DNA from: an uncultured Gammaproteobacteria bacterium
GTDB lineage: Bacteria; Patescibacteriota; Microgenomatia; Daviesbacterales; UBA10151
Assembly (NCBI GenBank): GCA_964392925.1
Contig: CAYMRP010000001.1
Location: 229,585-293,584 of the forward strand
Length of the DNA stretch: 64,000 bases
Reading direction: 5' to 3'
Positions 1 to 64,000 of the stretch are shown here, in pieces. The notes under the pieces are model-generated. The model had not been told where the DNA came from. It did no database searches and saw only the letters and a program-made list of their open reading frames with translations. Numbering within the stretch: position 1 is the stretch's first letter; each line of letters starts with the position of its first letter. The translations under genes were made by a program, and so were the position numbers.

Positions 1-240
1 CCCTCGGATGCGACTATGAGTCGATGTGCTCCATTATATAAATGAAATCTAAATCCTCCTTTATAACTGTCAGGCATTTCGCTCAAAACCACCGGTGGCT
101 CAGCCCTCCAATTGCCTTCACGAGCTTTAACTGCTAATTTTTCATATTTGCTTGCTAGTAATACCTGCTGCGTTACCAGGATAAGACCGCGGTTCTCTGG
201 AGAAATATTCAATACACGTCCCATAGTGCTAATTATATCA

Positions 241-1671
241 CTAATTAGGACATTTCAGCGTATAAACCCCTGAATAAGGAGATAGCTGTGCAGGTGTTGG
301 ATTAGTTACGCTCGAAACAGCATATTGAGCATAATAAACCACACTATCATTTAAATTATTAACCCCAATTGTTTGATTTGTTGTAGATTGGGCCGACTGC
401 TGGATATTAGCAATATCATATCCACCGCTGGTGCTGCCAACCTGGAATGAATAGTATTGCCCGCCATTTACAGTCGTAAAATTCACAGTATTACCAGTCC
501 AAACATTACTATTATTCTTAGTTCCACAAGTTATCCAAACCGAACCTGATGGTGCACCCATTGAGATCCCTGTATTAAGCGTAAATAATTGATTTTGAGC
601 TGGAGCTGCGACTGTATAAGTTTGTGAATCTGCATAATCAATGTTTTGATTATTTTGCTGGCCTTTTAGAACCGCCACCATATTATAAGTAGTTCCTGCA
701 GTCGCTCCATTCCAAGTCCATGTCGCCCCATTTGTTGGAGTTACTCCATTTACCACAACTTGATATTGTGAATCACTTGGCTGTTTTGCCAAAATCACAA
801 TTGATGTTCCGCCCGGAGCCGAACCATTAAAATTAATTGTTCCTGAAATTGCTGAACTACCTGTTGCAGGAGCTGCCGAAGAAGTTGGGCTGGCAGAGGG
901 TGTCGTGCTTCCTATAGGAGTAATAGATCCAGCTGGCGGTTGAGCACTGGAATTAATTGTCACTACTGCATTATCAGAAGGAGCAGAAATAATCATGACT
1001 GAAGAATCACCGATAATCGCCCCGCTACTATCAATCAGTTGGCCTTTCACTTCATACTTTTGTCCAGCCACTGCGTTTGAATAAGTGATTGTCCTTTTTA
1101 CTTGGGCTGACAAATTATCAACTATCACCGTAAAATCATTAGTGCTTCCATAATTACGGCCTAAAACGTCTACTACCGCACCTTGGGGTATATAACCGTT
1201 AACAAAAAGTGTTCCAGAAATAGTCGCAATTTGAGGATTAGATGTTGGGGGAGTAACTATATTTATAGTTAATACTTCCTCTGTCGCTGGTGCACTAACT
1301 GTAATCGGCTCTGAAGTTGCGTTATGAGTTCCGTTTAGATCTAAATAAGCTTGAAGCTGGTATGATTTGCCTTCCTCCGCTTGATTATATTGCCAAGCGC
1401 TATCATCAGTTGCGGTCAATCCGGAAGTAAAAATTTGATAATCGCCAGTAGTTCCATGATCTCTTATTCCAATACTAATCGAAGATCCCTGAGGTATAGG
1501 TCCATTAAGATGGATTGTGCCGGAAATAACTGCTTGTTCTGATCCTGATTTCTGGGATTCACTCATAAAAGGCAGATTAGGTTTAATATATCGCGAAGTG
1601 ATGAATCCGACATCAAATAAAATAAATCCAAAAATGATTACAGCAACTACTATAGCCGCGATTCTGAGCAT
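241..1671 (-). CDS. Secreted/membrane-anchored protein with three CarboxypepD_reg-like (ISGT..G.P..GA.V) beta-sandwich repeats and a conserved about 100-aa C-terminal domain ending in KCP
   Basis: The N-terminal hydrophobic anchor is MLRIAAIVVAVIIFGFILF. Three repeats of the form ISGTIHLNGPIPQG, ISGTLFVNGYIPQG and ISGTINFNGSAPGG follow. The C-terminal domain (..ITCGTK..YAQYA..KCPN) is paralogous to the next gene. The ORF track starts at 1707 with a TTG, and I prefer the in-frame ATG at 1671. Confidence 0.7.
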   Translation of the reverse strand: MLRIAAIVVAVIIFGFILFDVGFITSRYIKPNLPFMSESQKSGSEQAVISGTIHLNGPIPQGSSISIGIRDHGTTGDYQIFTSGLTATDDSAWQYNQAEEGKSYQLQAYLDLNGTHNATSEPITVSAPATEEVLTINIVTPPTSNPQIATISGTLFVNGYIPQGAVVDVLGRNYGSTNDFTVIVDNLSAQVKRTITYSNAVAGQKYEVKGQLIDSSGAIIGDSSVMIISAPSDNAVVTINSSAQPPAGSITPIGSTTPSASPTSSAAPATGSSAISGTINFNGSAPGGTSIVILAKQPSDSQYQVVVNGVTPTNGATWTWNGATAGTTYNMVAVLKGQQNNQNIDYADSQTYTVAAPAQNQLFTLNTGISMGAPSGSVWITCGTKNNSNVWTGNTVNFTTVNGGQYYSFQVGSTSGGYDIANIQQSAQSTTNQTIGVNNLNDSVVYYAQYAVSSVTNPTPAQLSPYSGVYTLKCPN

Positions 1672-1767
1672 TAAATTAATTGTGGAGTATTTAGAGGGAA
1701 TGTTCAAGGGTTAAAAGGTGAAGAAGCTCAATACCAGCCTCCTAATCGTATACCTATTAATAATCTC

Positions 1768-2682
1768 CTAAGGGCACTTCACTGTAGTAGGCGTTGAAAA
1801 TCCGGAGTACTGGATAGCTGTTGGATTTAGCACATTCGCAATAGCATATTGAGCGTAATAAACCACACTATCTGTTATCGTCACATTCACAATCTGATTA
1901 GTTCCTGATTGGGCGGCCTGAGAAGTTGAATTAATATCAGATGCACCACTAGTCGTCCCAACCTGCATTTTATAAAAAGCGACTCCATCAACAGATGGAA
2001 AATTGATATTCGCACTCCACATATTGTTAGCAGCCTTAGTGCCGCAGGTAATTGTTGCAGTTCCGCTTGGAGCAGAAGGCGCTGTCGAAGCATTAAGCGA
2101 AAAAACCTGATTTAATGCTGGAGCTGTTACTACATAAGTTTGAGAAGCAGCATAATCAGTATCAACTCCGTTTGAGGATCCTTTCAAAATAGCTATCAAA
2201 TCATAACTACTGCCGATAGTTGCCGTACTCCACGTCCATTTTGAATTGCTCGTAGCCGAAATTCCACTAACTACAGTTTTAAATGAGTCTGTCGTCCCAG
2301 TTTTTCGGGCTACGATTACGATTGATGTCCCTGTCGGTGGACTTCCTACTAAACTGATACTTCCAGAAATTGCAGAACTTCCGGCAGTAGTTTGACTGGC
2401 CCCATCAGTATTGTCTTGCAGTACAGTTAATGTCCCAATGCTTGATTTAAGTGGTGTCGGTTTTGTTGTTGGTTTTACAGATCCAGTAGGCTTAGTAGAT
2501 GCTCTAGGAGCCTCGGAGGACACGGGTAATGATTCAGCAGCTGTGTTATCTCTGGTTGTTAAAATTGGCGAGGGGAGAGGAGTTGGACCGGGTTTATCCA
2601 AAAATATTTTATAAACTCCAAATATTAAAATCAGAGTCCCTATCGTCACTCCGCCTAAAATAAGCCCAAACTTTAGAGTCAT
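1768..2682 (-). CDS. Paralog of the upstream gene: anchored surface protein with a Pro/Thr/Ser-rich linker, one CarboxypepD_reg-like repeat and the same C-terminal Cys-containing domain (..VKCP)
   Basis: The C-terminal 200 aa align residue-by-residue with the 241-1671 product (ISGSISLVGSPPTGTSIVI..ITCGTK..VVYYAQYA..KCP). The ORF track starts at 2718 with a TTG. The in-frame ATG at 2682 directly precedes the TM segment MTLKFGLILGGVTIGTLILIFGV. Confidence 0.7.
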   Translation of the reverse strand: MTLKFGLILGGVTIGTLILIFGVYKIFLDKPGPTPLPSPILTTRDNTAAESLPVSSEAPRASTKPTGSVKPTTKPTPLKSSIGTLTVLQDNTDGASQTTAGSSAISGSISLVGSPPTGTSIVIVARKTGTTDSFKTVVSGISATSNSKWTWSTATIGSSYDLIAILKGSSNGVDTDYAASQTYVVTAPALNQVFSLNASTAPSAPSGTATITCGTKAANNMWSANINFPSVDGVAFYKMQVGTTSGASDINSTSQAAQSGTNQIVNVTITDSVVYYAQYAIANVLNPTAIQYSGFSTPTTVKCP

Positions 2683-2761
2683 AGGTTTAATTTTGGAGTA
2701 TCTGCGATGTTTGTTCAAGTCTCACGAGAATTTATAAGTAAAGAGGGTGGATTAATTGAAT

Positions 2762-2798
2762 AAGTAAAGAAAGTTCCACGGGTTTTTAAGGCCCGTGG
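2762..2798 (-). terminator. Rho-independent terminator downstream of the RRM gene
   Basis: A 7-bp GC-rich stem, ccacggg (2776-2782) paired with cccgtgg (2792-2798), sits 34 bp after the stop at 2832. On the minus strand it is followed by the T-rich tract AACTTTCTTTACTTAT. Confidence 0.5.
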
Positions 2799-2831
2799 CA
2801 CCCTCTGTTTAAGCGTAAGCTCACGCTTCGC

Positions 2832-3125
2832 TTATCTGTCTTCCCTTGGTCTAGCTTCGTTCACAACGATCTTTCTACCATCCATATCGGAGTTGTTCAA
2901 TTTTTCAATTGCCTCCATAGCTTCTGCGTCATTTTCCATTTCAACAAAACCGAATCCGCGTGAACGGCCGGTCATTCTGTCTTGTAGTACAACTGCACTA
3001 ACTACTGATCCGAATTGAGAAAAAAGGTCTCCTAATTTCTGGTCATCAACTGCCCAGGGAAGGGAGCCTACAAAAAGTTTTTTAATAGTAATCACCGCCA
3101 ATCTAGTATTAGAGAGCCTTAACAT
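2832..3125 (-). CDS. RNA-binding protein with an RRM domain (bacterial Rbp family)
   Basis: RNP2 (KLFVGSL) and RNP1 (RGFGFVEM) motifs are present. The size is typical at 97 aa. An alternative GTG start lies at 3095. Confidence 0.85.
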   Translation of the reverse strand: MLRLSNTRLAVITIKKLFVGSLPWAVDDQKLGDLFSQFGSVVSAVVLQDRMTGRSRGFGFVEMENDAEAMEAIEKLNNSDMDGRKIVVNEARPREDR

Positions 3126-3245
3126 TACTAGACTAACAGTCTGAAATGAATCTGCTTAAACTAACCACTACAGGAATTGTACGTCCCCCATAGTAAAAAT
3201 GCAATATTAGTAAAATTTTGTGAAGATGCTGTCAAAACGCTCTAA

Positions 3246-3779
3246 TTACTTAGCTTCTGAAATCTGAAGGGGAAGTTCTTTCAGGGTTTCACTTAATTTA
3301 TTCTTTTGCTCATCTGTCATCTGTGAACTTAAAAATAATAATGCTTTTTCTTGATTCTCAAAAGATTTAACCAGCTTATTTGTCAATTCTAAAGTATCAG
3401 CTTTTTCCTCAACAGCCCTCTTTTTTAGCTTCAAAGCTTCAACTCTGGCTTCTGTATTAAGCTCGATAGATTTTACCGCATTCCCAAAATCCTTATCTTC
3501 AGTAAGCTTTGCCGCTTCAACTAATCTTTTTTCCGATAGCTCGAGTTGATACTCAGATTTAGCCACAGTTCCGAATATAAACATCCCACCGAAAGTTTCT
3601 TTTAATTGTTTAAACATAAACATTGGGTCCCCCAAAGTTTTACCAGGAACGACCGGCCAGAATAACCCATAAACATCCACTTTAGCTGAATCAGATGCTT
3701 GTTCATCCTTGGCAAAAACAGGTGTCAGAAGCAAAGTGAAAACTAAAACAAAAGCTGTAAAGCTGTATAAGAATCTCAT
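3246..3779 (-). CDS. Secreted coiled-coil protein, hypothetical (possibly a periplasmic chaperone-like helical protein)
   Basis: A signal peptide (MRFLYSFTAFVLVFTLLLTPVFA) is followed by a K/E-rich heptad-like helical sequence. Confidence 0.5.
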   Translation of the reverse strand: MRFLYSFTAFVLVFTLLLTPVFAKDEQASDSAKVDVYGLFWPVVPGKTLGDPMFMFKQLKETFGGMFIFGTVAKSEYQLELSEKRLVEAAKLTEDKDFGNAVKSIELNTEARVEALKLKKRAVEEKADTLELTNKLVKSFENQEKALLFLSSQMTDEQKNKLSETLKELPLQISEAK

Positions 3780-3901
3780 AGCTCCCTAATCTAATCAGTA
3801 ATCAATTTAACTGTCAAGCAGACACATAGATTTATAACCTATAGTTGACTTTCATATTATCCAGGCCTATAATTTGCCTAATTCCTGCCCGGAGAAGTTT
3901 T

Positions 3902-4519
3902 ATGGCAGGATTTTTTGGATTTCTGGCTTTCGTCAGTTTTATATTTTTAGTACTAAGCATATTTAAGCCTGCTTTGGTTCAAAGTATTCTCAAAAGAGAA
4001 TTTACTAGAAGCAGGGGCATAAAATACTTTGGAGGAGGGCTGTTAGGACTACTAGTGTTAGCCGGAGTTTTTACTCCAAGTGTTTCTGTTGAGTCTGACA
4101 AAATTCAAGGTGTTGCTACAGAAAATCAGATTGAAAGTTCTGCCTCACCATCTGTAACCCCTTCTCTAGAGCCTGTGCCTTCTCCTTCAGAGATTCCTTC
4201 ACCTACACCACAACCCTCGGCTGCCGCATCAATCACTCCAAGCCCAACAGTAAAACCGACCCCAAAACCAACAGTCACACCTACTCCTAAGCCATCAGTC
4301 GCTGCAAAGCCAATAGTCATCCCTACGCCAACAATCGCACCAACCCCCGCTTCTACAATAGCTCCTGCTCCACAACTAACTTCAGCTGATAAAGATTGTA
4401 AAGACTTCTCCAGTCATTCCGAAGCGCAAGCCTATTTCAATTCTAAAGGTGGAAGTGCTTCTAATAATGTTGACGACTTAGATAGAGATCATGACGGACT
4501 AGCTTGCGAAAGCCTGTAA
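3902..4519 (+). CDS. Membrane-anchored protein with a PT-rich linker and a C-terminal Excalibur calcium-binding domain
   Basis: The C-terminal motif DDLDRDHDGLACE matches the Excalibur DxDxDGxxCE signature. The linker is long and P/T/S/A-rich. An N-terminal TM segment is present. The ORF track starts at 3845, and I prefer the ATG at 3902 directly before the TM segment. Confidence 0.7.
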   Translation: MAGFFGFLAFVSFIFLVLSIFKPALVQSILKREFTRSRGIKYFGGGLLGLLVLAGVFTPSVSVESDKIQGVATENQIESSASPSVTPSLEPVPSPSEIPSPTPQPSAAASITPSPTVKPTPKPTVTPTPKPSVAAKPIVIPTPTIAPTPASTIAPAPQLTSADKDCKDFSSHSEAQAYFNSKGGSASNNVDDLDRDHDGLACESL

Positions 4520-4526
4520 CTCTAGA

Positions 4527-5075
4527 TTATTCCAATCCTTCCATTAAACTATAAATCTTCCTGGCAGTATTACAATTTCTAATCGTCATCTGAGAATACA
4601 ATTTTGTCCCCACCAGCTTCATAATTCCACTTCTGGTGACATTCTTCTTATCCACCATCCATAAAACCGCCCCCTCAACATACTTAACATTATCAATATC
4701 CGAGTTTATAGTCAGGTCCTCTATAACTTCTTTTTTATCAACTTCATTCCATAAAAACATCACATCACATTTCATTTCCGCATCATTTTTCCAGGAGTCG
4801 GGGAGAGTCTCAACAATCTTTTTAATAGTCCTCATTTCTTTGATAACGACTTTGATATTAAATTTAAATTGATGGTGAATAGCTGCTTCTAGAATCTCAG
4901 AAATTTTGTGTGGATCAGATAGTTTACTTTTAAATATTACATTCCCTGAATTAATATAAGTTATAACTGACTCCATTCCGGCTTTCTCAAAGACCTCTTT
5001 TAACGTCTGCATACTAACTTTATTATTCCCGCCAACATTAATTCCCCGTAAAAGCGCTACATATATATTACTCAT
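4527..5075 (-). CDS. DUF1697 family protein
   Basis: The N-terminus YVALLRGINVGGNNKVSM...YINSGNVIF is the DUF1697 hallmark. The ORF track begins 10 codons upstream at 5105. Confidence 0.75.
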   Translation of the reverse strand: MSNIYVALLRGINVGGNNKVSMQTLKEVFEKAGMESVITYINSGNVIFKSKLSDPHKISEILEAAIHHQFKFNIKVVIKEMRTIKKIVETLPDSWKNDAEMKCDVMFLWNEVDKKEVIEDLTINSDIDNVKYVEGAVLWMVDKKNVTRSGIMKLVGTKLYSQMTIRNCNTARKIYSLMEGLE

Positions 5076-5134
5076 AAGGCAATTATAACTTACTACTAAA
5101 TTCATATAAAAAAAGTGCTACACTAAATTCAGAA

Positions 5135-5479
5135 ATGAAAAAAGTAGTTACCGCTCAAATCCTTATTCTTCTATCAGTTATTCTTTTAGGCGCTACACTT
5201 AAATTTAATCTGGAATCTGACATCAGAATTTTTCATCGCGTATTCGGAATACTTGCAGCCTTAGTCAGTATGACAACCGCCGGATTCGCTTTTAAAACTA
5301 ATCAATCCGGCCTAATTAAAACTCTTGCAATCGGAGCGCTACTTTTAACAATCAGCGCTGCAGTCGGCGGCAGCTCTCTCGCCACTACCTCAAACTACGA
5401 CCTATCGTATGCTCAAATGTTTCTATCCGGCACCCTCGCCTTCCTCCTAACCTTGGTACTCTTTTTTAAAGTAAAGTAA
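5135..5479 (+). CDS. Small integral membrane protein (3-4 TM helices), hypothetical
   Basis: Hydrophobic segments are present throughout the ORF. No motif was recognised. Confidence 0.45.
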   Translation: MKKVVTAQILILLSVILLGATLKFNLESDIRIFHRVFGILAALVSMTTAGFAFKTNQSGLIKTLAIGALLLTISAAVGGSSLATTSNYDLSYAQMFLSGTLAFLLTLVLFFKVK

Positions 5480-5592
5480 ATCACGAAGTTTAAACTAATC
5501 CAGAGTAATTCATTTCAAAACTTTGTATCTAATATGGGTAATGACATTAGTCCCGCCAACTTCAATCGGCTCAAGTTTCAGATTAATAAACA

Positions 5593-6903
5593 CTATGGAA
5601 GTTTACGAACATTATGCCCCATCTTTTCAGCAATTGCCTCAGCAACTTTTCTTGTTCCATACGGAACTCTAATTGCACCAACCATAACATAACAATCTTC
5701 AGTTAAAGATCCTCGTTTGAGTCTGGGCTCGTATTTGCGTTTACCAACCAAAAGTTTTTTCATCTCTTCGGCAGAGTATGCAAAATCTGATATACAGTTA
5801 TTTGTGTCGTCGAATAGTTTTATGTCAATATCAGGAGCAGGTTCTTGGCTCCATATGTAATACAGGTTTTGCAGAACTCCCCATACCTGATGTTTGTACT
5901 TCACTTTGGACTCGATATCTAACAGATCATATCTCTCACCATTTCCCATTATTAACTCAGAAGATATCCCAACGTGCTTTTCAAAATAATGTAATTCGAG
6001 CGATAATAAATTCTTTTCTTTTTCATATTTAAAGTTTTTCACTTTTAACCATCTTGTTTCTCCAAAGGCTATAGTTCTATGTTCAATCTCGCGTAACTTC
6101 ATTGGTCTAATTTTGCTCAATGCTTTACTAAAGTTGGGATTATTTGCCATGAAAAGCATAACTCCGTTACGCAATATCCAAAGAGTTTTCCTGCATTTAT
6201 CAATCAGTCGGGTGATATCAGTTTGGGTTAGTTCTCGTTTACCTTTGTTTCTGCCAGTATGAGGATCAATATCATGCAAGATAATAGTTTCGTTATCTGT
6301 CAGCTCATATCTATCATGCCCCTCTCCTGCGTTCCTGATTGTGTTATCGAAGCCATCGACAAAGTCTTTCAGATCACCTTGTGGAATCACTAACTTTATG
6401 TCTTTGAGAGTTTGATATTTATTTCCTCCGGCTACTTCAACATACGTATCAGCTGTACTTGCACCTGACTTTTTACCATAACTTGTTACGGCAAAATAAT
6501 ATGGAATTGTTGCCCATAATCTAAACTCACTCTCAAAGAATACTTTATAGTGCCTGAGAGAGGCTGAGAATATCTTGAGGATGTCTTTTTCTTTTTCATT
6601 TCGAGCGTCATAATACTCTTTTTCAGAAATAGCAATTCTCTCGGTAGAATCATGGACTTGATCAAGCATGTAGGAAATTAATTGAGGAAAGTCGTTATGA
6701 TAATTTTTATACAGCTGTTCACAAATATGCTCAACAAAAAGCATGTTTTGAATATCTTTCTTTTTAACTGTGAGTCTCCATGCCAGCCAACTCTGTTCCA
6801 AAAAATAATAGTAATTTTCATGAGGTAGCTCATGCTTCAAATACGGACGGAAAGTGTCTGAGAAAAAACGTTCTTGAATTGCAAATCCTGGTTTACCGAG
6901 CAT
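5593..6903 (-). CDS. Hypothetical 436-aa cytoplasmic protein, operon partner of the AlbA_2 protein (candidate defence-module effector)
   Basis: The ORF is long and clean with no TM segment, no P-loop and no domain I can recognise. It is co-oriented with the AlbA_2 gene and 4 bp downstream of it. Confidence 0.6.
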   Translation of the reverse strand: MLGKPGFAIQERFFSDTFRPYLKHELPHENYYYFLEQSWLAWRLTVKKKDIQNMLFVEHICEQLYKNYHNDFPQLISYMLDQVHDSTERIAISEKEYYDARNEKEKDILKIFSASLRHYKVFFESEFRLWATIPYYFAVTSYGKKSGASTADTYVEVAGGNKYQTLKDIKLVIPQGDLKDFVDGFDNTIRNAGEGHDRYELTDNETIILHDIDPHTGRNKGKRELTQTDITRLIDKCRKTLWILRNGVMLFMANNPNFSKALSKIRPMKLREIEHRTIAFGETRWLKVKNFKYEKEKNLLSLELHYFEKHVGISSELIMGNGERYDLLDIESKVKYKHQVWGVLQNLYYIWSQEPAPDIDIKLFDDTNNCISDFAYSAEEMKKLLVGKRKYEPRLKRGSLTEDCYVMVGAIRVPYGTRKVAEAIAEKMGHNVRKLP

Positions 6904-6908
6904 AATAA

Positions 6909-7868
6909 TTAAACGATTGACTTTGCTTGAGCCACAAGCTCCCTTGCTGTGGGATAATTTTCAAAAAGATAATCCATAGCTTTTACTGCGTTTGCTTCAA
7001 TTTTTTTAGCTCTATCAGCAATGTCATTATTGCCATTAATAATGATCTGTTCCATGTTACTCATTGGTAAAACACTTTGAGCAGAAAGCCTATCTCGTTG
7101 ATCGTCAGCTAACGCTAACTGCTGTCGAAGAGGGAATAGATGTCTCATAAGCTTGACATCATTACCCAATACTCTCAGTAGGTTTCCACTCTCTTTAGAG
7201 ATAATGGAATTGAACTTGTTGGGTAAACTGTTGTTGCTACCTGCCTGTACCATATTCTGTTTGCAAGTTGCTGTCACACTTTCCAAATCCAAATACAGTG
7301 CGTTTACCCAGCCTCTTTCCTCCTTTGACTGATCGATTTCTAATAAAAGATGTGTGTAGTCCATCGCTCTCGCTGTTCCCGATCCACGCGCCCAAAATTC
7401 AAGTGTTGTATCTTGAGCCTTTTTAATTGCATGCGGACGTTTATCGCTCTTGGGGATTTTAACAATAACAACATGTTTGCCTCCTATCTTGATTACTTTA
7501 ATTTCTTCGAAACTGATTATTGGAATTGTTAATCCTTTATCGAGATATTTCTGGGTAATTCTTTTACCAACTTCTTTCGCATCTGTAATTCCAACAATCC
7601 TTTCGAGCTTTGTCTTTCCGGCTGTATTGCTTGCATCTAGAATGCCGAAAAATAAAAATCCTCCAAGAGTATTTGCGAAGGTGGCAAATGCTTTTCTGAT
7701 AGAATAAACTTTATCCGCTTCTAAACTATCAAATCCTTCTTTGAAGTCGAAGTAAAGATCCTCTTCGTTACCATTTATCAGAAGGTCTTTAATGACATCC
7801 TCTGTAATTTCTTCAATTTTTGTATTTTGGTTTATCTGAAGTCCCATAAAGTATGCATATTCTATCAA
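6909..7868 (-). CDS. AlbA_2 (Schlafen-like / divergent-AAA N-terminal DNA-binding) domain protein
   Basis: The N-terminal about 130 aa match the AlbA_2 pattern (EDLYFDFKEGF ... FANTLGGFLFFGILD ... IVGITD). The C-terminal about 180 aa are uncharacterised. The gene lies 145 bp from the 3' end of tRNA-Lys. Confidence 0.65.
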   Translation of the reverse strand: MIEYAYFMGLQINQNTKIEEITEDVIKDLLINGNEEDLYFDFKEGFDSLEADKVYSIRKAFATFANTLGGFLFFGILDASNTAGKTKLERIVGITDAKEVGKRITQKYLDKGLTIPIISFEEIKVIKIGGKHVVIVKIPKSDKRPHAIKKAQDTTLEFWARGSGTARAMDYTHLLLEIDQSKEERGWVNALYLDLESVTATCKQNMVQAGSNNSLPNKFNSIISKESGNLLRVLGNDVKLMRHLFPLRQQLALADDQRDRLSAQSVLPMSNMEQIIINGNNDIADRAKKIEANAVKAMDYLFENYPTARELVAQAKSIV

Positions 7869-8014
7869 AAAAGTTGTGGCCCATCCTGTCGCATATTAAT
7901 TTTGGCAAGTCTGAGAGCCCAGTCAAATTGAACATAACAGCCTTGAGACGCAACTAAAAGCTTGTCGAGCATATGCCGAACGAGATGGATGGCAAGTAGT
8001 TGAAGTTTTAAATT

Positions 8015-8089
8015 TGGTGAGCCGAGTGGGATTCGAACCCACAACCGATGGATTAAGAGTCCATTGCTCTACCGTTGAGCTATCGGCCC
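8015..8089 (-). tRNA. tRNA-Lys (anticodon CTT), CCA encoded
   Basis: The reverse complement folds as a cloverleaf: acceptor GGGCCGA/TCGGCTC, anticodon stem ATGGA/TCCAT with loop CTCTTAA, T-loop GGTTCGAATCC, and a 3' ACCA. Confidence 0.9.
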
Positions 8090-8169
8090 GTTTTCTGCGG
8101 ATACTGATCACACTAAATGTACCCGTCAATAACACAGGTATTATACTCAATCTGAGCTTAGATTTCTAA

Positions 8170-8418
8170 CTAATCCATCCCGCGTCTTCCATCTTCCGCA
8201 TTTTGGACCTCTGCAGCCAGATTTAATTCTTGTGGATGTGCTCCGTCATCACCTTTATAAAGGCCCATGTCATGCGCATTCTCCAGCATATCATCATCAG
8301 ATTCTAAATCAGCTGTATCGCCGTCTATTGCTTCCTCACCTGTTAGCGCAATCTTCTCAACCTCACTATGCTTCTTATCCTCACGTAGATGATCCTTGTC
8401 GCTTTGATTCTTTGCCAT
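8170..8418 (-). CDS. Small highly acidic hypothetical protein (82 aa, D/E-rich, likely disordered)
   Basis: The ORF has a GGGGTGA purine tract upstream of its ATG. The composition is low-complexity acidic. The call is speculative. Confidence 0.3.
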   Translation of the reverse strand: MAKNQSDKDHLREDKKHSEVEKIALTGEEAIDGDTADLESDDDMLENAHDMGLYKGDDGAHPQELNLAAEVQNAEDGRRGMD

Positions 8419-8518
8419 TTTTTAAGTCACCCCATTTCTAAGCCGATATAATTTCTGACCGGATTAACTAGAGTTTAGTACACCCAAATTAATATATCTA
8501 TCCCAAGAATCATTTTTC

Positions 8519-11485
8519 ATGTCTGTTTTCACGAAACTATTGACAACTGTTCAGAATAGTATAAGTATTAGTGAAGTGAATATAAATTCCAAAGGATTTC
8601 TGTCAATTCTTTTAACCATCGGCCTGCTAATAGGTGGAGTCGTCGCTGGAGTATTTATAGTGAATGATCCTACGAATTTCTTTTCTAAAGCTGCTACCCC
8701 CGATATCTCTTTTGAGTCACACTATAATCCTTTCGGAGATCCCTGGTCTCGCAAATTAGCCGCTAACCCTGATATCCCTGTTGCTTTAACTACTGGCTGC
8801 TATAGAAGGGGCCCCAAATATACAGGCAGAGAAACTGACCCATCCGTTGACCAACTTGAAATAGACTATTTGGCCAAGTCAAATTCGCCTATCATCTTTG
8901 AAGAGTGCGCTATCTTGCAGGGTGCCAATTCAGCGCCAACTTCGAACAGACAGCGTTTAATTAATATTGCAACAAAGTTAAAGCAAACTAACCCCAATGT
9001 TAAATACATTGGCTACCATGTCTTCTTTGATGTAAATTTTGACGGTAATTTGGGATCTGATATTTGGGGTGCTGCAGCAAATGATCAAATGTGTGGAAGT
9101 GTAAAATGCGAAACATTCTTTATTCATAAGAAAGGACTTCCGCCGACTAAGGCAAATAGAATTACTGGGGCCAGAACTTTTGATATAACTAATCCTAATT
9201 TTCGAGCATATATAGTTCCTAAAGTAGTTCAGGCTATGAACGAAATGAATATGGATGGCTTTCTAGCAGATGGAGTTGGCCCAACTATTCCCGGTATAAA
9301 TATGGCTGAGGTCCCCGATAATATTGCCTCTAGTTGGGGAGCCGGTTGGGCCGACTTACTTAGAGATACCAAGGCTGCCATGGGTCCAAATAAACTGTTA
9401 TTTGTTAATTCAGGTGGTAGGGGAATCGACTTCACTCGAACTGTACTTTCAAATGAATCCGGCAGCGGCAAACCTCGGGCTGATGGGGTAATGTGGGAAG
9501 ATCCGATGGGAAGTCTCGCAGCTGATCTAGGGTCTTCAGGTCGTCTTAGCGAGCTCAATTCAATGATTAACATGACAACTAGTTTGAATAAGTATTTGAT
9601 GATTGTTGTAAATACTAACGTCAACTGCCAAAACTCCTCAGGCCAGCCCGTTGGTTATTGTTTCAGTCAAACTAACCGCGAAAACGAAAGAAATTTCGCC
9701 CGCTATTATCTAGCCTCATTCCTTAACCTGTATAGGAACAGTAAAACCTTGCTTGTTTATTACACCCCTGTCCAAACCAGCCCTCAATTCGATTCTGAGA
9801 CATTTTTCAGAGAATGGGACTTAAAAATAGGCCAGCCAGTCAGCGGTATGGAGGAGGTTGCTGCTGGGGTTTATCTCAGAAGGTTCCAGAATGGTTATGT
9901 CTACTGGAATAATTCTTATAGTAACTACAATGGTGCCGGTGTTGGACTCTACAATTTAGATGGAACTCCTGCATCCTCTCATTCTGTACCCGCTAAACGA
10001 GGAGTTATATTCGTGACTCAACAAGTTCTACAAGATTGGAATACTGGCTCAGCTTCTCCTTCACCCTCCTCTGTGCCTTCACCTTCTTCAAACACCGGAA
10101 CACCACCTCCTGTTCAAACAGTTGTCACCTCGGCAGTAACCAAACTTGAAAGTACCGCCAAACCTAACTACTTCAACTATTTCTATACTACAAAGCAAAA
10201 CGAAATTGATTTTCTTTTACCAAGAAATTGGAGATCAGTTTCTACCTCTATATTTTACGCACCTAAAGCCGGAACACCAGGTTCTGAACCCGTTTACCGA
10301 ATGTATAAAAATGATTCTGCTAATGGTATTCAAATTCTGACCTGGGCTCTAGACGTAAACGATAGAAACAGAATTAAATCTCTTGGTTTCTCTGAATCAA
10401 ACGACAATGACTTCTTCGCCTACAAAACCAGTCAGCCAAGCAGTATCGGTGTCACCAGGATGAAATATTTTTCTTCTACCTATAATCAAACTTTCTATGA
10501 ATTTGCTAAAAATCAATCCGAAATTACCAGCCTTCAGCAAAAGGGCTGGACTGTCGATACATCAAACGCCTTCTATTTATATAATGTTGCCAATCCAGTC
10601 ATCGTCGTACCATCTCCTAGTGCAACTCCAACACCTACCCCAACGGCAACTCCGACCCCCACACCAACTCCACAAATTAAGCCTAATATTGTACCTTCAA
10701 AATCACTCTCTTATTGCGGAGCTACAGGTGCTATCAATCACTTAGAATGGTTAGCTGTTCCAAACGGTGTCTTTTACAGAATCCTTAGAACCACTCCTGG
10801 GGTAACAGGCAGTGTTAAAGTTGGAGAAACCTCAGGCACTGGACTAAATAATACATATCTAACTTCAGGTACTCAGTATACTTATGTTGTCGAGGCAGAC
10901 GTTACAGGCGGCGCAGTTATTAAGGGTGATGGTTATACAATTGTGGCAGCTGTTTGCTCTACACCAACTCCAACACCAACTCCAACACCAACTCCAACAC
11001 CAACACCAACACCAACCGTAGTTCAAACATCTGTAGTCAAAAAACTCGAACATCAAGCCAGAAGTAATTACTTTGAGACCTTCTTTAGCGCCAAACAAAA
11101 TGAAATTGATTTCCTTAAAAGCCGGGGTTGGTTTGAAGCCGGAATCGCTTTTAGAGCACCTATAGCTGGCACTCCTGGAGTAATAATGGCCAAGAGAATG
11201 TATTTAAGTGATAGTGCTAATGGGGCTCAAATCAGAACTTGGGCAATTAATCAGTCAGATATTGATGATCTAAAAAGTAAAGGCTATCTTCAATCAAATG
11301 ACAGTGATTTCTTTGCCTATCCAACTATGCAAAGCGGCACAGTTGGTGTAACTAGAATGAGAATGTTTTCCTCAAGTTATAACAGGACATTTTATACTTT
11401 CTCAACCAGCTCCGCCCAAACAAACTCACTAGCAAATCAAGGCTGGACAATTGATAAAACAAACGTTTTCTACATATTTCCATAA
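8519..11485 (+). CDS. Giant N-terminally anchored surface protein: putative glycoside-hydrolase-like TIM-barrel region, PT linkers, an FN3-like module and two copies of a novel about 145-aa C-terminal module
   Basis: The TM anchor is SKGFLSILLTIGLLIGGVVAGVF. The hydrolase-like region carries MDGFLADGVGP and FFIHKKG. Linkers are PTPTPTATPTPTPTP. The FN3-like module is bounded by Cys residues (SYCGATG...AAVC). The C-terminal module occurs twice (KPNYFNYF..KQNEIDFL...GVTRM..F...GW) and the protein ends FYIFP. The likely true start is the GTG at 8576, giving MNINSKGF, which matches the paralog's N-terminus. Confidence 0.8.
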   Translation: MSVFTKLLTTVQNSISISEVNINSKGFLSILLTIGLLIGGVVAGVFIVNDPTNFFSKAATPDISFESHYNPFGDPWSRKLAANPDIPVALTTGCYRRGPKYTGRETDPSVDQLEIDYLAKSNSPIIFEECAILQGANSAPTSNRQRLINIATKLKQTNPNVKYIGYHVFFDVNFDGNLGSDIWGAAANDQMCGSVKCETFFIHKKGLPPTKANRITGARTFDITNPNFRAYIVPKVVQAMNEMNMDGFLADGVGPTIPGINMAEVPDNIASSWGAGWADLLRDTKAAMGPNKLLFVNSGGRGIDFTRTVLSNESGSGKPRADGVMWEDPMGSLAADLGSSGRLSELNSMINMTTSLNKYLMIVVNTNVNCQNSSGQPVGYCFSQTNRENERNFARYYLASFLNLYRNSKTLLVYYTPVQTSPQFDSETFFREWDLKIGQPVSGMEEVAAGVYLRRFQNGYVYWNNSYSNYNGAGVGLYNLDGTPASSHSVPAKRGVIFVTQQVLQDWNTGSASPSPSSVPSPSSNTGTPPPVQTVVTSAVTKLESTAKPNYFNYFYTTKQNEIDFLLPRNWRSVSTSIFYAPKAGTPGSEPVYRMYKNDSANGIQILTWALDVNDRNRIKSLGFSESNDNDFFAYKTSQPSSIGVTRMKYFSSTYNQTFYEFAKNQSEITSLQQKGWTVDTSNAFYLYNVANPVIVVPSPSATPTPTPTATPTPTPTPQIKPNIVPSKSLSYCGATGAINHLEWLAVPNGVFYRILRTTPGVTGSVKVGETSGTGLNNTYLTSGTQYTYVVEADVTGGAVIKGDGYTIVAAVCSTPTPTPTPTPTPTPTPTPTVVQTSVVKKLEHQARSNYFETFFSAKQNEIDFLKSRGWFEAGIAFRAPIAGTPGVIMAKRMYLSDSANGAQIRTWAINQSDIDDLKSKGYLQSNDSDFFAYPTMQSGTVGVTRMRMFSSSYNRTFYTFSTSSAQTNSLANQGWTIDKTNVFYIFP

Positions 11486-14400
11486 ATGAATTTAAACTCT
11501 AAAGGCTTTTTATCTATATTCTTGACTATCGCATTGCTGGTTGGGGGAATTGTTGCCGGCACCTATCTAGTTAAGAATCCGAAACTGTTCTTCTCTAAAG
11601 CTGCGGAATCTCCAACTAGTTTCCCTGACTATGTTAAAACCTTCCGTCTCCAAAATCCTAAATCAGAGATGGAAAAGTTCCTTAATCCATTTGGGGAAAC
11701 ATGGGAATCAAAACAATCCACTAATCCAGATATTCCGGCTATGTTAGCCGGTGCATTTGACCGGACAAAAAGCGGCAGCTACGGGATCTCAGATCGGGTA
11801 GCCTCATTTAGTAGATTACTTCCTAGTTATTATCCTAATCAACTCCCTCAGCCAGGTACAAATTATTATTTAGATTTAACTGAAGGCTACAAAAATCTGC
11901 TTCGCAATGCAAATACTCCTTATACTTTTTACAATCAAGGCGGCGGTATTTTCTCTAATCGTCCGCGCTATAACATGCCTTCATCCAATATCGTAATAAG
12001 AGAGCTCGACAAAATTAACCCTAATTTAAAACAGAACAGTTATTACGTAGTAAATTTTGTTGAGGAGACCGATCTTGCAGGTTATGAAAACTTAAAAGAG
12101 CAGTGGTATATTCATCGTAAAGGAACAGATGCATCAAAACCGGAAAACAGATTAAAAGCAGCTGGAGGTCAGGACGTGCTTGATGTAACTATTCCAGAAT
12201 TTCAGCAGCATATGGCAACCGGTGTAGCCAAAGCCATGCAGGACAATCAATTAGATTGGCTTTTAGTTGATGGAGCTGGTGATGGATTAAATAGACCCCG
12301 GCTTCTAAATAGCGAAAGCCCCTCAGTTTATCCGGATCATTTTAATTCTCAAGCTTATTTCACTGGAACTCTCCAAACATTAGGCGCTTTAAAAGCCAAA
12401 CTCAATCCTTTAGGTAAAGAGGTTATTTTTAATCCTATCCAGCCAGATTCTATTGGTGATGAAAGAATAGCTCAAGTCCAAAAATACCTAGAAGTCACTG
12501 ACGGAGCATATTGGGAAAACCCCTTCAGAACTGGAAACCGTGATTACTTTGCCTCTACGAATGGACCAGATTACTATTACACTCAACTGCAGAAGTTTTT
12601 TGATTTGGCCAATTCAATGAACAAAAAACTGATAATTGAATCAGACACTGTTAATGATTATCGCCAGGATCCAAATAATAATTGTCCCTTAGTTTTTCAG
12701 TGTGAATACGCAGAAATTCTGGCAGAAAAAGGATACTATGAAGCACTGGTATATGAACAGAAAATAGCCAGAAGACATCTTGGAATGTATTTGCTTTTTC
12801 AAACCAATCCGTTAACTAATCTCTACTCTCATTACACTTTGGCGGAGCCATTAAGTTACGAAACAAGCGAAGCCACTTTCGCTGATTATGACTTAAAGAT
12901 TGGCAAGCCTTTAGCCAAAATGGAAAAAATAGCTAATAATATTTTTAAACGCCAGTTCGAAAACGGCATAGTTTTCGTAAATTACTCAAAAGCTCCCTAC
13001 ACAATTGCTAGCAATGTTCTGACTTGCGATAACTATAATCAAGGTGTCTGCCAAAAACCCCACTATGTAACCGCTGACGGCCTACCTGTCACAGCTTACA
13101 CATTAGAGCCTGAAACAGCTCAAATATTTGTATTACCAACTGTTCTGACCCCCTATAATCCATCATTTGAAACTGTTTGGAATTGGAAGCCTAATCAGTT
13201 TGAGTGGGGATCAATCGATTACAAAAAAGCTCGTACTGGACGATCATCATTAATGATTCCGCCAAATAGTACCGGCAGTCCCGGCCTAACTCAGTCCTTT
13301 ATTTTCAAGCCTAACACCCAGTATCAATGGAGAGGTTATGTTAAGTCTGACAAGAGTATAAAACCAAACATCACTGTCGCATATGGTCCAGTTGGGACAA
13401 CAGTGGCTTCTCCTGCCAAATCAGTGCCCGTAGCTGGAGGAGTATATGTATACGCTGATAATTTACCTATCGGCACTAACGATTGGCAAGAAGCTAAAAT
13501 AATGTTTTCTACTGGATCTCAAGGGGGATATGGTAATTTCCTTGTCGTAGGAGAAGCTAATAATAGTGGCACAGTTTGGTTTGATGATGTCACCTTATTA
13601 GAAGTCGGCCCTGTCACTCCAACTGTCAGTTTCTCCAGTGCATCAACCTCTACCTATTGTCTAACCCCAACGCAACCCCGGGTTCACTTGCAGTGGAATC
13701 CCATCGGAGGCACTACTTATTATCGGGTTTTCCTAAATAATGCTGATGGAACAAAAACCCAGCTTTATGACGGAGATGGAATAGCTATCAACCTGGATAA
13801 TCTTCAAAGCAACAAGTCATACACATTTTCTCTCGAAGCTAGAACAAATTGGAATGGTACACCGATAGGCTCTGCAGCCACAACGCTCACTACGGCTACT
13901 TGTTCAGCACCCACTCCTACGCCTATAGCCAAGCCTAATGTTATTGCAGCCAAAACTTCCAGTTATTGCAACGGTGCCTCACCAATAATCCATATTGAAT
14001 GGAATTCAATTCCGAATACTGCAATCTACAAAGTTTTTAGATCTACAACAGCTCCGGGCAGTGGTATCAAGGTCGGGGAGACCTCAGGCACCGCTATGAA
14101 TGATACAACTCCTACCTCGGCTACATCCTATACTTATACAATCGAGTCAACATTCTCAAACGGTAGTTTCGTTCAGTCCGATCCATATACGATTCAAGCG
14201 ACCGCCTGCGCAACACCTTCACCATCGACCGCTCCTGTAGTTCAAAAAATAGATGTCAAACGTTTAGATCACTCTGTTAAGCCAAATTATCTTGAGAAAT
14301 TCTTTACCGCAAAACAAAACGAGATAGACTTCTTAAAAAGTAGAGGCTGGAGTGAAGCAGGAATAGCTTTCAAGGCTCCGGTCGCCGGATCCTCAGGTGC

Positions 14401-14704
14401 AATAATGGCCAAAAGATTGAGTCTAACTGACGCGGTCAATGGTGCCCAGATCAGGACTTGGGCCATAAGTTCATCTGAGATAACTGAGTTCAAAAATCTA
14501 GGCTTTGCAGAAGCGGCTGATAGCGATTTTTATGCCTATCCGACTCAGCAACCGGGAACGATCGGTGCAGTTCGTATGAAGCTCTTTAGTGGTACCTATA
14601 ACAAGACATTTTATACTTTCGCTTTTAGCACCACCGAAATCAGTTCACTAACAGCCCAAGGCTGGTCAGTGCAAAAAGCTAACGTTTTCTACATCTTCCC
14701 TTAG
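11486..14704 (+). CDS. Giant paralogous surface protein: GH-like TIM-barrel region, a CBM_4_9-like beta-sandwich, two FN3-like modules and one copy of the novel C-terminal module
   Basis: The start codon immediately follows the stop of the upstream paralog. The N-terminus MNLNSKGFLSIFLTIALLVGGIVAG matches the upstream protein. Shared motifs are WLLVDGAGDG and WYIHRKG. The CBM-like segment carries FETVWNWKPNQFEW...WFDDVTLLEV. The C-terminal module carries KPNYLEKFFTAKQNEIDFLKSRGW and the protein ends FYIFP. Confidence 0.8.
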   Translation: MNLNSKGFLSIFLTIALLVGGIVAGTYLVKNPKLFFSKAAESPTSFPDYVKTFRLQNPKSEMEKFLNPFGETWESKQSTNPDIPAMLAGAFDRTKSGSYGISDRVASFSRLLPSYYPNQLPQPGTNYYLDLTEGYKNLLRNANTPYTFYNQGGGIFSNRPRYNMPSSNIVIRELDKINPNLKQNSYYVVNFVEETDLAGYENLKEQWYIHRKGTDASKPENRLKAAGGQDVLDVTIPEFQQHMATGVAKAMQDNQLDWLLVDGAGDGLNRPRLLNSESPSVYPDHFNSQAYFTGTLQTLGALKAKLNPLGKEVIFNPIQPDSIGDERIAQVQKYLEVTDGAYWENPFRTGNRDYFASTNGPDYYYTQLQKFFDLANSMNKKLIIESDTVNDYRQDPNNNCPLVFQCEYAEILAEKGYYEALVYEQKIARRHLGMYLLFQTNPLTNLYSHYTLAEPLSYETSEATFADYDLKIGKPLAKMEKIANNIFKRQFENGIVFVNYSKAPYTIASNVLTCDNYNQGVCQKPHYVTADGLPVTAYTLEPETAQIFVLPTVLTPYNPSFETVWNWKPNQFEWGSIDYKKARTGRSSLMIPPNSTGSPGLTQSFIFKPNTQYQWRGYVKSDKSIKPNITVAYGPVGTTVASPAKSVPVAGGVYVYADNLPIGTNDWQEAKIMFSTGSQGGYGNFLVVGEANNSGTVWFDDVTLLEVGPVTPTVSFSSASTSTYCLTPTQPRVHLQWNPIGGTTYYRVFLNNADGTKTQLYDGDGIAINLDNLQSNKSYTFSLEARTNWNGTPIGSAATTLTTATCSAPTPTPIAKPNVIAAKTSSYCNGASPIIHIEWNSIPNTAIYKVFRSTTAPGSGIKVGETSGTAMNDTTPTSATSYTYTIESTFSNGSFVQSDPYTIQATACATPSPSTAPVVQKIDVKRLDHSVKPNYLEKFFTAKQNEIDFLKSRGWSEAGIAFKAPVAGSSGAIMAKRLSLTDAVNGAQIRTWAISSSEITEFKNLGFAEAADSDFYAYPTQQPGTIGAVRMKLFSGTYNKTFYTFAFSTTEISSLTAQGWSVQKANVFYIFP

Positions 14705-14719
14705 CATCCTAGTCTCATG

Positions 14720-14792
14720 CGCGCCTAGAGGGAGTCGAACCCCCAACCGTTGGTTCCGAAGACCAATGCTCTATCCATTAAGCTATAGGCGC
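14720..14792 (-). tRNA. tRNA-Arg (anticodon TCG), CCA not encoded
   Basis: The reverse complement reads GCGCCTATAGCTTAATGGATAGAGCATTGGTCTTCGGAACCAACGGTTGGGGGTTCGACTCCCTCTAGGCGCG. The anticodon loop is CTTCGGA and the T-loop is GGTTCGACTCC. Confidence 0.85.
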
Positions 14793-14868
14793 ATATTTGT
14801 ATTTTAACAAAATCTTATAATTATTTCCGAGCAGGTTCATTTTAGAATAATTTACATCTTAAATTGCT

Positions 14869-15456
14869 TTATTTTTTCTTCCCTCCAAACACTAAATTAG
14901 TATAATTCCCCGAGATTCCAATTCCTACATGAGTATATTCAGGATTAACTTGATTCTTATTGTGCCCCGGACTTCGGGCATAAAAATCTTTTATCAGTCC
15001 AGACGCACTTCCTCTAAAATTCCAGCTTTGATTCTCACCTATAGAGTCAAAACCTAGTTTTGAGTAACCATTATTGTTCATAAATTCATCGTGCCCGGCG
15101 TGCTTATCTAATTTCCCAATTCCTTGCAAATACTCAGCTCGATTTTGGGCATAACTCTGAAGTCGATTATCTATAATTAATTCTCCTGCACCATTATTAT
15201 TCCGGTATCCATTAAGCGCCTCAAGTACATCCTGTTTTGTCAAAATATTAGTTTGCGCCGCTTTAACTTTGCCGCGGGCCATCTTGTTAACAGTGGGAGA
15301 GGGGAGTGCTAGATCCGTTGATTCATAAATAACCGGTAGAGTGGATGGTTCAGGGGTTGTCGCAGCGAATACTTGAGTCTTCTGAGCCTCAGGAGTACTT
15401 GAGTTTAGTAATATCTGAGCTTGAATAAATAGTCCCGTAAGTATCTCTTGAATCAT
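14869..15456 (-). CDS. CAP/SCP/PR-1 superfamily protein (YkwD-like), secreted
   Basis: The C-terminal motif GHNKNQVNPEYTHVGIGIS is CAP-domain HxN-like. The N-terminus is hydrophobic with a PS-rich linker. Confidence 0.7.
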   Translation of the reverse strand: MIQEILTGLFIQAQILLNSSTPEAQKTQVFAATTPEPSTLPVIYESTDLALPSPTVNKMARGKVKAAQTNILTKQDVLEALNGYRNNNGAGELIIDNRLQSYAQNRAEYLQGIGKLDKHAGHDEFMNNNGYSKLGFDSIGENQSWNFRGSASGLIKDFYARSPGHNKNQVNPEYTHVGIGISGNYTNLVFGGKKK

Positions 15457-15480
15457 CTTTAATGACCCAACATAACACAG

Positions 15481-15810
15481 CTATTCTATGACTACAAGAT
15501 CATTTTCCCTCAGGTTAAATTTGTCGATAGTCCCATCTTCAAGTTCCAATACTAGGCTGTGCTTAGGATCCCAAAATAAAAATGAATTAGGCTTTAAAGC
15601 CTTTTTGATTTTAACTATTTGATAACTAGAATTTAATATAACTATATCTATTGGCTTTATTAGAAATAGAGTATGTATTCCGAACCGGGTCTCAAACATC
15701 ATATTCCTCGGATTAGAATGTAGAAGCAGTCCAAACATCCGGTCAGTAAAAGAATCCGCCTTCTTTAAATCTTTACATATTGTTTTCTTAACCTGTGATT
15801 TTAATATCAT
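15481..15810 (-). CDS. DUF192 family protein
   Basis: The pattern FTDRMFGLLLHS...MMFETRFGIHTLFLIKPIDIVILN matches DUF192 (COG1430). Confidence 0.65.
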   Translation of the reverse strand: MILKSQVKKTICKDLKKADSFTDRMFGLLLHSNPRNMMFETRFGIHTLFLIKPIDIVILNSSYQIVKIKKALKPNSFLFWDPKHSLVLELEDGTIDKFNLRENDLVVIE

Positions 15811-15884
15811 TTAATAACAATAATAATCTTAATATACCACTTGCGCTTACTTTGTTGTGATGATATTATGCCTGAAGCTTAACT

Positions 15885-16628
15885 ATGGCAACCAAGAAAA
15901 CTACTACAAAAAAAGCTCCTGCTAAGACTAAAGGGGTCGAGCAAAAAGTAAGTTCTCCTAAAAAAGTTTCTCGCAAAAAAGAAACTACAGTAACTTCTTC
16001 AGAGGTCTCGTTCGAAGAGTCAACCCCAAAAACAAAAATCATTACCAAGAAATATATTTATGCAGTCATCGCCGTCCTAATCCTGATCGGTCTCCTGTTC
16101 GCAGCTTCAAGATTTTGGGTAGTAGCCTGGGTTGATAATAAGCCTGTTACTAAATTTGAACTCTATAGTCTTTTAGAAAAAAGAGATCAAGGCAAAACCT
16201 CAGAAGAATTAATAGTTGAAAAGCTTCTTGAATCCGAAGGCCAAAAACAAAAACAAAGTATAAGTGAAGCCGAAGTCGAAGCTGAAGTTAAAAAAGTAGA
16301 AGAACAGCAAGGTGGTAAAGAGCAGCTTGATCAAGTTCTCGCAGCTAACGGCACAACCTACGAAGATTTTCGTAAATTAGTTAAAAGACAGCTCTTAATC
16401 CAGAAATTATTTGGTGCAGAAATAAATATTACAGATGAAGATGTAGCAAAATATATCGAAGAGAACAAACAGGCACTTCCTCCAACAATAACTGAATCCC
16501 CTGAAAGTTCAGAAACAGCTAAATTAAAAGAAAGCGTTAAAGAACAATTAAAATGGACTAAAGTTAGCGAAAATTATTCTAAATGGGTAGAAGAAGCCTT
16601 AAAAAGCCCTCGCGTCATGAAGATCTAA
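15885..16628 (+). CDS. Membrane-anchored SurA N-terminal-domain-like chaperone protein, with a lysine-rich N-terminal tail
   Basis: The N-terminus is K/T-rich and disordered, followed by one TM segment (YIYAVIAVLILIGLLF). The chaperone-like segment carries VAWVDNKPVTKFELYSLLEK and DFRKLVKRQLLIQKLFGAEINITDEDVAKYIEENK. No PPIase domain is present. Confidence 0.6.
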   Translation: MATKKTTTKKAPAKTKGVEQKVSSPKKVSRKKETTVTSSEVSFEESTPKTKIITKKYIYAVIAVLILIGLLFAASRFWVVAWVDNKPVTKFELYSLLEKRDQGKTSEELIVEKLLESEGQKQKQSISEAEVEAEVKKVEEQQGGKEQLDQVLAANGTTYEDFRKLVKRQLLIQKLFGAEINITDEDVAKYIEENKQALPPTITESPESSETAKLKESVKEQLKWTKVSENYSKWVEEALKSPRVMKI

Positions 16629-16669
16629 TCAGCCTACCTCCTGTTTGTTGTCCTATACTTTCCTAGTTC

Positions 16670-17359
16670 CTAGCCATCTCTTTTATACGGAATAGTTACT
16701 CCTGACAAAATACCAAATGATGTTCCGATTAAAAATCCACCTACCACATCCGATGTCCAATGCTCTCCTAAATAAATCCTTGACACAGTCATAACAACTA
16801 AAATTAAAAATAGAATAGGCTGTATTAAAGCCTGAATCTTAATTCCTTTTCTATAAAACAAATACATCATCAAAAAAACAATCAAAAAAGCCGTCCTAGT
16901 CTCATGTCCTGAAGGATAAGAATATAAGTCATGTACAAAGTGCAAAGGTAAATTAACATCTAGAACACCTCTATAGAATAAGAAAGGAGGAGCCGGATGA
17001 TGAACAAACACTTTTCCGAACACCTCAATCGCGAGTGCAAGTGGGAGCAAAAATAATGATAAGCTTGTAATCCATAGCCTCTTGAGTGCCATTAAAAATA
17101 CTATTAGAAACCATATAACACCTGTAACTTGATATGAGCCAAGCACTGAAAACCAAGAAAATATTGTATCAAGCCTTCGGGGGATTTTGTCCTGAAGCTT
17201 AACAGTTAAATCAAAATCCAACTGAGTGAAAGTTTCCTTTGCTACTAAATACGAAAATCCAATAAAAGCTAGAAATAAAATTGTTCCGAGTAATATTAAA
17301 ATTTTCCTCTCGATTAATAATTGAACAAAAGGAGACCTCATTTTTTCCATTACTTTCAT
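16670..17359 (-). CDS. PAP2 family phosphatase (undecaprenyl-diphosphatase / PgpB-like)
   Basis: The PAP2 motifs YPSGHETRTA (PSGH) and SRIYLGEHWTSDVVGG (SRx5Hx3D) are present in a polytopic membrane protein. Confidence 0.8.
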   Translation of the reverse strand: MKVMEKMRSPFVQLLIERKILILLGTILFLAFIGFSYLVAKETFTQLDFDLTVKLQDKIPRRLDTIFSWFSVLGSYQVTGVIWFLIVFLMALKRLWITSLSLFLLPLALAIEVFGKVFVHHPAPPFLFYRGVLDVNLPLHFVHDLYSYPSGHETRTAFLIVFLMMYLFYRKGIKIQALIQPILFLILVVMTVSRIYLGEHWTSDVVGGFLIGTSFGILSGVTIPYKRDG

Positions 17360-17471
17360 TATAACAATATTTGATGTTGCATCTCTCTAATCTAATTCTT
17401 ACATTCCCTTTACTCTCATTTAACTCAACAAAAATATACTAGCAAAGAAAGTAAGGAGGTGAATAAATATT

Positions 17472-17648
17472 ATGTTAAAGAAAACACTTTATGCAGCAGC
17501 CGGACTTGGAGTCTCAAGCTTATTAACGCTGGGGGTGGCATTTGCTCAAACCGCATCGCCTTCACCATCAGCTTCCCCAATGCCATCTGCTACTACCACA
17601 ACAGTACCTAGCGCACCGCCATCAACCGGAATGGGTGGGGGAAACTAA
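17472..17648 (+). CDS. Unannotated small secreted peptide (58 aa) with a signal peptide and a Pro/Ser/Thr-rich mature part
   Basis: The ATG is preceded by the strong RBS AAGGAGGTG at a spacing of about 8 nt. The product is MLKKTLYAAAGLGVSSLLTLGVAFAQTASPSPSASPMPSATTTTVPSAPPSTGMGGGN. A clean terminator follows. The ORF falls below the 60-aa cut-off of the ORF track. Confidence 0.6.
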   Translation: MLKKTLYAAAGLGVSSLLTLGVAFAQTASPSPSASPMPSATTTTVPSAPPSTGMGGGN

Positions 17649-17662
17649 AAAAATCTAAAAAG

Positions 17663-17697
17663 CAGGCGCTCGTTTAACCTGAGCGCCTGTAATTTTA
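17663..17697 (+). terminator. Rho-independent terminator after the small peptide gene
   Basis: A perfect 9-bp stem, caggcgctc (17663-17671) paired with gagcgcctg (17681-17689), with a 9-nt loop, is followed by TAATTTTAG. Confidence 0.6.
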
Positions 17698-17712
17698 GAA
17701 AAAACAAAATAT

Positions 17713-18330
17713 ATGCGTAAATCATTAATCATTTTTCTTATTATTGGCGGTCTAGTAATCGGAATTGGAATTTTTAATAGCTTACTAAATTCCGGAGCAA
17801 TCGAGCTCAAACAGCAAACCATGCAAACCTCGGCTTCGGTACAGACCGAAAACTTAATTAATAACCCAGCACCGGAAGTTCTTAAGCCCGCTGTCTTTTC
17901 AATCCCTGAGCTAGGTTTAGAAAATATCGAAGTTGAATCAGTTGGTCTTGATAAAGATAGTAAAATGGATATCCCCGCAGATGAAAATAATGTTGCCTGG
18001 TATAATTTAGGCTCAAAACCAGGTGAAAGAGGCAATGCTGTAATAGCTGGCCATTTCGATAAGCGAAATGGGGAGCCGGCAGTTTTCTACGATATCAATA
18101 AACTTAAAGCCGGTGATGAAATTAAAGTTAAAGACATCGAGGGTAAAGAATTCACCTATCTAGTCACAGACTCAGTATCATACGAGCTGGCAGAATTCCC
18201 GTTAGTCGAAGTTTTTGGAGCTGGTGATAAAGCCCGCTTAAATCTTATAACTTGTGAGGGATCTTACGATAAGTCATCAAAATTATATTCTCATCGCCTT
18301 GTCGTTTATTCCGAGTTAAAACAAACCTAA
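17713..18330 (+). CDS. Sortase family transpeptidase
   Basis: An N-terminal TM anchor is followed by the catalytic triad motifs in order: NAVIAGH (His), LITCEG (TLxTC Cys) and YSHRLVVY (Arg). Confidence 0.8.
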   Translation: MRKSLIIFLIIGGLVIGIGIFNSLLNSGAIELKQQTMQTSASVQTENLINNPAPEVLKPAVFSIPELGLENIEVESVGLDKDSKMDIPADENNVAWYNLGSKPGERGNAVIAGHFDKRNGEPAVFYDINKLKAGDEIKVKDIEGKEFTYLVTDSVSYELAEFPLVEVFGAGDKARLNLITCEGSYDKSSKLYSHRLVVYSELKQT

Positions 18331-18448
18331 AATTATGAAACCATTTATACAATTCTGGATCGCTAAAATGATATTTAAATTAGTTTTAAGCTATTTTAAT
18401 CGTAAATACAAATCTTTCAATAGATAAGCTCCTGAATCTGTGTAATGC

Positions 18449-19243
18449 CTAGCGATTTCTCTCGTTACGTACGAATAGGTACGTCCCAGCGGACATCATA
18501 ATCACAAACAAAACCGAAATTATAAGTAAATCTAAAGCTGGGTGATATAAAACTACTGAGTCGTAATCAGGATGTCCCCAATAATAAAGTCCCCTAAAAA
18601 AATCAACCGCATAAGTCATTGGTGCCATTCTTGATAGGATCCAAATAGGCAGCGGCAATTCTTTGATTGGGTTAAAAACACCGGCGAGGAAAAATTGAGG
18701 AAATATTACGAAGGGAAATAATTGATTCGCGCTTCTTTGATTACCGATAGCTGCCATCACAAAAACTCCAAAGGCTCCACCTAATAAACAGGCTGCAAAT
18801 ACCGCTGGAAGCGAAATTAATAATTGATACAAAGTAATATCAATTGCAAAAAACAAAGCAATAAATAATCCAAATATCAAAACTCCAACTGCCTGAACCA
18901 TAGAGACCAGCGACTCTCCTAAAATTTTTCCAATAATTATTGAATATCTCGAAATAGGGGACACAAACATTTCCTGTGAAAAATCATTCTCCCTATCTTG
19001 AATTAGAGAAATAATACCAGCCGCAGTTGATTGAAATAAAGTTTGAGCGAGAACTCCGGTGAAAGTAAATGTTAAATAATTAAATTCTATAAATTTACCG
19101 ATATTAGATTGCAGACTAGTCCCCAGTGCTCCAATAAAAATTATTGGAAACACAAATGATATAAGTAATCTAAATCGATCCCGGATTAATTTTGTAAAAT
19201 CCCTCAGAGCAATCGTTAAAATAGCATTTAATTCTCGGGTCAT
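18449..19243 (-). CDS. ABC-2 type transporter permease
   Basis: The product has six TM segments and an ABC-2 family pattern. It overlaps the upstream ATPase gene by 4 bp. Confidence 0.8.
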   Translation of the reverse strand: MTRELNAILTIALRDFTKLIRDRFRLLISFVFPIIFIGALGTSLQSNIGKFIEFNYLTFTFTGVLAQTLFQSTAAGIISLIQDRENDFSQEMFVSPISRYSIIIGKILGESLVSMVQAVGVLIFGLFIALFFAIDITLYQLLISLPAVFAACLLGGAFGVFVMAAIGNQRSANQLFPFVIFPQFFLAGVFNPIKELPLPIWILSRMAPMTYAVDFFRGLYYWGHPDYDSVVLYHPALDLLIISVLFVIMMSAGTYLFVRNERNR

Positions 19244-20208
19244 TTAGTAGCCTCCTCTTTTTCAGAATCATTCTCAGATTGCTGATTAATAATATCTAAA
19301 TAAGCATCCTCCAAACTCGGCGTGTGAGTTCGAATACTTTTCAGTTCTGATTTAAGTCCAGCAATAAATTTTTGTATCTCTTTATTCTGAATGTGAATTC
19401 TAAATTCTTGCCCATCATCAAATTTAATTTTCTTTCGGTTCAATTCCTCAATTAAATTTTCTCTTTTAAATGGGTCGACAATTAAATAATCCCTTATTAA
19501 TCCTCTTTTAATCTGCTCTGGAGAACCATTGCGAATAATTTTTCCCTTATTAATAATACAAATTCTATCAGCCACTTCTGCTTCTTCTAAATAATGAGTA
19601 GTTAAAAAAACAGTCGTTTTTTCTTCGCCGATTATTTTTTTCAAATATTCCCAAAGATTCTTTCTAGCTTCCGGATCAAGACCAATTGTTGGTTCATCCA
19701 AAAATAATACTTTCGGTTTGTGCATCAAAGATCTAATTATTTCCAGTTTTCTTTTCATACCCCCGGAAAAAGATTTAACTGGTTTATACATATCTTTTTC
19801 CAGATTTAATACTCCTGATAATTCAACAAGTCGTTTTTTATATGATTCAGGCATCAAAGAATAAAGTGGTCTAAAAGGATAAAGTCCGTACAAAATTGCA
19901 TGAAATCTGATATTCTCTTCAGCTGTTAAATTTAAATCAAGCGACGGATTTTGAAAAATAATTCCAACGTTTCTTCTAACTTTTGCTGATTCTTTCTCAA
20001 TATCAAATCCGGCAATTTTCACCTCTCCTGAAGTCATCGATAACGTCGTGGTTAGTATCGAAATAGTTGTTGTTTTGCCTGCTCCGTTAGGTCCTAAAAA
20101 TGCAAAAAATTCACCCTCATTAACATCAAAATTCACCCCATCCACAGCATTTGTGTCTGCCTTTTTGTATCGTTTTATCAAATCTTTCACTGAAATTATG
20201 TTTGTCAT
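19240..20208 (-). CDS. ABC transporter ATP-binding protein
   Basis: Walker A (GPNGAGKTT), the signature LSGGMKRKL and Walker B (VLFLDEPTIGLD) are all present. Confidence 0.9.
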   Translation of the reverse strand: MTNIISVKDLIKRYKKADTNAVDGVNFDVNEGEFFAFLGPNGAGKTTTISILTTTLSMTSGEVKIAGFDIEKESAKVRRNVGIIFQNPSLDLNLTAEENIRFHAILYGLYPFRPLYSLMPESYKKRLVELSGVLNLEKDMYKPVKSFSGGMKRKLEIIRSLMHKPKVLFLDEPTIGLDPEARKNLWEYLKKIIGEEKTTVFLTTHYLEEAEVADRICIINKGKIIRNGSPEQIKRGLIRDYLIVDPFKRENLIEELNRKKIKFDDGQEFRIHIQNKEIQKFIAGLKSELKSIRTHTPSLEDAYLDIINQQSENDSEKEEATK

Positions 20209-20278
20209 ACAACCATTAATAATCTATTCAAATCTGAAACCATTTAACAATGAAGCAATGTGCTATAAAACAATTAAA

Positions 20279-21856
20279 CTACCCCAGCTTTTCTCTCTGA
20301 GTCCTAAGAAAGATAAACCATTGTTCGAAAAATCCAAAGATAACTTTAAAAGGAGTTTCAATAAATAAATCAAAGAAAAACAAGAAAACATTAATTTTAG
20401 AAATATTCTCTGTTAATCTTCTGCCGGCTTGAATAACCGGTACAAAGAAAAAGTCAAATAAAACTGAACCAAAACTATGCTTATCCGTTTGTAAAGAATA
20501 CATATGAGCTGTCTGATTAATGCGATAACAAATAAATGACACAATCATTAGGAAGAATATAAAAACACTTTGGCTAATAAATTTAAAATTAAGCCAGGTT
20601 AATAAATAAATAATAGTTCCCATCGAAAGAACTAATGCTGCTAGCCATAGAGCAATAAATATAAAGTTCATGACCGGATCAATTCGGGTGGCAGTTTTTC
20701 TCATTACCATTGGCTGCCAGGTATTCGCTCCAGATTCATAAATAATGGTTTTTATTTTATCCCAAATTCTCATTGAGTTTTCTCTATCTGGGGTCTTAAT
20801 AAATAATGCCGCTACAATCATTAACAAAGGCGGGAAAAGAGTATTAAGAGCAATCGAATTCCAATACACCTGACCGTAAATTAAGCTTTCAAAACTTCCT
20901 TCCACTCCCAGTCCGAAAATAGTTTTAGTCACTAAAATAAATATTACACCCCTGACAATAGCCCGGCTGACTTTTTCTCGGATATTATTATATTTTTTGG
21001 TACAGGTATTCATTACTGCCACTTTAAAGGATTCCATATTACCGACTAATTCCCGGTTCTTTCCCCGATGTTCTTTTAATATTTCTTCCAAGATATAGAA
21101 TGGAATTGATTGATTTTTAAAGAAAGTTAAAAATCTGTCTTTTAATGGATAATTTAGTTGATATTCAATCTGCTTCGAAGCCTCAACAAAACTCTCAGAT
21201 GCTTTTTCAATATTTTCCTCACTAAGCTGTCCAAAAATCTGTACAAACAAATGGTATCGCAAAAGTGGAATATCCTGGTGTGCGAATGTTCTTCTAACCG
21301 CCAAAAACACTTGTGCGTCGCGGGTTACAGTTGTGTCATCAGAGATAACGATCTTATCCTTAAAAAATTGAAACATAAAATTAGAAATAAGTTCCCGGTC
21401 TTTAGAAGGGGAGAGTACATTCTCAATCGCAGACGACATCAGGTGCAGCGTCCACTCATTCACCACGCCCTTATTAACTCGATGCTTTTTATTAACTTTA
21501 TCTTGAAGCTGCAGATAAAGCGTCATAGTTTTCTCTACTTTATCGGTGATGCTCTCTGGTATAGTTCCCTCTGGAAAATAACGAGCCCAAACTAATTCGC
21601 GGACTAAAGGCTCAGCCATTGATTTAGGATGTTCACCGAACATCATTCTCCGTTTAATAATTCTCTCTATGGCCGCTCTCAAAATTGCGTCATCATCCCG
21701 AAAATCCATCGCATTCCTGATTTTTTCGTACCAAGAAGCAACCTCAGAAACCACGGGATTAACCGAAATCATTTTGTCGTATGAATAAGTCTTGTCCTTA
21801 TCGAAGTGATTAATCAGATACTCAGATATCGGCGATAGTGTCTTTTGATTGTCCAT
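20279..21856 (-). CDS. Hypothetical protein with an about 330-aa cytoplasmic N-terminal domain and a C-terminal polytopic membrane domain
   Basis: The ORF is long and the C-terminal half carries about six hydrophobic helices. No motif was recognised. Confidence 0.5.
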   Translation of the reverse strand: MDNQKTLSPISEYLINHFDKDKTYSYDKMISVNPVVSEVASWYEKIRNAMDFRDDDAILRAAIERIIKRRMMFGEHPKSMAEPLVRELVWARYFPEGTIPESITDKVEKTMTLYLQLQDKVNKKHRVNKGVVNEWTLHLMSSAIENVLSPSKDRELISNFMFQFFKDKIVISDDTTVTRDAQVFLAVRRTFAHQDIPLLRYHLFVQIFGQLSEENIEKASESFVEASKQIEYQLNYPLKDRFLTFFKNQSIPFYILEEILKEHRGKNRELVGNMESFKVAVMNTCTKKYNNIREKVSRAIVRGVIFILVTKTIFGLGVEGSFESLIYGQVYWNSIALNTLFPPLLMIVAALFIKTPDRENSMRIWDKIKTIIYESGANTWQPMVMRKTATRIDPVMNFIFIALWLAALVLSMGTIIYLLTWLNFKFISQSVFIFFLMIVSFICYRINQTAHMYSLQTDKHSFGSVLFDFFFVPVIQAGRRLTENISKINVFLFFFDLFIETPFKVIFGFFEQWFIFLRTQREKLG

Positions 21857-21909
21857 CTCACTCTAAGATTACCATAAAACTATATGTCTGTGATATATTG
21901 TCCGTGCGT

Positions 21910-22896
21910 ATGAAAGTGTTGATAATCACCAGCGTCACCGGCGACACCAAAGGCATGTATAAGATTGATAAAAGTGACCTGAAGCAGATAAAAGAAACAG
22001 GGGCTGGCCTCAAAATTGAATCAATTACCGACCTTGATAAAAACATAAGTACAAAGATAAGCGAAGCTGAAATACTAGTTAGCTCAGATTTATCACTTTT
22101 AAACTCAGATAATACAAAAAATCTTAAATGGGTTCATATCACCTCAGCCGGCACCAATAAAGTCCCTGATTTTCTAAGAAAATCCAAAATAATAATTACT
22201 AATTCTTCCGGAGTCCATCCAATTCCAATTGCTGAACACGTTTTCGGTTTTATAATTATGTTATCCCGAAATATTCATAAATCATTACGGCAGCAAATAA
22301 CCTTTAAAAAATGGAGTCGTTCTTATGAGTATTTCCACCCCGAAGAGTTATCTGGCAAATCAATTTTAATAGTAGGTATGGGGAGAATTGGTGAAAAAAT
22401 TGCAGAAATCGCCAAAGTCTTCGGTATGGAAGTCACAGCCGTTGTTAGAAATCTGACTAAGAAAAGAAAGACATCTCTAAAGCTTTTTATATTAAAAGAT
22501 TTAGATAAAGCAGTTAGAACTGCCGATTTTGCAATTAATTGTCTTCCCGAAACTGATGAAACCAAAGATATTTTTGACAAAAAAATATTCAGTAAATTTA
22601 AGCAAACTGCTTATTTTATAAATATTGGCCGGGGAACAACAGTTGTTGAAAAGGATCTGGAAAATGCTCTAGAAAAAAATACCATTGCCGGAGCCGGTCT
22701 AGATGTCTTCGCAAAAGAGCCTCTGTCCTCTGACTCAAAATTATGGAATCTAGAAAACGTCATCATAACTCCTCATTACTCAGGTTGGACTCCAAATTAT
22801 ACAAAAAGAGTTCTCGATATATTCTGCATCAATCTAAAAGCCTATCTTCGAGGTAGTAAAATGCCAAATTTAATCAATAAAGAGCTAGGATACTAA
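21910..22896 (+). CDS. D-isomer-specific 2-hydroxyacid dehydrogenase family (NAD-binding)
   Basis: The Rossmann motif is GMGRIGEKIA. FINIGRGTTV and ITPHYSGWT are typical of the D-2-hydroxyacid dehydrogenase catalytic domain. The ORF track starts at 21838 with a non-ATG codon and overlaps the neighbouring gene, so I prefer the ATG at 21910 (MKVLIIT). Confidence 0.8.
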   Translation: MKVLIITSVTGDTKGMYKIDKSDLKQIKETGAGLKIESITDLDKNISTKISEAEILVSSDLSLLNSDNTKNLKWVHITSAGTNKVPDFLRKSKIIITNSSGVHPIPIAEHVFGFIIMLSRNIHKSLRQQITFKKWSRSYEYFHPEELSGKSILIVGMGRIGEKIAEIAKVFGMEVTAVVRNLTKKRKTSLKLFILKDLDKAVRTADFAINCLPETDETKDIFDKKIFSKFKQTAYFINIGRGTTVVEKDLENALEKNTIAGAGLDVFAKEPLSSDSKLWNLENVIITPHYSGWTPNYTKRVLDIFCINLKAYLRGSKMPNLINKELGY

Positions 22897-22897
22897 T

Positions 22898-22966
22898 GTC
22901 ATCCTGAACTTGATTCAGGATCCAGAAAATCTTAAATCTGGATTCCGTGTCAAGCACGGAATGACA
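22898..22966. repeat. Left arm of a mirror-symmetric triple stem-loop repeat flanking the GIY-YIG gene
   Basis: Three stem-loops in order: H1 atcctgaa/ttcaggat, H2 atccaga/tctggat, H3 attccgtg/cacggaat. The arm ends GGAATGACA immediately before the ATG. Confidence 0.6.
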
Positions 22967-22968
22967 AT

Positions 22969-23262
22969 ATGCAAAACAAAACCTACTTTGTTTATATCCT
23001 GGCGAGTCAGAGGAATGGCACTATTTACGTCGGAGTTACAAGTGATCTGAGACGAAGAGTTTGGGAGCATAAACACAATTTAGTCAAAGGATTTACCAAA
23101 GAATACAGCGTTCATGTTCTGGTTTATTATGAACAACACCAAGATATCGAAGAAGGAATTTTGAGAGAAAAGCAAATTAAAGCTTGGAAAAGAAAATGGA
23201 AGCTCGCCTTAATAGAAAATAATAATCCCGACTGGAAAGATTTATATAATGAAATATTCTAA
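22969..23262 (+). CDS. GIY-YIG nuclease domain protein (small, stand-alone)
   Basis: The N-terminus YFVYILASQRNGTIYVGVTSDLRRRVWEHK is the GIY-YIG motif. The 97-aa size is typical of stand-alone YhbQ-like GIY-YIG proteins. Confidence 0.85.
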   Translation: MQNKTYFVYILASQRNGTIYVGVTSDLRRRVWEHKHNLVKGFTKEYSVHVLVYYEQHQDIEEGILREKQIKAWKRKWKLALIENNNPDWKDLYNEIF

Positions 23263-23264
23263 AT

Positions 23265-23345
23265 GTCATTCCAGCGAAAGCTGGAATCCAGAAATACTAA
23301 TCTGGATCCTGAATCGAAGAGACTCCCTAGTGAGCGAGTTCAGGA
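23265..23345. repeat. Right arm of the mirror-symmetric triple stem-loop repeat (H3'-H2'-H1')
   Basis: The arm starts TGTCATTCC, the inverted copy of the left arm's terminal GGAATGACA. Three stem-loops follow: attccagc/gctggaat, atccaga/tctggat and tcctgaa/ttcagga. Confidence 0.6.
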
Positions 23346-23353
23346 TGAAAAAT

Positions 23354-24091
23354 CTAATTACCTACTGTAAAATACATTAAAGAGCTTTTTCTTCCGTCCT
23401 GAGTTGTTATCTGAAATCCGTATTGGGCTCTTGGAAGTGCTGGCAAATCAAATCTAATTTTGGATGAAGACCAATATTTGATTACACCCTTACCTGCTAA
23501 ACTTCCACCATTATAAATATCTATACTTCCGCGTCTTCCAAATTCCTGACCCTGAAAAGTTAATTCAAACTTTCCATTAACAGCCTTAATCGAATTAGAA
23601 TCCATGACCGGTTGTCCATTTTTAACGCTAAATTTCTCCTCTTCACTTTTTTGTCCATCCGACCTGATAATCTGTATTCTGTAAGATCCTTTTTTTAGCG
23701 CCGGTACTGCAGCTTTTATTTCGCTATTAGTCCAAGAAATAATTGTTGCCACTCCTGAAGAATAATTTTGATTGTAATATCTAAAATTGACCGATCCTGC
23801 ACTCCCAAAATTACTGCCGTAAATTGTAAATTCCTGCATATAATTGGCTGAGGCAGGCTCAATATCTAAAATTTCAAATTTGTTTGAAGCAGGAGTTGGG
23901 GTCGGGGTTGAAGTTGGAGACGAAGTTCCACTAGGTGTCTCGGATGGCTTTGGAGTTTTGGTCGGAAAAGGTTTTACTGAGGGAAAGCTCCCAAATCCAG
24001 GCCCAAAAGACGGAAAATCAACCGCCTTTGCAGAATTTTGAGTTGTTACAAAAGCCGATAAGATTATTAATAATACAATTAATTTAATCAT
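23354..24091 (-). CDS. Secreted protein with a PT-rich linker and two IPT/TIG-like Ig-fold domains
   Basis: A signal peptide and a TPKPSETPSGTSSPTSTPTPTP linker are followed by two repeats of the form EILDIEPASA..FTIYGSNFG and FELTFQGQEFG. Confidence 0.6.
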   Translation of the reverse strand: MIKLIVLLIILSAFVTTQNSAKAVDFPSFGPGFGSFPSVKPFPTKTPKPSETPSGTSSPTSTPTPTPASNKFEILDIEPASANYMQEFTIYGSNFGSAGSVNFRYYNQNYSSGVATIISWTNSEIKAAVPALKKGSYRIQIIRSDGQKSEEEKFSVKNGQPVMDSNSIKAVNGKFELTFQGQEFGRRGSIDIYNGGSLAGKGVIKYWSSSKIRFDLPALPRAQYGFQITTQDGRKSSLMYFTVGN

Positions 24092-24211
24092 AATTTTCTT
24101 GTCTTAGGAGTCGAAGATATCCATTTAAACATATCTATGAGCTCTGATCAATTCTCTCAAACTATATCAAAGACATATTTAAAAACTCAGCAATTTAGAA
24201 TATAATCACCT

Positions 24212-24898
24212 TTGATGAAATCAGAAGCCCTCAGGCACTTCAAATATCTTGACGTAATAACCGTCTTATTCGTCACATTTTTATTAATTTCTAATGTTGT
24301 CGCCTCAAAAATTCTTATGTTAGGGCCTTTAGCAATCGATGGTGGGGGACTGTTATTTCCCCTGACATATATTTTTGGCGATATTCTAACCGAAGTTTAT
24401 GGCTATAAAAGAACCCGTAAAGCTATTTGGCTTGGTTTAACCGCCAATCTTTTAATGGCTTCAGTCTTCATGTTAGTTGGTGTTCTACCCCCAGCCTCAG
24501 ATTGGCCAAATCAGGCAGCCTACATGGCAATCCTTGGTCAGTCCTCCCGAATAGTCTTAGCATCAGTCACCGCATATGCGGTCGGTGAATTTATTAATTC
24601 GTTTATTCTGGCAAAAATGAAAATTCTCACCAAAGGCAAATTTCTTTGGAGCCGGACAATTGGTTCGACGCTGGTAGGTGAAGCCTTCGATACCACAATT
24701 TTTATGTTTATCGCTTTTTGGGGCGTGTTACCTACAGATCTATTTATTTTAGTTGGAATCTCCGGTTATCTGCTCAAAATCGCAGTCGAAGTGCTCTTCA
24801 CACCTTTTACCTATCTAATAGTTAACTTCCTAAAGAAAAAAGAAAACGAAGACTACTACGATAATAAAACAAACTTTAATCCTTTTAGTTCAAAATAG
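24212..24898 (+). CDS. yhhQ: Queuosine precursor transporter (YhhQ / VUT family, DUF165)
   Basis: The segments LFPLTYIFGDILTEVYGYKRTRKAIWLG and FTPFTYLIVNFLKK closely match the YhhQ family. Confidence 0.85.
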   Translation: MMKSEALRHFKYLDVITVLFVTFLLISNVVASKILMLGPLAIDGGGLLFPLTYIFGDILTEVYGYKRTRKAIWLGLTANLLMASVFMLVGVLPPASDWPNQAAYMAILGQSSRIVLASVTAYAVGEFINSFILAKMKILTKGKFLWSRTIGSTLVGEAFDTTIFMFIAFWGVLPTDLFILVGISGYLLKIAVEVLFTPFTYLIVNFLKKKENEDYYDNKTNFNPFSSK

Positions 24899-24920
24899 AA
24901 TGAATGAAAGTTCTGAAGAC

Positions 24921-25232
24921 TTAGAAGCCGAATCCGCCGTGTTTTTTGATTAATTCTTCGGTTTCTTTTAATTTCTTTAAAGTTTTATCTTTAGTAGTTG
25001 TATTTATCTTAATTGTCTCTTTGTAGTATGCATTCCATTCTTTTTCAGTCAAAAGTGCATTATCTTCCTTGCCTTTTCCTTCTTTCCATTTCAAAACTTT
25101 AACTACAGTTTTAAACCAAAGTTCTCGTGCCTCTGATTTTTCATCAGACACAGCTTTCGATCTGGCACTTGCGCTTGCAGCATCAGCCGCTTTTGTGTCT
25201 TCTATTTTTAAATCATCACTTTTCGGATCCAT
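24921..25232 (-). CDS. Hypothetical small charged protein (103 aa)
   Basis: The ORF is clean and K/E-rich. No motif was recognised. Confidence 0.4.
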   Translation of the reverse strand: MDPKSDDLKIEDTKAADAASASARSKAVSDEKSEARELWFKTVVKVLKWKEGKGKEDNALLTEKEWNAYYKETIKINTTTKDKTLKKLKETEELIKKHGGFGF

Positions 25233-25317
25233 AATATTCTGTCAATTATACCAAGAAAAGCCTGTTATTTCAATCCTACTTGCTTGATGAGCTTGCACTA
25301 AGTGATAATATTAATAC

Positions 25318-26328
25318 ATGTCCGAGAAAACGGAATCCAATTCCGGAAGTCCAAGCTCGTCAATTCCAGATACCATTGTATCCAGGCGCAAGGTGCTTAT
25401 CGGCGGCGGTGCTACTATATTCGCTGCTGGTCTCGATGCAGTTCTACTCAAACAAGCACAGGCTGACACACTCGTTCCAACAACTCCTCCAGATTTTATT
25501 TCCGGAAATCCAGTTGAATCACATAAACCTTCGGCAATCCCAAATCTCGAGGCAGGTAGTAGAGCTTTTAGTCCGGATAAAAAGGAGCAAGTTATAGTAA
25601 CAGTGATTGATAGAAAAGTAAAAACTGCTGAAAATTTTCTTAGTCCATCTCCTGAAGGAAGTATTCCCAATGTGTCAGTTAATTTATCTCGCGTCTCTAA
25701 AGACTCTAGTGTAACTATTAAACCTCAGCCAGAAAATCCTAAAAAACCTGATATTAAAACCCCCGTCCTTAATGTGGATATGCCTGCCTCGCCGGATAAT
25801 GCTGATAAAACAGCCAGAGAATTAGCATTAGAAGCCGGAGCTCAACTCTCTTTACTAATTATTGAAAGCAACCGCTCCAAAGATTTACTTACCAATTTTG
25901 CATTGGGGTTTGGAAAATATACTAGGGTGAATCTATACGCATTCCAAAACGGTAGGTCAACTGAGGGGCAAATGGCCTATCTTTCAGATGCAGGCTATTT
26001 TCTCGATTTCCCTAATTATACCGGAGCCCCGCCCAACAATAATATCTTCACCCAAAGAGAAAATTTGACTGAAACTTTATTAATAAACTGTTTATCTATT
26101 TGGATGTCTGAATCAGACCAGCTCTCTCAAAAATTAAATCAGGCTCCATACCACACTCAAGCTCCGATGACAGACTTGTTTCTTTTTGGTTTAAAACTTT
26201 TAAGTGAGTGCGGCAATAACCCTGATGCATTTAAATCGCTAGGCATCAAAGAAAAAACCATGAACAATATTCTAAAATTAAGCGAAGATCCGGAATTAGT
26301 AAAATACTTTAAGCAAAAATATAAATAG
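25318..26328 (+). CDS. Hypothetical exported protein with a twin-arginine-like signal peptide
   Basis: The N-terminal stretch SRRKVLIGGGATIFAAGLDAVLLKQAQA is a Tat-motif-like S-R-R-x-V-L followed by an h-region and AxA. The mature part has no recognisable domain. The ORFs at 25280-25597 and 25311-25670 overlap it and are treated as spurious. Confidence 0.6.
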   Translation: MSEKTESNSGSPSSSIPDTIVSRRKVLIGGGATIFAAGLDAVLLKQAQADTLVPTTPPDFISGNPVESHKPSAIPNLEAGSRAFSPDKKEQVIVTVIDRKVKTAENFLSPSPEGSIPNVSVNLSRVSKDSSVTIKPQPENPKKPDIKTPVLNVDMPASPDNADKTARELALEAGAQLSLLIIESNRSKDLLTNFALGFGKYTRVNLYAFQNGRSTEGQMAYLSDAGYFLDFPNYTGAPPNNNIFTQRENLTETLLINCLSIWMSESDQLSQKLNQAPYHTQAPMTDLFLFGLKLLSECGNNPDAFKSLGIKEKTMNNILKLSEDPELVKYFKQKYK

Positions 26329-26338
26329 ACTTACTGTA

Positions 26339-26731
26339 TCATTCGCCAGTAATAACCTCTGGCAACTCTTCTCCTTCAGCTATAAATTTAATTGAAACTG
26401 AATTTACGCAGTGCCGCGTATTCTTATTAGTAATCCTTTCACCCTCAAACACATGTCCCAAATGCCCGCCGCAATTATTACATTGGATTTCCACTCTTGA
26501 TCCATCTGCGTCAGGTAATCTTTTTACAGCATCTGGAAAATTATCATCAAAAGCCGGCCAGCCGCAATGAGCATCAAATTTAGCTTTTGAGGTAAATAAT
26601 GGTAAGTTGCATTTCCGGCAGATAAAAGTTCCCGGAACATAAAAATCATCGTACTCTCCACTAAAAGGAGCTTCGGTCCCTTTTTCTTCTATAATCTGTT
26701 TTTCATCGTTCGTTAAAGGGTTATATTTCAT
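26339..26731 (-). CDS. msrB: Peptide-methionine (R)-S-oxide reductase MsrB
   Basis: Two CxxC zinc motifs (CRKCNLPLF, CNNCGGHLGHVF) and the catalytic RHCVNS are present. The ATG at 26731 (MKYNPLTNDEKQ) is the likely start. The ORF-track start at 26806 would overlap the divergent MFS gene. Confidence 0.85.
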   Translation of the reverse strand: MKYNPLTNDEKQIIEEKGTEAPFSGEYDDFYVPGTFICRKCNLPLFTSKAKFDAHCGWPAFDDNFPDAVKRLPDADGSRVEIQCNNCGGHLGHVFEGERITNKNTRHCVNSVSIKFIAEGEELPEVITGE

Positions 26732-26760
26732 ATTGTTACTATAATATAATACCCTTTCGT

Positions 26761-28050
26761 ATGAAAGCCTTTTACCAAGTTTTAGGGAATACTTTAATTG
26801 CCTCAACTACTAATAATTATGTCTGGTTTGCCTTGACGTTTTGGGCTTACCTGGAAACAAAATCTGTTATTGCAACCTCATTTATTAGCGGTATGTATCT
26901 TTTAGCAACTTTAATCTCTGGTTTTTGGTTCGGCTCTATAGTTGATCACAACCGCAAGAAAACTGCCATGATGATCTCTAGTCTGGCTTCCTTAGTCGCT
27001 TTTGGATTAGGATTCGGTTTTTATTTAATAACCCCTGAAGTTCTTTTTCAAACAATACAAAGTTATCAAATCTGGGTTTTTTCCTTATTCCTGATGGCCG
27101 GGGTCATAGCCGGCAACGTCCGCAACATCACTCTTCCAACAGTCACGACTTTGCTTGTCCCGGAGAAAAATCGTGATAAAGCAAATGGCTTATCCGGCTC
27201 TGTAATGGGCGTGTCATTCACTATAACTTCTGTTGCCAGCGGCTTAGTTTTAGCTTATGGCGGAATGTTCTGGGTGATGGTATCAGCTCTGGCTTTTACA
27301 TTACTATCAATCATCCACCTTCTTCTTATCTCAATCCCTGAAAAACAAATTATCCATCTTCCCAATCAACCCAAAAATTTAGATATCAAAGGTACAATCA
27401 CCGTCGTAGCGGCCATCCCTGGATTATTTGCTTTGCTTTTCTTCAATACATTCAATAACTTTTTAGGTGGTGTCTTTATGTCTTTAATGGATGCTTATGG
27501 TCTAACACTGGTCTCAGTCCAAGTTTGGGGAACTCTCTGGGGCTTCTTAAGTCTGGGATTTATTATTGGGGGTCTAATCATTGCCAAAAAAGGACTCGGC
27601 AAAAATCCCCTCAAAACAATGTTTCTAGCAAATATAGCCATGTGGGTAGTTTCGATATTCTTCACCATTCAGCCTTCAATTATTCTGATGGCTGGCGGCA
27701 TGCTGGTCTGGCTAACTCTAGTTCCTTTTGTTGAAGCCTCAGAACAAACTATTATTCAAAAAGTAGTTCCTCCAGAAAGACAGGGTAGGGTATTTGGTCT
27801 AGCTCAAAGTATCGAACAAGCAGCATCCCCATTAACAGCTTTTTTCATCGGTCCGATAGCCCAATTAATTTTTATTCCTTTTATGACAACCGGTGCAGGT
27901 GTTGATTTAATTGGTTCCTGGTTCGGAACCGGGGATGGTAGGGGAATGGCTCTAGTTTTTATTCTGGCAGGCATAATTGGTTTAGTTGTAACCCTGCTGG
28001 CAATGAAAACCAAGTCATATAAAATGCTTTCTTCTGCATATAAAAAATAA
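26761..28050 (+). CDS. MFS transporter
   Basis: The product is 429 aa with 12 predicted TM helices and MFS-like topology. Confidence 0.75.
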   Translation: MKAFYQVLGNTLIASTTNNYVWFALTFWAYLETKSVIATSFISGMYLLATLISGFWFGSIVDHNRKKTAMMISSLASLVAFGLGFGFYLITPEVLFQTIQSYQIWVFSLFLMAGVIAGNVRNITLPTVTTLLVPEKNRDKANGLSGSVMGVSFTITSVASGLVLAYGGMFWVMVSALAFTLLSIIHLLLISIPEKQIIHLPNQPKNLDIKGTITVVAAIPGLFALLFFNTFNNFLGGVFMSLMDAYGLTLVSVQVWGTLWGFLSLGFIIGGLIIAKKGLGKNPLKTMFLANIAMWVVSIFFTIQPSIILMAGGMLVWLTLVPFVEASEQTIIQKVVPPERQGRVFGLAQSIEQAASPLTAFFIGPIAQLIFIPFMTTGAGVDLIGSWFGTGDGRGMALVFILAGIIGLVVTLLAMKTKSYKMLSSAYKK

Positions 28051-28122
28051 CTTTACCCGCGGATTCTTTTTAGTTCTGGATCAGTTTTAATCTCTGCTAT
28101 ACTAATTTGTAATATCTCTCTG

Positions 28123-28554
28123 ATGCTCAAAAGCAAACATAAAAAACACCTTCATAATAAAGTCATACTTAATTTAAGAATCTTCATGGTTATTTCAGTA
28201 GTTCTGAGTGCAATTGTCTGTTATGAAATTTTAACCGGGCGTGTCAGCCTTTTACTCGCAGTATTCGGCCTGCTATTCGGAACCATAATTGGAGTTTATA
28301 CTGCCAGAATGTATCTTTTTTCCTGGGATAAAGATGCTAGGAAAGTCATATCTAGGCTCGATCTTCTTGGTATAGGAATTCTTATCCTCTACATTCTAGC
28401 TTCGATATTCAGAAGTCGTATAATCGGTTATTTCGTTCAGCCCAGTTATGTTACTGGGATGAGTATTGCAGTTGTTACCGGCCTAATGATTGGTAGAATT
28501 GTAGGCACTGGTCAAAAGATAACCAAAATTTTAAAAGAACAGAACCTGCACTAA
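28123..28554 (+). CDS. Small integral membrane protein, hypothetical
   Basis: Four hydrophobic helices are present. Confidence 0.45.
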   Translation: MLKSKHKKHLHNKVILNLRIFMVISVVLSAIVCYEILTGRVSLLLAVFGLLFGTIIGVYTARMYLFSWDKDARKVISRLDLLGIGILILYILASIFRSRIIGYFVQPSYVTGMSIAVVTGLMIGRIVGTGQKITKILKEQNLH

Positions 28555-28564
28555 GCAAAACAAA

Positions 28565-29647
28565 ATGTTGTTAAAAGTTATCGGGCTGATATTTTATCTT
28601 ATTACCATCAGCCTTTTGTTTGGAGACAGCTTTAATAATCCGTCCACCAGCATCAAGTATTTTTATATCGATTCGCGGTTTCTATACTCAGTCTTCATCC
28701 TGATTCACATATTCGTTTCTCTAGCAAATGATAAGTTTCTACCCACTTGGTTTATTAAGGTTAACAATTATTTATTTTTCCCCTTATTTACGCTTACATT
28801 TTTACCTCTGGCGATTATCAATGGTTTCACTCCTCAATTCTATCTCTTTAATTCTATTGGTGTTAATCTCGAGAACTTTAAATATTTATTCTTTATCTCC
28901 GGCTTCGTCTTAATGGCTAATGTTCAGGCTTCCTGGCTTAAAACATTCTCTCAGAAATTATTATATTTTGGCGGCATTATTTACCTAATCTCTTTCAGCT
29001 TCGTTAATGTAATCAGTCCAACTGTTTATGAATCAATAGTTAAAGAGGATGGCCTGTTAGAAAATATGCAGGTCATTTTTTACTTTACAGCTGCTGTTGT
29101 TTCCTTAATTTGTTCACTAAAATTTTTCAAAATATTTAAAAGACCCGAAGCTATCTTTTTCCTGCTTCTGTCAATTAGTTTATTTTTTATCGCCGGTGAA
29201 GAGATATCTTGGGGTCAAAGAATATTCGGAATTGAGACTCCGGAAAATTATGCCCGGATGAATCTACAGGAAGAAACCACAATTCACAATCTAGGTTTTT
29301 TCCAATCCAAAATTGACTATATTTATATGCTGCTAGGTCTGTGGGGAGCTTTCTCTGCAATGATCATTAAGAATCTTCTACCGAAACTATATAAAAAGTA
29401 CTACCTCTTCTTTCCAATGCCGATTCTCTTCTTTTATTTTTTTGCAGTTACCCGCTTTTATTTTCTAAATAAATTTGTAGTTTTCAATTATCAACTTTTT
29501 AGTTTCGAAAAAATCGGTATCGGCAGCCGCCAGGAAATATCAGAAACCTTGCTAGCATTTGGCTTCGCCATGTTCGCCATTCTAACTTCCGTTGCAATAA
29601 TGCACATCAATAAAGAAACTCAAAAACACCGGGAATATAATCATTAG
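28565..29647 (+). CDS. Polytopic membrane protein, hypothetical
   Basis: The product is 360 aa with about 10 TM helices. No motif was recognised. Confidence 0.5.
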   Translation: MLLKVIGLIFYLITISLLFGDSFNNPSTSIKYFYIDSRFLYSVFILIHIFVSLANDKFLPTWFIKVNNYLFFPLFTLTFLPLAIINGFTPQFYLFNSIGVNLENFKYLFFISGFVLMANVQASWLKTFSQKLLYFGGIIYLISFSFVNVISPTVYESIVKEDGLLENMQVIFYFTAAVVSLICSLKFFKIFKRPEAIFFLLLSISLFFIAGEEISWGQRIFGIETPENYARMNLQEETTIHNLGFFQSKIDYIYMLLGLWGAFSAMIIKNLLPKLYKKYYLFFPMPILFFYFFAVTRFYFLNKFVVFNYQLFSFEKIGIGSRQEISETLLAFGFAMFAILTSVAIMHINKETQKHREYNH

Positions 29648-29679
29648 AATAAGGAAACTAATCTGTTAATATACTTAGT

Positions 29680-30708
29680 ATGCAGTTAGGTGTTTACACA
29701 TTTGCCGATTTAGTCCCTGATCCAAAAACTAAAGAAATAATTTCTCCTGAGCAAAGAATGAAGAACCTGATAGAAGAAGGTATTGCAGCCGACGAAGCGG
29801 GTTTAGATATTTTTGGTATTGGCGAACATCACCGCGAAGACTTTTTAATTTCATCGCCAGTTGTGCCTTTGGCCGCAATTGCGGCCAAGACAAAAAATAT
29901 CCGTTTAACCAGCGCTGTCAATGTTTTAAGCTCAGACGACCCAATTCGGGTTTTCCAGGATTTTGCGGAACTGGATCTTATTTCTAACGGTCGGGCTGAA
30001 TTAATGGTTGGCCGCGGATCATTTACCGAATCTTTTCCTCTCTTCGGCTACAGCCTAAATGATTACGATGAATTATTTGAAGAGAAATTAAATATGCTTT
30101 TAAAAATAAGAGACTCTGAGAAGTTAACTTGGTCAGGCACTTATACGCCCACAATTAATAATAGGGGAGTTTATCCAAGACCCGTCCAAAACCCCTTTCC
30201 AATTTCCTTAGCTGTCGGCGGCAATCCGCCCTCAATCATCCGCGCCGCATCACTAGGTTTACCCTTAGCTCTGGCAATAATCGGCGGAGAGCCTCAAATG
30301 TTTGCGCCTTTAATTAATCTCTATCGAGAAGCCTATCAAAAATTTGGTCATAACCCCAAAAATATGTCTGTTTCGATAAACTCTCAAGGTTTTATTGCTG
30401 AAGACTCCGAACAGGCGAGAGATATCTATTGGCCCTACTATGAATCAGTTATGAATCAAATAGGTAAGGAGCGCGGCTGGCCCAACATTACTAAAGATAG
30501 TTTTGCCGCTTCTGCCTCACCAGCAGGCTCATTATTATTAGGCGACCCAAAAGAAGTAGCTGAGAAAATTATCGCACAGCACAAACTATTTGCGCAGGAC
30601 AGATTTGTTATTCAAATCGATGTTGGAACAATGCCTCATGATAAAGTCTTAAAAGCCATTGAGCTTCTAGGGAAAAAAGTTGCACCATTAGTTAAAGCTG
30701 CGGTGTAA
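29680..30708 (+). CDS. LLM-class flavin-dependent oxidoreductase (luciferase-like monooxygenase family)
   Basis: The N-terminus MQLGVYTFADLVPDP...LDIFGIGEHHREDFLISSPVVPLAAIAAKTKNIRLTSAV is typical of the LLM family. Confidence 0.8.
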   Translation: MQLGVYTFADLVPDPKTKEIISPEQRMKNLIEEGIAADEAGLDIFGIGEHHREDFLISSPVVPLAAIAAKTKNIRLTSAVNVLSSDDPIRVFQDFAELDLISNGRAELMVGRGSFTESFPLFGYSLNDYDELFEEKLNMLLKIRDSEKLTWSGTYTPTINNRGVYPRPVQNPFPISLAVGGNPPSIIRAASLGLPLALAIIGGEPQMFAPLINLYREAYQKFGHNPKNMSVSINSQGFIAEDSEQARDIYWPYYESVMNQIGKERGWPNITKDSFAASASPAGSLLLGDPKEVAEKIIAQHKLFAQDRFVIQIDVGTMPHDKVLKAIELLGKKVAPLVKAAV

Positions 30709-30760
30709 CTATTCTAAATTAACCATTTAAAAATTCCTTAAACCATTTAGAATATGTTTA

Positions 30761-31750
30761 ATGAGGTATTCTGCCGCTCACAATTTTAAATCTTCCCGCC
30801 AGCTAAAAAGGCAACGCGGCAAAAACTTTAAATTTCTGGTGCTGATAATTATAGTCTCTTTAGTTTTTTACTTTCTCTATAGTCCGGATAAACAGCCGGA
30901 GAAAGAAGTTGCCGGAGTCGAAATATCATCTCAGCAAACTGAAATACCTAATCCTACTGCTTCCGCCAGTCCTAAAGCTGTCCGTTATAAATCATTGCAG
31001 GAAGCCATAGAAAAATCTCTTGAAGGAACGACTGGCTCGTACGGAGTTTTTGTCAAAAACTTAAAAACTGGCGAATCATTCTCTTTAAATGAAAATAAAG
31101 TTTTTGAGGCCGGCAGTCTTTATAAGTTATGGACAATGGCTGCAGTTTATAAGCAAATCGAAGCCGGTAATCTGGATCCTGAAGATGAGTTAAGTCAGGG
31201 GATAGCTGTGCTAAATAGAAAATTTGGCATTGATCCCTCGCTTGCAGAGCAAACTCAGGGGACAATTACTTTAACTGTTGATTCAGCTCTAAATCAAATG
31301 ATAACCATTTCTCATAACTATGCGGCGCTTTTGCTGACCGAAAAAATCGGTTTATCTAAAGTTGCAGCTTTTCTTGATGAAAAAGGTTTTAAAAATTCCA
31401 AAGTAGGAACTGACGGCAGCGCTCCTGTAACGACCCCTCTAGATATTGGCCTGTATTTTGAAAAGCTGCAAAGAGGGGAGTTGGGCAGTAACGATTCAAC
31501 GACTAAAATGTTTGATCTGCTAAAAAAACAAAAACTGAACAATAAAATCCCTAAAAACTTACCTCCTGAGTTAGTCATCGCTCATAAGACCGGTGAGCTA
31601 GGTTGGTTTAGTCATGATGCCGGAATAATTTACTCTGAAAAAGGCGACTATATTATAGTTGTTATGTCAGAAAGCAGTATTCCCAAAGCTGCAGAAGACA
31701 GAATTGCAGATCTTTCAAAAAACATTTATAACTACTTCCAAAAAATTTAA
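30761..31750 (+). CDS. Class A beta-lactamase-like serine hydrolase (membrane-anchored)
   Basis: SxxK (SLYK), SDN-like (ISHNYAA) and KTG (HKTGELG) motifs are present. An N-terminal TM segment is present. Confidence 0.7.
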   Translation: MRYSAAHNFKSSRQLKRQRGKNFKFLVLIIIVSLVFYFLYSPDKQPEKEVAGVEISSQQTEIPNPTASASPKAVRYKSLQEAIEKSLEGTTGSYGVFVKNLKTGESFSLNENKVFEAGSLYKLWTMAAVYKQIEAGNLDPEDELSQGIAVLNRKFGIDPSLAEQTQGTITLTVDSALNQMITISHNYAALLLTEKIGLSKVAAFLDEKGFKNSKVGTDGSAPVTTPLDIGLYFEKLQRGELGSNDSTTKMFDLLKKQKLNNKIPKNLPPELVIAHKTGELGWFSHDAGIIYSEKGDYIIVVMSESSIPKAAEDRIADLSKNIYNYFQKI

Positions 31751-31801
31751 CAAAGGAAAAATACCGAGGCTCAGTTGCAGACGATATTCTACTATTGACT
31801 T

Positions 31802-31818
31802 ATACCCTAGGGGGGTAT
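31802..31818 (+). promoter_or_regulatory. Putative CsoR operator (GC-rich pseudo-palindrome ATACCC-N4-GGGGTAT) overlapping the csoR promoter
   Basis: ataccctaggggggtat sits 12 bp upstream of the csoR ATG. It resembles Bacillus-type CsoR boxes (TACCC..GGGGTA), a similarity I am recalling from memory. An AT-rich -10-like sequence (TATATCATAAT) follows it. Confidence 0.55.
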
Positions 31819-31829
31819 ATCATAATTTA

Positions 31830-32102
31830 ATGAAATCGCACTACACCGATGTTAAGGATAAAGCTAAAAAAAGAATTAATATTATTAAAGGTCAGCTCGA
31901 CGGGCTTTATAAAATGATTGAAGCTGACGAATACTGTATTGATCTACTAACCCAAAGCTTGGCAATTCAAAATTCATTAAAAAGTCTCGATTCAGTCTTA
32001 TTCGAACGCCATTTAGAAACTCATGTTGCCCATCAAATGGTAAGCGAAAAAGAAAAAGCCGTTACCGAACTCGTAACTCTATTTAAAAGGGTAAACAAAT
32101 AA
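31830..32102 (+). CDS. csoR: CsoR/RcnR family metal-sensing transcriptional repressor
   Basis: KKRINIIKGQLDGLYKMIEADEYCIDLLTQSLAIQNSLKSLDSVLFERHLETHVAHQM carries the conserved C..H..C/H metal ligands of DUF156. The ORF track extends the start upstream to 31659, overlapping the previous gene. I prefer the ATG at 31830. Confidence 0.85.
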   Translation: MKSHYTDVKDKAKKRINIIKGQLDGLYKMIEADEYCIDLLTQSLAIQNSLKSLDSVLFERHLETHVAHQMVSEKEKAVTELVTLFKRVNK

Positions 32103-32104
32103 TT

Positions 32105-32722
32105 ATGAGAAAAGAAATTAAATATTTACTGGCTGGCATTCTTATCGGTGGATTATTGGTTTGGTTATTAGTTAATTCAGGTATCACTTCGAACAAATCC
32201 TATTCAATGCCCAATTCTAGTACTCAAATGTCATCAGAAGTAATAGATTCTCATTTTATCGAACAAATGATTCCTCATCACGAAGACGCAATTACTATGG
32301 CAAAGTTAGCCTTAACAAAGTCGCAAAAACCAGAAGTAAAACAGCTCGCTGAAAATATCATTAAGTCCCAATCTCAGGAAATAACTCAAATGAAAAGCTG
32401 GTACCAGAATTGGTTTGGCCGGGAACTTCCAACCGGTGATCAGGTTATGAAGCAGCATGGAATGATGGGAAATAATTCGAGTATGCATATGGGTAAAATG
32501 GGGGATACATCAGATATCACAAATCTTGAAACATCAGCCGATTTCGATAAAGAATTCCTAGAAGAAATGATTCCCCACCACCAAATGGCTGTCATGATGG
32601 CATCAATGTTGAAGAATGGCACCAGCCGTCCTGAGATGAAACAACTGGCAGACAATATTATCACTAGTCAAACATCCGAAATTGACCAAATGAGAACCTG
32701 GCTAAAAAACATAAATAATTAA
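32105..32722 (+). CDS. DUF305 domain protein (putative periplasmic copper-binding)
   Basis: There are two copies of the MIPHH(E/Q) motif (FIEQMIPHHEDAI and LEEMIPHHQMAV), plus a TM anchor and a Met/His-rich segment. Confidence 0.8.
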   Translation: MRKEIKYLLAGILIGGLLVWLLVNSGITSNKSYSMPNSSTQMSSEVIDSHFIEQMIPHHEDAITMAKLALTKSQKPEVKQLAENIIKSQSQEITQMKSWYQNWFGRELPTGDQVMKQHGMMGNNSSMHMGKMGDTSDITNLETSADFDKEFLEEMIPHHQMAVMMASMLKNGTSRPEMKQLADNIITSQTSEIDQMRTWLKNINN

Positions 32723-33253
32723 ATGAAAAACTACACCTGTCCGATGCATCCTGAAATTAAAGCCGGAAAAAATGATAAATGCCCTAAATGCGGTATGAAT
32801 TTGGTGCCTCAACAAACTAGTTTAAAGAAAGTGGCTTTCAGTGCCACACTTCATTGTTTAACCGGTTGTGCGATCGGTGAAGTTAGCGGAATGGCTCTTG
32901 GAGCTTATTTTTCTTGGCCAAATATTGAAACCGTCATAGTTTCTATAATTTTAGCTTTCTTCTTTGGCTATTCACTAACCATGATCCCTTTACTTAAATC
33001 TCATCTAAGCTTCAAGACTGCTTTAGCATTAGCCTTTGCCTCTGACACAACCTCAATAGCTATTATGGAAATTATAGATAACTTAATCATGTTTGTAGTT
33101 CCTGGTGCTATGGATGCTCCTTTAAATTCTTTACTCTTTTGGACTAGTTTAATTTTTGCATTAGTAACGGCATTCCTTTTTGCTTATCCTGTAAATATGT
33201 ATTTGATTTCAAAGGGCAGGGGACATGCAGTCATCCATAAAACAAGGAACTAG
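32723..33253 (+). CDS. Heavy-metal-binding domain (YTCPMHP...CPKCGM) fused to a DUF4396 membrane domain
   Basis: The N-terminus NYTCPMHPEIKAGKNDKCPKCGMNL is the Cu(I)-binding HMBD. Four TM helices follow, with the LHCLTGCAIGE motif. Confidence 0.75.
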   Translation: MKNYTCPMHPEIKAGKNDKCPKCGMNLVPQQTSLKKVAFSATLHCLTGCAIGEVSGMALGAYFSWPNIETVIVSIILAFFFGYSLTMIPLLKSHLSFKTALALAFASDTTSIAIMEIIDNLIMFVVPGAMDAPLNSLLFWTSLIFALVTAFLFAYPVNMYLISKGRGHAVIHKTRN

Positions 33254-33258
33254 AAGAA

Positions 33259-33681
33259 TTATTGAGAGTCAACGTTTTCAGCCACTTCTTGGGGGTTTGT
33301 CGGTTTTATCAATTGAAATAACTGAACTATTCCAAATGCCGCAATTAAATAGACAATACAAGCCACAATTGTTGACCATTCAATTGCATTTGTTTGAGCG
33401 ACAGATGTCGGGAAAATTCCTCTAAAAGGAAGAGCAAACGGATCGCTCAGAATATAAATGAAATTAGTAAATCCGCTTCCAGTATTCGCACCCAGCGCCT
33501 TAAGTATAAATCTGAATGCTAGTAGTGCCTCGACTAATCCTAAAATATACCAAATAACTTGATAGGCTCTAAAAATGACTTTTTTCTTAGCATAAACTTT
33601 CTGAGGATGCTCATTGTTGCCAGCAAGTGGCTGACCATTAGATCTTGTACGCACTTCGGTTACCTGTTTCGTTTCTTCCAT
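33259..33681 (-). CDS. YggT family membrane protein
   Basis: The 140-aa product has two TM segments, and YQVIWYILGLVEALLAFRFILKAL fits YGGT. Confidence 0.5.
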   Translation of the reverse strand: MEETKQVTEVRTRSNGQPLAGNNEHPQKVYAKKKVIFRAYQVIWYILGLVEALLAFRFILKALGANTGSGFTNFIYILSDPFALPFRGIFPTSVAQTNAIEWSTIVACIVYLIAAFGIVQLFQLIKPTNPQEVAENVDSQ

Positions 33682-33758
33682 AATCTAATAGTAGAGCTTT
33701 AATATATGAATTGTGTAAGAATATTGTTTACTTGAGGTACTAGATAACTAAAAGCTTG

Positions 33759-33944
33759 TCATTTACGCTTCCCCAAGAATCCTAAAAGAGGCGAGCCCGC
33801 TCCTATTAAAAAACCAAATTGATACAAGCCTGTATTTCGCGCCACATCATAAACCGGATACTGGTTAAAGACCTCAAACACATGAAGTATCAATAGCGGC
33901 CACGCAGTAATTCCATTCAAAAGCCCGTATAAAAAATCAGTCAT
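33759..33944 (-). CDS. Small hydrophobic protein, hypothetical
   Basis: The 61-aa ORF has one or two hydrophobic segments. Its reality is uncertain. Confidence 0.25.
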   Translation of the reverse strand: MTDFLYGLLNGITAWPLLILHVFEVFNQYPVYDVARNTGLYQFGFLIGAGSPLLGFLGKRK

Positions 33945-33998
33945 AAATATATACTACATCCCGCAAACTTTCACTGTCAATTCATATTAAATAGACCA

Positions 33999-34328
33999 CT
34001 AATACCCCAAATCTGCTTTTTCCGAAAACAGTTTTGTAGCCGCTGCCAATACAGTTGCCAGACCAATAACTGACATCGTCCAAACAGCATTAGTTAGTCC
34101 GCTAAATCCTAATACAAATGGTGCGGCAATAGTTCCAACTCCAACAACTCCGGCAACCCAATATTCCCACATGTCTTTATCCTCAGCAGCCCACTCAAGA
34201 ATGGTGGTCACAATTAAAATTCCTGAAACTACAACGCTGGTATAGAGTGCGGCCTCATTAGTACTGTAACTCAATGCAAAAGGTGCAGCAGCCAGTATCA
34301 AACCTAAAACTCCGGTCAATAAGTACAT
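33999..34328 (-). CDS. SPW-repeat-like small membrane protein
   Basis: Two repeats of the form ..ILAAAPFALSYS.. and ..TIAAPFVLGFSG.. are present. A strong RBS (GGAGGTGAGGAGA) precedes the ATG at 34328. The longer ORF-track form would overlap the PNPOx-like gene. Confidence 0.5.
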   Translation of the reverse strand: MYLLTGVLGLILAAAPFALSYSTNEAALYTSVVVSGILIVTTILEWAAEDKDMWEYWVAGVVGVGTIAAPFVLGFSGLTNAVWTMSVIGLATVLAAATKLFSEKADLGY

Positions 34329-34410
34329 TCTCCTCACCTCCCTAGTAAGGCCATTATTTGCTAAAAAGTTTTCAAATGCATTGATTGGAGTCACAAAGGG
34401 GAGAAAGTCA

Positions 34411-34890
34411 CTATTGCCAGTCGGCTGGAGTACCTTCAACAATACTACCTTCTCTTTCGCTAAAATCTGAATACTTAAACCAGTCAATTGTTACTTTAAG
34501 AAATTCAAAACCGTCAGAGTTAGGTAGTTTTAAAATAGGCGGCCAGTTTAAAGTCTCAGGATTCTTATTAGATACTTCGAGATACCTTTCAGACATCTGG
34601 TTCTTTTTATGAGGATCCTCAATTATTTCTGCAGTTCCTTCTATCTGCAATTCAATTGGCGGAATTTCCGAAAAAATAACCAGCGACACTTTTTGGTTCT
34701 TTAGAAGATTCTTAATCTTGCGGCTTTGTTTAATAGTGACTATAAACAGCGGAAAACTTTCGTCAACAACATAATATACAAGCGCTGACTGGGGCATATC
34801 AGATTCAGGCGATACTGTAGACAGCACAGCCAGTCTATTATCACAAAGAAAATTTAAAGCTTTATACTTATCAGTTCGTGGTATGCTCAT
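34411..34890 (-). CDS. Pyridoxamine 5'-phosphate oxidase-like FMN-binding split-barrel protein
   Basis: The pattern LAVLSTVSPESDMPQSALVYYVVDES..LFIVT..SRKIKNLLKNQKVSLVIF matches the PNPOx/general stress protein 26 family. The start is the ATG at 34890. The ORF track starts two codons earlier at a TTG. Confidence 0.65.
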   Translation of the reverse strand: MSIPRTDKYKALNFLCDNRLAVLSTVSPESDMPQSALVYYVVDESFPLFIVTIKQSRKIKNLLKNQKVSLVIFSEIPPIELQIEGTAEIIEDPHKKNQMSERYLEVSNKNPETLNWPPILKLPNSDGFEFLKVTIDWFKYSDFSEREGSIVEGTPADWQ

Positions 34891-35320
34891 AAACAATTCT
34901 CCTATTAATTAGTACTATTTTGCAATAAGCACCCTTCATTAATTTATCCTAAAGCTCGCAAAGTCCTGTAACTCTCGTTCTGATGAAATTCTCGGTGCTT
35001 CCCAGCTCGTAAACCCTTTTGAGACTGTTTCAAATTCTTCTGCCATAAACTCTTCTCAGCCTGGAGGGAACTCTTCTTATGTCTGTTCATAGCCGCCAAA
35101 ATAATGGCCTCAATCTCAGCTTCCGAGCGTAAATAGCAATTATGTATTTTCATATATATGCGATCAGGAGAAGGACTTTTTCTTTGAAACTAAACATCTC
35201 GTTTTTCAAAAAACATCTCACCTCAAAGAGCAGAATCCTAAATTACAATCTCTCAATTACTTATTTCTGCCTCCTTCTCTGATCGCAAATGCATACTACT
35301 ACGAAAAGACTTTATAATCT

Positions 35321-35334
35321 GTGATTTAGATCAT
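35321..35334 (+). promoter_or_regulatory. FNR/CRP-family-like palindromic site (GTGAT-N4-ATCAT) upstream of the Crp/Fnr regulator gene
   Basis: gtgatttagatcat contains the perfect palindrome TGAT-ttag-ATCA, 67 bp upstream of the ATG at 35401. Confidence 0.4.
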
Positions 35335-35400
35335 CGAAGAACTCTAGTTGTTTATTTAAATTACACTGAAAAATGATTATTATAAGAGTATAATGCTCAC

Positions 35401-36039
35401 ATGAGTAATCAAGTTCAGTCAGAAATTGATATTTTCTTCAAGCAATTTAAACACCATCAGTTTAAAAAAGGCGAGATCATAATTCGAGTTGATGATGATC
35501 CGGGCGGAGTTTTCTATCTTACTCAAGGCAAAGTTAAGCAATACGCAATTTCCGCTAAAGGAGAGGAGCTGGTCCTCAATATTTTTAAACCCGTTTCTTT
35601 TTTCCCAATGTCTTGGGCCATCAATGACACTTTCAACGCCTACTACTATGAGGCGCTGGAAGATTTAGAAATTTGGAAGGCTCCGCGCCAAGATGTTGTG
35701 GACTTTCTTAAATCAAACCCCAGTGTTCTTTTCGATCTCCTTAGCCGTGTTTACAGAGGAACAGATGGCATTCTCATGAAAATGGTCCATCTTATGTCAG
35801 GCGAGGCTTACTCAAGAGTCGTCACTGAGCTTTTAATTGAAGCAAAAAGATTTGGTAAAAAGTCGGGGAGTGCTGTGGAATTAACCATCTCAGAAAAAGA
35901 TATTGCTTCTCAGGCTGGTATGGCCAGAGAAACTGTTAGTAGGGAAATGAAGATTTTAAAAGACAAAGGTCTGGTAACCTTTAATAAAAATATACTGATT
36001 ATTAACAATCTTGATGATTTTGAAAATGAATTGATCTAG
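35401..36039 (+). CDS. Crp/Fnr family transcriptional regulator
   Basis: An N-terminal cNMP-binding-like beta-barrel is followed by a C-terminal HTH (ISEKDIASQAGMARETVSREMKILKDKGLV). Confidence 0.85.
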   Translation: MSNQVQSEIDIFFKQFKHHQFKKGEIIIRVDDDPGGVFYLTQGKVKQYAISAKGEELVLNIFKPVSFFPMSWAINDTFNAYYYEALEDLEIWKAPRQDVVDFLKSNPSVLFDLLSRVYRGTDGILMKMVHLMSGEAYSRVVTELLIEAKRFGKKSGSAVELTISEKDIASQAGMARETVSREMKILKDKGLVTFNKNILIINNLDDFENELI

Positions 36040-36497
36040 GCCGATTCATTTCTTCTTAATTCGTAAAGTGACATTTTAGTTATTAATTCTTTTGTCGGGA
36101 TAATTCTCTTCCTGTGGTTTGTCTCGTTTGGTAATCCTGTCGTTAATAAATATCCTTGCCATTTACCATCTCCCACAAATAATTCCAAATGCTCCAGATC
36201 AGTCAGTAAGTCCTCATCTTTAACCTGATAAAGCCGGTATTTTCCAATTGCCAATATATTATCTGTCACATGATCTCTGTGCGATGAAACAAGTATTTCT
36301 CCAATTTCCTCAGCATTTACCCAAGCAAAAGTGTCATTATCTAAAGTTAAAATTTTCGTCTGACCTTTTGTTTCGATAAGTTTATACCGTCCCTGTTTCA
36401 ATAACTTAATCATCAATACACTATAGACTCCTAATGTTTTACTTTCCTTGATCAAGATCACTTTAAAATGTAGAATAGCTGGTCTATGGCAAAACAA
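36036..36497 (-). CDS. Hypothetical protein
   Basis: The 153-aa ORF has no recognised motif. A later start is possible at the MIKLLKQGRYK position. Confidence 0.4.
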   Translation of the reverse strand: MFCHRPAILHFKVILIKESKTLGVYSVLMIKLLKQGRYKLIETKGQTKILTLDNDTFAWVNAEEIGEILVSSHRDHVTDNILAIGKYRLYQVKDEDLLTDLEHLELFVGDGKWQGYLLTTGLPNETNHRKRIIPTKELITKMSLYELRRNESA

Positions 36498-36938
36498 ATA
36501 AAACTAACTATTAAGGAAAAAATAGATCATCTTCTCGAAGAGATTAGAATTGTTTTACCCGGAACTCAAGCTTTACTTGGATTTCAATTAGTTGCAGTTT
36601 TTTCAGATGGATTCAAAACTCTTTCAGCTGAGGTAAAAATACTTCATCTGATAAGTTTGATCCTCATAACCTTAACTACTATTTTATTAATGTCTGTTTC
36701 TGCCTATGATAGGATTGTCGATCAGGATCACGACACAGAACATTTTCATACTTTTGCCAGCACTATGGTCTTGTTAGCATTAATGCTTTTAGGAATTGGT
36801 TTGGCTGGAGATATCTATGTTGCTTCATTAATCATAACTGCCTCTCATAATTTGTCCTTAATAATCGCTAGCAGTATTCTACTTTTCGCCTATTTTCTTT
36901 GGTTTGGGGTTACTCTTCTAAAAAAGTATTTTCGATAA
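36486..36938 (+). CDS. Integral membrane protein, hypothetical
   Basis: The 150-aa product has 3-4 TM helices. Confidence 0.45.
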   Translation: MAKQIKLTIKEKIDHLLEEIRIVLPGTQALLGFQLVAVFSDGFKTLSAEVKILHLISLILITLTTILLMSVSAYDRIVDQDHDTEHFHTFASTMVLLALMLLGIGLAGDIYVASLIITASHNLSLIIASSILLFAYFLWFGVTLLKKYFR

Positions 36939-36948
36939 GTCCTAAAGA

Positions 36949-38151
36949 TTATATTAATTTTTTCTCTCGCAGGATGCTGTATGAAGTTTTCTTCTGAATA
37001 AGTAATGCTCCAATACCAAACAGATAAGTTAACATCCCAACAAAGAAATTAATAATTGGGATTAATGACAATATTCCGAGAACTAACAATCCCGTAAGCA
37101 AACTCCAGCTTTTAGAGCTTTTTTCTCTTCTCAAATAATTAAGTACTTTAGTCCCAATATAAAGTGCCACAAATGTTTCAGCTATAAACCAAAGTAAAGC
37201 TAATGCCAGAAATAATAGCAAAGCCAGAGGAATGCCGATTATTGTCATACATAAGATTATGAATACCAGCGGAAACAACAGTACTGTTAAAAATCCAATT
37301 CCCAGCGAAGCGAGTGAACGGGATTCCAAAGTTTTGAGAGTACCTTCTGTGAATACTGGCAACAACTGAACGATTATTAGTCCAATTATCAGCGACACAG
37401 CCAAACTATAAATATAGAAAACTAATGTTCCCATTGTGGCAACACCCAAAATCTTTTCGCTATCAACTCTTGCGGCTTCCTTCTCCTTATACTTAGGAGT
37501 TTGGACATAATGATAATTAGTTTGACCGGCAATTGAAGCTTCCGGATTTAACACTAATTTATTCTCACTCCAATAATTAAGATCCCCTGTAATTTTTGAT
37601 GCCGGACTCAGGACTAAATTACTGGTGTATGCATTTACAGTTCCTCCCACTAAATTCCCAAAACTAATCTGACCGCCGGCTGCATTCACTCCTTTACCAA
37701 TCGGTGAATTTAAAGATATATTACCTCCAGCCGACACTAAACTGCCGGCAATTTTTCCGTTATCTGATAGCGATACTGATCCACCTAAGATTGTGGCATT
37801 CTTTTCCACATCAGAAGATAAAATAATATTTCCTCCAGCTGCCCTGATATTTCCATTAACTTTTCCTAAAATAGTCACGTTCCCTCCAGCAGTTAAAAGA
37901 TCCCCATTAACCACTCCGTCAAAAGTCACATTCCCTCCAGCTAGATATGCATCACCGTTAACAGTTCCGCTTAGATTAACTGTATCTCCAACTGCAAAAT
38001 AATCATGATTTACTACTTCATCCTTTGATAAAGTCACAATCGGAAAAGAACTCTCACCGGCAAAAACATTACCGCTAAGTAAAAGAAGCGCTGTCAGAGG
38101 AATAATAAAAAGTGCGGCCATAAATTTTTTCATATGGCTATTCTTGAACAT
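36949..38151 (-). CDS. Exported protein with bactofilin-like / beta-helical AGGNV..G.VNGD repeats and a C-terminal 4-5-TM domain
   Basis: A signal peptide is followed by at least 8 tandem 18-20-aa repeats (AGGNVTFDGVVNGD, AGGNVTILGKVNGN, AGGNIILSSDV ...). The C-terminus has hydrophobic helices. Confidence 0.5.
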   Translation of the reverse strand: MFKNSHMKKFMAALFIIPLTALLLLSGNVFAGESSFPIVTLSKDEVVNHDYFAVGDTVNLSGTVNGDAYLAGGNVTFDGVVNGDLLTAGGNVTILGKVNGNIRAAGGNIILSSDVEKNATILGGSVSLSDNGKIAGSLVSAGGNISLNSPIGKGVNAAGGQISFGNLVGGTVNAYTSNLVLSPASKITGDLNYWSENKLVLNPEASIAGQTNYHYVQTPKYKEKEAARVDSEKILGVATMGTLVFYIYSLAVSLIIGLIIVQLLPVFTEGTLKTLESRSLASLGIGFLTVLLFPLVFIILCMTIIGIPLALLLFLALALLWFIAETFVALYIGTKVLNYLRREKSSKSWSLLTGLLVLGILSLIPIINFFVGMLTYLFGIGALLIQKKTSYSILREKKLI

Positions 38152-38194
38152 CTCTGAATAACTTTCATTGATTTAAATCACATTTATCAATTAA

Positions 38195-38743
38195 TTAAGA
38201 TGGAGTAATAAGTACCCAGTTATTAGAAACTTCTGGTACAGAGCACAAATTTCGATTAAAGCAGCAAGGCCTCCGCATCCCTTTATTAAGTTTATCCAGC
38301 ATCACTTCAAGATGTTTTTTCCTTGTCTCTGCAGTTTTAACTGCCCTAATCCAGCGGATCCAATCCCAGCGGGCGAGTGGGGTAATATCATTCCATAACA
38401 TTTGAGCTTTTGACGAGCTTGCCAAAGCTTCGGCTACATCAACCAGCACTTCCGGCTCGACCCATTCTTTCGTCGGTATAAGTGAAACTTCCACAATATC
38501 TCCAGCTCGAGCACCAGCCTGATCTAATAATTTTTTATCCGGTGCAAACCAGTGGCTCGGTTTAAGACCCGGTCCGTATTTTCCATCTGGCTCCAATAAG
38601 GCTTTAAAAGCAACCCCATTTAAAGTTCCTGCAACCATTGTCATCCCTCTCGAAGGCAGCTTAGCACTGGCGCTTTCCGGCAAATGGAGGATAGTCACTC
38701 TGTTAATATTAATCAGTTTTACACTAAAACTAATTTGAGTCAT
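38195..38743 (-). CDS. DUF1905 plus YdeI/OmpD-associated (OmdA) domain protein
   Basis: The DUF1905 part is VTILHLPESASAKLPSRGMTMVAGTLNGVAFKALLEPDGKYG..HWF. The C-terminal part carries DWIRWIRAVKTAETRKKHLEVMLDKL. Confidence 0.65.
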   Translation of the reverse strand: MTQISFSVKLININRVTILHLPESASAKLPSRGMTMVAGTLNGVAFKALLEPDGKYGPGLKPSHWFAPDKKLLDQAGARAGDIVEVSLIPTKEWVEPEVLVDVAEALASSSKAQMLWNDITPLARWDWIRWIRAVKTAETRKKHLEVMLDKLNKGMRRPCCFNRNLCSVPEVSNNWVLITPS

Positions 38744-38953
38744 ACATATATTCTACCAAAATGGAGTAGTGGTTATAAATCCGTTGGAATGGCTAGTAAA
38801 ACGCAAAAAGAAATTCCCCCGCTTAAACAACTAATTACTGAGTAGGGCGCATTTTAAAGAATCACTGAGGTGGAAATTAATTCTGTTTTTTGCAAATAAA
38901 TTAAAAAAATAGCAGATAGGTAGACTCTCAATAAATTTGTTATACTCACTGAA

Positions 38954-39538
38954 ATGGATAAACTCGATCTTGTTATTAATAATGTTCGCAAACTATATGA
39001 AAAGAAAAATCCTGTTATAGATTGGAATGATTGGCTTTTTGAGGGTCACAATAAAGTAGTTGCCAATTGGGTTGAGGATCTCTCAAAAGAATACGATTTT
39101 GATAAAGAGAGTGTTATCGCAGCAGCTTATTTGCATGATTTAGCCTATGCCTGGACAAGTAAGAATGATCCAGACTTAGATGAAAAAAGTGAAGAAGGCG
39201 CAAGAAGAGTTTTAAAAGAGTCTGGTTTCTCAGAAGAAAAGATTACCTTTATTGTAGACAAAATCATTCATGGTCATGGAATGCATGATGGTAAGGAACC
39301 CGAACATTTAGAGGCTAAAATCCTAGCAACTGCGGATGCATTAGCCCACTTCACCACAGATTTTTACCTTGTAGTCTGTTGGAATAATTACTTATTTGAA
39401 GACAAGACGCTCAAAGATTATAAAGACTGGGTTTTAAAAAAGATTGAAAGAGACTTTAATAATAAAATATTCTTTGATGAATATAAAGAAATTGCCAAAC
39501 CATACTACCAAAGTATAAAAACTATTTTTAGTTTCTAG
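38954..39538 (+). CDS. HD domain phosphohydrolase
   Basis: The H..HD motif (AAYLHDLAY) and a downstream HGHGMHD are present. Confidence 0.65.
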   Translation: MDKLDLVINNVRKLYEKKNPVIDWNDWLFEGHNKVVANWVEDLSKEYDFDKESVIAAAYLHDLAYAWTSKNDPDLDEKSEEGARRVLKESGFSEEKITFIVDKIIHGHGMHDGKEPEHLEAKILATADALAHFTTDFYLVVCWNNYLFEDKTLKDYKDWVLKKIERDFNNKIFFDEYKEIAKPYYQSIKTIFSF

Positions 39539-39594
39539 TTGTATGCATACTTATATTTTCTGTAATTTTATCAACCAATCTTCAGTACTTTTAA

Positions 39595-40590
39595 TTATCC
39601 TCTGAAAATCAAGAAAGTGATATATCCAGCGTAAGCGGCTAACATTAATCCTCCCTCAGCTTTTGTTATGACATGTCTTTGTCTGATAAATAGAAATACG
39701 AAAAGTAAAATTGTTGTCATAAATAAAACGAAAATATCTACCACGTTTGAAGCCGGCAATGGCAACGGAGTAACAAGCGATGTAAGTCCCAAAATAAAGA
39801 ATATATTGAATATATTAGACCCGACCACATTACCTACAGCTATGTCTACCTGTTTCTTAGATGCAGCCACTAAACTAGTAACTAGTTCCGGCAAACTTGT
39901 ACCAACAGCTACGAGTGTCAGTCCGATCAATGTATCACTTACCCCAAAAGCTTTAGCAATATTAATACCGCTATCAACTAATAATTTACTTCCTAGTATA
40001 AGCCCGCCAAGTCCAGCAACAACTAAAAGAATAGACATCCAGGTCTTTCTCTGTTTAATATCAGGTGCGCTATCAGTACTCACTTTAGCGATTCCAAAAG
40101 TGTAATAAAGAAAAATAATAAAAAATGCTAATAGAATAAGCCCATTACTCCGGGTTATAGATCCCACAACATCTGTTCCAGTGAAAGGAATATGAAATAT
40201 GCTTCCGTGATCAATCACATTCTGCAAAGCTAAAACAAATAATACTAATGCTCCCAAAAAAGACATTGGGATTTCTTTCCAAACAGTATTTTTATGAACA
40301 ATCAATGGGCAAAGTATTGCAGAAGCTCCTAAAATTAATAAGATATTAGCAATATTAGATCCAATAATATTGCTCAAAGCCAGATTAGTATTTCCCGAAA
40401 TTGCACTAGTCAACGATACAACCAATTCCGGAGCTGAAGTTCCAAATGCAACCACAGTCAATCCAATTACCATTGGACTAATTTTAAATCGAGCAGCAAT
40501 AGACGAAGCCCCCGATACCAGCCAATCCGCTGACTTCAAAAGAATAACGATTCCTAATGCAAAGAAAACGACCGAAAGTAAAATAGCCAT
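39595..40590 (-). CDS. Ca2+/Na+ antiporter (CaCA family, YrbG-like)
   Basis: Two alpha-repeats (GTSAPELVVSL and GTSLPELVTSL) lie in a 10-TM protein. Confidence 0.85.
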   Translation of the reverse strand: MAILLSVVFFALGIVILLKSADWLVSGASSIAARFKISPMVIGLTVVAFGTSAPELVVSLTSAISGNTNLALSNIIGSNIANILLILGASAILCPLIVHKNTVWKEIPMSFLGALVLFVLALQNVIDHGSIFHIPFTGTDVVGSITRSNGLILLAFFIIFLYYTFGIAKVSTDSAPDIKQRKTWMSILLVVAGLGGLILGSKLLVDSGINIAKAFGVSDTLIGLTLVAVGTSLPELVTSLVAASKKQVDIAVGNVVGSNIFNIFFILGLTSLVTPLPLPASNVVDIFVLFMTTILLFVFLFIRQRHVITKAEGGLMLAAYAGYITFLIFRG

Positions 40591-40665
40591 TATGTAATTG
40601 TATAAAAATAGACAGATCAGTCAACACCAAAGTTAATCAGATCATCAATAGCTGCTGCAACAATC

Positions 40666-42153
40666 TCACTCTCTAATCTGAAGAATATGATCTATTTCCG
40701 CAGGTAGTCTTGTCGCCTCGGGGACAATCTCCCTGCGCGTCATCAATAAACTACCCGGAGGAAGCGTTTCGTTTGACTGAATTCTTCGGGCAGGAGTTTT
40801 AAAGTAAATCGTCTCAAAAAAATGTCCCGAATCCCCATCCCCGAAATAAATATCCTCATCGATGTATGGAGTTAAATTCCGATCCCGGGCTTCTTTCGCC
40901 AGCTTTTCATAAGAAGTATAAGTTCCCAAATCCGAAAATATATTCTCAGTTATCTTAGGATAAGTATTCCAATAATAATTAACAAAATCCGCATAATTTA
41001 CAATCATTAATAGGCTAATTATTACTATGGTCGGTCTGAAATAAATTTTTGGTCTATTTTCCCAAAGCGATTTTGCGCCCAAAGTTGCCAACAAACAATA
41101 CAAGGGAATCATCATCATTAACCTGCTGGCCCGGTGTGAAGACCCGACAAGTCCGAATAATAAAGGAGCTGTAAAATAACAAATGACTATAAACAACCAA
41201 AAACCTTTATTCCGGATCGCGTAATATAAACCAGTAAAAAATAGCGGAGCAGATAAAAGCAGCATCATGCCGTGCATTTGAGTCGAATGAAACATCGTCG
41301 AATCGCCAGTTATATACGTAAAAGTTAAGTCAAAGCTCGAAAAATAAGGATAAAGTACGCTATATACTGAATCAAAACTAGGTCTTTGTCCGGCAAAAAT
41401 AGCTCCTGGATATTTTTGTTGTATCAAAGGAATAACCGCAAAAAAAGGCAATAAACTAATTAAAAAAACAAAGATATCTTTGTATGACTTTTTAAAAGCT
41501 TTAATCCAGGAGTCTCGGTAATCATAAATAAATAAGTAACCAACACTAAGTAAAATCCAAATCGGCACAGCAGCTCTCATCGCCTTATATGTATAAAAAT
41601 TAATTCCTAAACTTATTGCAGCCAAAACAAGATATCTTCTCTTCCCAGTTTTACTGAAAAGAAAAATTCCAAGTAGCCAAAGCATAGTAAAAGGAACAGG
41701 CATTATATTATCCAGTCCCATATGAGATTGGATCATAACTAAAGGCGTAGTCAGGAAAACAAAAGCTGAAAACATCGCCCATTTATAACCGAGTAATTTA
41801 CTCGCCAAAACCAGCAATAAAACAGTTGAAAGCAGCGTAATTATGATACTGCTAAAACGTAAATTAAAAACCGAAGGCCCAAAAACCTTAAAGAAAGCAG
41901 TCATGTAATATTGAGTAACCGGCTGTCTCCAATCTTTTCCTTCAACTGATAGAACAAAAAGCGGCATAAATCTGCCATTCTGATCTTTACCAGTCTCTGC
42001 AAGCAAAGCCGCATTATATCCAAACGCTGCCTCATCCGAAGTTAATCCGCGGGGAACCTCAAGCAACCGGTAGGAGAAAAAGAGAGCAATAAGCACCAGC
42101 GCGACACCCAAAACAAAAGTAATTATTATTTTTTTCCGCTCTAGTTTCACCAA
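40666..42153 (-). CDS. GT-C glycosyltransferase (GT39/GT83, ArnT/PMT-like)
   Basis: The product is polytopic. The N-terminal loop motif TSDEAAFGY carries the DE(x)Y catalytic signature of PMT/ArnT enzymes. Confidence 0.75.
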   Translation of the reverse strand: MVKLERKKIIITFVLGVALVLIALFFSYRLLEVPRGLTSDEAAFGYNAALLAETGKDQNGRFMPLFVLSVEGKDWRQPVTQYYMTAFFKVFGPSVFNLRFSSIIITLLSTVLLLVLASKLLGYKWAMFSAFVFLTTPLVMIQSHMGLDNIMPVPFTMLWLLGIFLFSKTGKRRYLVLAAISLGINFYTYKAMRAAVPIWILLSVGYLFIYDYRDSWIKAFKKSYKDIFVFLISLLPFFAVIPLIQQKYPGAIFAGQRPSFDSVYSVLYPYFSSFDLTFTYITGDSTMFHSTQMHGMMLLLSAPLFFTGLYYAIRNKGFWLFIVICYFTAPLLFGLVGSSHRASRLMMMIPLYCLLATLGAKSLWENRPKIYFRPTIVIISLLMIVNYADFVNYYWNTYPKITENIFSDLGTYTSYEKLAKEARDRNLTPYIDEDIYFGDGDSGHFFETIYFKTPARRIQSNETLPPGSLLMTRREIVPEATRLPAEIDHILQIRE

Positions 42154-42333
42154 ATCATAATATCAGGTTAGACTCTCGTTTCAAAGGTAATTTGAAGAAT
42201 TTGAATAATTTTTTCTGGGGTCCTCAATGATGAGTATCTAGAATCAGCTATCAGGCAAGTGAATAATTTAAGACAAGTTTTTAGCTTAGTTAGTCTATAA
42301 GTCTTGTTCTTCCTTTTTTGTTATAATCGCCTC

Positions 42334-43002
42334 ATGAAGGACAGAAAAGAACTTTTATATCCTAGAAATAATCCTGATGGAGCGACAATCCCATTAAGTG
42401 TTTGGATACCTCCAAAAACTTTAGTTGAAGACTTCAGAGGATACAAAATTTTTAAGTCAGACCCACTTAAAAGTATGAGCGAAACTGCTAATGGTGCAGT
42501 TCAATTAGCAATAGTCCATCCTACAATACATGGGGATTTACTCAGAGCTGATAGTTATAGAGAAGGCTATTTCGCTGCTACCTGGTTAAGTAATGTACAA
42601 CTTCCTCAGTTCTTGGATTCTGCTGAAAAATATTTTCAAGAATTTGAAGACCAGTTTAAAGGGGAAGTGCATGGAACCATGGGTATTTTTAGTTCGTGGA
42701 GAGAGCCAGACTTTTGGGAATTTGATAGACCTCTAAGACAAGAAGATCTTGATAGAGAAAATGCTTTTACTGGAAGTGAAGATCATCCATTAGGTTTAGT
42801 AAGGTTAGAAACAGCACCCGCTGATTTATGCTTTCAACCAAAAGATGAAGCTGTTGGAATCATTGCTTATTTAGATAAAGGGGAAGAACAACCAACTATT
42901 GATGCAGTGTCAAGATTTGTTAACAGGACTCAAACTTTGTTACCAGAAAATGTAGTTACAAGATCACTTGAACTATTGCCTCATAGAAGAATAGTAACTT
43001 AA
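42334..43002 (+). CDS. Hypothetical cytoplasmic protein (orphan gene next to the 3' end of tRNA-His)
   Basis: The ORF is clean with no TM segment and no recognised motif. The ORF track starts at 42304 with a TTG. The first ATG is at 42334. Confidence 0.5.
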   Translation: MKDRKELLYPRNNPDGATIPLSVWIPPKTLVEDFRGYKIFKSDPLKSMSETANGAVQLAIVHPTIHGDLLRADSYREGYFAATWLSNVQLPQFLDSAEKYFQEFEDQFKGEVHGTMGIFSSWREPDFWEFDRPLRQEDLDRENAFTGSEDHPLGLVRLETAPADLCFQPKDEAVGIIAYLDKGEEQPTIDAVSRFVNRTQTLLPENVVTRSLELLPHRRIVT

Positions 43003-43187
43003 AGTTAATTTTGGTTCTAGTATCTCGTCAGGGTCATCAAAAATCGTGCCTAAAATATTCTGGGTGATCGACGGGACTATACATCCCTTTTCTCCGAAAA
43101 AGCCGAACTCATCAAACTTGCGTTTGATACTTAGAGTTCCTTGCTAATCTACCCACAAAAAATCCTCCACAGAGGAGGAATTTTTTC

Positions 43188-43264
43188 TGGGGTGATCGAC
43201 GGGACTCGAACCCGCGACCATCGGTACCACAAACCGAGGCTCTACCAGCTGAGCTACGACCACC
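43188..43264 (-). tRNA. tRNA-His (anticodon GTG) with genomically encoded G-1 and CCA
   Basis: The reverse complement reads G-GTGGTCGTAGCTCAGCTGGTAGAGCCTCGGTTTGTGGTACCGATGGTCGCGGGTTCGAGTCCCGTCGATCACCCCA. The anticodon loop is TTGTGGT. The extra 5' G pairs with C73, the hallmark of His tRNA. Confidence 0.9.
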
Positions 43265-43413
43265 ACGAAAATTAGAAAATGAAGCAACTTACTCCAAGGC
43301 CTAACGACATATTTTACCTATTGCGCCAGCAATTGGCAAGCTCGCCTTACCTATTGCGCCCTCTCATTACAAAATTATTGGAAAACATAAAAAGTGAGAA
43401 ATGAAGCTAAAAA

Positions 43414-43983
43414 CTAAAAATGCATCTCAAACCAGCTTCCTGTTTCAATAGGCTCTTTATTTTTAACAGAAATCTCAGCTTTATTCTCTTTAAATCTAAT
43501 TACACCTGTAAAAGTTCCTAACGCTGGAGTTTTATACCCTAAGGTGGGAATTGGTTTGCAATTTCCTGAGTATTGTCCTGATATATTAGAATTTCCGTTG
43601 CTATCCGGCTGGTCTGCATTTCCTGTAATCGCTGCCTCACAGGTCCCGCTTAAATTCCCAGAAATAGCCCCTCCATTTTTTGGCAAAGTAATAGTGAAAT
43701 TAACATTATAAGTGGAAAGTCTGTAGACCCCATTCATTACAATCTTGTCGTCCAAAGTCTGCGATGTATACGTATTTCCATGTTTAGTAAATGTCTTATT
43801 AGCAGTTATAGATTCACCAGAGAGCTCATTCAAATTCCGATTCTCCTGACTCATCTCTGCCGAATCCGATGCTTCGTTCTGTGATTCAGAGACTGCATTA
43901 AAAGGGGATATCAAAGTAGTTTTAATACTTACTCCAACTATAAAAGCCAAAATCGCGATTAAAATAATAGGCAAAAATTTCAT
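43414..43983 (-). CDS. Membrane-anchored / secreted hypothetical protein
   Basis: The N-terminal TM segment is MKFLPIILIAILAFIVGV. The mature part is S/N/G-rich. The ORF-track start at 44049 would overlap the upstream gene by about 60 bp. Confidence 0.5.
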   Translation of the reverse strand: MKFLPIILIAILAFIVGVSIKTTLISPFNAVSESQNEASDSAEMSQENRNLNELSGESITANKTFTKHGNTYTSQTLDDKIVMNGVYRLSTYNVNFTITLPKNGGAISGNLSGTCEAAITGNADQPDSNGNSNISGQYSGNCKPIPTLGYKTPALGTFTGVIRFKENKAEISVKNKEPIETGSWFEMHF

Positions 43984-43987
43984 ATTT

Positions 43988-44245
43988 TTAGTAAGTCTGT
44001 CTGGAATGAGTAGAAATATGCCTGTCAACCTTTTTCCCAAAGTCATCAAATTCTTCTCTTATCGGAGCATCATCTTCTAAATAGGCAAGTTGACCGCCAA
44101 TCTTATCCAATCTCTCTTCAAGGCCATCAATTCTTTTATTTAGTCTAACGTCTAATCCGTCTATCTTTTCGGTGATCTCCGTCTTAAAGGAGGCCAGTCC
44201 ATTAACTACGCCTTTGATAATTTTCTCAACATTCTCATCACCCAT
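43988..44245 (-). CDS. Small coiled-coil protein, hypothetical
   Basis: The 85-aa product has a heptad-like charged repeat (IDGLDVRLNKRIDGLEERLDKIGGQLAYLE). Confidence 0.4.
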   Translation of the reverse strand: MGDENVEKIIKGVVNGLASFKTEITEKIDGLDVRLNKRIDGLEERLDKIGGQLAYLEDDAPIREEFDDFGKKVDRHISTHSRQTY

Positions 44246-44290
44246 AATTTAATAGTAGTTTTCAAGGCCGGAAATTACAATATAATAATT

Positions 44291-46105
44291 TTAATCCGCC
44301 CATGGTAATAATTGCCAAAGCTCAACCGGTCTTAAAATTGCACTTCTTATATCCGGCTGTAACTCTCCAAACTCCAAAGTGTTTTCTCCCGGTAAAATCA
44401 TTTGATTTATTGTTTTTGGTTTGTAGTAAGGCTTTTCTAAAGTAAAAGTGTATTCCTGATCAGGCAGTAAATACTTGGTCTCAATAGTTTCTGATTTTCC
44501 TTCATTATTTAAAACAACCTCTGAGCTGGTAGAGGAGAGTGCATATCTAAGTTGTCCTAAAATACCTAAAAGATAATCTCCTCCAAAACTCTCCTTCCAT
44601 TTAAGCGAGGCCGAAACATTCAAAAATACTGGTGCTTTTACCTCAATCTCAAAAGGATAATCTTTCTCTGTCAATGCCTTGCCGCCCGAAAAAATATTAA
44701 AAGTAGTTTTATATATTCCGCCCTTTAATGGGGATACTGGAACTGTAAAAGTAATTTCTTCCTGAGGTGCAACACTTTTTCCCTCCGGAACTTCAAACCT
44801 GACTTCCCTAAACGCATCTCCAGATCCAAAAACATTCAGCACAATATCATTACTTTTTTCACCAGATAGAGGATTTTTATCCCCCCAAATAGTTTGTCCA
44901 ATATTTTTAAAAGTTAAGACTAAATTATAAGATTCTCCATAAGGAAGTGATGCGCTAATCCCAGATGATGTCGCCTCCAGATAATTAGTAAAGCCGTCTT
45001 TTTCTATCCCCAGCTTCATAAATTTAGCTTTCTCAGCTTGTATCGGTTTACCGGGAGTCTTAGTAGCCTCTTGTAATACATAATAAGGTAGGTGGTAATC
45101 TCTTTCTGCCTCAGTAGCCGCTCTTAATTTACCATTAACTTTAAACGAGAATTGATCAAACGGCGGTTCCTGGTAATTTAATAAAAACGGCGTTACTGCG
45201 ACTATTCTTGGATTGGACCAAGCCCCGCTAAATGCCTCACCATAATATTGGGCCACAGTCTCAGGTGAAGGGAACTTGTTATTGGTAGCTACTCCTTCTG
45301 AATGCTTCCAACCAGTTTCTGTTATAAAAACCGGCAAATCTTTCGTTAACCCTAATTGTCTTAAAAGCTGCAATTCCCATTCCCAAGTCCTAATAGTTCC
45401 TTTGCCCGATTCTCCGGGTTTGCCCACAAACCCAGGATTAGGGTAGGAGTGAGAAACCCAGCCATCCAGTTTGTTAAAAATTCCTGGTACTGCTTTCTCC
45501 ATTCTCTGGATATACTCTTCTTCTAGTAAATATTTCGGCGGCTCATTAGGAGTTGAGGCATCAAACCCCGGGTTCATCACAAAGAAATCTTGATTCTTCG
45601 CTTTTAAAGCATCAATCGTTTTGTTTAAAACTACCGCAAATCCTTCCGGATCAACCGATCCGCCCCATTCAGAACCGTGATTCGGCTCGTTGTAAATTGT
45701 GATGTACCTATTCTGAACTGGCCAATTTAATTTATCTAAGAAATCCGCCCAGGCTTCTGCCTCACCCTCATACGGCCTTTCCCAAACCCCCTCGCTCGTC
45801 GGCTTCGTCGCCAATCTAATAATTGGAATCAAATGCCGTCTTCTTAATTCATTAAAAAATTCCTGCCATTTCCCTTCATTTCTATCTCCGGATTCCACTA
45901 AAACCGTAATATATCCCCAGTCACCCTTAGTATTAACCAGTCTGGCAGCCTCCGAAGCTTCGTCTCGGCTGGCCGAGATAATATGAATTCCAAATTTATT
46001 ATTAGGCACAGATAAAGGATCAGAAATTGCCAAAGCAGGTGAGGGGTTCAGAATTAATGAGATGAGAGCGAATAGAAAACTAAATAGCAGACTAAACAAT
46101 TTCAT
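44291..46105 (-). CDS. Secreted glycoside hydrolase, clan GH-A (GH5-like) catalytic domain plus C-terminal beta-sandwich domains
   Basis: A signal peptide is present. The catalytic acid/base lies in IYNEPN and the nucleophile in FITETGW, at the spacing expected for a TIM barrel. Confidence 0.7.
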   Translation of the reverse strand: MKLFSLLFSFLFALISLILNPSPALAISDPLSVPNNKFGIHIISASRDEASEAARLVNTKGDWGYITVLVESGDRNEGKWQEFFNELRRRHLIPIIRLATKPTSEGVWERPYEGEAEAWADFLDKLNWPVQNRYITIYNEPNHGSEWGGSVDPEGFAVVLNKTIDALKAKNQDFFVMNPGFDASTPNEPPKYLLEEEYIQRMEKAVPGIFNKLDGWVSHSYPNPGFVGKPGESGKGTIRTWEWELQLLRQLGLTKDLPVFITETGWKHSEGVATNNKFPSPETVAQYYGEAFSGAWSNPRIVAVTPFLLNYQEPPFDQFSFKVNGKLRAATEAERDYHLPYYVLQEATKTPGKPIQAEKAKFMKLGIEKDGFTNYLEATSSGISASLPYGESYNLVLTFKNIGQTIWGDKNPLSGEKSNDIVLNVFGSGDAFREVRFEVPEGKSVAPQEEITFTVPVSPLKGGIYKTTFNIFSGGKALTEKDYPFEIEVKAPVFLNVSASLKWKESFGGDYLLGILGQLRYALSSTSSEVVLNNEGKSETIETKYLLPDQEYTFTLEKPYYKPKTINQMILPGENTLEFGELQPDIRSAILRPVELWQLLPWAD

Positions 46106-46283
46106 ATTTTGAGTCTAAGTATTTTAACACAGACAAAATCTTTCCCAGACAGACACGATAGTAAACAGGTGGCAATTTTATATCTTGACTTCGGGTTTAA
46201 TTTGGTTTAATAATTAATAACCAAAAGAAAACCGAATATGTTTCAAGCCCTATTCCACATCTCTGACTTACTAAAAAAACTTT

Positions 46284-46580
46284 TTGACAAAGGATAAATC
46301 CCTTGATACTTATCCCTTGTCCCTTAATTCTAAAAATATGACTGAACTATCAGATTCTATTAATGTTTGGGTATTTTTCAAAAAAGGCATAATAACTCCC
46401 CATGTCTTTTTTTGGAATAACCGCCGGATTGAAATCGAAAAAGTAAACTTAGTCCACCAAAGCCGCGAGGCTGGAAACACTATGTATCACTTCTCAGTTT
46501 CCTCAGGCGGCAACTTCTACCGCCTAGGCTTCGACACCATTAATCTTAAATGGATCCTAGAAGCCACAGAAGAGAGCTGA
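46284..46580 (+). CDS. Small hypothetical protein upstream of dinB
   Basis: The 98-aa ORF has an ATG about 18 codons in (MTELSDSINVWVFF). No motif was recognised. Confidence 0.35.
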   Translation: MTKDKSLDTYPLSLNSKNMTELSDSINVWVFFKKGIITPHVFFWNNRRIEIEKVNLVHQSREAGNTMYHFSVSSGGNFYRLGFDTINLKWILEATEES

Positions 46581-46588
46581 GGAATTTC

Positions 46589-46704
46589 TAATTGACCTAA
46601 TTGATCTAATCACCTAAACAAATCCCAATATCCAAAATCTCAATTAAAAAATTTGGTCATTGTGCTTGATTAGAAATTAGAGTACTTAGAAATTAGGTCA
46701 ATTA
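46589..46704. repeat. Perfect 14-bp inverted repeat pair (TAATTGACCTAATT ... AATTAGGTCAATTA) bracketing the dinB upstream region
   Basis: Copy 1 is at 46589-46602 and copy 2 at 46691-46704, abutting the dinB ATG at 46706. Additional TTAGAAATTAG direct repeats lie inside. Confidence 0.55.
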
Positions 46705-46705
46705 T

Positions 46706-47992
46706 ATGAAATATATTATCCACATCGATTTCAATTCTTTTTTTGCCACAGTTGAGCAGCAGGCTAATCCGCGCTTAAGAGGTAAACCAATTGGCGTAAC
46801 TGGGGGTGATCGCCTTACGCGTACCGTTGTTGGTGCCGCTTCAGTCGAGGCTAAACTAAGAGGTGTTCATACCGGCATGAAAATCCCCGATGCTCTTAAA
46901 CTCTGTCCAGATCTGATTTTAGTTAAAGGCGATTCCGATAAATATCTTTCTATAACTAAAAAATTCCTTAACATCTTAAAAGACTATTCCGATAAACTGG
47001 AAGTCTTTTCAATAGATGAAGTCTTCCTGGAAATTGATTTAGACAAATCCGGTCCCGTGGCCGGCAATGCAAATATATCTCCTGAGGAGAGATTACTGAG
47101 GTTGGGGTCTGAAATTAAACAAAAAATCCGCGACCAGGCCGGAGAATGGATCAGCTGTTCGATTGGCATCTCCTATAACAAAATGCTGGCTAAACTCGCG
47201 GGCAGTCTTTATAAACCCGATGGCTTGGTGGGCATATTCGATCCTGAATCAGCAGTTTGGATATTAGATAGGCGCGAGTTAGACGACGTTTGTGGAATCG
47301 GATATCGGACTAAACGCAAACTTAATAACATGGGAATTTTCAATTTTAAAGATTTAAGAGAAATTCCTTTGCCAAATTTACTTGCCTCATTTAAAAGTTA
47401 CGGCCAGATTTTATATAATTTTGCCCGCGGCATTGACGATAGGGAAGTCATTCCTTTTTTTGAAAAGCCTGAAGTGAAATCAATCGGCCATCAATACACA
47501 ATTAGTAAAGATATCGATAATCCTCTAGAAATAAAACAAACTCTTCTTAAAATCTGCGAACTCGTAGCCCGCCGGGCCAGAGCCAAAAAACTAGAAGGCC
47601 GCAAAGTCAGCTTCGGCTTCCGTTACGCTTTTAATCTAGCCTATTTTCAGGAAACCGGCACTCAATTTCACGGTGAAGGTATGCAGTGCACCATGCCTTA
47701 TACTAATGATGGGCTGGAAATATTTAATGCCGCCTGGAGAAGTTTCAACAAGCTTTGGGACGGCCGGCCTATCCGGTTTGTCGCCGTATCTTTAGGTAAT
47801 GTTAAGCCGACAACTCCTCAAACTCTCAGTTTACTGGAAGAAGTTAATAGACGGGATATTATTACCAGAGCCCTCGATTCTGTTAACGACAGATATGGCG
47901 AATTTACTCTCCAAAGAGGAATTTTACTTAACTCAAGAAGTATAAAAAGAATGGCCAACTCTTTTATGTCAGACAGAAGATTTAAAATCTAA
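46706..47992 (+). CDS. dinB: Y-family DNA polymerase (DNA polymerase IV, DinB-like)
   Basis: The N-terminus IIHIDFNSFFATVEQ is the Y-family catalytic motif. The remaining sequence is consistent with UmuC/DinB palm, finger and little-finger domains. Confidence 0.9.
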   Translation: MKYIIHIDFNSFFATVEQQANPRLRGKPIGVTGGDRLTRTVVGAASVEAKLRGVHTGMKIPDALKLCPDLILVKGDSDKYLSITKKFLNILKDYSDKLEVFSIDEVFLEIDLDKSGPVAGNANISPEERLLRLGSEIKQKIRDQAGEWISCSIGISYNKMLAKLAGSLYKPDGLVGIFDPESAVWILDRRELDDVCGIGYRTKRKLNNMGIFNFKDLREIPLPNLLASFKSYGQILYNFARGIDDREVIPFFEKPEVKSIGHQYTISKDIDNPLEIKQTLLKICELVARRARAKKLEGRKVSFGFRYAFNLAYFQETGTQFHGEGMQCTMPYTNDGLEIFNAAWRSFNKLWDGRPIRFVAVSLGNVKPTTPQTLSLLEEVNRRDIITRALDSVNDRYGEFTLQRGILLNSRSIKRMANSFMSDRRFKI

Positions 47993-48014
47993 AATCAGCC
48001 GCTTTAAAACCTTT

Positions 48015-50456
48015 TTATTTTGATAGTAATTGTTCTTCTTTATGAATCCTTTTTATTGATGCCACAATCGAATCAGGATTCAGTGAGATTGATTCAATCC
48101 CTAAAGATACTAAAAAGGCTGCAAAATCCGGATAATCCGAAGGAGCCTGGCCGCAAATTCCAATATACTTATTTTTCTTCTTACAGACCTTTATAACTTC
48201 CGTTATCATCTTTTTAACAGCCTCATTATTCTCATTTGCAATGGACCGGATTTTCTCATTGCCGTCTCTATCAATTCCTAATGTCAGTTGAGTTAAATCG
48301 TTTGAACCAATACTCATCCCATCAAATATTTTTAAGAATTCTTCCGCCATCAAAACATTAGAAGGTATTTCGCACATAACATAAAACTTCAATGTTGGAT
48401 CCTTCTTTCTGGATAGCCCGTTATCTTCCATTAGTTTTATAACTTTTTGACCTTCCTCAACAGTTCGACAGAAAGGAACCATCACAATTGTATTAATTAA
48501 TCCGAATTCATTCCTAACTTTCTTTAAAGCTTCAACCTCAAGCAAAAATGCCTCCTTAAAATCAGGAGAATAATAACGGGAAGCTCCTCTCCATCCAATC
48601 ATCGGATTCTCTTCTTCCGGCTCATAAAGTGATCCGCCCAAAAGTGAGCGATATTCATTAGTTTTAAAATCTGAAAGTCTAACTATTACCGGGCTTGGAT
48701 AAAATGCAGCTGAAATCTTCGCGATTCCTGAAGCCAGATTATCAATATAAAATTGCTTCTTATCTTTATACCCAGCTGTCTTCTTTTCGATTTCTCTCTT
48801 CAATTCGGAATCCAGCGTATCGAAATTTATTAGAGCATTTGGATGAATACCTATGTAGTCAGCAATAATAAATTCCTCTCGCGCCAGTCCGACTCCTGAG
48901 TTGGGTAAAAATGATTTTTCAAAAGCTGTATCAGGTGTTGCGATATTTATCATTATTTTGGTTTTTGTTTTCGGCAGATTTTTAGTATCAATTTCAGAAA
49001 CATTAAATTTCAATATACCTTTAAAAACCAAACCCTCTGAACCCGCCGTGTCAACAGTAATATCCTCGCCAGTTTTTATAACTTTTGTCGCATTCTCAGT
49101 TCCCACCACACAAGGAATGCCAAGTTCCCGGGAAACAATTGCTGCATGCGAAGTTCTGCCTCCCTTATCCGTAATAATTCCCGAGGCAATTTTCATTATC
49201 GGTTCCCAGTTAGGATCTGTAATCGATGTAATTAGAATTTCCCCTTTTTGGAATTGATTGATTTCTGACGCTGAATGAATAACTCTGGCTTTACCTGATG
49301 AGATTGCATTCCCCACCGAAGCACCGCGGGTTATAACAGTCCCTTTCTCGCTCATCTCATATTCTTTAATCTTGGTATTATCTTTTTCAGCCTGAACTGT
49401 CTCCGGCCGCGCCTGAACAATATAAAGCTTTCCGTCCCGGCCGTCTTTTGCCCACTCCATATCCATCGGAGTCCATTTTCCGTGAAGTCTTGAATAATGA
49501 TTCTCAATCTCAAGCCCCCACTTTGCAAGTTCAAAAACTTCCTCATTAGTTATTGCAAATTTTTCTTGATCAGATTTACTGACATCAACAATCATAGTTG
49601 GGTGGTCACCTTTTGAATAAATCATTTTTCTCTCCTTTACTCCGAGCCGTTTTTCTATTAGAGGTAAGTATTTTTTGTTACTAAAAAACTTTTTAATCGG
49701 ATGGGTTTCTTTTGATTGGAGAAGAGTTGGTTTAAACACTAAAAATTCATCTGGTGTAACCGCACCCTGAACAATCATTTCACCCAGTCCATAAGTGGCA
49801 TTGATTAACACAACATTAGAAAATCCGGATTCAGTATCAACTGTGAACATAATACCTGAGGCGGCTAAATCTGAACGAATCATCTTCTGAACCCCAACTG
49901 ATAGAGCCACCTTAAAATGCTTAAATCCTTTATCTTCTCTGTAGGAAATTGCTCGGTCTGTAAAGAGGGAAGCGAAAGCCGCTCTAACCGCAATTAGCAC
50001 TTTGTCGATTCCGACAACATTCAGGAAAGTTTCATGTTCACCTGCGAAGCTAGCACCAGGTAGGTCTTCAGCAGTAGCCGAAGAACGGACAGCAAAATCA
50101 GAATCTCTGCCGTAGTCTTTTTCAACTATCTTATGAATCTTTCTAATATCCTCCTCTAAATCTTTTGGGAAGGGGGTTTCTTTAAATTTTTCCCGGATTT
50201 TTTTGCCTGCCTCGGAAAGTGCCTTTAAGTTCTTCGTGTTAAGGTCCTTTAAACTATCTTCAATAAACTTATCCAGTCCTGATTCTTTGACAAAATGTCT
50301 ATATCCTGAAGCTGTAACAATGAATCCTCCAGGTACTCTCACTCCCTTTTTAGCTAAGCTGCTAATCATTTCCCCTAACGAGGCATTTTTACCTCCTGCC
50401 TCAGCCACATCAGTCATTCTCACTTCTGACAGTTTTCTTACAAATGGGGAGGTCAT
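48015..50456 (-). CDS. ppsA: Phosphoenolpyruvate synthase (pyruvate, water dikinase)
   Basis: The N-terminus AGGKNASLGEMI is present. The phospho-histidine domain carries GGRTSHAAIVSRELGIPCVVG. A C-terminal PEP-utilising TIM-barrel domain follows. The size is 813 aa. Confidence 0.9.
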   Translation of the reverse strand: MTSPFVRKLSEVRMTDVAEAGGKNASLGEMISSLAKKGVRVPGGFIVTASGYRHFVKESGLDKFIEDSLKDLNTKNLKALSEAGKKIREKFKETPFPKDLEEDIRKIHKIVEKDYGRDSDFAVRSSATAEDLPGASFAGEHETFLNVVGIDKVLIAVRAAFASLFTDRAISYREDKGFKHFKVALSVGVQKMIRSDLAASGIMFTVDTESGFSNVVLINATYGLGEMIVQGAVTPDEFLVFKPTLLQSKETHPIKKFFSNKKYLPLIEKRLGVKERKMIYSKGDHPTMIVDVSKSDQEKFAITNEEVFELAKWGLEIENHYSRLHGKWTPMDMEWAKDGRDGKLYIVQARPETVQAEKDNTKIKEYEMSEKGTVITRGASVGNAISSGKARVIHSASEINQFQKGEILITSITDPNWEPIMKIASGIITDKGGRTSHAAIVSRELGIPCVVGTENATKVIKTGEDITVDTAGSEGLVFKGILKFNVSEIDTKNLPKTKTKIMINIATPDTAFEKSFLPNSGVGLAREEFIIADYIGIHPNALINFDTLDSELKREIEKKTAGYKDKKQFYIDNLASGIAKISAAFYPSPVIVRLSDFKTNEYRSLLGGSLYEPEEENPMIGWRGASRYYSPDFKEAFLLEVEALKKVRNEFGLINTIVMVPFCRTVEEGQKVIKLMEDNGLSRKKDPTLKFYVMCEIPSNVLMAEEFLKIFDGMSIGSNDLTQLTLGIDRDGNEKIRSIANENNEAVKKMITEVIKVCKKKNKYIGICGQAPSDYPDFAAFLVSLGIESISLNPDSIVASIKRIHKEEQLLSK

Positions 50457-50522
50457 AACTTCATATTAGTTAACTTAATCTAAAGAAGCAACAGGGGTCT
50501 TAAATAAAAGGAGGTCTTTGAA

Positions 50523-51944
50523 TTATATTGTAGCTATTCGGATTGTGTTTGTAGTTCCAGATACTCCGGCGGTAGTACCAATCACAATTACTACCCGGTC
50601 GCCCTTTTTTAAATCATGGCGGCGGGAAACCTGCTCCATAACATGTTCGTAAAATAAATTAAAGTTTATAGTTGAATGAACCACAATTGGTTCAACACCC
50701 CAAACTAAAGCTAACTGATTTCTGGTTTGGGTGTCATGAGTCACTGCAATAATCTTCGCTGCCGGTCTGAATGCAGAAGTTGTTTTAGCAGTTCTTCCGG
50801 TTGCAGTTCCAGTTATAATTGCTTTTGCTCCAACTCTTTCTCCTAAAGATGCGCTCGATGCGGCAATAGCCATAAAATCGAGTTCCGCCACATTTAAATT
50901 ATTCCAGTGGATCGTAATCGAATGATGATAATCAGGATGTGATTCAACTGAATCAATAATATTCTTCATTTGCGCTACAGCCTCGACCGGATATTTTCCT
51001 GAAGCGGACTCTGCTGATAACATCACCGCATCAACCTGATCTAAAACAGCGTTTGCCACATCTGAAACCTCAGCCCTAGTGGGTCGGGGATTCTCGGTCA
51101 TCGATTCCAGCATTTGAGTTGCTACAATAACTGGTTTTCTATACTGGCGGCAAAGATTAATTATTTTTTCCTGATAAATTGGCACCTGAGCGTTGTTAGT
51201 CTCAATCGCTAAATCTCCGCGGGCCACCATTACTGCATCTGCTGCATCAATAATCGATTCGATATTTTCAATTGCCTCTTTCTTCTCAATTTTTACAATG
51301 ATTTTAACTTTCGGATTAATTTCATCGATTAATTTCTTAACCGGCTTTATATCCTCAACAGTCTGTACAAAAGATAAAGCTACATAATCAACTCCAGCCT
51401 TCAAAGCAAACACCGCATCATCATGATCTTTTTTGGTAAAAGAGGCGCTTCCTAAGTTTGAATCTGGAACATTAACTCCTTTATTGGATGAAACAACTCC
51501 TGAATTGAGAGCTTTTCCTGTCAGTACTTTGCCGTGAACGCCGGTTATTTCAACTGCAATTAACCCATCGTTCAAGAAGAGTCGATCGCCTTTTTTTACA
51601 AAAGGGGATAAATCAAACTGAATAGGTAATTCATCATCCTCTGGAGTAATAGAGATCTTGATTGTCTCGCCGGTTTCAATTCTTTTAATTCCGTCAATAA
51701 TACCTAATCGGAGTTTAGGACCTTGCAGATCTGCAAAGACTGCAATTGGTTTCTCTAAATCTTCAGAAATACGTCGTGCTGATCTAATTTGCTCTGCTTT
51801 TTCTTCATGAGATCCATGAGACATATTTAAACGAACTACATCCATTCCAGCCTCAGCCAGGCTTTTCATTGCCTCAAAATCCCAAGATGAAGGACCGATT
51901 GTGCACACTATTTTTGTTTTACGGAAATATCCTGAATCTTTCAT
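50523..51944 (-). CDS. pyk: Pyruvate kinase
   Basis: KIVCTIGPSS, MVARGDLAIE and the length of about 470 aa all fit pyruvate kinase. Confidence 0.9.
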   Translation of the reverse strand: MKDSGYFRKTKIVCTIGPSSWDFEAMKSLAEAGMDVVRLNMSHGSHEEKAEQIRSARRISEDLEKPIAVFADLQGPKLRLGIIDGIKRIETGETIKISITPEDDELPIQFDLSPFVKKGDRLFLNDGLIAVEITGVHGKVLTGKALNSGVVSSNKGVNVPDSNLGSASFTKKDHDDAVFALKAGVDYVALSFVQTVEDIKPVKKLIDEINPKVKIIVKIEKKEAIENIESIIDAADAVMVARGDLAIETNNAQVPIYQEKIINLCRQYRKPVIVATQMLESMTENPRPTRAEVSDVANAVLDQVDAVMLSAESASGKYPVEAVAQMKNIIDSVESHPDYHHSITIHWNNLNVAELDFMAIAASSASLGERVGAKAIITGTATGRTAKTTSAFRPAAKIIAVTHDTQTRNQLALVWGVEPIVVHSTINFNLFYEHVMEQVSRRHDLKKGDRVVIVIGTTAGVSGTTNTIRIATI

Positions 51945-52023
51945 AACCTATAGTTGATTTTACACTTTAATAGCTCTTTTGTAAAGAAATCCCAATTCTG
52001 AATATATTGTATACTATATATTA

Positions 52024-52980
52024 ATGAAAGTCTTAGTAGCGGGTGGAGCTGGTTTCCTTGGTTCAAATCTTTGCGAGTATCTCCTCAAACAGGGCAATGA
52101 AGTCATCTGCGCCGATAATTTTATAACCGGTAACCCTAAAAACATAGAACATTTAAAATCAAATCCTAACTTCCGCATCGAAAATCTGGACATTACTAAA
52201 ATTGGAGCTCTAAACGCCTTAGTTGTTGACCGTGTTTATCATTTAGCCTCACCAGCCTCTCCAAATAAACATAGTAAAAAAAGTTATATGGCTTTGCCTT
52301 TTGAAACTATGAACGCCAATACAAATGGCACTTGGATGTTAGCCGACTTCGCCAAAAAGCACGGTGCCAAATTCTTATTTGCCTCAACCTCGGAAATATA
52401 CGGCGACCCCTTAGAACATCCTCAAAAAGAAGAATATAAAGGCAATGTTTCGACCACTGGAATTAGAAGTGTTTATGATGAGGCCAAAAGATTCGGCGAA
52501 ACCATCGTTTCAGCCTACGTTAGGTACCAAGACTTAGACGGCCGGATAATTAGGATTTTCAATACTTATGGCCCGAGAATGGATTTAGAAGACGGCCGGG
52601 CAGTTATTGAATTTGTCACCAAAGCCCTAAAGAATCAGCCTATTCCCATTTTTGGTGACGGCTCTCAAACCCGTTCATTTTGTTATGTTGATGATCTTAT
52701 TGAAGGGATTGTTAAAGCTATGGAAACCATCGGTACTAAAGGTAAAATTTATAATCTCGGCAACCCAGAAGAATTTACGATTCATCAACTTGCCGAAACT
52801 GTTAAACGGATTACTTCCTCCTCGTCAGAGATTCAGTTTGTCGAAGCTCTACCCGAAGACGATCCTAAAAAACGAAAGCCAGATATCACCCGCGCCAAGC
52901 AGACTCTTAGCTGGGAGCCTTTAATCGGACTAGAAGAAGGACTTGGTAAATTAATTCATTTTCTAAAAAATCAAACCTAA
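52024..52980 (+). CDS. UDP-glucuronate decarboxylase (UDP-xylose synthase)-like NAD-dependent epimerase/dehydratase
   Basis: VLVAGGAGFLGSNLCEYLL is a GxxGxxG motif. The YxxxK catalytic motif is present. The sequence is UXS-like throughout. Confidence 0.8.
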   Translation: MKVLVAGGAGFLGSNLCEYLLKQGNEVICADNFITGNPKNIEHLKSNPNFRIENLDITKIGALNALVVDRVYHLASPASPNKHSKKSYMALPFETMNANTNGTWMLADFAKKHGAKFLFASTSEIYGDPLEHPQKEEYKGNVSTTGIRSVYDEAKRFGETIVSAYVRYQDLDGRIIRIFNTYGPRMDLEDGRAVIEFVTKALKNQPIPIFGDGSQTRSFCYVDDLIEGIVKAMETIGTKGKIYNLGNPEEFTIHQLAETVKRITSSSSEIQFVEALPEDDPKKRKPDITRAKQTLSWEPLIGLEEGLGKLIHFLKNQT

Positions 52981-53147
52981 GTAATTAATCTATAACCTGC
53001 CTTAAATTATTGGAAAACCCCATTAAAGATAATTGATTTTGCTCTAGCCTTAAAAATTGATATAATACTCGAGCACCAAGGGGTACAAGCATTTCATCTA
53101 TTTCTTGTTCTAAAAAAGTGGATAGCAGAAAATGTTTGGGTTCGATT

Positions 53148-53220
53148 GCCCCCGTAGCTCAGTGGATAGAGCAAGACGGTTCTAACGTTTTGGTCGGGGG
53201 TTCGAGTCCCTCCGGGGGTG
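53148..53220 (+). tRNA. tRNA-Arg (anticodon TCT), CCA not encoded
   Basis: The sequence is GCCCCCGTAGCTCAGTGGATAGAGCAAGACGGTTCTAACGTTTTGGTCGGGGGTTCGAGTCCCTCCGGGGGTG. The anticodon loop is GTTCTAA, and G32 is unusual. The 5' end may be off by one. Confidence 0.75.
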
Positions 53221-53389
53221 CAAAACAAAAAGTTAGGCTTTTACGCCTGGCTCTTTTTGTTTTAACTCTCAGGAGAACTCAACTGCGATTTAGCCTCAAG
53301 ACTTCGGCATTTTAATTTGATTATTTACCAATAGATGCTTGTAATTTATCAGCGGAAGCAAGTTCGGCTTTGCAAAGCAAAGAGTGTAT

Positions 53390-53408
53390 AGTCCCTCCGG
53401 GGGTGCAA
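53390..53408 (+). repeat. 19-nt direct duplicate of the tRNA-Arg(TCT) 3' end (agtccctccgggggtgcaa), att-site-like
   Basis: The sequence is identical to 53205-53223 (tRNA T-loop to 3' end plus 3 nt of flank). Between the two copies a long hairpin (AAAACAAAAAG...CTTTTTGTTTT, 53224-53265) sits at the tRNA 3' end. Confidence 0.6.
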
Positions 53409-53528
53409 TATCGCTATAACAATCTAATCGTTTACCCAAAATTTTACACCCTCTATTTTTGAAGCTAATTTGGTTCCAAGTATAGTCTTATAGTGTATTT
53501 CTGAGCCTGTTTAGAGTATAATTCCATA

Positions 53529-54269
53529 ATGATAGGCGAAGTTTTAAGACCACATGAGTTTGATGAGCGAAATCTTTTTGCTCGATTTCTCGAGCGATCA
53601 AGGGCTTCCAATATCCCTATGAACTTCACTCAGGCAGAAAGAAGAATTGTTGCAGCTGTTACCCCTGAACTATTAGTACCCCATTCTAGATTTACAGGGA
53701 TTTCTCCAGATTACACAGAAATTGCTGCTGGGTTAGTTCAGAGAGTATTTCCTACCCCTGATCTAGCCATTTATGCATTAATGTACGGAAAAACAGTCTC
53801 TTCTTTTAAGTATTGGGATCACTTTAATTCTCAAATAAGTCCAATGAGAGATGAATACCAAAAAAGGAACTCTGATTATAATGAATTTATAGAACGTATG
53901 GCAGGCCATTTTAATTGCCAAACCGATCAAGCCCCACTTCATGCCTTAAGCAGGCCAATTACAGCTGATGACATGAACTTCTATAGTGGTAGGATTACAG
54001 AACTAGAGCCTATTATTAAAAATGTTAATGAAGTCTCGGAACAAGTAAAGGGCTTAGCCGAATTTTCCGCTAGAACGATTATGGCGCAAGAATCAGCATG
54101 GACCTTGCCTTTTACAGATCTTGATATTGCTGTCCTTGAAATGATGGGTGGAAAAGTTAAAGAAGGCCCTCGTCCTACTGTGGAAGATTTGCAAGGTGTT
54201 AGAACTTACATGGAAGATTATTTTGCGGATGAGAAAAACAGAGATAGAATAGCGCGTATCGGAGAATAG
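53529..54269 (+). CDS. Hypothetical cytoplasmic protein (orphan gene next to the tRNA-Arg att-like repeat)
   Basis: The 246-aa ORF has no TM segment and no recognised motif. Confidence 0.5.
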   Translation: MIGEVLRPHEFDERNLFARFLERSRASNIPMNFTQAERRIVAAVTPELLVPHSRFTGISPDYTEIAAGLVQRVFPTPDLAIYALMYGKTVSSFKYWDHFNSQISPMRDEYQKRNSDYNEFIERMAGHFNCQTDQAPLHALSRPITADDMNFYSGRITELEPIIKNVNEVSEQVKGLAEFSARTIMAQESAWTLPFTDLDIAVLEMMGGKVKEGPRPTVEDLQGVRTYMEDYFADEKNRDRIARIGE

Positions 54270-54406
54270 ACTTTATCACTTAACTATTTCTAATCCCTAA
54301 TGGTAGTACAAAGCTTACTGTGGACTAAAGCTAGACTTTAATAACTCATCCCAGGCTCTAATTGAACCTAGAAGCTGATTCCAATTGTTAGGGTAGTGAT
54401 TGGGTC

Positions 54407-57379
54407 CTAAAACCCAAACATTTTCTTGATATTCTTAAAAGTTACTGAAATCCAACCTTCAGATGAATTTGACACAACTGGCACAGTAGGGGATGCTACT
54501 TTAGTAGGGGCAGGCTGGCTATCCTGTGATTGCTTTTGCAAAACTTGTGGATCAAAAACCGTTTCTTCCTTAATATTCTGTTTTATCTTAGCAGGTTGTT
54601 TAGCAGTGCTTGTAAGTGTCGTTGTTAAAGGCTTCTGATTCTTATAGAAGACAGATTTGGTTGCAGGACGTGATGCGGTTCTAATAGCTAATGTTTTCCC
54701 CCAATTCCCAGGAACACATGAATTCATCGCTCGTAATCTAATGTAATAAGTTGTGTTAGGAGATAAATTCCCGATAACAAACCCCGAACCTGATAGCGGT
54801 GCCATAAAGCGGTCTTCATTTTCTTTATACCCATAACCCACCGAATATCCAGAGCTCCCGGCCACCGGAGCAAAATAAATTGTCGCACTGTTGTTTGTTG
54901 TATCTATCTGGAACAAATCCGGAGTTCCTTGAGGTGCCGATGCATTGCAAGAACCTGTATCCGAGTTACCGGAAGAGCTGACTGAAGCAGTCTGAGCACC
55001 GGAATCACTGTTCGCGTTGCTGACATTTAACACCAGAGAATATGTAGATGATAGATTCTGATGGACATCCCTGAAACGAATGTATACGGTCTTAGTTCCC
55101 TGACCGCCGGATAAATTGAAGGTAGGTGAGCCGGAGTACCACTGCCAGTCTGCTCCTATGAAAGATGGATCCTCCGAAATCTGCATTTGTAAATTTGTAG
55201 ATGAATCAAAATTATCGGAAGCTGATACTGCCAGGGTGGCCGTATTCGAATTTATAGTAGTTTGTCCTCCTTGAGCACCCAAGCTTCCAGTTGGAGATGT
55301 GGAATCGTTGCTTGACGGAATTGAAATCGTTTCAGCGTGATTTGCTACTTTATAAAATTCAACATCATCCACATACACAGCATCTCCTGACTCAAATGTA
55401 TGCAGGACATCCAGTCTGACACTGGCAGTTGAAGCAGCTGTTGTTAATTTCATCGTGACATACTTCCAATAGCTTGCTGTTGTATTTATATTTGCAGTAT
55501 TTGTTTGAGCAGAACCATTTGTGATATCAACAAATCTTAATCTGGCAAATGAGCTGCCCGGAGTCTGAACAGTAGTCGCTTTTACCCTGGCATTTATAAA
55601 ATAGTCAGTGTTTGCTTCAAGCGATGGAACCAAATTTCCAGTATAGTTAACATAAACACTGCTCGCTACTCCAGTCAATTTTAAGGACTTTGTGCCGCTA
55701 AAAAACTCAGAGGTGTCTGAAGAGGCTGAGGCTCTCTGCTGCCAATTGGTCGGAAAAGTAGCAACTGTTTCAAATGAAGGGTTCGAAACAATATTCTGAG
55801 CCGATAAGCTTGGACCCACTGGAATTGCACTCGAACAGGCAGTTGTTGTACTAACTGATAAATTTGGATTTCCTGAAGAACCAGGTGTATCTCCATCAGC
55901 AAACTGCCCGCCGGTTGCACAATTGTCACTTAAAGTACTTGGAGAAATTAAATCTTCTCCTCCGTAATCAGTCTCCCAGCCCTCTCTGACAAACAAAGTA
56001 TTGGTATGAGAATAAATCCGGTTTCCACTAACTGTAGCGCTGCCAATCGTGGCGCATTTACCAGCATTATAAGTACTAGCATTATCAGTCGGATTACAAA
56101 CATCTGAAGCCTGATCTATATATGCCAAATAAGTTGCACTCCGTACAATATTATCTATAACCATATTATTGGTGTATTGCAGCTGGGCTATCGACGGTGT
56201 AACACCGCCATACTGCACAATTCTGCTGCTTTTTGGATTCATATAAACCAACTGAGTCACTTTACCGTTCACAAGATTACCTTTGACTAAGCTATCAGCA
56301 GCCATCATGCTAATAGCGTTATAACTTGAGGCCTCTTTACCTTCAAAGGTATTTTTATAATTCACTACATACTGAGCCACTCCCCATTCGTTCTCATCAA
56401 CATCGCCATCGCCGTCCCTATCGCGGGTAAAATCATCATTTGTTAGATAAAGAAGCCCTCCATTGACAGTTTTTTTACTAATCGAGGAATAGATGATTCC
56501 ACCACCATGAAGACCATCCAGATAAGAATGATATTCTTCTTTCCCATCAAAAGTGCAACCTCTACACCAAAAATTTGTCAGTGTAGCAATGCCGTACAAA
56601 CTCCCATCATGTGTTCCAATTCCAGTGCCGGAAGTATTTCTAATAGTTATCCTATCCAGCACGACATCCCTGGCTGTTGCTAAATGAACCAAAATATGGG
56701 AAGTCGCATTTCCGTCAAAAATAATATCTTTTAAATAGATATTCTTAATAGGATTCTGAATACAGTGGTTCGATTTCTCATGAAGGTCGCTTGCCGGATT
56801 TCGTGCTCCGGAAAAACCTGTATAGTCAGCTGACTCAGGGCAACCCAGGATTTCAAATTCTTCACGATCTGCCCAATCATCTTCATAATCTTGTGCTGTA
56901 GCATAAGCATGACTTACCTGAAGTATTGTTCCACCGCCTGAATCACCAATAAAATGAATATTATCCCGCTTTAATGTTTGAGTAAAAATCCCTCCGGATT
57001 CAGAATAATCATTTGTTAGATGGACATCTCCACAATAAGTTCCGGCGGATAGTTGTAAGGTATAACCTTTAGTTGGAATAGTCGGCAAGGCATCTAAAGC
57101 ATCCTGAATGCTGGTCCCGCTGCCGCATCCGCCGTCAGGAGCTACCTCAATAACTGTTGGAGGATTTGGCACATATCCGATAGAATATCCGGATGCATTA
57201 TCCGGATTCAAGGGATGACTGTTCCACCAGGTCTCAACATCCTGAGAGTAATTAGGATCTGTGGAAGGAATTCCAGGATCATCCGCTCTTACTATCTCAG
57301 CTGTAAAAGAGCAGCTAACTGAAAGAATCATCAAATAAATAACAATGAATAATTTTTTGTAGAATTGTAAAGTGCGCAT
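54407..57379 (-). CDS. Large secreted protein: right-handed parallel beta-helix (pectin-lyase-fold-like) region, a CBM_4_9-like carbohydrate-binding module and a C-terminal Cys-bracketed FN3 module
   Basis: A signal peptide is present. The central region is beta-helix-like (ISMMAADSLVKGNLVNG..IVQYGG, NNMVIDNIV). The CBM-like segment carries NIVSNPSFE...VYVDDVEFYKV. The FN3 segment carries APQGTPDLFQIDTTNNS...NTTYYIRLRAMNSC. Confidence 0.7.
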   Translation of the reverse strand: MRTLQFYKKLFIVIYLMILSVSCSFTAEIVRADDPGIPSTDPNYSQDVETWWNSHPLNPDNASGYSIGYVPNPPTVIEVAPDGGCGSGTSIQDALDALPTIPTKGYTLQLSAGTYCGDVHLTNDYSESGGIFTQTLKRDNIHFIGDSGGGTILQVSHAYATAQDYEDDWADREEFEILGCPESADYTGFSGARNPASDLHEKSNHCIQNPIKNIYLKDIIFDGNATSHILVHLATARDVVLDRITIRNTSGTGIGTHDGSLYGIATLTNFWCRGCTFDGKEEYHSYLDGLHGGGIIYSSISKKTVNGGLLYLTNDDFTRDRDGDGDVDENEWGVAQYVVNYKNTFEGKEASSYNAISMMAADSLVKGNLVNGKVTQLVYMNPKSSRIVQYGGVTPSIAQLQYTNNMVIDNIVRSATYLAYIDQASDVCNPTDNASTYNAGKCATIGSATVSGNRIYSHTNTLFVREGWETDYGGEDLISPSTLSDNCATGGQFADGDTPGSSGNPNLSVSTTTACSSAIPVGPSLSAQNIVSNPSFETVATFPTNWQQRASASSDTSEFFSGTKSLKLTGVASSVYVNYTGNLVPSLEANTDYFINARVKATTVQTPGSSFARLRFVDITNGSAQTNTANINTTASYWKYVTMKLTTAASTASVRLDVLHTFESGDAVYVDDVEFYKVANHAETISIPSSNDSTSPTGSLGAQGGQTTINSNTATLAVSASDNFDSSTNLQMQISEDPSFIGADWQWYSGSPTFNLSGGQGTKTVYIRFRDVHQNLSSTYSLVLNVSNANSDSGAQTASVSSSGNSDTGSCNASAPQGTPDLFQIDTTNNSATIYFAPVAGSSGYSVGYGYKENEDRFMAPLSGSGFVIGNLSPNTTYYIRLRAMNSCVPGNWGKTLAIRTASRPATKSVFYKNQKPLTTTLTSTAKQPAKIKQNIKEETVFDPQVLQKQSQDSQPAPTKVASPTVPVVSNSSEGWISVTFKNIKKMFGF

Positions 57380-57529
57380 AGTTTAGTCTTATAATTCACT
57401 TTACACTAAGTAGCCAAAGCCTAAAAGACTTCAAAATTACAAAAATTTCTTGTCCAGGCGTGAAATCAAAAATTCTTGAACAATTTCTTACAATTAACTA
57501 AAATTTAATATGACATAATAAAATACATA

Positions 57530-59176
57530 ATGATTAGGTTGCATAAGGGTTGTTTAATCCTCTTCAGCATTTTTCGCAAATACTCTCCCGTGCTCCTAAG
57601 TGCGCTAATGATGTTCTATCAGTTCCCGTCTAATCTTCAAGCCGCCACCGGGACAGACACAATGGCTGCTTACTGGAAGATGGACGAAACAACGGCTGGA
57701 TCTTCTGTTATAGACAGCAGTGGTGATGGGAATACCGGAACTCCTGGTGGGGCGGGGGGAAGTCAGAATGGGCCTCAACCCAGCACCGATGTTCCGACCA
57801 CCTCCTTTCCCGATCCCAGATCTTTGAATTTTGATGGTACAGATGATGATGTTGCAGTCTCAGGATTGGTAGTCGGCACCAGTCAGATAGTGACTCTGAC
57901 GGCCTGGGTCAATTTAACTACCCGTGATACATCCGGCTCCGAAATAATTTCCCTCGGTGATCACGTCCTTATTCGTGCTGACGACAGCTCCAGTCAGAAA
58001 ACTACTGGACAATTTTATAATGGTACTACTTGGATTGGGACCGGTTCAGGTGTTGATATCGCGGGAAGCGGTTGGCGACACGTGGCTTATGTAGCCCATC
58101 AAGTATCAGGTAATTTCTATCAGCAAATATATATAGATGGTGTGCTGGATACTCAGACTACTAACGCCACCAGCATCGTTTATACAGGTCAGGGTCAAAA
58201 CACGAAAATCGGGGAGCACGGTAATGGGAGTACAAACTATAATTTTAACGGCAAAATTGATGACGTTAGGGTGTACACCAGAGCTCTCTCAGCAGCCGAA
58301 ATAGCAGATCTGGCAGCAGGGGAGCACACCGAAGCTGTTTGGGACGGCTCATCATCTACCGACAACGAAGTAGCCGCTAATTGGGATATTAATGCAGTTC
58401 CCGATCCTTATACCAGGCTGGTTATTGCCTCCGCAGCCAATCAGCCATCTTTAACCACAAACCTAATAGCAGCTTCCCTTACTATTAATAATGGTGCTGT
58501 CTTTTCTGCTAACTGTTTCACAGTTACATATAATGATAGCGGCAGCTTAGTAAACAACGGCACTTATAATGGTTGCCCCTCACCAGCTGCCAATTCGAAC
58601 TCGTCGTCAAGTCTTTCTTCCGATTCATCTCCTCCGTCCTGCAACAGCCAAGCTCCTACGGAGGCTCCAGATTTGTTTCAGGTTGACAGTTTTAATAATT
58701 CCGTAGCTCTTCACTTCACCACGATCAGGGGTATTAGCGAGTATTCAATTCAGTATGGCCCAGATTCTAACGCAAACCTCTACGGTGATATTTTTAACTA
58801 TAGCGGACCGGCCTGGATCATTGATCGCCGCATTCATCAACTAACTCCATCAACAACCTACTATTTCAAAGTAAGAGCCATTAATGGCTGTAACGCCGGA
58901 CCCTGGAGTCAGACAATCTCAGTCAAAACAAGAAGTAAATGGAATCTGTTTGCCGGTTATTTCTCCGGAGGGAAAACTCTAAGTAATGATTCCTCAGGCA
59001 ATCAGACTGCCGGTGATGTGATTGACTCCTGTGATTATCTAGTCAGACCAGGAGACAGTTTATGGGAGATATCCCTTAGGAAGTGGAACACTGGAACCAG
59101 ATATAAAGATATCGATGAAATCAATAAATTGGATGGTAAGCCATTGAGAACTGGCCAGCAGCTCAAACTGTGTTAG
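57530..59176 (+). CDS. Secreted protein with a LamG/concanavalin-A-like lectin domain, an FN3 module and a C-terminal LysM domain
   Basis: The LamG-like segment carries LNFDGTDDDVAVS..TLTAWVNL..IYIDGVLD..FNGKIDDVRVYTRALSAAEIADL. The FN3 segment (APTEAPDLFQVDSFNNS..TTYYFKVRAINGC) is homologous to the FN3 of the divergent neighbour. The LysM domain carries YLVRPGDSLWEIS...LRTGQQLKL. Confidence 0.75.
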   Translation: MIRLHKGCLILFSIFRKYSPVLLSALMMFYQFPSNLQAATGTDTMAAYWKMDETTAGSSVIDSSGDGNTGTPGGAGGSQNGPQPSTDVPTTSFPDPRSLNFDGTDDDVAVSGLVVGTSQIVTLTAWVNLTTRDTSGSEIISLGDHVLIRADDSSSQKTTGQFYNGTTWIGTGSGVDIAGSGWRHVAYVAHQVSGNFYQQIYIDGVLDTQTTNATSIVYTGQGQNTKIGEHGNGSTNYNFNGKIDDVRVYTRALSAAEIADLAAGEHTEAVWDGSSSTDNEVAANWDINAVPDPYTRLVIASAANQPSLTTNLIAASLTINNGAVFSANCFTVTYNDSGSLVNNGTYNGCPSPAANSNSSSSLSSDSSPPSCNSQAPTEAPDLFQVDSFNNSVALHFTTIRGISEYSIQYGPDSNANLYGDIFNYSGPAWIIDRRIHQLTPSTTYYFKVRAINGCNAGPWSQTISVKTRSKWNLFAGYFSGGKTLSNDSSGNQTAGDVIDSCDYLVRPGDSLWEISLRKWNTGTRYKDIDEINKLDGKPLRTGQQLKLC

Positions 59177-59245
59177 AGCAGATAAACCTGATATTTACCC
59201 AGCTAATTTGACAATCTTGGTAATATTTTGTTAAAGTTTTTAAAG

Positions 59246-59899
59246 ATGAAAAAATTTCTGCCAGCAATTTTTGTCGTAGCAGTCCTACTTACTCCGATGT
59301 ACCCGGTCTATGCTCAAGGCACTACCGCTTCACCAGCCCGGAATGCTAAAACTTCCACTTCTTCAGCCAAACCAGTTATGGAAAAAATCGAAAAAGCTGG
59401 TCAAAAAATGGAGAACACTATTCTTAAAATGGAAAATAAAATGGCATCCCGAGAAGCAGAACTTAAAAATAAACTTCTGAAATTTAAGAATAAAGCTAAA
59501 GCCACCAGAGTCGAAAATATAAATTCTAATCTTTCTGAAGTCAATGCTAAAGCTACTGACAGAATGCAGGACAGTCTCGACCGCATGGCCTCTTTGGTTG
59601 CAAAACTTAAAACCTGGATTGCAGAGCAAGAATCAACCGGCAAAGATATGTCTTCTGCCAAAAATGATCTTATGGATTTAGAATCTCAATGGGAAGCCGC
59701 CTCATCATCTGTCTCCGCTCAAGCTCAAAATGACTATACAGTAGCTGTTACTACTGAGACTGCCGCCAAAACTGATGTTAAAATTGTTAGAGATCAACTT
59801 CATTCTGATCTAAAAACCGTTAATACTCAACTTGTTTCTATTAAGCAAGGTATTTCTGGTTTGTTAAGCTCTTGGAGAGGACAATCAAATGGACAATAA
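59246..59899 (+). CDS. Secreted coiled-coil protein, hypothetical
   Basis: The signal peptide is MKKFLPAIFVVAVLLTPMYPVYAQG. The mature part is K/E-rich and helical. The ORF track starts 6 codons earlier. Confidence 0.5.
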   Translation: MKKFLPAIFVVAVLLTPMYPVYAQGTTASPARNAKTSTSSAKPVMEKIEKAGQKMENTILKMENKMASREAELKNKLLKFKNKAKATRVENINSNLSEVNAKATDRMQDSLDRMASLVAKLKTWIAEQESTGKDMSSAKNDLMDLESQWEAASSSVSAQAQNDYTVAVTTETAAKTDVKIVRDQLHSDLKTVNTQLVSIKQGISGLLSSWRGQSNGQ

Positions 59900-60374
59900 A
59901 ACAGGTAACACTGGTGATAATTTAATGCCTCCTGCAGTTCCAACTCCTGCAGTTCCTAACTCCGCAGCAGCTCCGACGCAGCCATCTTCACTTCCACCTG
60001 CACCACCCCCACCTCAGCCCTCACCTTTAGGCGCTCCATCAACTTACACTTCACCGCCTCCGGCTACTGTCACTCAATCATCAGGCGGATCGAAGAAACC
60101 AATGATGGTTATGGTTATTATCATTCTATTAGTTTTAATTATTGGAGCAGCTGGTTTTTATTATTACCAAACTATGATGACCAGTAATGGGGCCAGCACT
60201 ACAGAAGAACAACAAATGCAAACAGGTAACGGCTTAAATAATTTAAATACTGAATTAGAATCAGTTCAGATCACAGATCCGGCCGGTGATTTTGTAGAAA
60301 TCGATCAGGAAATCACTAGTCTCGATGCCACCTCATCTGCCTCCGCATCTCCTTCAGCCCGTCTGTCAAGATAA
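59889..60374 (+). CDS. Proline-rich single-pass membrane protein, hypothetical
   Basis: A Pro-rich N-terminus (PPAVPTPAVPNSAAAPTQPSSLPPAPPPPQPSP) is followed by a TM segment (MMVMVIIILLVLIIGAAGFYYY) and an acidic C-terminus. The gene overlaps the upstream one by 11 nt. Confidence 0.5.
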   Translation: MDNKTGNTGDNLMPPAVPTPAVPNSAAAPTQPSSLPPAPPPPQPSPLGAPSTYTSPPPATVTQSSGGSKKPMMVMVIIILLVLIIGAAGFYYYQTMMTSNGASTTEEQQMQTGNGLNNLNTELESVQITDPAGDFVEIDQEITSLDATSSASASPSARLSR

Positions 60375-60401
60375 CTTGTTATATCGTGCTATACTAAATT
60401 C

Positions 60402-60902
60402 ATGTTGATTAAATATGTCTATATTGTCTTTCTTGGCTTGATACTCGCCACCTTCGTTGGGGTTGGAATTTCCGCTTTCTATAAAGGACCTGTTTATCCT
60501 GAAACTCCGCTTTCTCTAAAATACTCCCGCCCTTACCAAGAAGTAGATAATGCCACACCGTCAGCCGAGTATATTAAAGAACAGGAAGCTTTTGATGCTC
60601 AAAGCAAGCTTTTTCAAGATCAAACCAATCAATATAATAAAAATGTTTCTATAATGGCTATGATTTTCGCCGTCCTGATGCTGATAGTCAGCCTGACGCT
60701 CTTCAAAAGAATCACTATTATTGCTGATGGCTTATTATTAGGAGGAGTTCTAACACTGGCTTATTCAATCATCCGCGGTTTTGGCAGTGAAGATGATATG
60801 TTTAGATTCTTTGTTGTGGGTGCTGGATTAATAACTGCGATGGTTCTAGGCTATATCAAATTCGTCGCTCCTCAAGCTAAGAAAACTAAATCTTCTAAGT
60901 AA
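60402..60902 (+). CDS. Integral membrane protein, hypothetical
   Basis: The 166-aa product has four hydrophobic helices. Confidence 0.45.
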   Translation: MLIKYVYIVFLGLILATFVGVGISAFYKGPVYPETPLSLKYSRPYQEVDNATPSAEYIKEQEAFDAQSKLFQDQTNQYNKNVSIMAMIFAVLMLIVSLTLFKRITIIADGLLLGGVLTLAYSIIRGFGSEDDMFRFFVVGAGLITAMVLGYIKFVAPQAKKTKSSK

Positions 60903-60945
60903 TCTGTTGTTGAAATTCCCTACGAAACGCAGGTATAGTTAATTA

Positions 60946-61737
60946 ATGCGCCCAATCTTCTCAGGAGTTTTATCGTTCGGTTTAATTAATATCCCCATCA
61001 AAGTTTACTCAGCCACAGCAGGGGTTGAAATGGATCTAAGAATGCTACACAAAACAGATCTTTCTCCAATCCGCTACGCTAAAATCTGCCGGAAAGATGG
61101 CAAAGAGATTGCTATGGGAGACATAGTTAAAGGTTATGAATATCAGGAAGGTGATTATGTTGTTTTAACCGAAGATGATTTCAAAGCCGCTAATGTCAAA
61201 CGAACAGAAGCCATAGATGTTGTGGATTTTGTTAAAGAATCAGAAATAGATACCATCTATTTTGAAAAACCTTATTATCTCGAACCGGACAAAGGGGCTG
61301 GGAAAGCCTATTCAATTCTTCTTGAATCCCTTAGAAAAGCCCGTAAAGTTGGTGTCGCCAAATTTGTCTTTCATAATCGCGAGCATTTAGGAATAATAAA
61401 ACCGCACGCTAACTTAATTGTTCTTGAACAAATGAGATTCGAAGATGAAGTCAAAGCTCCTGAAAAACTAAATCTGCCAAAGCATGAAACCATCAGAAGC
61501 AAAGAATTGACAATGGCAATGTCTTTGATCGACCATTTAACGGAAAAATTTGACATCGGCGACTACCACGACAGTTACAGAAAAGAACTCGAAGCTTTAA
61601 TTAAAAATAAAATTAAAGGCCATAAACCAGTAAAAATAGATAAAGGAGAGGCTCCTCATCCAACAAAATCTGCCGATCTGATGACTCTCCTCAAAGCCAG
61701 CCTGGAAAAAGCCAACAGCCGCCCAATGCAAATTTAA
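60946..61737 (+). CDS. ku: Ku protein (non-homologous end joining DNA-end-binding protein)
   Basis: The N-terminus MRPIFSGVLSFGLINIPIKVYSAT matches the bacterial Ku core. The C-terminal tail is Lys-rich. Confidence 0.9.
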   Translation: MRPIFSGVLSFGLINIPIKVYSATAGVEMDLRMLHKTDLSPIRYAKICRKDGKEIAMGDIVKGYEYQEGDYVVLTEDDFKAANVKRTEAIDVVDFVKESEIDTIYFEKPYYLEPDKGAGKAYSILLESLRKARKVGVAKFVFHNREHLGIIKPHANLIVLEQMRFEDEVKAPEKLNLPKHETIRSKELTMAMSLIDHLTEKFDIGDYHDSYRKELEALIKNKIKGHKPVKIDKGEAPHPTKSADLMTLLKASLEKANSRPMQI

Positions 61738-61800
61738 CAATCTAACAATCGAACACTTTAACAATTTAAAAATCAAACAATTTAACAATTTAACAATTTA
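61738..61800. repeat. Short tandem repeat (AACAATTTA-like units, about 7 copies) in the ku-ligD intergenic spacer
   Basis: The spacer reads caatctaacaatcgaacactttaacaatttaaaaatcaaacaatttaacaatttaacaattta. Confidence 0.5.
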
Positions 61801-61806
61801 ATCCTA

Positions 61807-64000
61807 ATGACCCTTGCCCAATACAATAAAAAACGTAAATTCGATAAAACACCTGAGCCTTCCGGAGAAATAAAGAACAGTAAGGGTCCCTTAACTTTTG
61901 TAATCCAGCGTCATGAAGCCAGCCGTCTTCATTACGACTTCAGATTGGAAATGGATGGAGTCTTGAAATCCTGGGCAGTCCCCAAAGGCCCTTCAAATGA
62001 TCCGGAAGATAAACGCTTAGCAATGATGGTCGAAGATCACCCGATGAATTATGCCAATTTCGAAGGCATTATTCCCAAAGGCCAATATGGCGGCGGCACA
62101 GTTATGGTGTGGGATAGGGGAGTCTATCGACCATATGAAGGCACCTCACGCGCCGACCAGGAAAAGATTCTCCTTAAGCAGCTTAAAGAAGGTCACCTAA
62201 CTTTTATAATGTTAGGCGAAAAACTAAAAGGCGAATTCGCCTTAATTAAAATTCAAAGATCTGAAGAAGAAAATGCCTGGCTACTTGTCAAGAAAAATGA
62301 CGAATATTCTTCAACTTCTGACATTTTAAAAAAGGATAAATCAGTAATAAGTGATCGTTCAATGAAAGAAATTGAAAATCAGGCCGAAAAGAAAAATGAA
62401 GTTTGGTATAGCAAACCCAAAAATTTGGAAACTGATGATTTACCCAAAGAAAAATTTCCTCACGATATTAGGCCAATGCTTGCAGAAACCTCGGATGAAT
62501 CTTTTGATAAAAAAGATTGGCTATTTGAAATGAAATGGGATGGTTATCGGACAATTGCAGAAATTGAAAATAATAAAGTAAAACTCTACTCAAGAAATCT
62601 TCAGTCCTTTGATGAAAAATTTGCAGAAGTAAAAAAGTCTTTAGAAAAGTTTCCCGGCAATGCAGTTTTGGATGGGGAAGTGGTTGTGGTTGATAAAGAC
62701 GGCAGACCCAATTTCGGCTGGCTCCAGGACTATCCTAAATCAAAACCCGGCGAACTTATATATTATGTTTTCGATATTCTTCATTACGACGGCCACAATC
62801 TAAAAAAACTGCCGTTAATTGAAAGAAAAGAATTACTCCAAAAAATCCTTCCAAATTTGCCCCACATTAAATACTCAGATCACATTCTAGAAACCGGAAA
62901 AGAGTTTTTCAAACAAGCTCAAAAACTTAAATTGGAAGGAGTTATAGCCAAAGATTCCAGAAGTATGTATAAAGAAAATTCCCGGTCTTTCCATTGGTTA
63001 AAAATAAAAACCGGATTTCGGGAGGAAGCCTTAATCTGTGGTTTCACAGAAGGTAAAGGCGGCAGAAAGCATTTTGGAGCCCTGGTCCTCGGTATAAAAA
63101 AGAAAGGCAAATTAACTTATATTGGCCACACTGGTGGAGGCTTTGATGAAAAACTTCTGGAATCGCTTTACCAAAAAATGGAACCATTAATTCAAAATAA
63201 TTCTCCATTTGAAGAAGTTCCCAAAACGAATGCCCCGGTTACCTGGATTAATCCGGTACTAACCTGCGAAGTCAGTTTTAAAGAATGGACCAACGATAAT
63301 ATTATGCGCCAGCCAATATTCGTAGGGTTAAGAGAAGATGCCCAGCTAGTATCTGAAGATCATGCTGAATCTCCAAATTCAGAAGTTGTCCATATAGGTA
63401 AGAGATCTTTGAAATTAACTAATTTGGGTAAAGTCTTCTGGCCAAAAGAAAAATACACCAAAGGTGATCTAATAAATTATTACCGCGAAATAGCCCCATT
63501 TATTTTGCCGCATCTTAAAGACAGACCTCAATCACTTTTAAGATACCCAAATGGAATAACCGGTGAAAGTTTCTTCCAGAAAAACGTTTCAAATCTAAAA
63601 CTTGATTGGATGCAAAGAGCCCGGATAAAACACGACAAAGAAACAATTGAATATATGTTAGTCCAAGATGAAGCAGCTCTAATTTATTTGATAAATTTAG
63701 GATGCATCGATTTAAATCCCTGGTCCTCAAGAATTCACAAATTAGATAATCCCGATTATTTAGTAATAGACCTTGACCCTTTGGAAGTAAGCTTTGAAAC
63801 AGTGGTGGAAGTTGCCTTAACATGTCGTAAAGTTTTGGAAAAACTGAATATTCCCTCTTATCCAAAAACCTCCGGCGCAACGGGCATTCATATTTATGTT
63901 CCCATGGGTGCCAAATATAATTATGAAACTGTTAAGCATTTTGCCAATCTCCTCTGCATCAAAATTCATGAACAAATCCCGGCGGTAACTAGTGTCGAGC
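61807..64000 (+). CDS. ligD: Multidomain ATP-dependent DNA ligase LigD (phosphoesterase, ligase and polymerase/primase domains), 3'-truncated by the window end
   Basis: The PE domain carries YNKKRKFDKTPEP and FVIQRHEASRLHYDFRLE. Ligase motif I is KWDGYR. The Pol domain carries LRYPNG..FFQK and DLDP. The reading frame is open to position 64000 and was checked at three points. Confidence 0.85.
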   Translation, partial: MTLAQYNKKRKFDKTPEPSGEIKNSKGPLTFVIQRHEASRLHYDFRLEMDGVLKSWAVPKGPSNDPEDKRLAMMVEDHPMNYANFEGIIPKGQYGGGTVMVWDRGVYRPYEGTSRADQEKILLKQLKEGHLTFIMLGEKLKGEFALIKIQRSEEENAWLLVKKNDEYSSTSDILKKDKSVISDRSMKEIENQAEKKNEVWYSKPKNLETDDLPKEKFPHDIRPMLAETSDESFDKKDWLFEMKWDGYRTIAEIENNKVKLYSRNLQSFDEKFAEVKKSLEKFPGNAVLDGEVVVVDKDGRPNFGWLQDYPKSKPGELIYYVFDILHYDGHNLKKLPLIERKELLQKILPNLPHIKYSDHILETGKEFFKQAQKLKLEGVIAKDSRSMYKENSRSFHWLKIKTGFREEALICGFTEGKGGRKHFGALVLGIKKKGKLTYIGHTGGGFDEKLLESLYQKMEPLIQNNSPFEEVPKTNAPVTWINPVLTCEVSFKEWTNDNIMRQPIFVGLREDAQLVSEDHAESPNSEVVHIGKRSLKLTNLGKVFWPKEKYTKGDLINYYREIAPFILPHLKDRPQSLLRYPNGITGESFFQKNVSNLKLDWMQRARIKHDKETIEYMLVQDEAALIYLINLGCIDLNPWSSRIHKLDNPDYLVIDLDPLEVSFETVVEVALTCRKVLEKLNIPSYPKTSGATGIHIYVPMGAKYNYETVKHFANLLCIKIHEQIPAVTSVE

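What the first reader, a model, noticed from the sequence alone, without database searches (positions are those of the whole stretch)
5593..8089. tRNA-Lys-adjacent two-gene operon: AlbA_2/Schlafen-like protein plus unknown 436-aa partner, a candidate novel defence module
Directly 3' of tRNA-Lys(CTT), 145 bp away, is a tight two-gene operon with a 4-bp spacer. The first gene has an AlbA_2 N-terminal domain (FANTLGGFLFFGILD ... IVGI). This is the Schlafen-like DNA/RNA-binding module that recurs in abortive-infection and anti-phage systems. Its about 180-aa C-terminal region is uncharacterised. The second gene encodes a 436-aa cytoplasmic protein with no motif I can recognise, no P-loop and no obvious nuclease signature. 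tRNA 3' ends are classic insertion hotspots for defence islands, and no housekeeping role is evident for either gene. The nearest + strand neighbour, a small membrane protein, is encoded convergently. No integrase is present, so this would be a fixed or miniature island.
Basis: partly seen in the sequence, partly recalled or inferred. Interest (0 to 1): 0.7.

Follow-up and report, generated by a model that had tools for sequence, protein, structure and literature searches.

The report
Schlafen tRNase plus new HEPN gene
Next to a tRNA-Lys gene sit two accessory genes that both look like RNA-cutting anti-phage effectors, one from the recently characterised bacterial Schlafen group and one from a rare, undescribed HEPN-like family, but nothing shows that they work as a pair.

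Summary
tRNA-Lys(CTT) lies at 8015-8089 on the minus strand. Gene A is 6909-7847 (312 aa from the ATG). A 5-bp spacer follows, then gene B at 5593-6903 (436 aa).

Gene A is a prokaryotic Schlafen (PF04326) nuclease. It keeps the catalytic Ex4DxK triad in register with the solved tRNase CbCash. Its C-terminal part is a generic four-helix bundle.

B loci elsewhere lie beside restriction-modification genes, a PtuA-like ATPase, serine or tyrosine recombinases, and tRNA or tmRNA genes. No other B locus carries an A-like gene, and no A-homologue contig carries B.

Best reading: a small defence islet holding two probably independent RNase effectors, not a proven two-gene system. B is a new HEPN-type family; A is a new member of a known kind.

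The parts
8015..8089 (-). tRNA-Lys(CTT), with an encoded CCA end; the putative island anchor
   Evidence: ARAGORN. Rfam tRNA at 75.8 bits.
7899..7995 (-). Two sigma-70-like promoter matches between the tRNA and gene A (7995-7968 and 7926-7899); weak evidence only
   Evidence: Consensus scan. The region holds 20 such matches against 11.6 expected from shuffles.
6909..7847 (-). Gene A, 312 aa (or 319 aa from the TTG at 7868): prokaryotic Schlafen nuclease with a C-terminal helical domain
   Evidence: Pfam PF04326 at E 4.9e-14. A3 profile against the solved Schlafen tRNase CbCash (9ylu) at E 8e-8. Only 7 clusters in 5.8 billion proteins.
7740..7763 (-). Catalytic motif E-D-L-Y-F-D-F-K (Ex4DxK) of the Schlafen domain: E29, D34 and K36 in 312-aa numbering
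   Evidence: Read from the sequence. Conserved in the 6 A3 sequences that cover it; the seventh, P0026, is N-terminally truncated. D34 and K36 align with CbCash D22 and K24. Motif definition from PMC13056530; CbCash triad E17/D22/K24 from PMC13462974.
7362..7763 (-). Schlafen/AlbA_2 domain of gene A
   Evidence: Pfam match to residues 36-169 of the 319-aa ORF.
6915..7358 (-). C-terminal four-helix-bundle domain of gene A (residues 164-311); no specific relative, a putative sensor or oligomerisation module
6904..6908 (-). 5-bp spacer TTATT between the stop codon of A and the ATG of B
   Evidence: Sequence. No terminator-like site lies in it.
5593..6903 (-). Gene B, 436 aa: member of an undescribed HEPN-like family
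   Evidence: No curated family match. 19 relatives in 5.8 billion proteins. 100 representative clusters in 1.84 billion. AF2 model with pLDDT 86.7 and pTM 0.79.
6142..6582 (-). Predicted HEPN core of B, residues 108-254. Order: helix carrying Ex3R, insert, short helix ending in R190, loop with a beta-hairpin, long helix 227-254.
   Evidence: Secondary structure of the model, compared with the HEPN description in PMC3710099.
6520..6534 (-). E124-S-E-F-R128, the HEPN Ex3[KR] motif
   Evidence: E124 is invariant in 43 sequences. R128 is invariant in the 15 closer ones.
6316..6336 (-). R190-N-A-G-E-G-H196, the HEPN Rx4-6H motif with N after the R
   Evidence: R190 is invariant; N191 and H196 are at least 90% conserved in 43 sequences. 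Divergent members read RN[AS]x[AS]H.
5596..6048 (-). C-terminal alpha/beta domain of B, residues 286-436; function unknown

Best explanation
The stretch 5593-8089 is a small accessory (defence-type) islet downstream of tRNA-Lys. It carries two separately evolved, predicted RNA-cleaving effectors.

**Gene A** is a prokaryotic Schlafen nuclease. By analogy with RorSlfn5 and CbCash, it would be held inactive until its C-terminal four-helix bundle senses a phage cue or changes oligomeric state. It would then cut tRNA loops with its E-D-K/Mg2+ site and stop translation.

**Gene B** belongs to an undescribed HEPN-like family. Its Ex3R and RN-x4-H residues would form a metal-independent RNase site, active as a dimer as in other HEPN enzymes. 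Its N-terminal helical extension and C-terminal alpha/beta domain would act as regulatory or target-binding parts. It would work as a single-gene, abortive-infection-like or element-addiction effector that is carried as cargo on tRNA-targeting integrative elements.

The two genes are probably co-transcribed here, but they most likely act independently.

**Shown:** gene structures, domain and motif content, rarity, and genomic associations. **Inferred:** RNase activities, triggers, the defence phenotype, and independence of the two genes.
For: **Gene A**
- PF04326 match above the curated cut-off.
- The family profile hits CbCash at E 8e-8. D34 and K36 align with its catalytic D22 and K24, and E29 sits at the spacing of E17.
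- Prokaryotic Schlafens carry the Ex4(E/D)xK motif, and two of seven tested systems protected E. coli from phage. 17.2% are fused to unannotated domains (PMC13056530).
- The 51%-identical A homologue in L019 sits 216 bp upstream of a type I HsdM gene.

**Gene B**
- In a 43-sequence alignment the only invariant residues besides the start Met are Y119, E124 and R190. K162, N191 and H196 are at least 90% conserved. These form Ex3R and Rx5H, and divergent members read RNxxxH.
- In the model, R190 ends a short helix and opens a loop, and E124/R128 sit in an earlier helix. This matches the published HEPN layout (PMC3710099).
- The sub-threshold Pfam matches that fall on the motif region are all to HEPN families. 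PF18736 is hit by 4 of the 10 most divergent members (E 0.04-0.2) and by their consensus (E 0.0016-0.002). PF18733 and PF09509 (Ymh) also appear.

**Genomic context of B homologues**
- Type II REase plus MTase (L022, L029), type IIG enzyme (L031), type II REase plus D12 MTase (L030), PtuA/AriA-like ATPase (L010) and type III restriction-modification genes (L006).
- The most recurrent neighbour family is a large serine recombinase, found at four loci with 23-55% identity among them. Tyrosine integrases occur at L006, L010 and L033.
- A tRNA or tmRNA lies within 4 kb at 9 of about 20 distinct loci. B starts 38-60 bp after the tRNA in L027 and L030.

**Independence of A and B**
- B occurs alone (L011-13, L027, L030) or after unrelated upstream genes: a ParB_N protein, a RibD_C protein and unknowns of 160-371 aa.
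- No A-like gene or A C-terminal domain is found among 132 neighbour ORFs of 21 other B loci.
Against: - No HEPN model reaches its curated threshold. hhalign and hmmsearch against the pEK499_p136 protein are not significant.
- In the model the Rx5H motif is followed by a beta-hairpin before the next long helix. I have not seen such an insert described for HEPN.
- In the window there is no integrase, no att-like repeat of the tRNA 3' end and no compositional deviation. Island status here therefore rests on comparison with other loci.
- The baseline chance of a tRNA within 4 kb is high in a 1-Mb CPR genome, about one in three by my estimate.
- The 5-bp spacing and the published Schlafen-HEPN fusions (MAE_18760 family, PMC3710099) leave room for functional coupling of A and B.
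- Neither family is found in IMG/VR, and no experiment exists for either.
Confidence: 0.6

Rival explanations
1. A and B form one two-gene system. The Schlafen protein and the HEPN protein would work together, for example with one sensing and licensing the other, or as a complex with two RNase activities. This would be a split version of the Schlafen-HEPN fusion proteins already catalogued.
For: - Same strand, 5-bp spacer and no terminator-like site between the genes. Promoter-like sites occur upstream of A and also within the A coding region.
- HEPN domains of the MAE_18760 family are fused to Schlafen domains (PMC3710099).
- B homologues often follow a nucleic-acid-related gene closely: a ParB_N protein at a 12-bp gap in L001, and unknown genes at a 1-bp gap (L007) and a 34-bp gap (L003).
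Against: - The pairing is unique. There are 0 of 21 other B loci with an A-like gene and 0 of 5 A-homologue contigs with B.
- The closest B homologues (62-65% identity) have other upstream genes: an unrelated 371-aa gene in L003, and in L014 a 118-aa ORF 240 bp away on a contig with no A match.
- B occurs alone right after tRNA genes (L027, L030).
- Short gaps are common in this genome: 6 of 27 are 10 bp or less.
- Each protein has its own catalytic site plus an extra domain, as single-gene effectors do.
Confidence: 0.2
2. B is not a defence effector. It would instead be a maintenance or addiction gene, or another function, of tRNA-integrating mobile elements. Alternatively it would be a toxin whose antitoxin is the variable upstream gene, with A filling that role here.
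For: - The most recurrent neighbour is a large serine recombinase, at 4 loci. Tyrosine integrases occur at L006, L010 and L033.
- Truncated or chimeric copies (L033, L009) suggest turnover.
- HEPN toxins in toxin-antitoxin pairs are well known (PMC3710099).
Against: - Several loci have no upstream partner at all (L027, L030, L011-13). A dedicated protein antitoxin is therefore not a family feature.
- No repeat or Rfam RNA that could serve as a type III antitoxin is present.
- The frequent restriction-modification neighbours fit a defence island as well as they fit addiction.
- A carries an intact nuclease triad, which is odd for an antitoxin.
Confidence: 0.12
3. B is not a HEPN enzyme at all. 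The R...H and E...R residues would serve another role, such as ligand or protein binding in a new helical fold, and the protein would have some unrelated accessory function.
For: - No significant match to any HEPN profile or structure.
Against: - Exactly the two HEPN signature motifs are the most conserved positions of the family. They have the correct order, a polar N after the R, and the expected placement in the secondary structure.
- The weak Pfam matches on the motif region are all to HEPN families.
Confidence: 0.08

Closest known systems
Prokaryotic Schlafen nucleases (pSlfn; RorSlfn5, EcoSlfn7; CRISPR-associated CbCash, PDB 9ylu)
   Same: Gene A has a PF04326 domain at its N-terminus with the catalytic Ex4DxK triad. 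The domain is fused to a C-terminal non-catalytic domain. One homologue sits next to a restriction-modification gene.
   Different: The C-terminal domain is a plain four-helix bundle. It is not an Ig-like, DUF262, histidine-kinase, Csx15 or NACHT domain. The A family is tiny (7 clusters). No trigger or activity is known. Only here is it followed by a HEPN-like gene.
HEPN superfamily Abi-type RNases (AbiD/F, AbiJ, AbiU2, pEK499_p136-like PF18736, LA2681, Ymh)
   Same: Gene B has the Rx4-6H motif with N after the R, an upstream Ex3R motif in a helix, and an all-helical core. Its family sits in restriction-modification and defence neighbourhoods and on mobile elements. It occurs alone or with variable nuclease-type neighbours (ParB, REase, Schlafen).
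   Different: B matches no existing HEPN model at threshold. It is far larger than minimal HEPN proteins (436 aa against 166 aa for pEK499_p136). It has a 100-residue N-terminal helical extension, a beta-hairpin after the motif and a 150-residue C-terminal alpha/beta domain. Close members have a 5-residue spacer (RNAGEGH). 4 of the 5 named genomes are CPR bacteria.
MAE_18760-type Schlafen-HEPN fusion proteins (Anantharaman et al. 2013)
   Same: They combine a Schlafen domain and a HEPN domain in one locus.
   Different: In those proteins the two domains are in one polypeptide and belong to a different HEPN family. Here they are separate genes whose pairing is not conserved.
HEPN-MNT type II toxin-antitoxin systems
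   Same: They have a HEPN RNase as the toxic component and a two-gene layout.
   Different: No MNT nucleotidyltransferase accompanies B in the loci whose neighbouring genes were scanned. The upstream gene varies or is absent.

Membership tests
Prokaryotic Schlafen nuclease (PF04326 / pSlfn) - gene A | Significant match to the SLFN_AlbA_2 domain | tested here: met
   Pfam at E 4.9e-14 and 53.3 bits against a cut-off of 25.3. The family profile hits CbCash at E 8e-8 and SLFN5, SLFN8 and SLFN11 weakly.
Prokaryotic Schlafen nuclease (PF04326 / pSlfn) - gene A | Catalytic Ex4(E/D)xK motif at the start of the domain | tested here: met
   E29-DLYF-D34-F-K36 is conserved in the 6 family members that cover it. 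D34 and K36 align with CbCash D22 and K24. Motif from PMC13056530 and PMC13462974.
Prokaryotic Schlafen nuclease (PF04326 / pSlfn) - gene A | Fusion to a non-catalytic (sensor) domain | tested here: met
   Residues 164-311 form a confidently modelled four-helix bundle with no specific relative.
Prokaryotic Schlafen nuclease (PF04326 / pSlfn) - gene A | tRNA cleavage and phage protection | not testable with these tools
   Needs biochemistry and phage challenge.
HEPN superfamily - gene B | Conserved Rx4-6H motif with a polar residue (N, D or H) after the R | tested here: met
   R190 is invariant. N191 and H196 are at least 90% conserved in 43 sequences. The motif reads RNAGEGH in close members and RN[AS]x[AS]H in divergent ones. 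Definition from PMC3710099.
HEPN superfamily - gene B | Upstream conserved acidic residue, typically Ex3[KR], in an earlier core helix | tested here: met
   E124 is invariant and E124-x3-R128 lies in helix 108-130.
HEPN superfamily - gene B | Motif at the end of a core helix and the start of the following loop, within an up-down helical bundle | tested here: inconclusive
HEPN superfamily - gene B | Significant profile match to a described HEPN family | tested here: not met
   The best result is PF18736 at E 0.0016-0.002 and 18 bits against a cut-off of 26.6, obtained with a subgroup consensus. Single members give E 0.04-0.2. hhalign against pEK499_p136 is not significant.
HEPN superfamily - gene B | Metal-independent RNase activity | not testable with these tools
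   Needs an enzyme assay with R190A and H196A controls.
Known PADLOC defence systems - the pair | Match of both genes to the models of one catalogued system | tested here: not met
   A gives only a weak domain-level match to PDC-S50 (E 1.9e-4, over the Schlafen domain only). B gives none.
tRNA-integrated genomic island - the locus | Integrase or recombinase plus a direct repeat of the tRNA 3' end | tested here: not met
   No integrase gene was seen among the ORFs near the locus. No repeat of the tRNA 3' end occurs in 2500-8300. Composition equals the window mean. Related B loci do show recombinases next to a tRNA or tmRNA.
Conserved two-gene operon - the pair | Co-occurrence of homologues of both genes in other genomes | tested here: not met
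   tblastn of A and B against all fetched loci, neighbour clustering and a profile search of 132 neighbour ORFs find no second A-B pair.

The most novel reading that the evidence does not exclude
B founds a previously unrecognised, CPR-enriched family of large HEPN-type effectors. These would ride on tRNA-targeting serine-recombinase elements and constitute a new single-gene anti-phage system. In this genome B would be wired to a Schlafen tRNase as a dual-RNase module, a split form of the Schlafen-HEPN fusions, in which the two enzymes act on the same RNA pool such as tRNA.
Probability: 0.15. Interest if true: 0.65.

Novelty: new variant of a known kind. Interest (0 to 1): 0.45.

Why it matters
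CPR (Patescibacteria) bacteria have tiny genomes, and to my knowledge few recognised defence systems. The B family has no model in Pfam, NCBIfam, PHROGs or PADLOC. If it is an active HEPN RNase that travels with restriction-modification genes and recombinases, it would add a defence or addiction effector that current annotation pipelines miss.

Gene A extends the newly characterised bacterial Schlafen tRNases with a helical-bundle partner domain. The locus also gives a natural case for testing whether Schlafen and HEPN RNases cooperate.

The gain is incremental. Both enzyme classes and their link to defence islands are already known, and nothing here has been tested experimentally.

Tried and rejected
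1. **Presence/absence of the pair at tRNA-Lys in close relatives.** The flanking DUF1697 gene has no homologue above 65% identity, and the best long contig is not syntenic. No close relative genome is available, so the test could not be done.
2. **att-type repeat of the tRNA 3' end.** None found in 2500-8300.
3. **Compositional signal of recent transfer.** None. GC, GC3 and codon usage of A and B equal the window average.
4. **Phage origin.** Neither family is found in IMG/VR. One scan attempt with A2 failed because the alignment was too divergent.
5. **Structure searches for B.** Foldseek against the PDB gave nothing significant. The afdb50 library was unavailable. The PDB sequence-profile search gave only a weak bS18-like stretch with A1 (E 0.26-1.1), and this disappears with A2. 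I rejected it as chance.
6. **Profile-profile test against the pEK499_p136 HEPN family.** Plasmid homologues are too similar to each other (at least 78% identity) to build a useful profile. Comparisons with the single sequence are not significant, although the two motif blocks are collinear with similar spacing, 69 against 66 residues.
7. **A shared adaptor domain among the variable upstream partners of B.** None found.
8. **A type III antitoxin-like RNA or repeat.** None found.
9. **Names from source databases.** None available for A, B or the closest homologues.
Full report
**1. Observation**

ARAGORN and Rfam place tRNA-Lys(CTT) at 8015-8089 on the minus strand. Two minus-strand ORFs lie downstream of it on the same strand.
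- ORF A runs 6909-7868 from a TTG (319 aa). The ATG at 7847 gives 312 aa and is the start used by the public gene call (P0020).
- ORF B runs 5593-6903 (436 aa).
- The stop codon of A and the ATG of B are separated by TTATT, which is 5 bp and not 4.
- The tRNA-to-A distance is 146 bp to the TTG or 167 bp to the ATG.
- The next gene (5135-5479, plus strand, 114-aa hydrophobic protein) is convergent with B.

Both ORFs align over their full length with homologues from other samples, so they are real genes.

**2. Gene A is a prokaryotic Schlafen nuclease**
- Pfam SLFN_AlbA_2 matches residues 36-169 at E 4.9e-14. The PADLOC match (PDC-S50, E 1.9e-4) and the PHROG match ('DNA helicase') cover only this domain.
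- A profile of the seven family members (A3) hits the solved CRISPR-associated Schlafen tRNase CbCash (9ylu) at E 8e-8, and mammalian SLFN5, SLFN8 and SLFN11 weakly.
- Two 2026 papers define the catalytic motif of prokaryotic Schlafens as Ex4(E/D)xK. The named residues are RorSlfn5 E15/D20 and CbCash E17/D22/K24 with Mg2+ (PMC13056530; PMC13462974).
- A reads E29-D-L-Y-F-D34-F-K36. The motif is conserved in the 6 A3 sequences that cover it; the seventh, P0026, is N-terminally truncated. D34 and K36 align with CbCash D22 and K24.
- The papers report that 17.2% of pSlfn proteins carry unannotated fused domains. They also describe a Schlafen cluster with unknown C-terminal domains that associates with restriction-modification systems.
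- Consistent with this, the 51%-identical A homologue in L019 is followed 216 bp later by a type I HsdM gene. Another homologue (L015) lies beside an integrase fragment and a weak, sub-threshold GIY-YIG match.

The A family itself is tiny, with 7 clusters in 5.8 billion proteins.

**3. Gene B is a member of an undescribed HEPN-like family**

B and 14 relatives match nothing significant in Pfam, and B matches nothing in NCBIfam, PHROGs or PADLOC. A word-indexed search found 19 relatives. An exhaustive HMMER search of 1.84 billion representatives found 100 at E 1e-3 or better. Most of them are 400-460 aa and align over nearly the whole profile; the rest are shorter, mostly fragments.

*Conserved motifs.*
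- In a 43-sequence alignment that reaches down to 14% identity, the only invariant residues besides the start Met are Y119, E124 and R190. K162, N191 and H196 are at least 90% conserved.
- These residues make E124-x3-R128 and R190-N-A-G-E-G-H196. The most divergent members read RN[AS]x[AS]H.
- Anantharaman et al. (PMC3710099) give the HEPN signatures as follows: Rx4-6H with a polar N, D or H after the R, placed at the end of core helix 3 and the start of the next loop; and an upstream Ex3[KR] in an earlier core helix.

*Structure model.*
- The AF2 model has pLDDT 86.7 and pTM 0.79.
- It places E124/R128 in helix 108-130 and R190 at the end of helix 187-191. A loop follows, then a beta-hairpin (207-225) and a long helix (227-254).
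- The rest of the protein is an N-terminal helical extension and a C-terminal alpha/beta domain (286-436).

*Database support.*
- The sub-threshold Pfam matches that fall on the motif region are all to HEPN families. PF18736 (pEK499_p136) is hit by 4 of the 10 most divergent members and by their consensus at E 0.0016-0.002. PF18733 and PF09509 also appear.
- Foldseek against the PDB and profile searches against PDB sequences find nothing.
- A direct comparison with the pEK499_p136 protein is not significant. The two motif blocks are nevertheless collinear with nearly the same spacing.

I therefore read B as a HEPN-type RNase. Membership is supported by the motifs and their placement, but not by any profile at threshold.

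**4. Context of B elsewhere**

I examined about 20 distinct loci. Of the five named genomes, four are CPR bacteria (Roizmanbacteria, Vogelbacteria, Kaiserbacteria, Paceibacterota) and one is an Elusimicrobia MAG.

| Locus | Neighbours of B |
|---|---|
| L022, L029 | type II REase (E 1e-22) and MTase (E 4e-132) |
| L031 | type IIG enzyme (E 6e-82) with a helicase |
| L030 | type II REase (E 3e-57) and D12 MTase |
| L010 | PtuA/AriA-like ATPase (E 2e-37) and an SNase-domain protein |
| L006 | type III restriction-modification genes |
| L001 | ParB_N protein 12 bp upstream |

- Clustering of 132 neighbour ORFs shows that the most recurrent neighbour is a large serine recombinase, found in L001, L010, L030 and L034 at 23-55% identity. 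Tyrosine integrases occur in L006, L010 and L033.
- tRNA or tmRNA genes lie within 4 kb at 9 loci. In L027 B starts 60 bp after tRNA-Gln, and in L030 it starts 38 bp after tRNA-Ser. In L001 the island begins at the tmRNA gene.
- B also occurs alone between efp and rpsR (L011-13).
- One truncated copy (L033) and one chimeric copy (L009) exist.

This is the pattern of accessory cargo on integrative elements and in defence islands. It is not the pattern of a housekeeping gene.

**5. Is the pair a module?**

Probably not a conserved one.
- tblastn of A and B against all fetched loci finds no second pair.
- The closest B homologues (62-65% identity) have other upstream genes: an unrelated 371-aa gene in L003, and in L014 a 118-aa ORF 240 bp away on a contig with no A match.
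- Profile searches find no A-like protein or A C-terminal domain among the neighbours of B.
- Short gaps are common in this window, with 6 of 27 at 10 bp or less.

On the other side, co-transcription here is likely, because there is no terminator-like site between the genes. Schlafen-HEPN fusions are also on record (MAE_18760 family, PMC3710099). I therefore keep functional coupling as a 0.2 rival.

**6. Island status in the window**

No integrase gene was seen among the ORFs around the locus. There is no att-like repeat and no compositional deviation. No close relative genome is available for a presence/absence test. The immediate neighbours are secreted or miscellaneous accessory proteins. 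'Fixed mini-islet' is therefore an inference from the behaviour of the B family elsewhere.

**7. Mechanism (inferred)**
- A would be kept inactive until its helical domain senses a cue. It would then cut tRNA loops through the E-D-K/Mg2+ site, as RorSlfn5 and CbCash do.
- B would dimerise to form a composite HEPN site from Ex3R and RNx4H. It would cleave RNA without metal and arrest growth of the infected cell, or stabilise the element that carries it.

**8. Verdict**

The defence reading is supported, and the 'novel two-gene module' reading is not. A is a new member of a known, recently validated class. B is a new, rare, large variant within the HEPN theme and has no existing model. Overall novelty: new variant of a known kind. 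Interest: moderate (0.45).

Noticed in passing
window 5596-5780 (B residues about 375-436); L011-L013: The A1 profile of B weakly resembles the conserved N-terminal motif of ribosomal protein bS18 (E 0.26-1.1 for seven S18 chains). In L011-13, B lies next to rpsR. The similarity disappears with the broader profile A2, so it is probably chance.
   Followed up: partly
L009 8001-9194 (P0018): A 397-aa ORF joins a UvrD-helicase N-terminal part to the last 171 residues of a B homologue that is 60% identical to the window's B. It is probably a remnant or an assembly or gene-fusion artefact.
   Followed up: no
L033 1578-2155: A truncated B copy (residues 1-186, 64% identical to the window's B) sits directly after a 188-aa tyrosine-integrase gene. 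It looks like a decaying island copy.
   Followed up: partly
L006 9365-10219 and L010 9311-10159: A 282-284-aa gene overlaps the stop codon of B by 4 bp in both loci. The two copies are 53% identical to each other and have no Pfam or PADLOC match. This is a clade-specific downstream partner of B that is absent from the window.
   Followed up: partly
L001 3935-9320: A compact island starts at the tmRNA gene. It holds a 151-aa ORF, a serine recombinase, a MerR-like 269-aa protein, a ParB_N protein with two matched stretches (350 aa) and then the B homologue. A rhomboid gene follows.
   Followed up: partly
window 4527-5105: The nearest non-self homologues of this DUF1697 gene are only 65% identical, and the named ones are mostly from Bacillales. 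The contig that carries the best homologue on a long contig is not syntenic. The window's genome has no close relative in the collections searched.
   Followed up: partly
window 8519-14704: Two very large plus-strand ORFs (988 and 1072 aa) are adjacent. The first has Pro/Thr-rich linkers and GHL15 and DUF5648 domains, and is probably a secreted or surface protein.
   Followed up: no
window 8017-8089 (+): Rfam gives sub-threshold 'Plastid-ycf2' and 'Plastid-psbl-rps4' matches on the strand opposite the tRNA. This is an artefact of those models containing tRNA-like sequence.
   Followed up: no
L003 6851-7966 and L007 7121-7999: The genes upstream of B at these loci (371 and 292 aa) have no family match. 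By eye they contain D...(D/E)xK-like stretches that could be restriction-endonuclease-fold nucleases. This was not tested.
   Followed up: no

Follow-up and report, generated by a model that had tools for sequence, protein, structure and literature searches.

Glycoside hydrolase family 168 (GH168), the retaining endo-α-1,3-L-fucanases and the part of Pfam GHL15 that has been characterised, holds the nearest described counterparts of the catalytic domains analysed here; its characterised members are secreted proteins of about 350-420 amino acids from marine Bacteroidota, Planctomycetota and Verrucomicrobiota. The roles of the GH168 active-site residues have been described (PMC12534559, PMC11685898, PMC12210190); among them, Lys K66 of the polar knuckle is strictly conserved and essential, and N101 binds the 2-O-sulfate (PMC12534559). 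DUF5648 is an accessory domain of about 135 amino acids with three β-β-α-β blades, a (β3α)3 fold in AlphaFold models, for which glycan binding has been supposed (10.1101/2025.01.06.631476, PMC11299179). In the BSAP-2 and BSAP-3 toxins, whose target is O-antigen, it makes up the C-terminal domain; it has also been described as an auxiliary domain in GH70 enzymes and in fusion to a GH25 endolysin (10.1101/2025.01.06.631476; PMC11299179; 10.64898/2026.04.26.720912). The BSAP binding experiments used BSAP-1, which has a different type of C-terminal domain.

A conserved tandem gene pair

The window, the whole 64,000-nucleotide stretch analysed here, carries two plus-strand genes, P1 and P2, in which the TAA stop codon of P1 is followed by the ATG of P2 (11486..14704, 1072 aa) with no gap. 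The initial annotation had called them tandem paralogs zero nucleotides apart, and BLASTP agreed, giving 29% identity over the N-terminal ~580 aa (E 1e-42) and 52% over the C-terminal 275 aa (E 9e-95); the sequence motifs it had quoted were all found in the two translations. Because the P2 start codon adjoins the P1 stop codon, the two genes are probably co-transcribed. The mechanical open reading frame of P1 (8519..11485, +) opens with an ATG at 8519 and encodes 988 aa. This ATG is not conserved, being ATA in an 87%-identical ortholog (locus L001), in which an in-frame TAA lies directly 5' of the GTG that matches window position 8576. We therefore reasoned that P1 most likely starts at this GTG, giving a probable true extent of 8576..11485 (+) and a protein of 969 rather than 988 aa. 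Read from there, P1 begins MNINSKGFLSI, parallel to MNLNSKGFLSI of P2, and the N-terminus of the ortholog P0001 is MNINSNGFLSI.

Locus L001 lies on a related 542-kb contig from a wastewater metagenome, on which the pair abuts in the same way (10001-12946 and 12947-16165) and the P1 relative is 87% identical at the protein level, and thus the tandem pair is conserved. A tRNA-Lys(CTT) gene (8015..8089, −; ARAGORN and Rfam) forms the upstream edge of the conserved block, which reads tRNA-Lys(CTT), an 82-aa open reading frame, P1, P2; the same tRNA precedes the pair in L001, with a spacer of 93% identity. Directly downstream of P2 the window has a tRNA-Arg(TCG) gene (14719..14792, −; ARAGORN and Rfam), which was not found behind P2 in the retrieved part of L001. 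Among the neighbouring genes in the window, nothing ties P1 or P2 to a sugar-uptake or polysaccharide pathway.

Catalytic domain and predicted active site

The catalytic domain of P1 (8708..10045, +; aa 64-509) is a (β/α)8 barrel followed by a C-terminal β-sandwich and matches Pfam GHL15 (PF14885) with 66.9 bits (E 3.6e-18) against a cut-off of 27, while that of P2 (11663..13153, +; aa 60-556), a divergent subtype, scores 32.4 bits. The earlier guess of a GH-like TIM barrel from a GHL family was therefore right. Pfam GH114 matched neither protein, and no further copies of the hydrolase-like region were seen in the 64 kb. With an AF2 model of the P1 domain (pLDDT 82.9, pTM 0.82) as query, the top 17 PDB matches in Foldseek were all GH168 fucanases (E 1e-14 to 2e-11, TM ~0.7 on the target), at 15-18% identity to characterised GH168 enzymes, and in a profile search of PDB sequences GH168 came up at E 2e-6 to 7e-8. 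On the GHL15 model, fragments of two GH168 crystal chains scored 180.5 bits (9jom) and 47.7 bits (9joc), indicating that GHL15 covers GH168. The PDB entry 9nhf, a GH168, bears the name "GHL15 protein".

The predicted nucleophile of P1, Asp251 (9269..9271, +), sits at the end of β4 in the motif MDGFLAD, and in the AF2 model at the end of strand 228-232; it aligns with GH168 D172 (9joc), D184 (PbFucA) and D152 (Rho5174) (PMC11685898, PMC12534559). The predicted general acid/base, Glu327 (9497..9499, +), sits at the end of β6 in the motif DGVMWEDP, and in the model at the end of strand 304-308, and aligns with GH168 E243 (9joc) and E254 (PbFucA). In P2, D262 (12269-12271, +) and E344 (12515-12517, +) occupy invariant alignment columns as predicted nucleophile and acid/base, respectively. 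In a profile-to-sequence alignment, GH168 Y99 and N218 fall on P1 Y166 and N297, and the Asp, Glu and Tyr of P1 (D251, E327 and Y166), which the AF2 model places at the ends of strands, are invariant in 15 homologs of 32-91% identity, so that the conserved catalytic acids whose lack would have spoken against a hydrolase are present in the homologue alignment. An argument for P1 and P2 as pure adhesins with inactive barrels is that their size, repeated binding modules and spacer architecture resemble those of adhesins. However, invariance of both carboxylates and several other active-site positions down to 32% identity, with both paralogs included, indicates selection for catalysis, and we regard this as the least probable of the readings considered here.

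By alignment, the active site resembles that of GH168 only in part, with the Asp/Glu pair kept and two substrate residues replaced: K66 corresponds to Glu in P1 and Asn in P2, and N101 to Val. The GH168 substrate is not transferable to P1 and P2 given these replacements, and since the two residues are those that grip a 2-O-sulfated fucan, this sugar is an unlikely substrate. True GH168 endo-α-1,3-L-fucanases degrading sulfated fucans or fucoidan would account for the best structure and sequence matches all being GH168, for the shared Pfam model, and for the retention of the catalytic pair, Y99 and N218. This identity is nonetheless very unlikely in view of the loss of K66 and N101 (PMC12534559), the 15-18% identity, a non-marine source, a wastewater metagenome, for the closest relative, and the lack of any sulfatase or fucosidase seen within the 64-kb window. 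P1 and P2 are probably active retaining glycanases with a substrate other than 2-O-sulfated fucan.

N-terminal helix, spacers and the C-terminal DUF5648 slot

Each protein has one hydrophobic helix by Kyte-Doolittle analysis, in agreement with the N-terminal transmembrane segment proposed from the sequence. In P1 the putative export signal or anchor (8576..8695, +) consists of NSKGF, a 22-residue helix (aa 27-48, the sole segment with a 19-mer mean above 1.6) and the conserved FFSKAA, a motif common to homologs, and the AF2 model has a helix at 5-30. In P2 (11486..11605, +) it comprises MNLNSKGF, a helix at aa 8-29 and FFSKAA. Behind the barrel, P1 has a single Cys-bracketed FN3/Ig-like spacer (10685..10957, +; aa 723-813, C733...C813) without a Pfam match of its own, flanked by P/T-rich linkers (10586-10684 and 10958-11017, +). 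P2 has two such units (13628..14209, +; aa 715-806 and 807-908, bracketed by C725/C806 and C828/C908), the second 44% identical to the P1 spacer and the first reaching Pfam fn3 at E 0.0011, below threshold. The Cys-bracketed FN3-like units of the initial annotation are thus present in both proteins, but fn3 stays below threshold (E 0.001 at best); its long (PT)n linkers exist in P1 (aa 711-718, 814-832), but P2 has short P/T/S stretches only. An extra ~160-aa region of P2 (13154..13627, +; aa 557-714) may be a CBM4/9-like jelly-roll, a weak assignment at a sub-threshold 21.8 bits for Pfam CBM_4_9 (E 2.6e-4; cut-off 25.9); it had no sequence match in the PDB.

The C-terminal module had been described as novel and unassignable. 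This did not hold: scored alone, each copy passes the gathering cut-off of DUF5648 (PF18885, 25 bits), namely copy A of P1 (10139..10585, +; aa 541-689) with 42.1 bits over profile positions 8-131 of 134, copy B of P1 (11018..11482, +; aa 834-988) with 38.1 bits, and the P2 module (14234..14701, +; aa 917-1072) with 37.0 bits, the latter two being C-terminal and ending FYIFP. The module therefore belongs to a described family, though one that is still a DUF with an inferred function (10.1101/2025.01.06.631476, PMC11299179). The count of three copies, two in P1 and one in P2, was borne out by tblastn of the whole window, in which the ~150-aa modules were 47-61% identical (E 1e-45 to 1e-68; copy A 47-52% to the other two, copy B 61% to that of P2), much more than chance would give, and no fourth copy was found in the 64 kb. 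AF2 gave a poor model for the module (pLDDT 54.5), and it is the match to Pfam together with the pattern of internal repeats that points to a three-blade fold in the P1 and P2 copies, with blade 2 degenerate.

An exhaustive search with the module profile retrieved 91 proteins, 88 of them DUF5648 proteins, with extracellular or cell-wall enzymes and adhesin repeats as partner domains. The copies here form part of a small divergent subfamily, since across 1.84 billion proteins only 8 representatives scored below E 1e-30, and in the closest subfamily the module lies C-terminal to other, weakly matched carbohydrate-active domains. Small anchor-FN3-DUF5648 proteins without an enzyme also exist there (P0019-P0021), which argues for a binding function of the module itself. 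DUF5648 is probably a glycan-binding module here, and the binding or attachment role first suggested for it appears reasonable. In sister proteins (P0003-P0009, P0011-P0013) the same catalytic domain and FN3-like unit are followed by a type I dockerin (Pfam, 26 bits against a cut-off of 22.9). The C-terminus, which can hold either DUF5648 or a dockerin, is thus an exchangeable position for localisation or binding.

Anchoring to the cell's own surface explains the dockerin swap no less well than targeting of the substrate does. It is possible, if doubtful, that DUF5648 fastens the enzymes non-covalently to a wall or surface glycopolymer of the producer, as LysM, SLH and choline-binding repeats do; the N-terminal helix would then be a cleaved signal peptide, the enzymes would sit on the producer's envelope, and the module would have no part in substrate targeting. 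The module is strictly C-terminal, and the dockerin that replaces it in homologs also works as an anchor; its partners in other taxa belong to cell-wall enzymes, namely YkuD, Amidase_2, polysaccharide deacetylase and choline-binding repeats, with a GH25 endolysin as a further fusion partner (10.64898/2026.04.26.720912). Processing could take place at the conserved F-x-(P/S)-K-A that follows the helix, and sortase anchoring is excluded by the lack of an LPXTG at the C-terminus. By contrast, this explanation would leave the helix-FN3-DUF5648 proteins P0019-P0021, from the same lineage, without a working part, the DUF5648-bearing BSAP toxins target the O-antigen of other cells, and the putative cleavage site, ~10 residues past the helix and often with Pro at −3, is atypical for signal peptidase I.

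Hydrolases are also encoded in the Pel, PNAG and galactosaminogalactan loci, such as GH166 PelA, PgaB, GH114 Ega3 and GH135 Sph3. A P2-type homolog in Henriciella, sharing the P2 subtype motifs, lies inside a capsule/EPS locus with an ABC-2 transporter, GT1, acetyltransferase, Capsule_synth, cytidylyltransferase, GT2 and CysNC, raising the possibility that P1 and P2 trim or process a capsule or exopolysaccharide of the organism itself. However, this homolog is only 26% identical and lacks the linkers and binding modules, the pair in the window lies outside any polysaccharide-synthesis locus, and lectin-like modules at the far end of long spacer arms are better suited to reaching outward than to processing a nascent chain, making such a role unlikely.

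Taken together, we favor P1 and P2 as co-transcribed, exported multi-domain glycoside hydrolases with lectin-like DUF5648 modules, with a probability of roughly 0.6. An N-terminal helix, as export signal or membrane anchor, would precede a GHL15 barrel with its small β-sandwich, followed by Pro/Thr/Ser linkers, Ig/FN3-like spacers, a possible CBM4/9-like unit in P2, and two (P1) or one (P2) DUF5648 modules, with a probable location at the cell surface. The Asp at the end of β4 (P1 D251, P2 D262) would attack as nucleophile and the Glu at the end of β6 (P1 E327, P2 E344) would act as acid/base, cleaving a polysaccharide by double displacement, while the lectin-like modules may hold the enzyme on a glycan as carbohydrate-binding modules do, this glycan being either the substrate polymer or a surface polysaccharide of another cell.

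Comparison with known systems

Like P1 and P2, the GH168 enzymes (Fun168A/D/E, PbFucA, Rho5174, MeGH168) are of the GHL15 family, with a (β/α)8 barrel and C-terminal β-sandwich, an Asp nucleophile (β4) and a Glu acid/base (β6) in the same positions, equivalents of Y99 and N218, and the motifs D-I/L-T/S-N-P-x-F/Y-R, DG-hhh-D, L-A-A/S-F-L and W/F-x-x-x-D-L/K-x-I/L-G-x-P. Unlike them, P1 and P2 place the barrel behind an N-terminal helix and add linkers, Ig-like units and DUF5648 modules that together make up ~500 aa. The GH114/GH166/GH135-type TIM barrels of exopolysaccharide loci are distantly related and share a DG-x-x-x-D motif, and several GH168 PDB chains were labelled "GH114 TIM-barrel domain-containing" by their depositors; in contrast to these hydrolases, P1 and P2 have no Pfam GH114 match and lie outside an EPS locus. 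Dockerin-bearing, cellulosome-type glycoside hydrolases are represented by the sister proteins ending in a dockerin, which P1 and P2 lack. As in BSAP-2/BSAP-3, GH70 α-glucanotransferases and the GH25 enterococcal endolysin, DUF5648 is a C-terminal accessory domain of ~135 aa with three ~45-aa repeats of the pattern R...T....E...L...GW...F-Y, carried by secreted proteins acting on glycans or cell surfaces. Its pairing with GHL15 and its duplication within one protein differ from the described cases, being mentioned in none of 10.1101/2025.01.06.631476, PMC11299179 and 10.64898/2026.04.26.720912; P1 and P2 are thus a new combination of known parts, a GHL15 barrel and DUF5648.

Two abutting paralogs and their surroundings

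The initial annotation had described P1 and P2 as giant tandem paralogs separated by zero nucleotides, and this was borne out by the forward-strand ORFs of P1 (8519..11485, 988 aa) and P2 (11486..14704, 1072 aa), in which the ATG of P2 directly abuts the P1 stop codon TAA. BLASTP blocks between the two proteins were significant in both the N-terminal ~580 aa (29% identity, E 1e-42) and the C-terminal 275 aa (52% identity, E 9e-95), and all of the motifs quoted for the pair were found in the translations. A tblastn search returned exactly two copies of the hydrolase-like region in the whole window. For the module of ~150 aa, searching every sub-region by tblastn returned exactly three copies, at 10139-10585, 11018-11482 and 14234-14701, which share 47-61% pairwise identity (E 1e-45 to 1e-68) and confirm that it occurs twice in P1 and once in P2. 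The paralog pair and the repeated module are real and far beyond chance.

The P1 length of 988 aa holds for the ORF, while the protein itself is likely to be 969 aa long with a start at GTG 8576. The closest relative of P1 is P0001, an 87% identical ortholog on a 542-kb wastewater-metagenome contig (L001). The upstream DNA of this contig is 93% identical to that of the window; at L001 9910-10003 (window 8519-8578) it has ATA in place of ATG 8519, and an in-frame TAA lies directly before the GTG equivalent to window 8576. Because ATG 8519 is not conserved and the ortholog begins with MNINSNGFLSI, the true start of P1 is most likely GTG 8576, resulting in an N-terminus parallel to that of P2.

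On L001, a 1072-aa P2 ortholog abuts P0001 as in the window, and upstream synteny extends over a tRNA-Lys and an 82-aa ORF, with wider flanks that differ. A recent local whole-gene duplication is ruled out by the 29% identity between the catalytic domains and by their likeness to separate distant homologs: P1 resembles a 482-aa Hyphomicrobiales protein (31% identity), and P2 a Henriciella protein with which it has subtype-specific motifs in common (26% identity). The C-terminal cassettes, at a DNA identity of only 68%, have likewise not been homogenised by recent gene conversion. Judged by this divergence, the catalytic domains of P1 and P2 are old paralogs, and their conserved tandem pairing is a modest novelty of the present analysis.

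Scanning 7900-15000 for promoters and terminators gave nothing above shuffled expectation, and the only Rfam matches were four tRNAs. No functional link of P1 and P2 to the neighbouring window genes was seen. These encode Schlafen/AlbA_2, DUF1697, CAP, DUF192, SurA-like, PAP2, sortase and ABC transporter proteins; farther genes encode PPDK, pyruvate kinase and an epimerase, and many ORFs are without any Pfam match. Beyond the tRNA-Lys at 8015-8089, the reverse strand encodes a Schlafen/AlbA_2 protein (6909-7868) as well as one of 436 aa that matches nothing in Pfam (5593-6903). The corresponding stretch of L001 contains no called gene with the domains or sizes of either, and window 5593-7868 has the look of a variable island next to a tRNA, possibly one for defence. 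On L001, the P2 ortholog is followed at 16367-22946 by genes for PLDc_2, an HTH protein, a CBASS-like SMODS/AGS_C nucleotidyltransferase, an M23 peptidase and type IV secretion proteins resembling TraC/PrgI; none of them stands at the equivalent position of the window, in which P2 is followed by a tRNA-Arg (14719-14792). Elsewhere, a 990-aa reverse-strand ORF with no Pfam match at E<=1e-3 (54407-57379) adjoins the forward-strand gene of a Laminin_G_3, fn3 and LysM surface protein (57530-59176), and tblastn found no kinship of either to the P1/P2 family.

A GHL15-type barrel with a GH168-like catalytic pair

Both main parts of the proteins, the barrel as GHL15/GH168 and the module as DUF5648, have been described before. 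GHL15 goes back to Naumoff's hypothetical glycoside hydrolase families (cited in PMC5765458). P1 aa 155-459 matched Pfam GHL15 (PF14885) with 66.9 bits over profile positions 1-270 of 271, and P2 matched it with 32.4 bits, placing both above the curated gathering cut-off of 27 bits. Crystal-chain fragments of GH168, taken from HMMER alignments, also scored on PF14885 (9jom 180.5 bits, 9joc 47.7 bits), and the GH168 entry 9nhf in the PDB bears the name "GHL15 protein". These scores and this naming show that CAZy GH168, the family of the retaining endo-α-1,3-L-fucanases, falls within GHL15.

An AlphaFold (AF2) model of P1 residues 20-518, built from a 15-sequence alignment, reached a pLDDT of 82.9 and a pTM of 0.82 and showed an eight-fold β/α alternation with terminal β-strands, that is, a GH168-type (β/α)8 barrel followed by a small β-sandwich. 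The TIM-barrel proposed for the hydrolase-like region is thereby supported by fold as well as by family. In a Foldseek comparison with the PDB, the best 17 matches were all GH168 (E 1e-14 to 2e-11; TM ~0.7 relative to the target, 15-18% identity), followed by the far weaker GH13, GH66, Cwp19 (GHL10) and GH5 barrels.

For the characterised fucanase WfGH168_II, D172 is the nucleophile and E243 the acid/base, a strictly conserved "polar knuckle" K66 with E65 before it lies at the −1/−2 subsites, and Y99 and N101 bind the 2-O-sulfate in subsite −1, with N218 also listed (PMC12534559, PMC11685898, PMC12210190). We aligned our own family profile to 9joc with HMMER. Since the chain numbering of 9joc reproduces the published R43, K66, Y99, N101, W106, D172, K176, N218, R221 and E243, the equivalent residues of P1 and P2 could be read directly. 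The nucleophile corresponds to P1 D251 (in MDGFLAD) and P2 D262, and the acid/base to P1 E327 (in DGVMWEDP) and P2 E344; both are invariant across 15 homologs, in agreement with the expectation that the hydrolase-like region keeps conserved catalytic acids. Alignments with PbFucA, Rho5174, Fun168A and Fun168E gave the same Asp and Glu equivalences, and the P1 model places the two residues where strands 228-232 and 304-308 end. Y99 is equally invariant (P1 Y166, P2 Y186), and N218 is nearly conserved (P1 N297, P2 N316). K66 is not conserved, being E129 in P1 (FEE), N150 in P2, and D or G in other homologs, and N101 is replaced by an invariant Val (P1 V168, P2 V188). The L-E-K motif of GH168 thus reads F-E-E in P1 and F-Y-N in P2, and the polar-knuckle Lys is absent from both in this sequence-profile alignment, which is not a superposition.

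We read these patterns as a predicted catalytic machinery that is intact and under selection, with a differing −1/−2 subsite part where GH168 recognises sulfated fucose. That P1 and P2 are adhesins carrying a dead enzyme is less likely, with the Asp/Glu pair invariant among the homologs, and so is true degradation of sulfated fucan, which the GH168-like fold and catalytic pair would suit and the missing K66 and N101 would not. In our reading the two proteins are distant GHL15 members with presumably GH168-like mechanics and not demonstrable GH168 fucanases. They would represent a divergent, non-marine GHL15 clade lacking the sulfate-recognition residues, which is new if modestly so. If they are active, the recently characterised GHL15/GH168 group extends to this clade, which could provide a new glycanase specificity.

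A P2-type GHL15 homolog without accessory modules occurs in Henriciella marina inside a capsule/EPS locus (L008, 1463-16812), together with genes for an ABC-2 transporter, GT1, a hexapeptide acetyltransferase, Capsule_synth, a cytidylyltransferase, GT2 and the sulfate-activating CysNC. This context gives a hint that certain GHL15 members act on a polysaccharide, possibly sulfated, that their own cell makes; for P1 and P2 themselves, such a role in processing the cell's own EPS is less likely.

DUF5648 as an exchangeable C-terminal module

The module had been put forward as novel and unassignable to any described family, and this claim fails. Pfam DUF5648 (PF18885) matched the whole proteins at E 8.9e-18 (P1) and E 1.7e-9 (P2), and the three copies scanned singly scored 42.1, 38.1 and 37.0 bits over roughly positions 6-131 of 134, each passing the gathering cut-off of 25 bits. 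A word-index homolog search with one copy gave no matches, and an exhaustive profile search was used instead. In this reverse direction, a HMMER profile of the module collected 335 proteins at E<=1e-3 among 1.84 billion representative proteins, and 88 of the 91 that were scanned fit PF18885 at E<=1e-5. The consensus of these matches consists of three repeats of PVYRLYNP..G.HFYT....E...L...GW..EG..FY, to which blades 1 and 3 of the window modules conform, blade 2 being degenerate or weak. Because only 8 representatives score below E 1e-30, the window copies belong, as far as profile scores tell, to a small divergent DUF5648 subfamily.

No solved relative of the module was found in the PDB by single-sequence or profile search. 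An AlphaFold (AF2) model from a 5-sequence alignment was poor (pLDDT 54.5), with a β-β-α-β pattern for blades 2 and 3, and its Foldseek comparison with the PDB gave no match below E 0.6 and was uninformative. A GH70 AlphaFold survey describes DUF5648 as (β3α)3 and points out that its 3D structure had not been described earlier (PMC11299179), and a study of Bacteroidales pore-forming toxins describes it as a three-bladed β-α propeller that BSAP-2 and BSAP-3 carry as their C-terminal domain (10.1101/2025.01.06.631476).

Further homologs, with 61-65% barrel identity, retain the N-terminal helix, the barrel and the Cys-bracketed FN3-like unit and carry a type I dockerin, scoring 26 bits where the cut-off is 22.9, in place of the C-terminal DUF5648. 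In these sister GHL15 proteins (P0003-P0009 and P0011-P0013; loci L003-L006) the C-terminus is a double Ca-binding repeat of type I dockerin-like form (GDIDNNGRVDIFDFN...). P0002 and P0010 have one C-terminal DUF5648. The close DUF5648 subfamily is also found behind weakly matched carbohydrate-esterase-like or glycosidase-like regions and in small proteins composed only of an N-terminal helix, one FN3 unit and DUF5648. The fusion of GHL15 to DUF5648 modules, one or two in number and exchangeable for dockerin, is by sequence a further modest novelty, and the pair offers a clean natural case of a swappable C-terminal DUF5648 that is also duplicated within one protein. Such a swap supports the emerging view of the domain as a glycan-binding or surface-targeting unit and provides constructs for tests. 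For annotation, the genes should be labelled GHL15/GH168-like glycoside hydrolases with DUF5648 and not carriers of a new domain.

Predicted export, putative spacers and a possible role

Each protein has a single strongly hydrophobic segment, located N-terminally, which agrees with the TM-type segment annotated for both. The Cys-bracketed FN3-like units claimed for each were recovered (one in P1, two in P2), with Pfam fn3 staying below its cut-off (best 19.6 bits against 25). Long (PT)n linkers, also ascribed to both, are confined to P1. The linker before the last DUF5648 (10958-11017) differs in length between P1 and the 87%-identical P0001; it consists of simple repeats, which readily expand and contract. 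P2 alone has an additional region of ~160 aa; the best CBM_4_9 score was sub-threshold (21.8 bits against 25.9), and the CBM-like region of P2 had no match in a PDB sequence search.

Sortase anchoring is ruled out, since both C-termini read FYIFP with no LPXTG nearby; a sortase gene lies 3 kb downstream (17713-18330), and neither protein has an LPXTG-type signal. A class III signal of the type IV pilin-like kind (G|F-x-x-x-E) found no support either: K-G-F stands before the helix, but the residue at +5 is Leu and not Glu, and no NCBIfam prepilin domain matched P1 or P2 at E<=1. A K-G-F / helix / F-x-(P/S)-K-A pattern is common to all of the close DUF5648-subfamily proteins described above. In its fuller form, (N/S)(Q/S)KG(F/I/V)(A/L) is followed by a hydrophobic helix of ~22 residues and, ~10 residues later, by F-x-(P/S)-K-A; it occurs at window 8576-8695 and 11486-11605 and in P0010-P0012, P0014, P0017 and P0019-P0021. 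Its carriers are otherwise unrelated exported proteins, seemingly of the same lineage, and it recalls the pilin-type K-G|F site without Glu+5. The pattern may serve this lineage as a signal of its own for export or processing.

Combining these features, P1 and P2 would be exported and then membrane-held or released. The barrel would use its Asp/Glu pair to cleave a polysaccharide with retention, the linkers rich in Pro and Thr and the Ig-like units would be spacers, and the distal DUF5648 modules would localise the enzyme by binding a glycan. What DUF5648 would bind is a separate question. A serious rival, if on balance a doubtful one, is that it anchors P1 and P2 to the producer's own wall: it is exchanged with dockerin in the homologs, and elsewhere cell-wall enzymes carry it, as in a GH25 endolysin with C-terminal DUF5648 (10.64898/2026.04.26.720912), whereas the helix-FN3-DUF5648 proteins have no enzyme to anchor. 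Because such enzyme-less proteins exist, we favour the binding of a target polymer or foreign surface.

A bolder and rather improbable extension of target binding is that the P1-type and P2-type barrels would be new specificities of GHL15/GH168 beyond sulfated fucan, with a small-genome, possibly episymbiotic bacterium cutting the surface polysaccharide of a host or neighbour and DUF5648 acting as target-selecting receptor-binding heads; linked to it is the possibility that proteins of this lineage are sorted by the N-terminal K-G-F / helix / F-x-P-K-A motif they share, as a signal specific to it. The receptor-binding-head reading of P1 and P2 has a parallel in BSAP-2 and BSAP-3, for which a target-selecting role of DUF5648 has been proposed. 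These toxins target O-antigen, from which their authors inferred glycan recognition by DUF5648, the direct binding experiments having been performed with BSAP-1, which has another kind of C-terminal domain (10.1101/2025.01.06.631476).

What the first reader, a model, noticed from the sequence alone, without database searches (positions are those of the whole stretch)
22897..23353. GIY-YIG nuclease gene embedded between mirror-image triple stem-loop arms: a candidate miniature mobile cassette
The 97-aa GIY-YIG gene fills the gap between two convergent genes. Both of its flanks consist of three consecutive stem-loops arranged in mirror order. On the left these are H1 (atcctgaa..ttcaggat), H2 (atccaga..tctggat) and H3 (attccgtg..cacggaat), followed by GGAATGACA and the ATG. 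On the right, after the TAA, TGTCATTCC is followed by H3' (attccagc..gctggaat), H2' (atccaga..tctggat, an identical stem) and H1' (tcctgaa..ttcagga). So the ORF is bracketed by 70-80-bp imperfect terminal inverted repeats whose ends (GGAATGACA/TGTCATTCC) abut the start and stop codons. This looks like a selfish GIY-YIG cassette, homing-endonuclease-like or MITE-like, rather than a housekeeping gene with ordinary terminators.
Basis: seen in the sequence. Interest (0 to 1): 0.6.

Follow-up and report, generated by a model that had tools for sequence, protein, structure and literature searches.

The report
Ssn nuclease gene with cognate hairpins
The small GIY-YIG gene and its hairpin arms are a member of the Ssn family described in 2025, a nuclease that cuts single-stranded DNA next to its own hairpin repeats; here the unit is absent from the same site in close relatives, which supports the still unproven idea that such cassettes move.

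Summary
A 97-aa single-domain GIY-YIG ORF (22969-23262) fills the gap between the stop codons of two convergent genes. It is bracketed by inverted arms: 57 of 70 positions match, far above shuffles.

The parse needs correcting. Each arm is two oppositely oriented copies of one unit, not three hairpins. The unit is (C/T)GTC, an 8-bp stem starting with AT, a 4-5-nt loop, then CCAG. 'H2' is only the pairing of two unit tails.

This unit is already known. It is the CGTC-tagged REP of Di Nocera 2013, also called the NTS or Ssn-related motif (SRM) of Chenal et al. 2025. The protein is 57% identical (E 4e-39) to the 94-aa Neisseria gonorrhoeae SsnA-type protein, and the catalytic Tyr, Tyr and Glu align. 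SsnA binds the hairpin in single-stranded DNA and cuts a few nucleotides 5' of it.

So this is a new member of a known kind, apparently in a Patescibacteria-like genome.

What I add is evidence of mobility. Syntenic relatives have an empty site. Other relatives carry different cassettes at the same site. The closest homologues sit at other loci, with similarity ending at the unit heads. An ORF-less derivative also exists. The mechanism of movement is unknown.

The parts
22897..23353 (+). Whole cassette: SRM dimer, ssn gene, SRM dimer. It fills exactly the space between the dehydrogenase stop codon (22894-22896) and the IPT/TIG stop codon (23354-23356, - strand).
   Evidence: Sequence. The same junction is 26 nt long in L085, and the two stop codons overlap in L087 and L093.
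22897..22925 (+). U1: SRM / CGTC-type REP unit, TGTC-ATCCTGAA-cttga-TTCAGGAT-CCAG. It is the outer left unit, with its head pointing away from the gene.
   Evidence: Model R1 scores 34.4 bits, E 3e-7. An identical 29-nt unit follows the dehydrogenase stop in L088.
22938..22966 (-). U2: SRM unit on the minus strand, TGTC-ATTCCGTG-cttga-CACGGAAT-CCAG. Its head lies 2 nt from the ATG.
   Evidence: Model R1 scores 34.7 bits, E 2.6e-7.
22969..23262 (+). ssn: 97-aa single-domain GIY-YIG protein of the Ssn (SsnA-like) family. The predicted catalytic residues are Y9, Y20 and E67.
   Evidence: PF01541 at E 4.5e-15. It is 57% identical, E 4e-39, with no gaps, to the 94-aa N. gonorrhoeae protein, which has Y6, Y17 and E64.
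23264..23291 (+). U3: SRM unit, TGTC-ATTCCAGC-gaaa-GCTGGAAT-CCAG. It starts 1 nt after the stop codon. It is the only unit that matches the published SRM search pattern, and it differs from the NTS consensus at 3 of 28 positions.
   Evidence: The published pattern hits the window once, against 0.06 expected. Model R1 scores 46.7 bits, E 1e-10.
23302..23350 (-). U4: decayed SRM unit with the same stem as U1 (ATCCTGAA/TTCAGGAT). Its loop is expanded to 25 nt and its head is mutated (TTTC instead of TGTC). It probably still binds the nuclease but is no longer cut.
   Evidence: Sequence and inverted repeats I2, I5 and I17. Model R1 does not detect it. The role of the three head nucleotides in cleavage comes from PMC11893778.
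21910..22896 (+). Left neighbour: D-2-hydroxyacid dehydrogenase, 328 aa as in its homologues. Its stop codon TAA abuts U1.
   Evidence: Pfam 2-Hacid_dh_C at E 1.3e-52. The homologues are 328 aa.
23354..24091 (-). Right neighbour: 245-aa IPT/TIG-domain protein, convergent with the dehydrogenase gene.
   Evidence: Pfam TIG at E 9e-14. Synteny is conserved in L085, L087, L092 and L093.

Best explanation
The locus is an Ssn-family cassette. A 97-aa single-domain GIY-YIG nuclease gene (an SsnA homologue) is flanked by its cognate hairpin repeats. These repeats are the Ssn-related motifs (NTS-like elements), which are the same thing as CGTC-tagged REPs.

By analogy with the characterised Neisseria and Wolbachia enzymes, the protein should recognise the hairpin only when the DNA is single-stranded. 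Recognition should depend on both sequence and shape. The C just 3' of the stem is critical for binding, and the GTC just 5' of the stem is critical for cutting. The enzyme should hydrolyse the strand a few nucleotides 5' of the TGTC head.

Predicted cut sites in this window:
- U1 directs a cut on the top strand at the dehydrogenase stop codon.
- U3 directs a cut on the top strand at the ssn stop codon.
- U2 directs a cut on the bottom strand at the ssn start codon.
- U4 has lost its head and is probably not cut.

The cassette is an insertion relative to the closest syntenic relatives, so it behaves as an IS-like unit that is gained, lost and replaced.

Shown here: protein homology, unit identity, inverted-repeat architecture, and empty versus filled sites. 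Inferred: the nuclease activity and its cut sites. Unknown: how the unit moves.
For: Protein:
- PF01541 at E 4.5e-15.
- 57% identity without gaps, E 4e-39, to the 94-aa N. gonorrhoeae protein. That protein carries Y6, Y17 and E64, the residues mutated in N. meningitidis SsnA, and is itself flanked by NTS units (paper).

Units:
- U3 matches the published SRM pattern once in the window, against 0.06 expected. It differs from the NTS consensus CGTCATTCCCGCGMAVGCGGGAATCYRG at 3 of 28 positions.
- U1-U3 fit the 2013 CGTC-REP definition: tag, 8-bp stem starting AT, 4-5-nt loop, CCA tail.
- A model built from other genomes finds only U1-U3 in 64 kb.

Association across phyla:
- Units occur at 1.8 per kb within 150 nt of ssn genes, against 0.10 per kb elsewhere in the fetched loci.
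- The commonest layout has one unit on each side with heads outward.
- When units are anchored on head and tail only, 33/46 and 8/10 have perfectly complementary inner stems, with 20 different stem sequences.

Insertion:
- Empty junctions in L085/L086, L087 and L093, with conserved synteny.
- A different cassette at the same junction in L092 and L094.
- Filled and empty sites are interleaved on the dehydrogenase tree.

Other loci:
- The closest homologues, P0002 (80%) and P0003 (74%), lie near rplS. P0010 (75%) lies after the TIG gene in the opposite orientation.
- Cassettes at the two sites align only from TAT|TGTCAT to ATGACA.
- L100 lies on the same 542-kb contig as the empty site L085 and carries ssn between rnhB and the UPF0102 gene. 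L001 has an ORF-less fusion of both units at that junction.
Against:
- Only one of the four units passes the published SRM search pattern.
- The window holds no dispersed units. A Neisseria-like role, which needs hundreds of genomic sites, is therefore unlikely in this genome, and the selective value of the cassette is unclear.
- There is no consistent target-site duplication. CTAA flanks the window cassette and ATAT flanks L095, but L001, L096, L092 and L100 show none.
- GIY-YIG enzymes hydrolyse DNA and form no covalent intermediate (established knowledge of the family). The nuclease alone therefore cannot do strand transfer.
- Empty versus filled patterns could also arise from repeated precise deletion rather than insertion.
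- Assignment to CDD cd10448 could not be run.
Confidence: 0.85

Rival explanations
1. A domesticated host system rather than a selfish element. As proposed for Neisseria meningitidis, the nuclease would cut incoming or exposed single-stranded DNA next to the hairpins and so modulate recombination or transformation. The flanking units would then be only regulatory or auto-targeting sites. This reading does not exclude the best explanation.
For: - SsnA lowers transformation by NTS-containing DNA about five-fold in N. meningitidis (paper).
- The gonococcal gene has units with heads toward the gene, like the window's inner U2 and U3.
- The protein is well conserved: 55-80% identity across many phyla.
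Against: - The 64-kb window has no unit away from the cassette, so there are almost no genomic targets to act on.
- The gene is missing from the same site in the closest relatives and sits at other sites in others. That pattern is typical of an accessory mobile unit.
Confidence: 0.25
2. A free-standing GIY-YIG homing endonuclease, like the phage T4 Seg proteins or I-TevI. It would cut the empty allele, and its gene would be copied in by repair.
For: - Weak hits to homing-endonuclease profiles: PHROG 314 at E 9e-4 over residues 1-37, and TIGR01453 at 23.9 bits.
- The locus shows a presence/absence polymorphism.
Against: - Both hits cover only the shared GIY-YIG core and are below cut-off (TIGR01453 cut-off 56 bits).
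- At 97 aa the protein has no DNA-binding domain.
- No intron or intein context is present.
- Characterised relatives do not cut double-stranded DNA. They cut beside the hairpin that belongs to the cassette, not an empty site.
- No relatives were found in viral contigs.
Confidence: 0.04
3. The hairpins are ordinary bidirectional transcription terminators or RNA-stabilising stem-loops for the two convergent genes, and the small ORF is an unrelated housekeeping gene.
For: - The units sit directly after stop codons.
- They fold stably as RNA, with z = -6.2 and -4.8.
- Similar unit dimers are transcribed as the small RNA WsnRNA46 in Wolbachia.
Against: - No stem followed by a T-run is found (0 terminator-like sites).
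- The unpaired head (TGTC) and tail (CCAG) are conserved across phyla and are oriented, which terminators do not need.
- The units are tied to ssn genes.
- Relatives manage with overlapping stop codons and no hairpin at all.
Confidence: 0.03

Closest known systems
Ssn family of site-specific single-stranded DNA nucleases (SsnA of Neisseria meningitidis, CDD cd10448) with NTS / Ssn-related motifs (Chenal et al., Nat Commun 2025, PMC11893778)
   Same: - A single-domain GIY-YIG protein of about 94 aa.
- 57% identity to the gonococcal protein, with the catalytic Tyr, Tyr and Glu aligned.
- An oriented hairpin unit with a (C/T)GTCAT head and a CCAG tail on both sides of the gene.
- The IS-like 'NTS-ssnA-NTS' architecture.
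   Different: - The host appears to be a small AT-rich (38% GC) Patescibacteria-like genome, a group not mentioned in that paper.
- Each flank is a dimer of units.
- Two units have CTTGA loops and stems that fail the published search pattern.
- No dispersed units occur in 64 kb, against hundreds per genome in Neisseria.
- Activity was not tested here.
CGTC-tagged REPs (Di Nocera, De Gregorio, Rocco 2013, PMC3733652), including Neisseria dRS3 and Rickettsia RPE-4 and RPE-6
   Same: - Tag CGTC or TGTC, an 8-9-bp stem starting with AT, a 4-nt loop (family 1) or 5-nt loop (families 2 to 4), and a CCA tail.
- Frequent inverted dimers that can fold into one long hairpin.
- U3 fits the 4-nt-loop type; U1 and U2 fit the 5-nt-loop type.
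   Different: - That paper found no dedicated enzyme for these repeats. Here, and in the 2025 paper, they bracket a GIY-YIG gene.
- Copy number in this window is minimal.
REP / REPIN elements with RAYT transposases, and IS200/IS605
   Same: - A small gene flanked by hairpin repeats that its product recognises as single-stranded DNA.
- Inverted repeat dimers (REPIN-like).
- ORF-less derivatives.
   Different: - The enzyme is a hydrolytic GIY-YIG nuclease, not an HUH/Y1 transposase. No covalent intermediate or strand transfer is therefore expected.
- The flanking hairpins lie on opposite strands with heads outward in most cassettes. IS200/IS605 uses both ends on one strand.
GIY-YIG homing endonucleases (I-TevI, T4 Seg proteins)
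   Same: - The GIY-YIG catalytic core.
- An association with selfish DNA.
   Different: - No DNA-binding domain and no intron.
- Relatives cut only single-stranded DNA next to a hairpin.

Membership tests
Ssn nuclease family (SsnA-like) | Single-domain GIY-YIG protein of about 94 aa with no extra domain | tested here: met
   97 aa. PF01541 covers residues 6-78 at E 4.5e-15, and there is no other Pfam hit.
Ssn nuclease family (SsnA-like) | Sequence homology to Neisseria SsnA (the paper's criterion is tblastn E < 1e-10) | tested here: met
   Tested against the 94-aa N. gonorrhoeae protein (L101 389-673): tblastn E 5e-28; BLASTP 51/90 identical, no gaps, E 4e-39. Caveat: the reference is the gonococcal protein, not the meningococcal one that was characterised. 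I identified it by its length, its Y6/Y17/E64 and its NTS flanks.
Ssn nuclease family (SsnA-like) | Catalytic Tyr6, Tyr17 and Glu64 (mutation of each abolishes cleavage) | tested here: met
   Y9, Y20 and E67 of the window protein align with Y6, Y17 and E64 (residues from the paper).
Ssn nuclease family (SsnA-like) | Assignment to CDD cd10448 (GIY-YIG_unchar_3), or placement in the Ssn clade | not testable with these tools
   No CDD library is available. Indirect support: 55-68% identity to homologues from Devosia, Sphingomonas, Novosphingobium and Micavibrio, genera named as rich in these repeats in the two papers.
Ssn nuclease family (SsnA-like) | Ssn-related hairpin motifs on both sides of the gene | tested here: met
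   U1 and U2 lie upstream; U3 and U4 lie downstream. The published pattern matches U3 only. A model from other genomes scores U1-U3 at E <= 3e-7.
Ssn nuclease family (SsnA-like) | Binds the hairpin as single-stranded DNA only and cuts a few nucleotides 5' of it | not testable with these tools
   This needs purified protein and oligonucleotides.
CGTC-tagged REP | Unpaired (C/T)GTC tag, 8-9-bp stem beginning AT, 4-5-nt loop, CCA tail | tested here: met
   U1, U2 and U3 fit exactly. U4 does not: its head is TTTC and its loop is 25 nt.
CGTC-tagged REP | Dispersed, multi-copy distribution in the genome | tested here: not met
   No unit lies outside the cassette in the 64-kb window. The rest of the genome was not available. 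In relatives, contigs that end inside the unit hint at more copies.
Insertion sequence / MITE-type mobile element | Terminal inverted repeats that bound the unit | tested here: met
   The arms share 57/70 positions in inverted orientation. Similarity between cassettes at different loci stops at the heads.
Insertion sequence / MITE-type mobile element | Presence/absence at orthologous sites, and copies at different sites | tested here: met
   Empty sites: L085/L086, L087, L093. Filled sites: the window, L092, L094. Other sites: L001, L096, L095, L100.
Insertion sequence / MITE-type mobile element | Target-site duplication | tested here: inconclusive
   CTAA flanks the window cassette and would recreate both stop codons. 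ATAT flanks L095. No duplication is seen in L001, L096, L092 or L100.
Insertion sequence / MITE-type mobile element | Encodes a transposase of a known class (DDE, HUH, serine or tyrosine) | tested here: not met
   The only ORF is a GIY-YIG nuclease.
GIY-YIG homing endonuclease | Nuclease core plus a DNA-binding domain, with intron, intein or phage context | tested here: not met
   Only 97 aa. TIGR01453 scores 23.9 bits against a cut-off of 56.05. PHROG 314 matches at E 9e-4 over residues 1-37 only. There is no viral relative.

The most novel reading that the evidence does not exclude
SRM-ssn-SRM cassettes may be autonomous mobile elements of a new mechanistic class. In this reading, a hydrolytic GIY-YIG single-strand nuclease makes hairpin-guided nicks at the element's ends, and host replication or repair completes the move. 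The nuclease is not a DDE, HUH, serine or tyrosine transposase. ORF-less unit dimers would be the non-autonomous (MITE/REPIN-like) derivatives. Ssn would then be the 'missing' mobilising enzyme of the CGTC-tagged REPs, including dRS3 and the Rickettsia palindromic elements RPE-4 and RPE-6.

The data here support movement of the unit but do not prove it:
- empty, filled and replaced sites;
- the same cassette at unrelated sites, with homology ending at the heads;
- an internal-deletion derivative.

The data say nothing about who catalyses the movement.
Probability: 0.3. Interest if true: 0.75.

Novelty: new member of a known kind. Interest (0 to 1): 0.33.

Why it matters
The gene and hairpins need no new explanation. 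They belong to the Ssn/SRM system, whose biochemistry was published in 2025, and the hairpin repeats were catalogued in 2013.

The small added value is comparative. In a set of closely related, tightly packed Patescibacteria-like genomes, the cassette can be seen in several states:
- present, absent or replaced at one exact junction between two stop codons;
- sitting at other loci;
- decayed to an ORF-less hairpin dimer.

The 2025 authors raised the idea of an IS-like mobile unit but did not test it, and this is the kind of evidence that idea needs. These small genomes carry few copies and have clean empty sites, so they are a convenient place to work out how such cassettes move.

Tried and rejected
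- Rfam: nothing reaches a gathering score in the region. The weak hits to WsnRNA46 and FtrB arise because those models contain the same repeat unit.
- Published SRM search pattern: it matches only U3, so I built my own model.
- A unit-like match at window 5207-5274 (-) lies inside an ORF and has a 42-nt loop and a mismatched stem. The model scores it 9.9 bits. I rejected it as chance.
- PDB sequence search: no match at E <= 0.01.
- PADLOC: no hit.
- Viral contigs: no relative.
- Exact look-up of the window protein in the assembly index: not on record.
- Supplementary files of the 2025 paper are not held, so the meningococcal SsnA sequence could not be taken from there. A gonococcal chromosome mislabelled as a plasmid in PLSDB supplied a Neisseria reference instead.
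- Target-site duplication: looked for and found inconsistent.
- Literature searches for GIY-YIG together with REP or YhbQ returned nothing. The link came through 'CGTC' and 'dRS3'. No later paper on Ssn mobility was found.
- I considered that the left and right arms might be direct rather than inverted copies. The inverted alignment scores higher, 71 against 50.

Full report
**1. The observation**

The ORF at 22969-23262 (+) encodes 97 aa and matches the Pfam GIY-YIG domain over residues 6-78 (E 4.5e-15). It lies between a D-2-hydroxyacid dehydrogenase gene that ends at 22896 and a convergent IPT/TIG gene at 23354-24091.

The motifs are not chance:
- ATCCAGA..TCTGGAT and TCCTGAA..TTCAGGA each occur twice in 64 kb, against 0.01 and 0.00 expected.
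- The two arms fold far better than shuffles, with z = -6.2 and -4.8.
- The left arm aligned to the reverse complement of the right arm shares 57 of 70 positions. The score is 71, against 26.7 +/- 5.3 for shuffles. The only large gap is about 19 nt inside one loop.
- No terminator-like stem followed by a T-run is found.

**2. A better parse of the arms**

Each arm is not three hairpins. It is two copies of one oriented unit facing each other. The unit is TGTC, an 8-bp stem beginning AT, a 4- or 5-nt loop, and then CCAG.

The four units are:
- U1, 22897-22925 (+): TGTC ATCCTGAA cttga TTCAGGAT CCAG
- U2, 22938-22966 (-): TGTC ATTCCGTG cttga CACGGAAT CCAG
- U3, 23264-23291 (+): TGTC ATTCCAGC gaaa GCTGGAAT CCAG
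- U4, 23302-23350 (-): same stem as U1, but a 25-nt loop and the head TTTC

'H2' and 'H2'' are only the tails ATCCAGA/TCTGGAT of adjacent units pairing with each other. The layout is therefore > < gene > <. U1 mirrors U4, and U2 mirrors U3.

**3. What the unit is**

Flanks of homologous genes in 84 fetched loci from many phyla showed the same unit again and again:
- The commonest layout has one unit before the start and one after the stop, with heads outward (29 of 88 genes by a strict detector).
- On inspection, most of the 38 genes with no detected unit carry head variants such as CGTCGT or the long GTCATTGCGAGG type.
- Unit density is 1.8 per kb within 150 nt of the genes and 0.10 per kb elsewhere.
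- When units are anchored on head and tail only, 33 of 46 (4-nt loop) and 8 of 10 (5-nt loop) distinct sequences have a perfectly complementary inner 6-nt stem. Twenty different stems are used, so the hairpin covaries.

The literature then identified the unit.
- Di Nocera et al. 2013 (PMC3733652) defined 'CGTC-tagged REPs' exactly this way: a CGTC or TGTC tag, an 8-9-bp stem starting AT, a 4-5-nt loop, a CCA tail and frequent inverted dimers. The class includes Neisseria dRS3 and Rickettsia RPE-4 and RPE-6. They stated that these repeats lack a dedicated enzyme.
- Chenal et al. 2025 (PMC11893778) showed that the 94-aa single-domain GIY-YIG protein SsnA of N. meningitidis (CDD cd10448) binds the NTS hairpin CGTCATTCCCGCGMAVGCGGGAATCYRG only as single-stranded DNA and cuts a few nucleotides 5' of it.
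[quoted passage not shown] In their survey, 71% of homologous genes have at least one Ssn-related motif nearby and 42% have one on both sides. They noted that the NTS-ssnA-NTS architecture looks like an insertion sequence.

**4. Membership tests**

- U3 differs from the NTS consensus at 3 of 28 positions. It is the single match of the published SRM pattern in the window (0.06 expected).
- U1 and U2 fail that hand-made pattern because of their stems and CTTGA loops. They fit the 2013 definition.
- A covariance model built from 36 units of other genomes scores U3 at 46.7 bits, U2 at 34.7 and U1 at 34.4. Nothing else in the 64 kb exceeds 11 bits.
- For the protein, PLSDB happens to hold gonococcal chromosomes labelled as plasmids. 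The hit region (L101 389-673) encodes a 94-aa protein with Y6, Y17 and E64, the residues mutated in the paper, and it is surrounded by NTS units.
- The window protein is 57% identical to that protein over 90 residues without gaps (E 4e-39). Y9, Y20 and E67 align with the catalytic residues.
- CDD assignment and enzyme activity could not be tested.
- Homing-endonuclease models match only weakly and below cut-off. There is no defence-system match and no PDB relative by sequence.

**5. Is it a mobile cassette?**

Dehydrogenase orthologues were traced to their contigs.

Empty sites, with synteny conserved (ABC transporter, 525-aa gene, dehydrogenase, TIG, Vut_1):
- L085/L086 (79% identical dehydrogenase): a 26-nt spacer.
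- L087 (84%) and L093 (69%): overlapping stop codons, ..tatTAAtt..

Filled sites:
- L092 (71%) and L094 (74%) carry, exactly after the stop codon, a different cassette. It is TGTCATCCTCGCgaacGCGGGGATCCAA, then a gene of 94 or 88 aa that is 66-67% identical to the window protein, then TTGGATCCCCGC..GCGAGGATGACA.

Contigs that stop in a unit:
- L088-L090 (74%) and L091 (72%) end inside a unit that directly follows the stop codon. In L088 it is the same 29 nt as U1.

On a neighbour-joining tree of the dehydrogenases, filled and empty sites are interleaved.

The closest homologues of the window protein are elsewhere:
- P0002 (80%) and P0003 (74%) lie upstream of rplS.
- P0010 (75%) lies after the TIG gene in the opposite orientation, with another gene between it and the dehydrogenase.
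- The L095 and L001/L096 cassettes, at unrelated sites, align from TAT|TGTCAT to ATGACA and not beyond.

On the very contig that has the empty site (L085), another ssn lies between rnhB and a UPF0102 gene (L100). At that same junction L001 has the two units fused, with the ORF deleted. This is a MITE-like derivative.

Together these results show that the unit is gained, lost, replaced and decays. Nothing here shows how. Target-site duplications are inconsistent, and a GIY-YIG hydrolase cannot by itself join DNA (established knowledge of the family).

**6. Likely mechanism in this locus**

These points are inferred from the paper:
- The protein binds extruded hairpins on single-stranded DNA.
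- U1 and U3 direct top-strand cuts, at the dehydrogenase stop codon and at the ssn stop codon.
- U2 directs a bottom-strand cut at the ssn start codon.
- U4 keeps the tail C needed for binding but has lost the GTC needed for cutting.
- With no dispersed units in 64 kb, a Neisseria-style role in restricting transforming DNA has few targets here. A largely selfish cassette is therefore the more economical reading.

**7. Verdict**

The 'selfish cassette' reading is broadly right, but 'homing-endonuclease-like' is wrong. The system is already described, so this is a new member in a probably Patescibacteria-like host. The best named hits are Daviesbacteria, Roizmanbacteria and Parcubacteria, and the window is 38% GC. 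The comparative evidence for mobility is a modest addition to what is published.

Noticed in passing
window 22878-22977 and 23237-23369: Two Rfam small-RNA families appear to be built on this repeat. The WsnRNA46 (Wolbachia) consensus is a heads-outward dimer of the unit (uGuCau...gauCcaGa ... CugGau...auGaCa). The FtrB (Francisella) consensus contains one NTS-like unit (GuCauuCcCGCGuAGGCGgGaauC). The window hits are far below the gathering scores.
   Followed up: partly
L001 2315-2369: An ORF-less derivative lies between the RNase HII and UPF0102 genes. A left unit (TATCATTCCAGCgaagGCTGGAA) is fused to 'gatttttaaTTGGATCCCTGCctgcGAAGGGATGACG'. This matches the two ends of the full cassette found at the same junction in L100 (1466-1833).
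   Followed up: partly
L088 3989-4018, L089 and L090 contig ends, L091 3490-3520: Four independent assemblies break inside, or a few nucleotides after, a unit that directly follows the dehydrogenase stop codon. This suggests the unit is multi-copy in those genomes.
   Followed up: no
L100 1320-1465: A tandem array of about five copies of a roughly 30-nt repeat (tttataagcaaagctttcaaactatg) lies immediately upstream of the left unit of the cassette.
   Followed up: no
L025 2812-4067; L072 1173-1409 and 2791-3522: Dense arrays of 10 or more alternating units lie next to ssn in a Bacteroidetes MAG and a Saccharibacteria MAG. Their loops are longer (7-11 nt). They resemble BIME-like clusters.
   Followed up: no
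L016 1582-3307; L008 370-2282: Two ssn cassettes lie within about 1.5 kb of each other on one contig. In L016 one copy is frameshifted (tblastn pieces at 1640-1765 and 1761-1922).
   Followed up: no
window 22892-22896 and 23354-23357: CTAA occurs directly outside both ends of the cassette (ggataCTAA|TGTCAT ... aaaat|CTAAttacc). A single CTAA would give the overlapping-stop arrangement seen in the empty sites L087 and L093. It may be a 4-nt target duplication or it may be chance.
   Followed up: partly
L101 (N. gonorrhoeae NZ_CP119140.1, 2.17 Mb): PLSDB lists complete gonococcal chromosomes as 'plasmids'. The SsnA-type gene there has no annotated feature in the PLSDB gene table.
   Followed up: no
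window 21838-21909: The mechanical ORF for the dehydrogenase starts at GTG 21838 (352 aa). All close homologues are 328 aa, which points to the ATG at 21910 as the real start.
   Followed up: no
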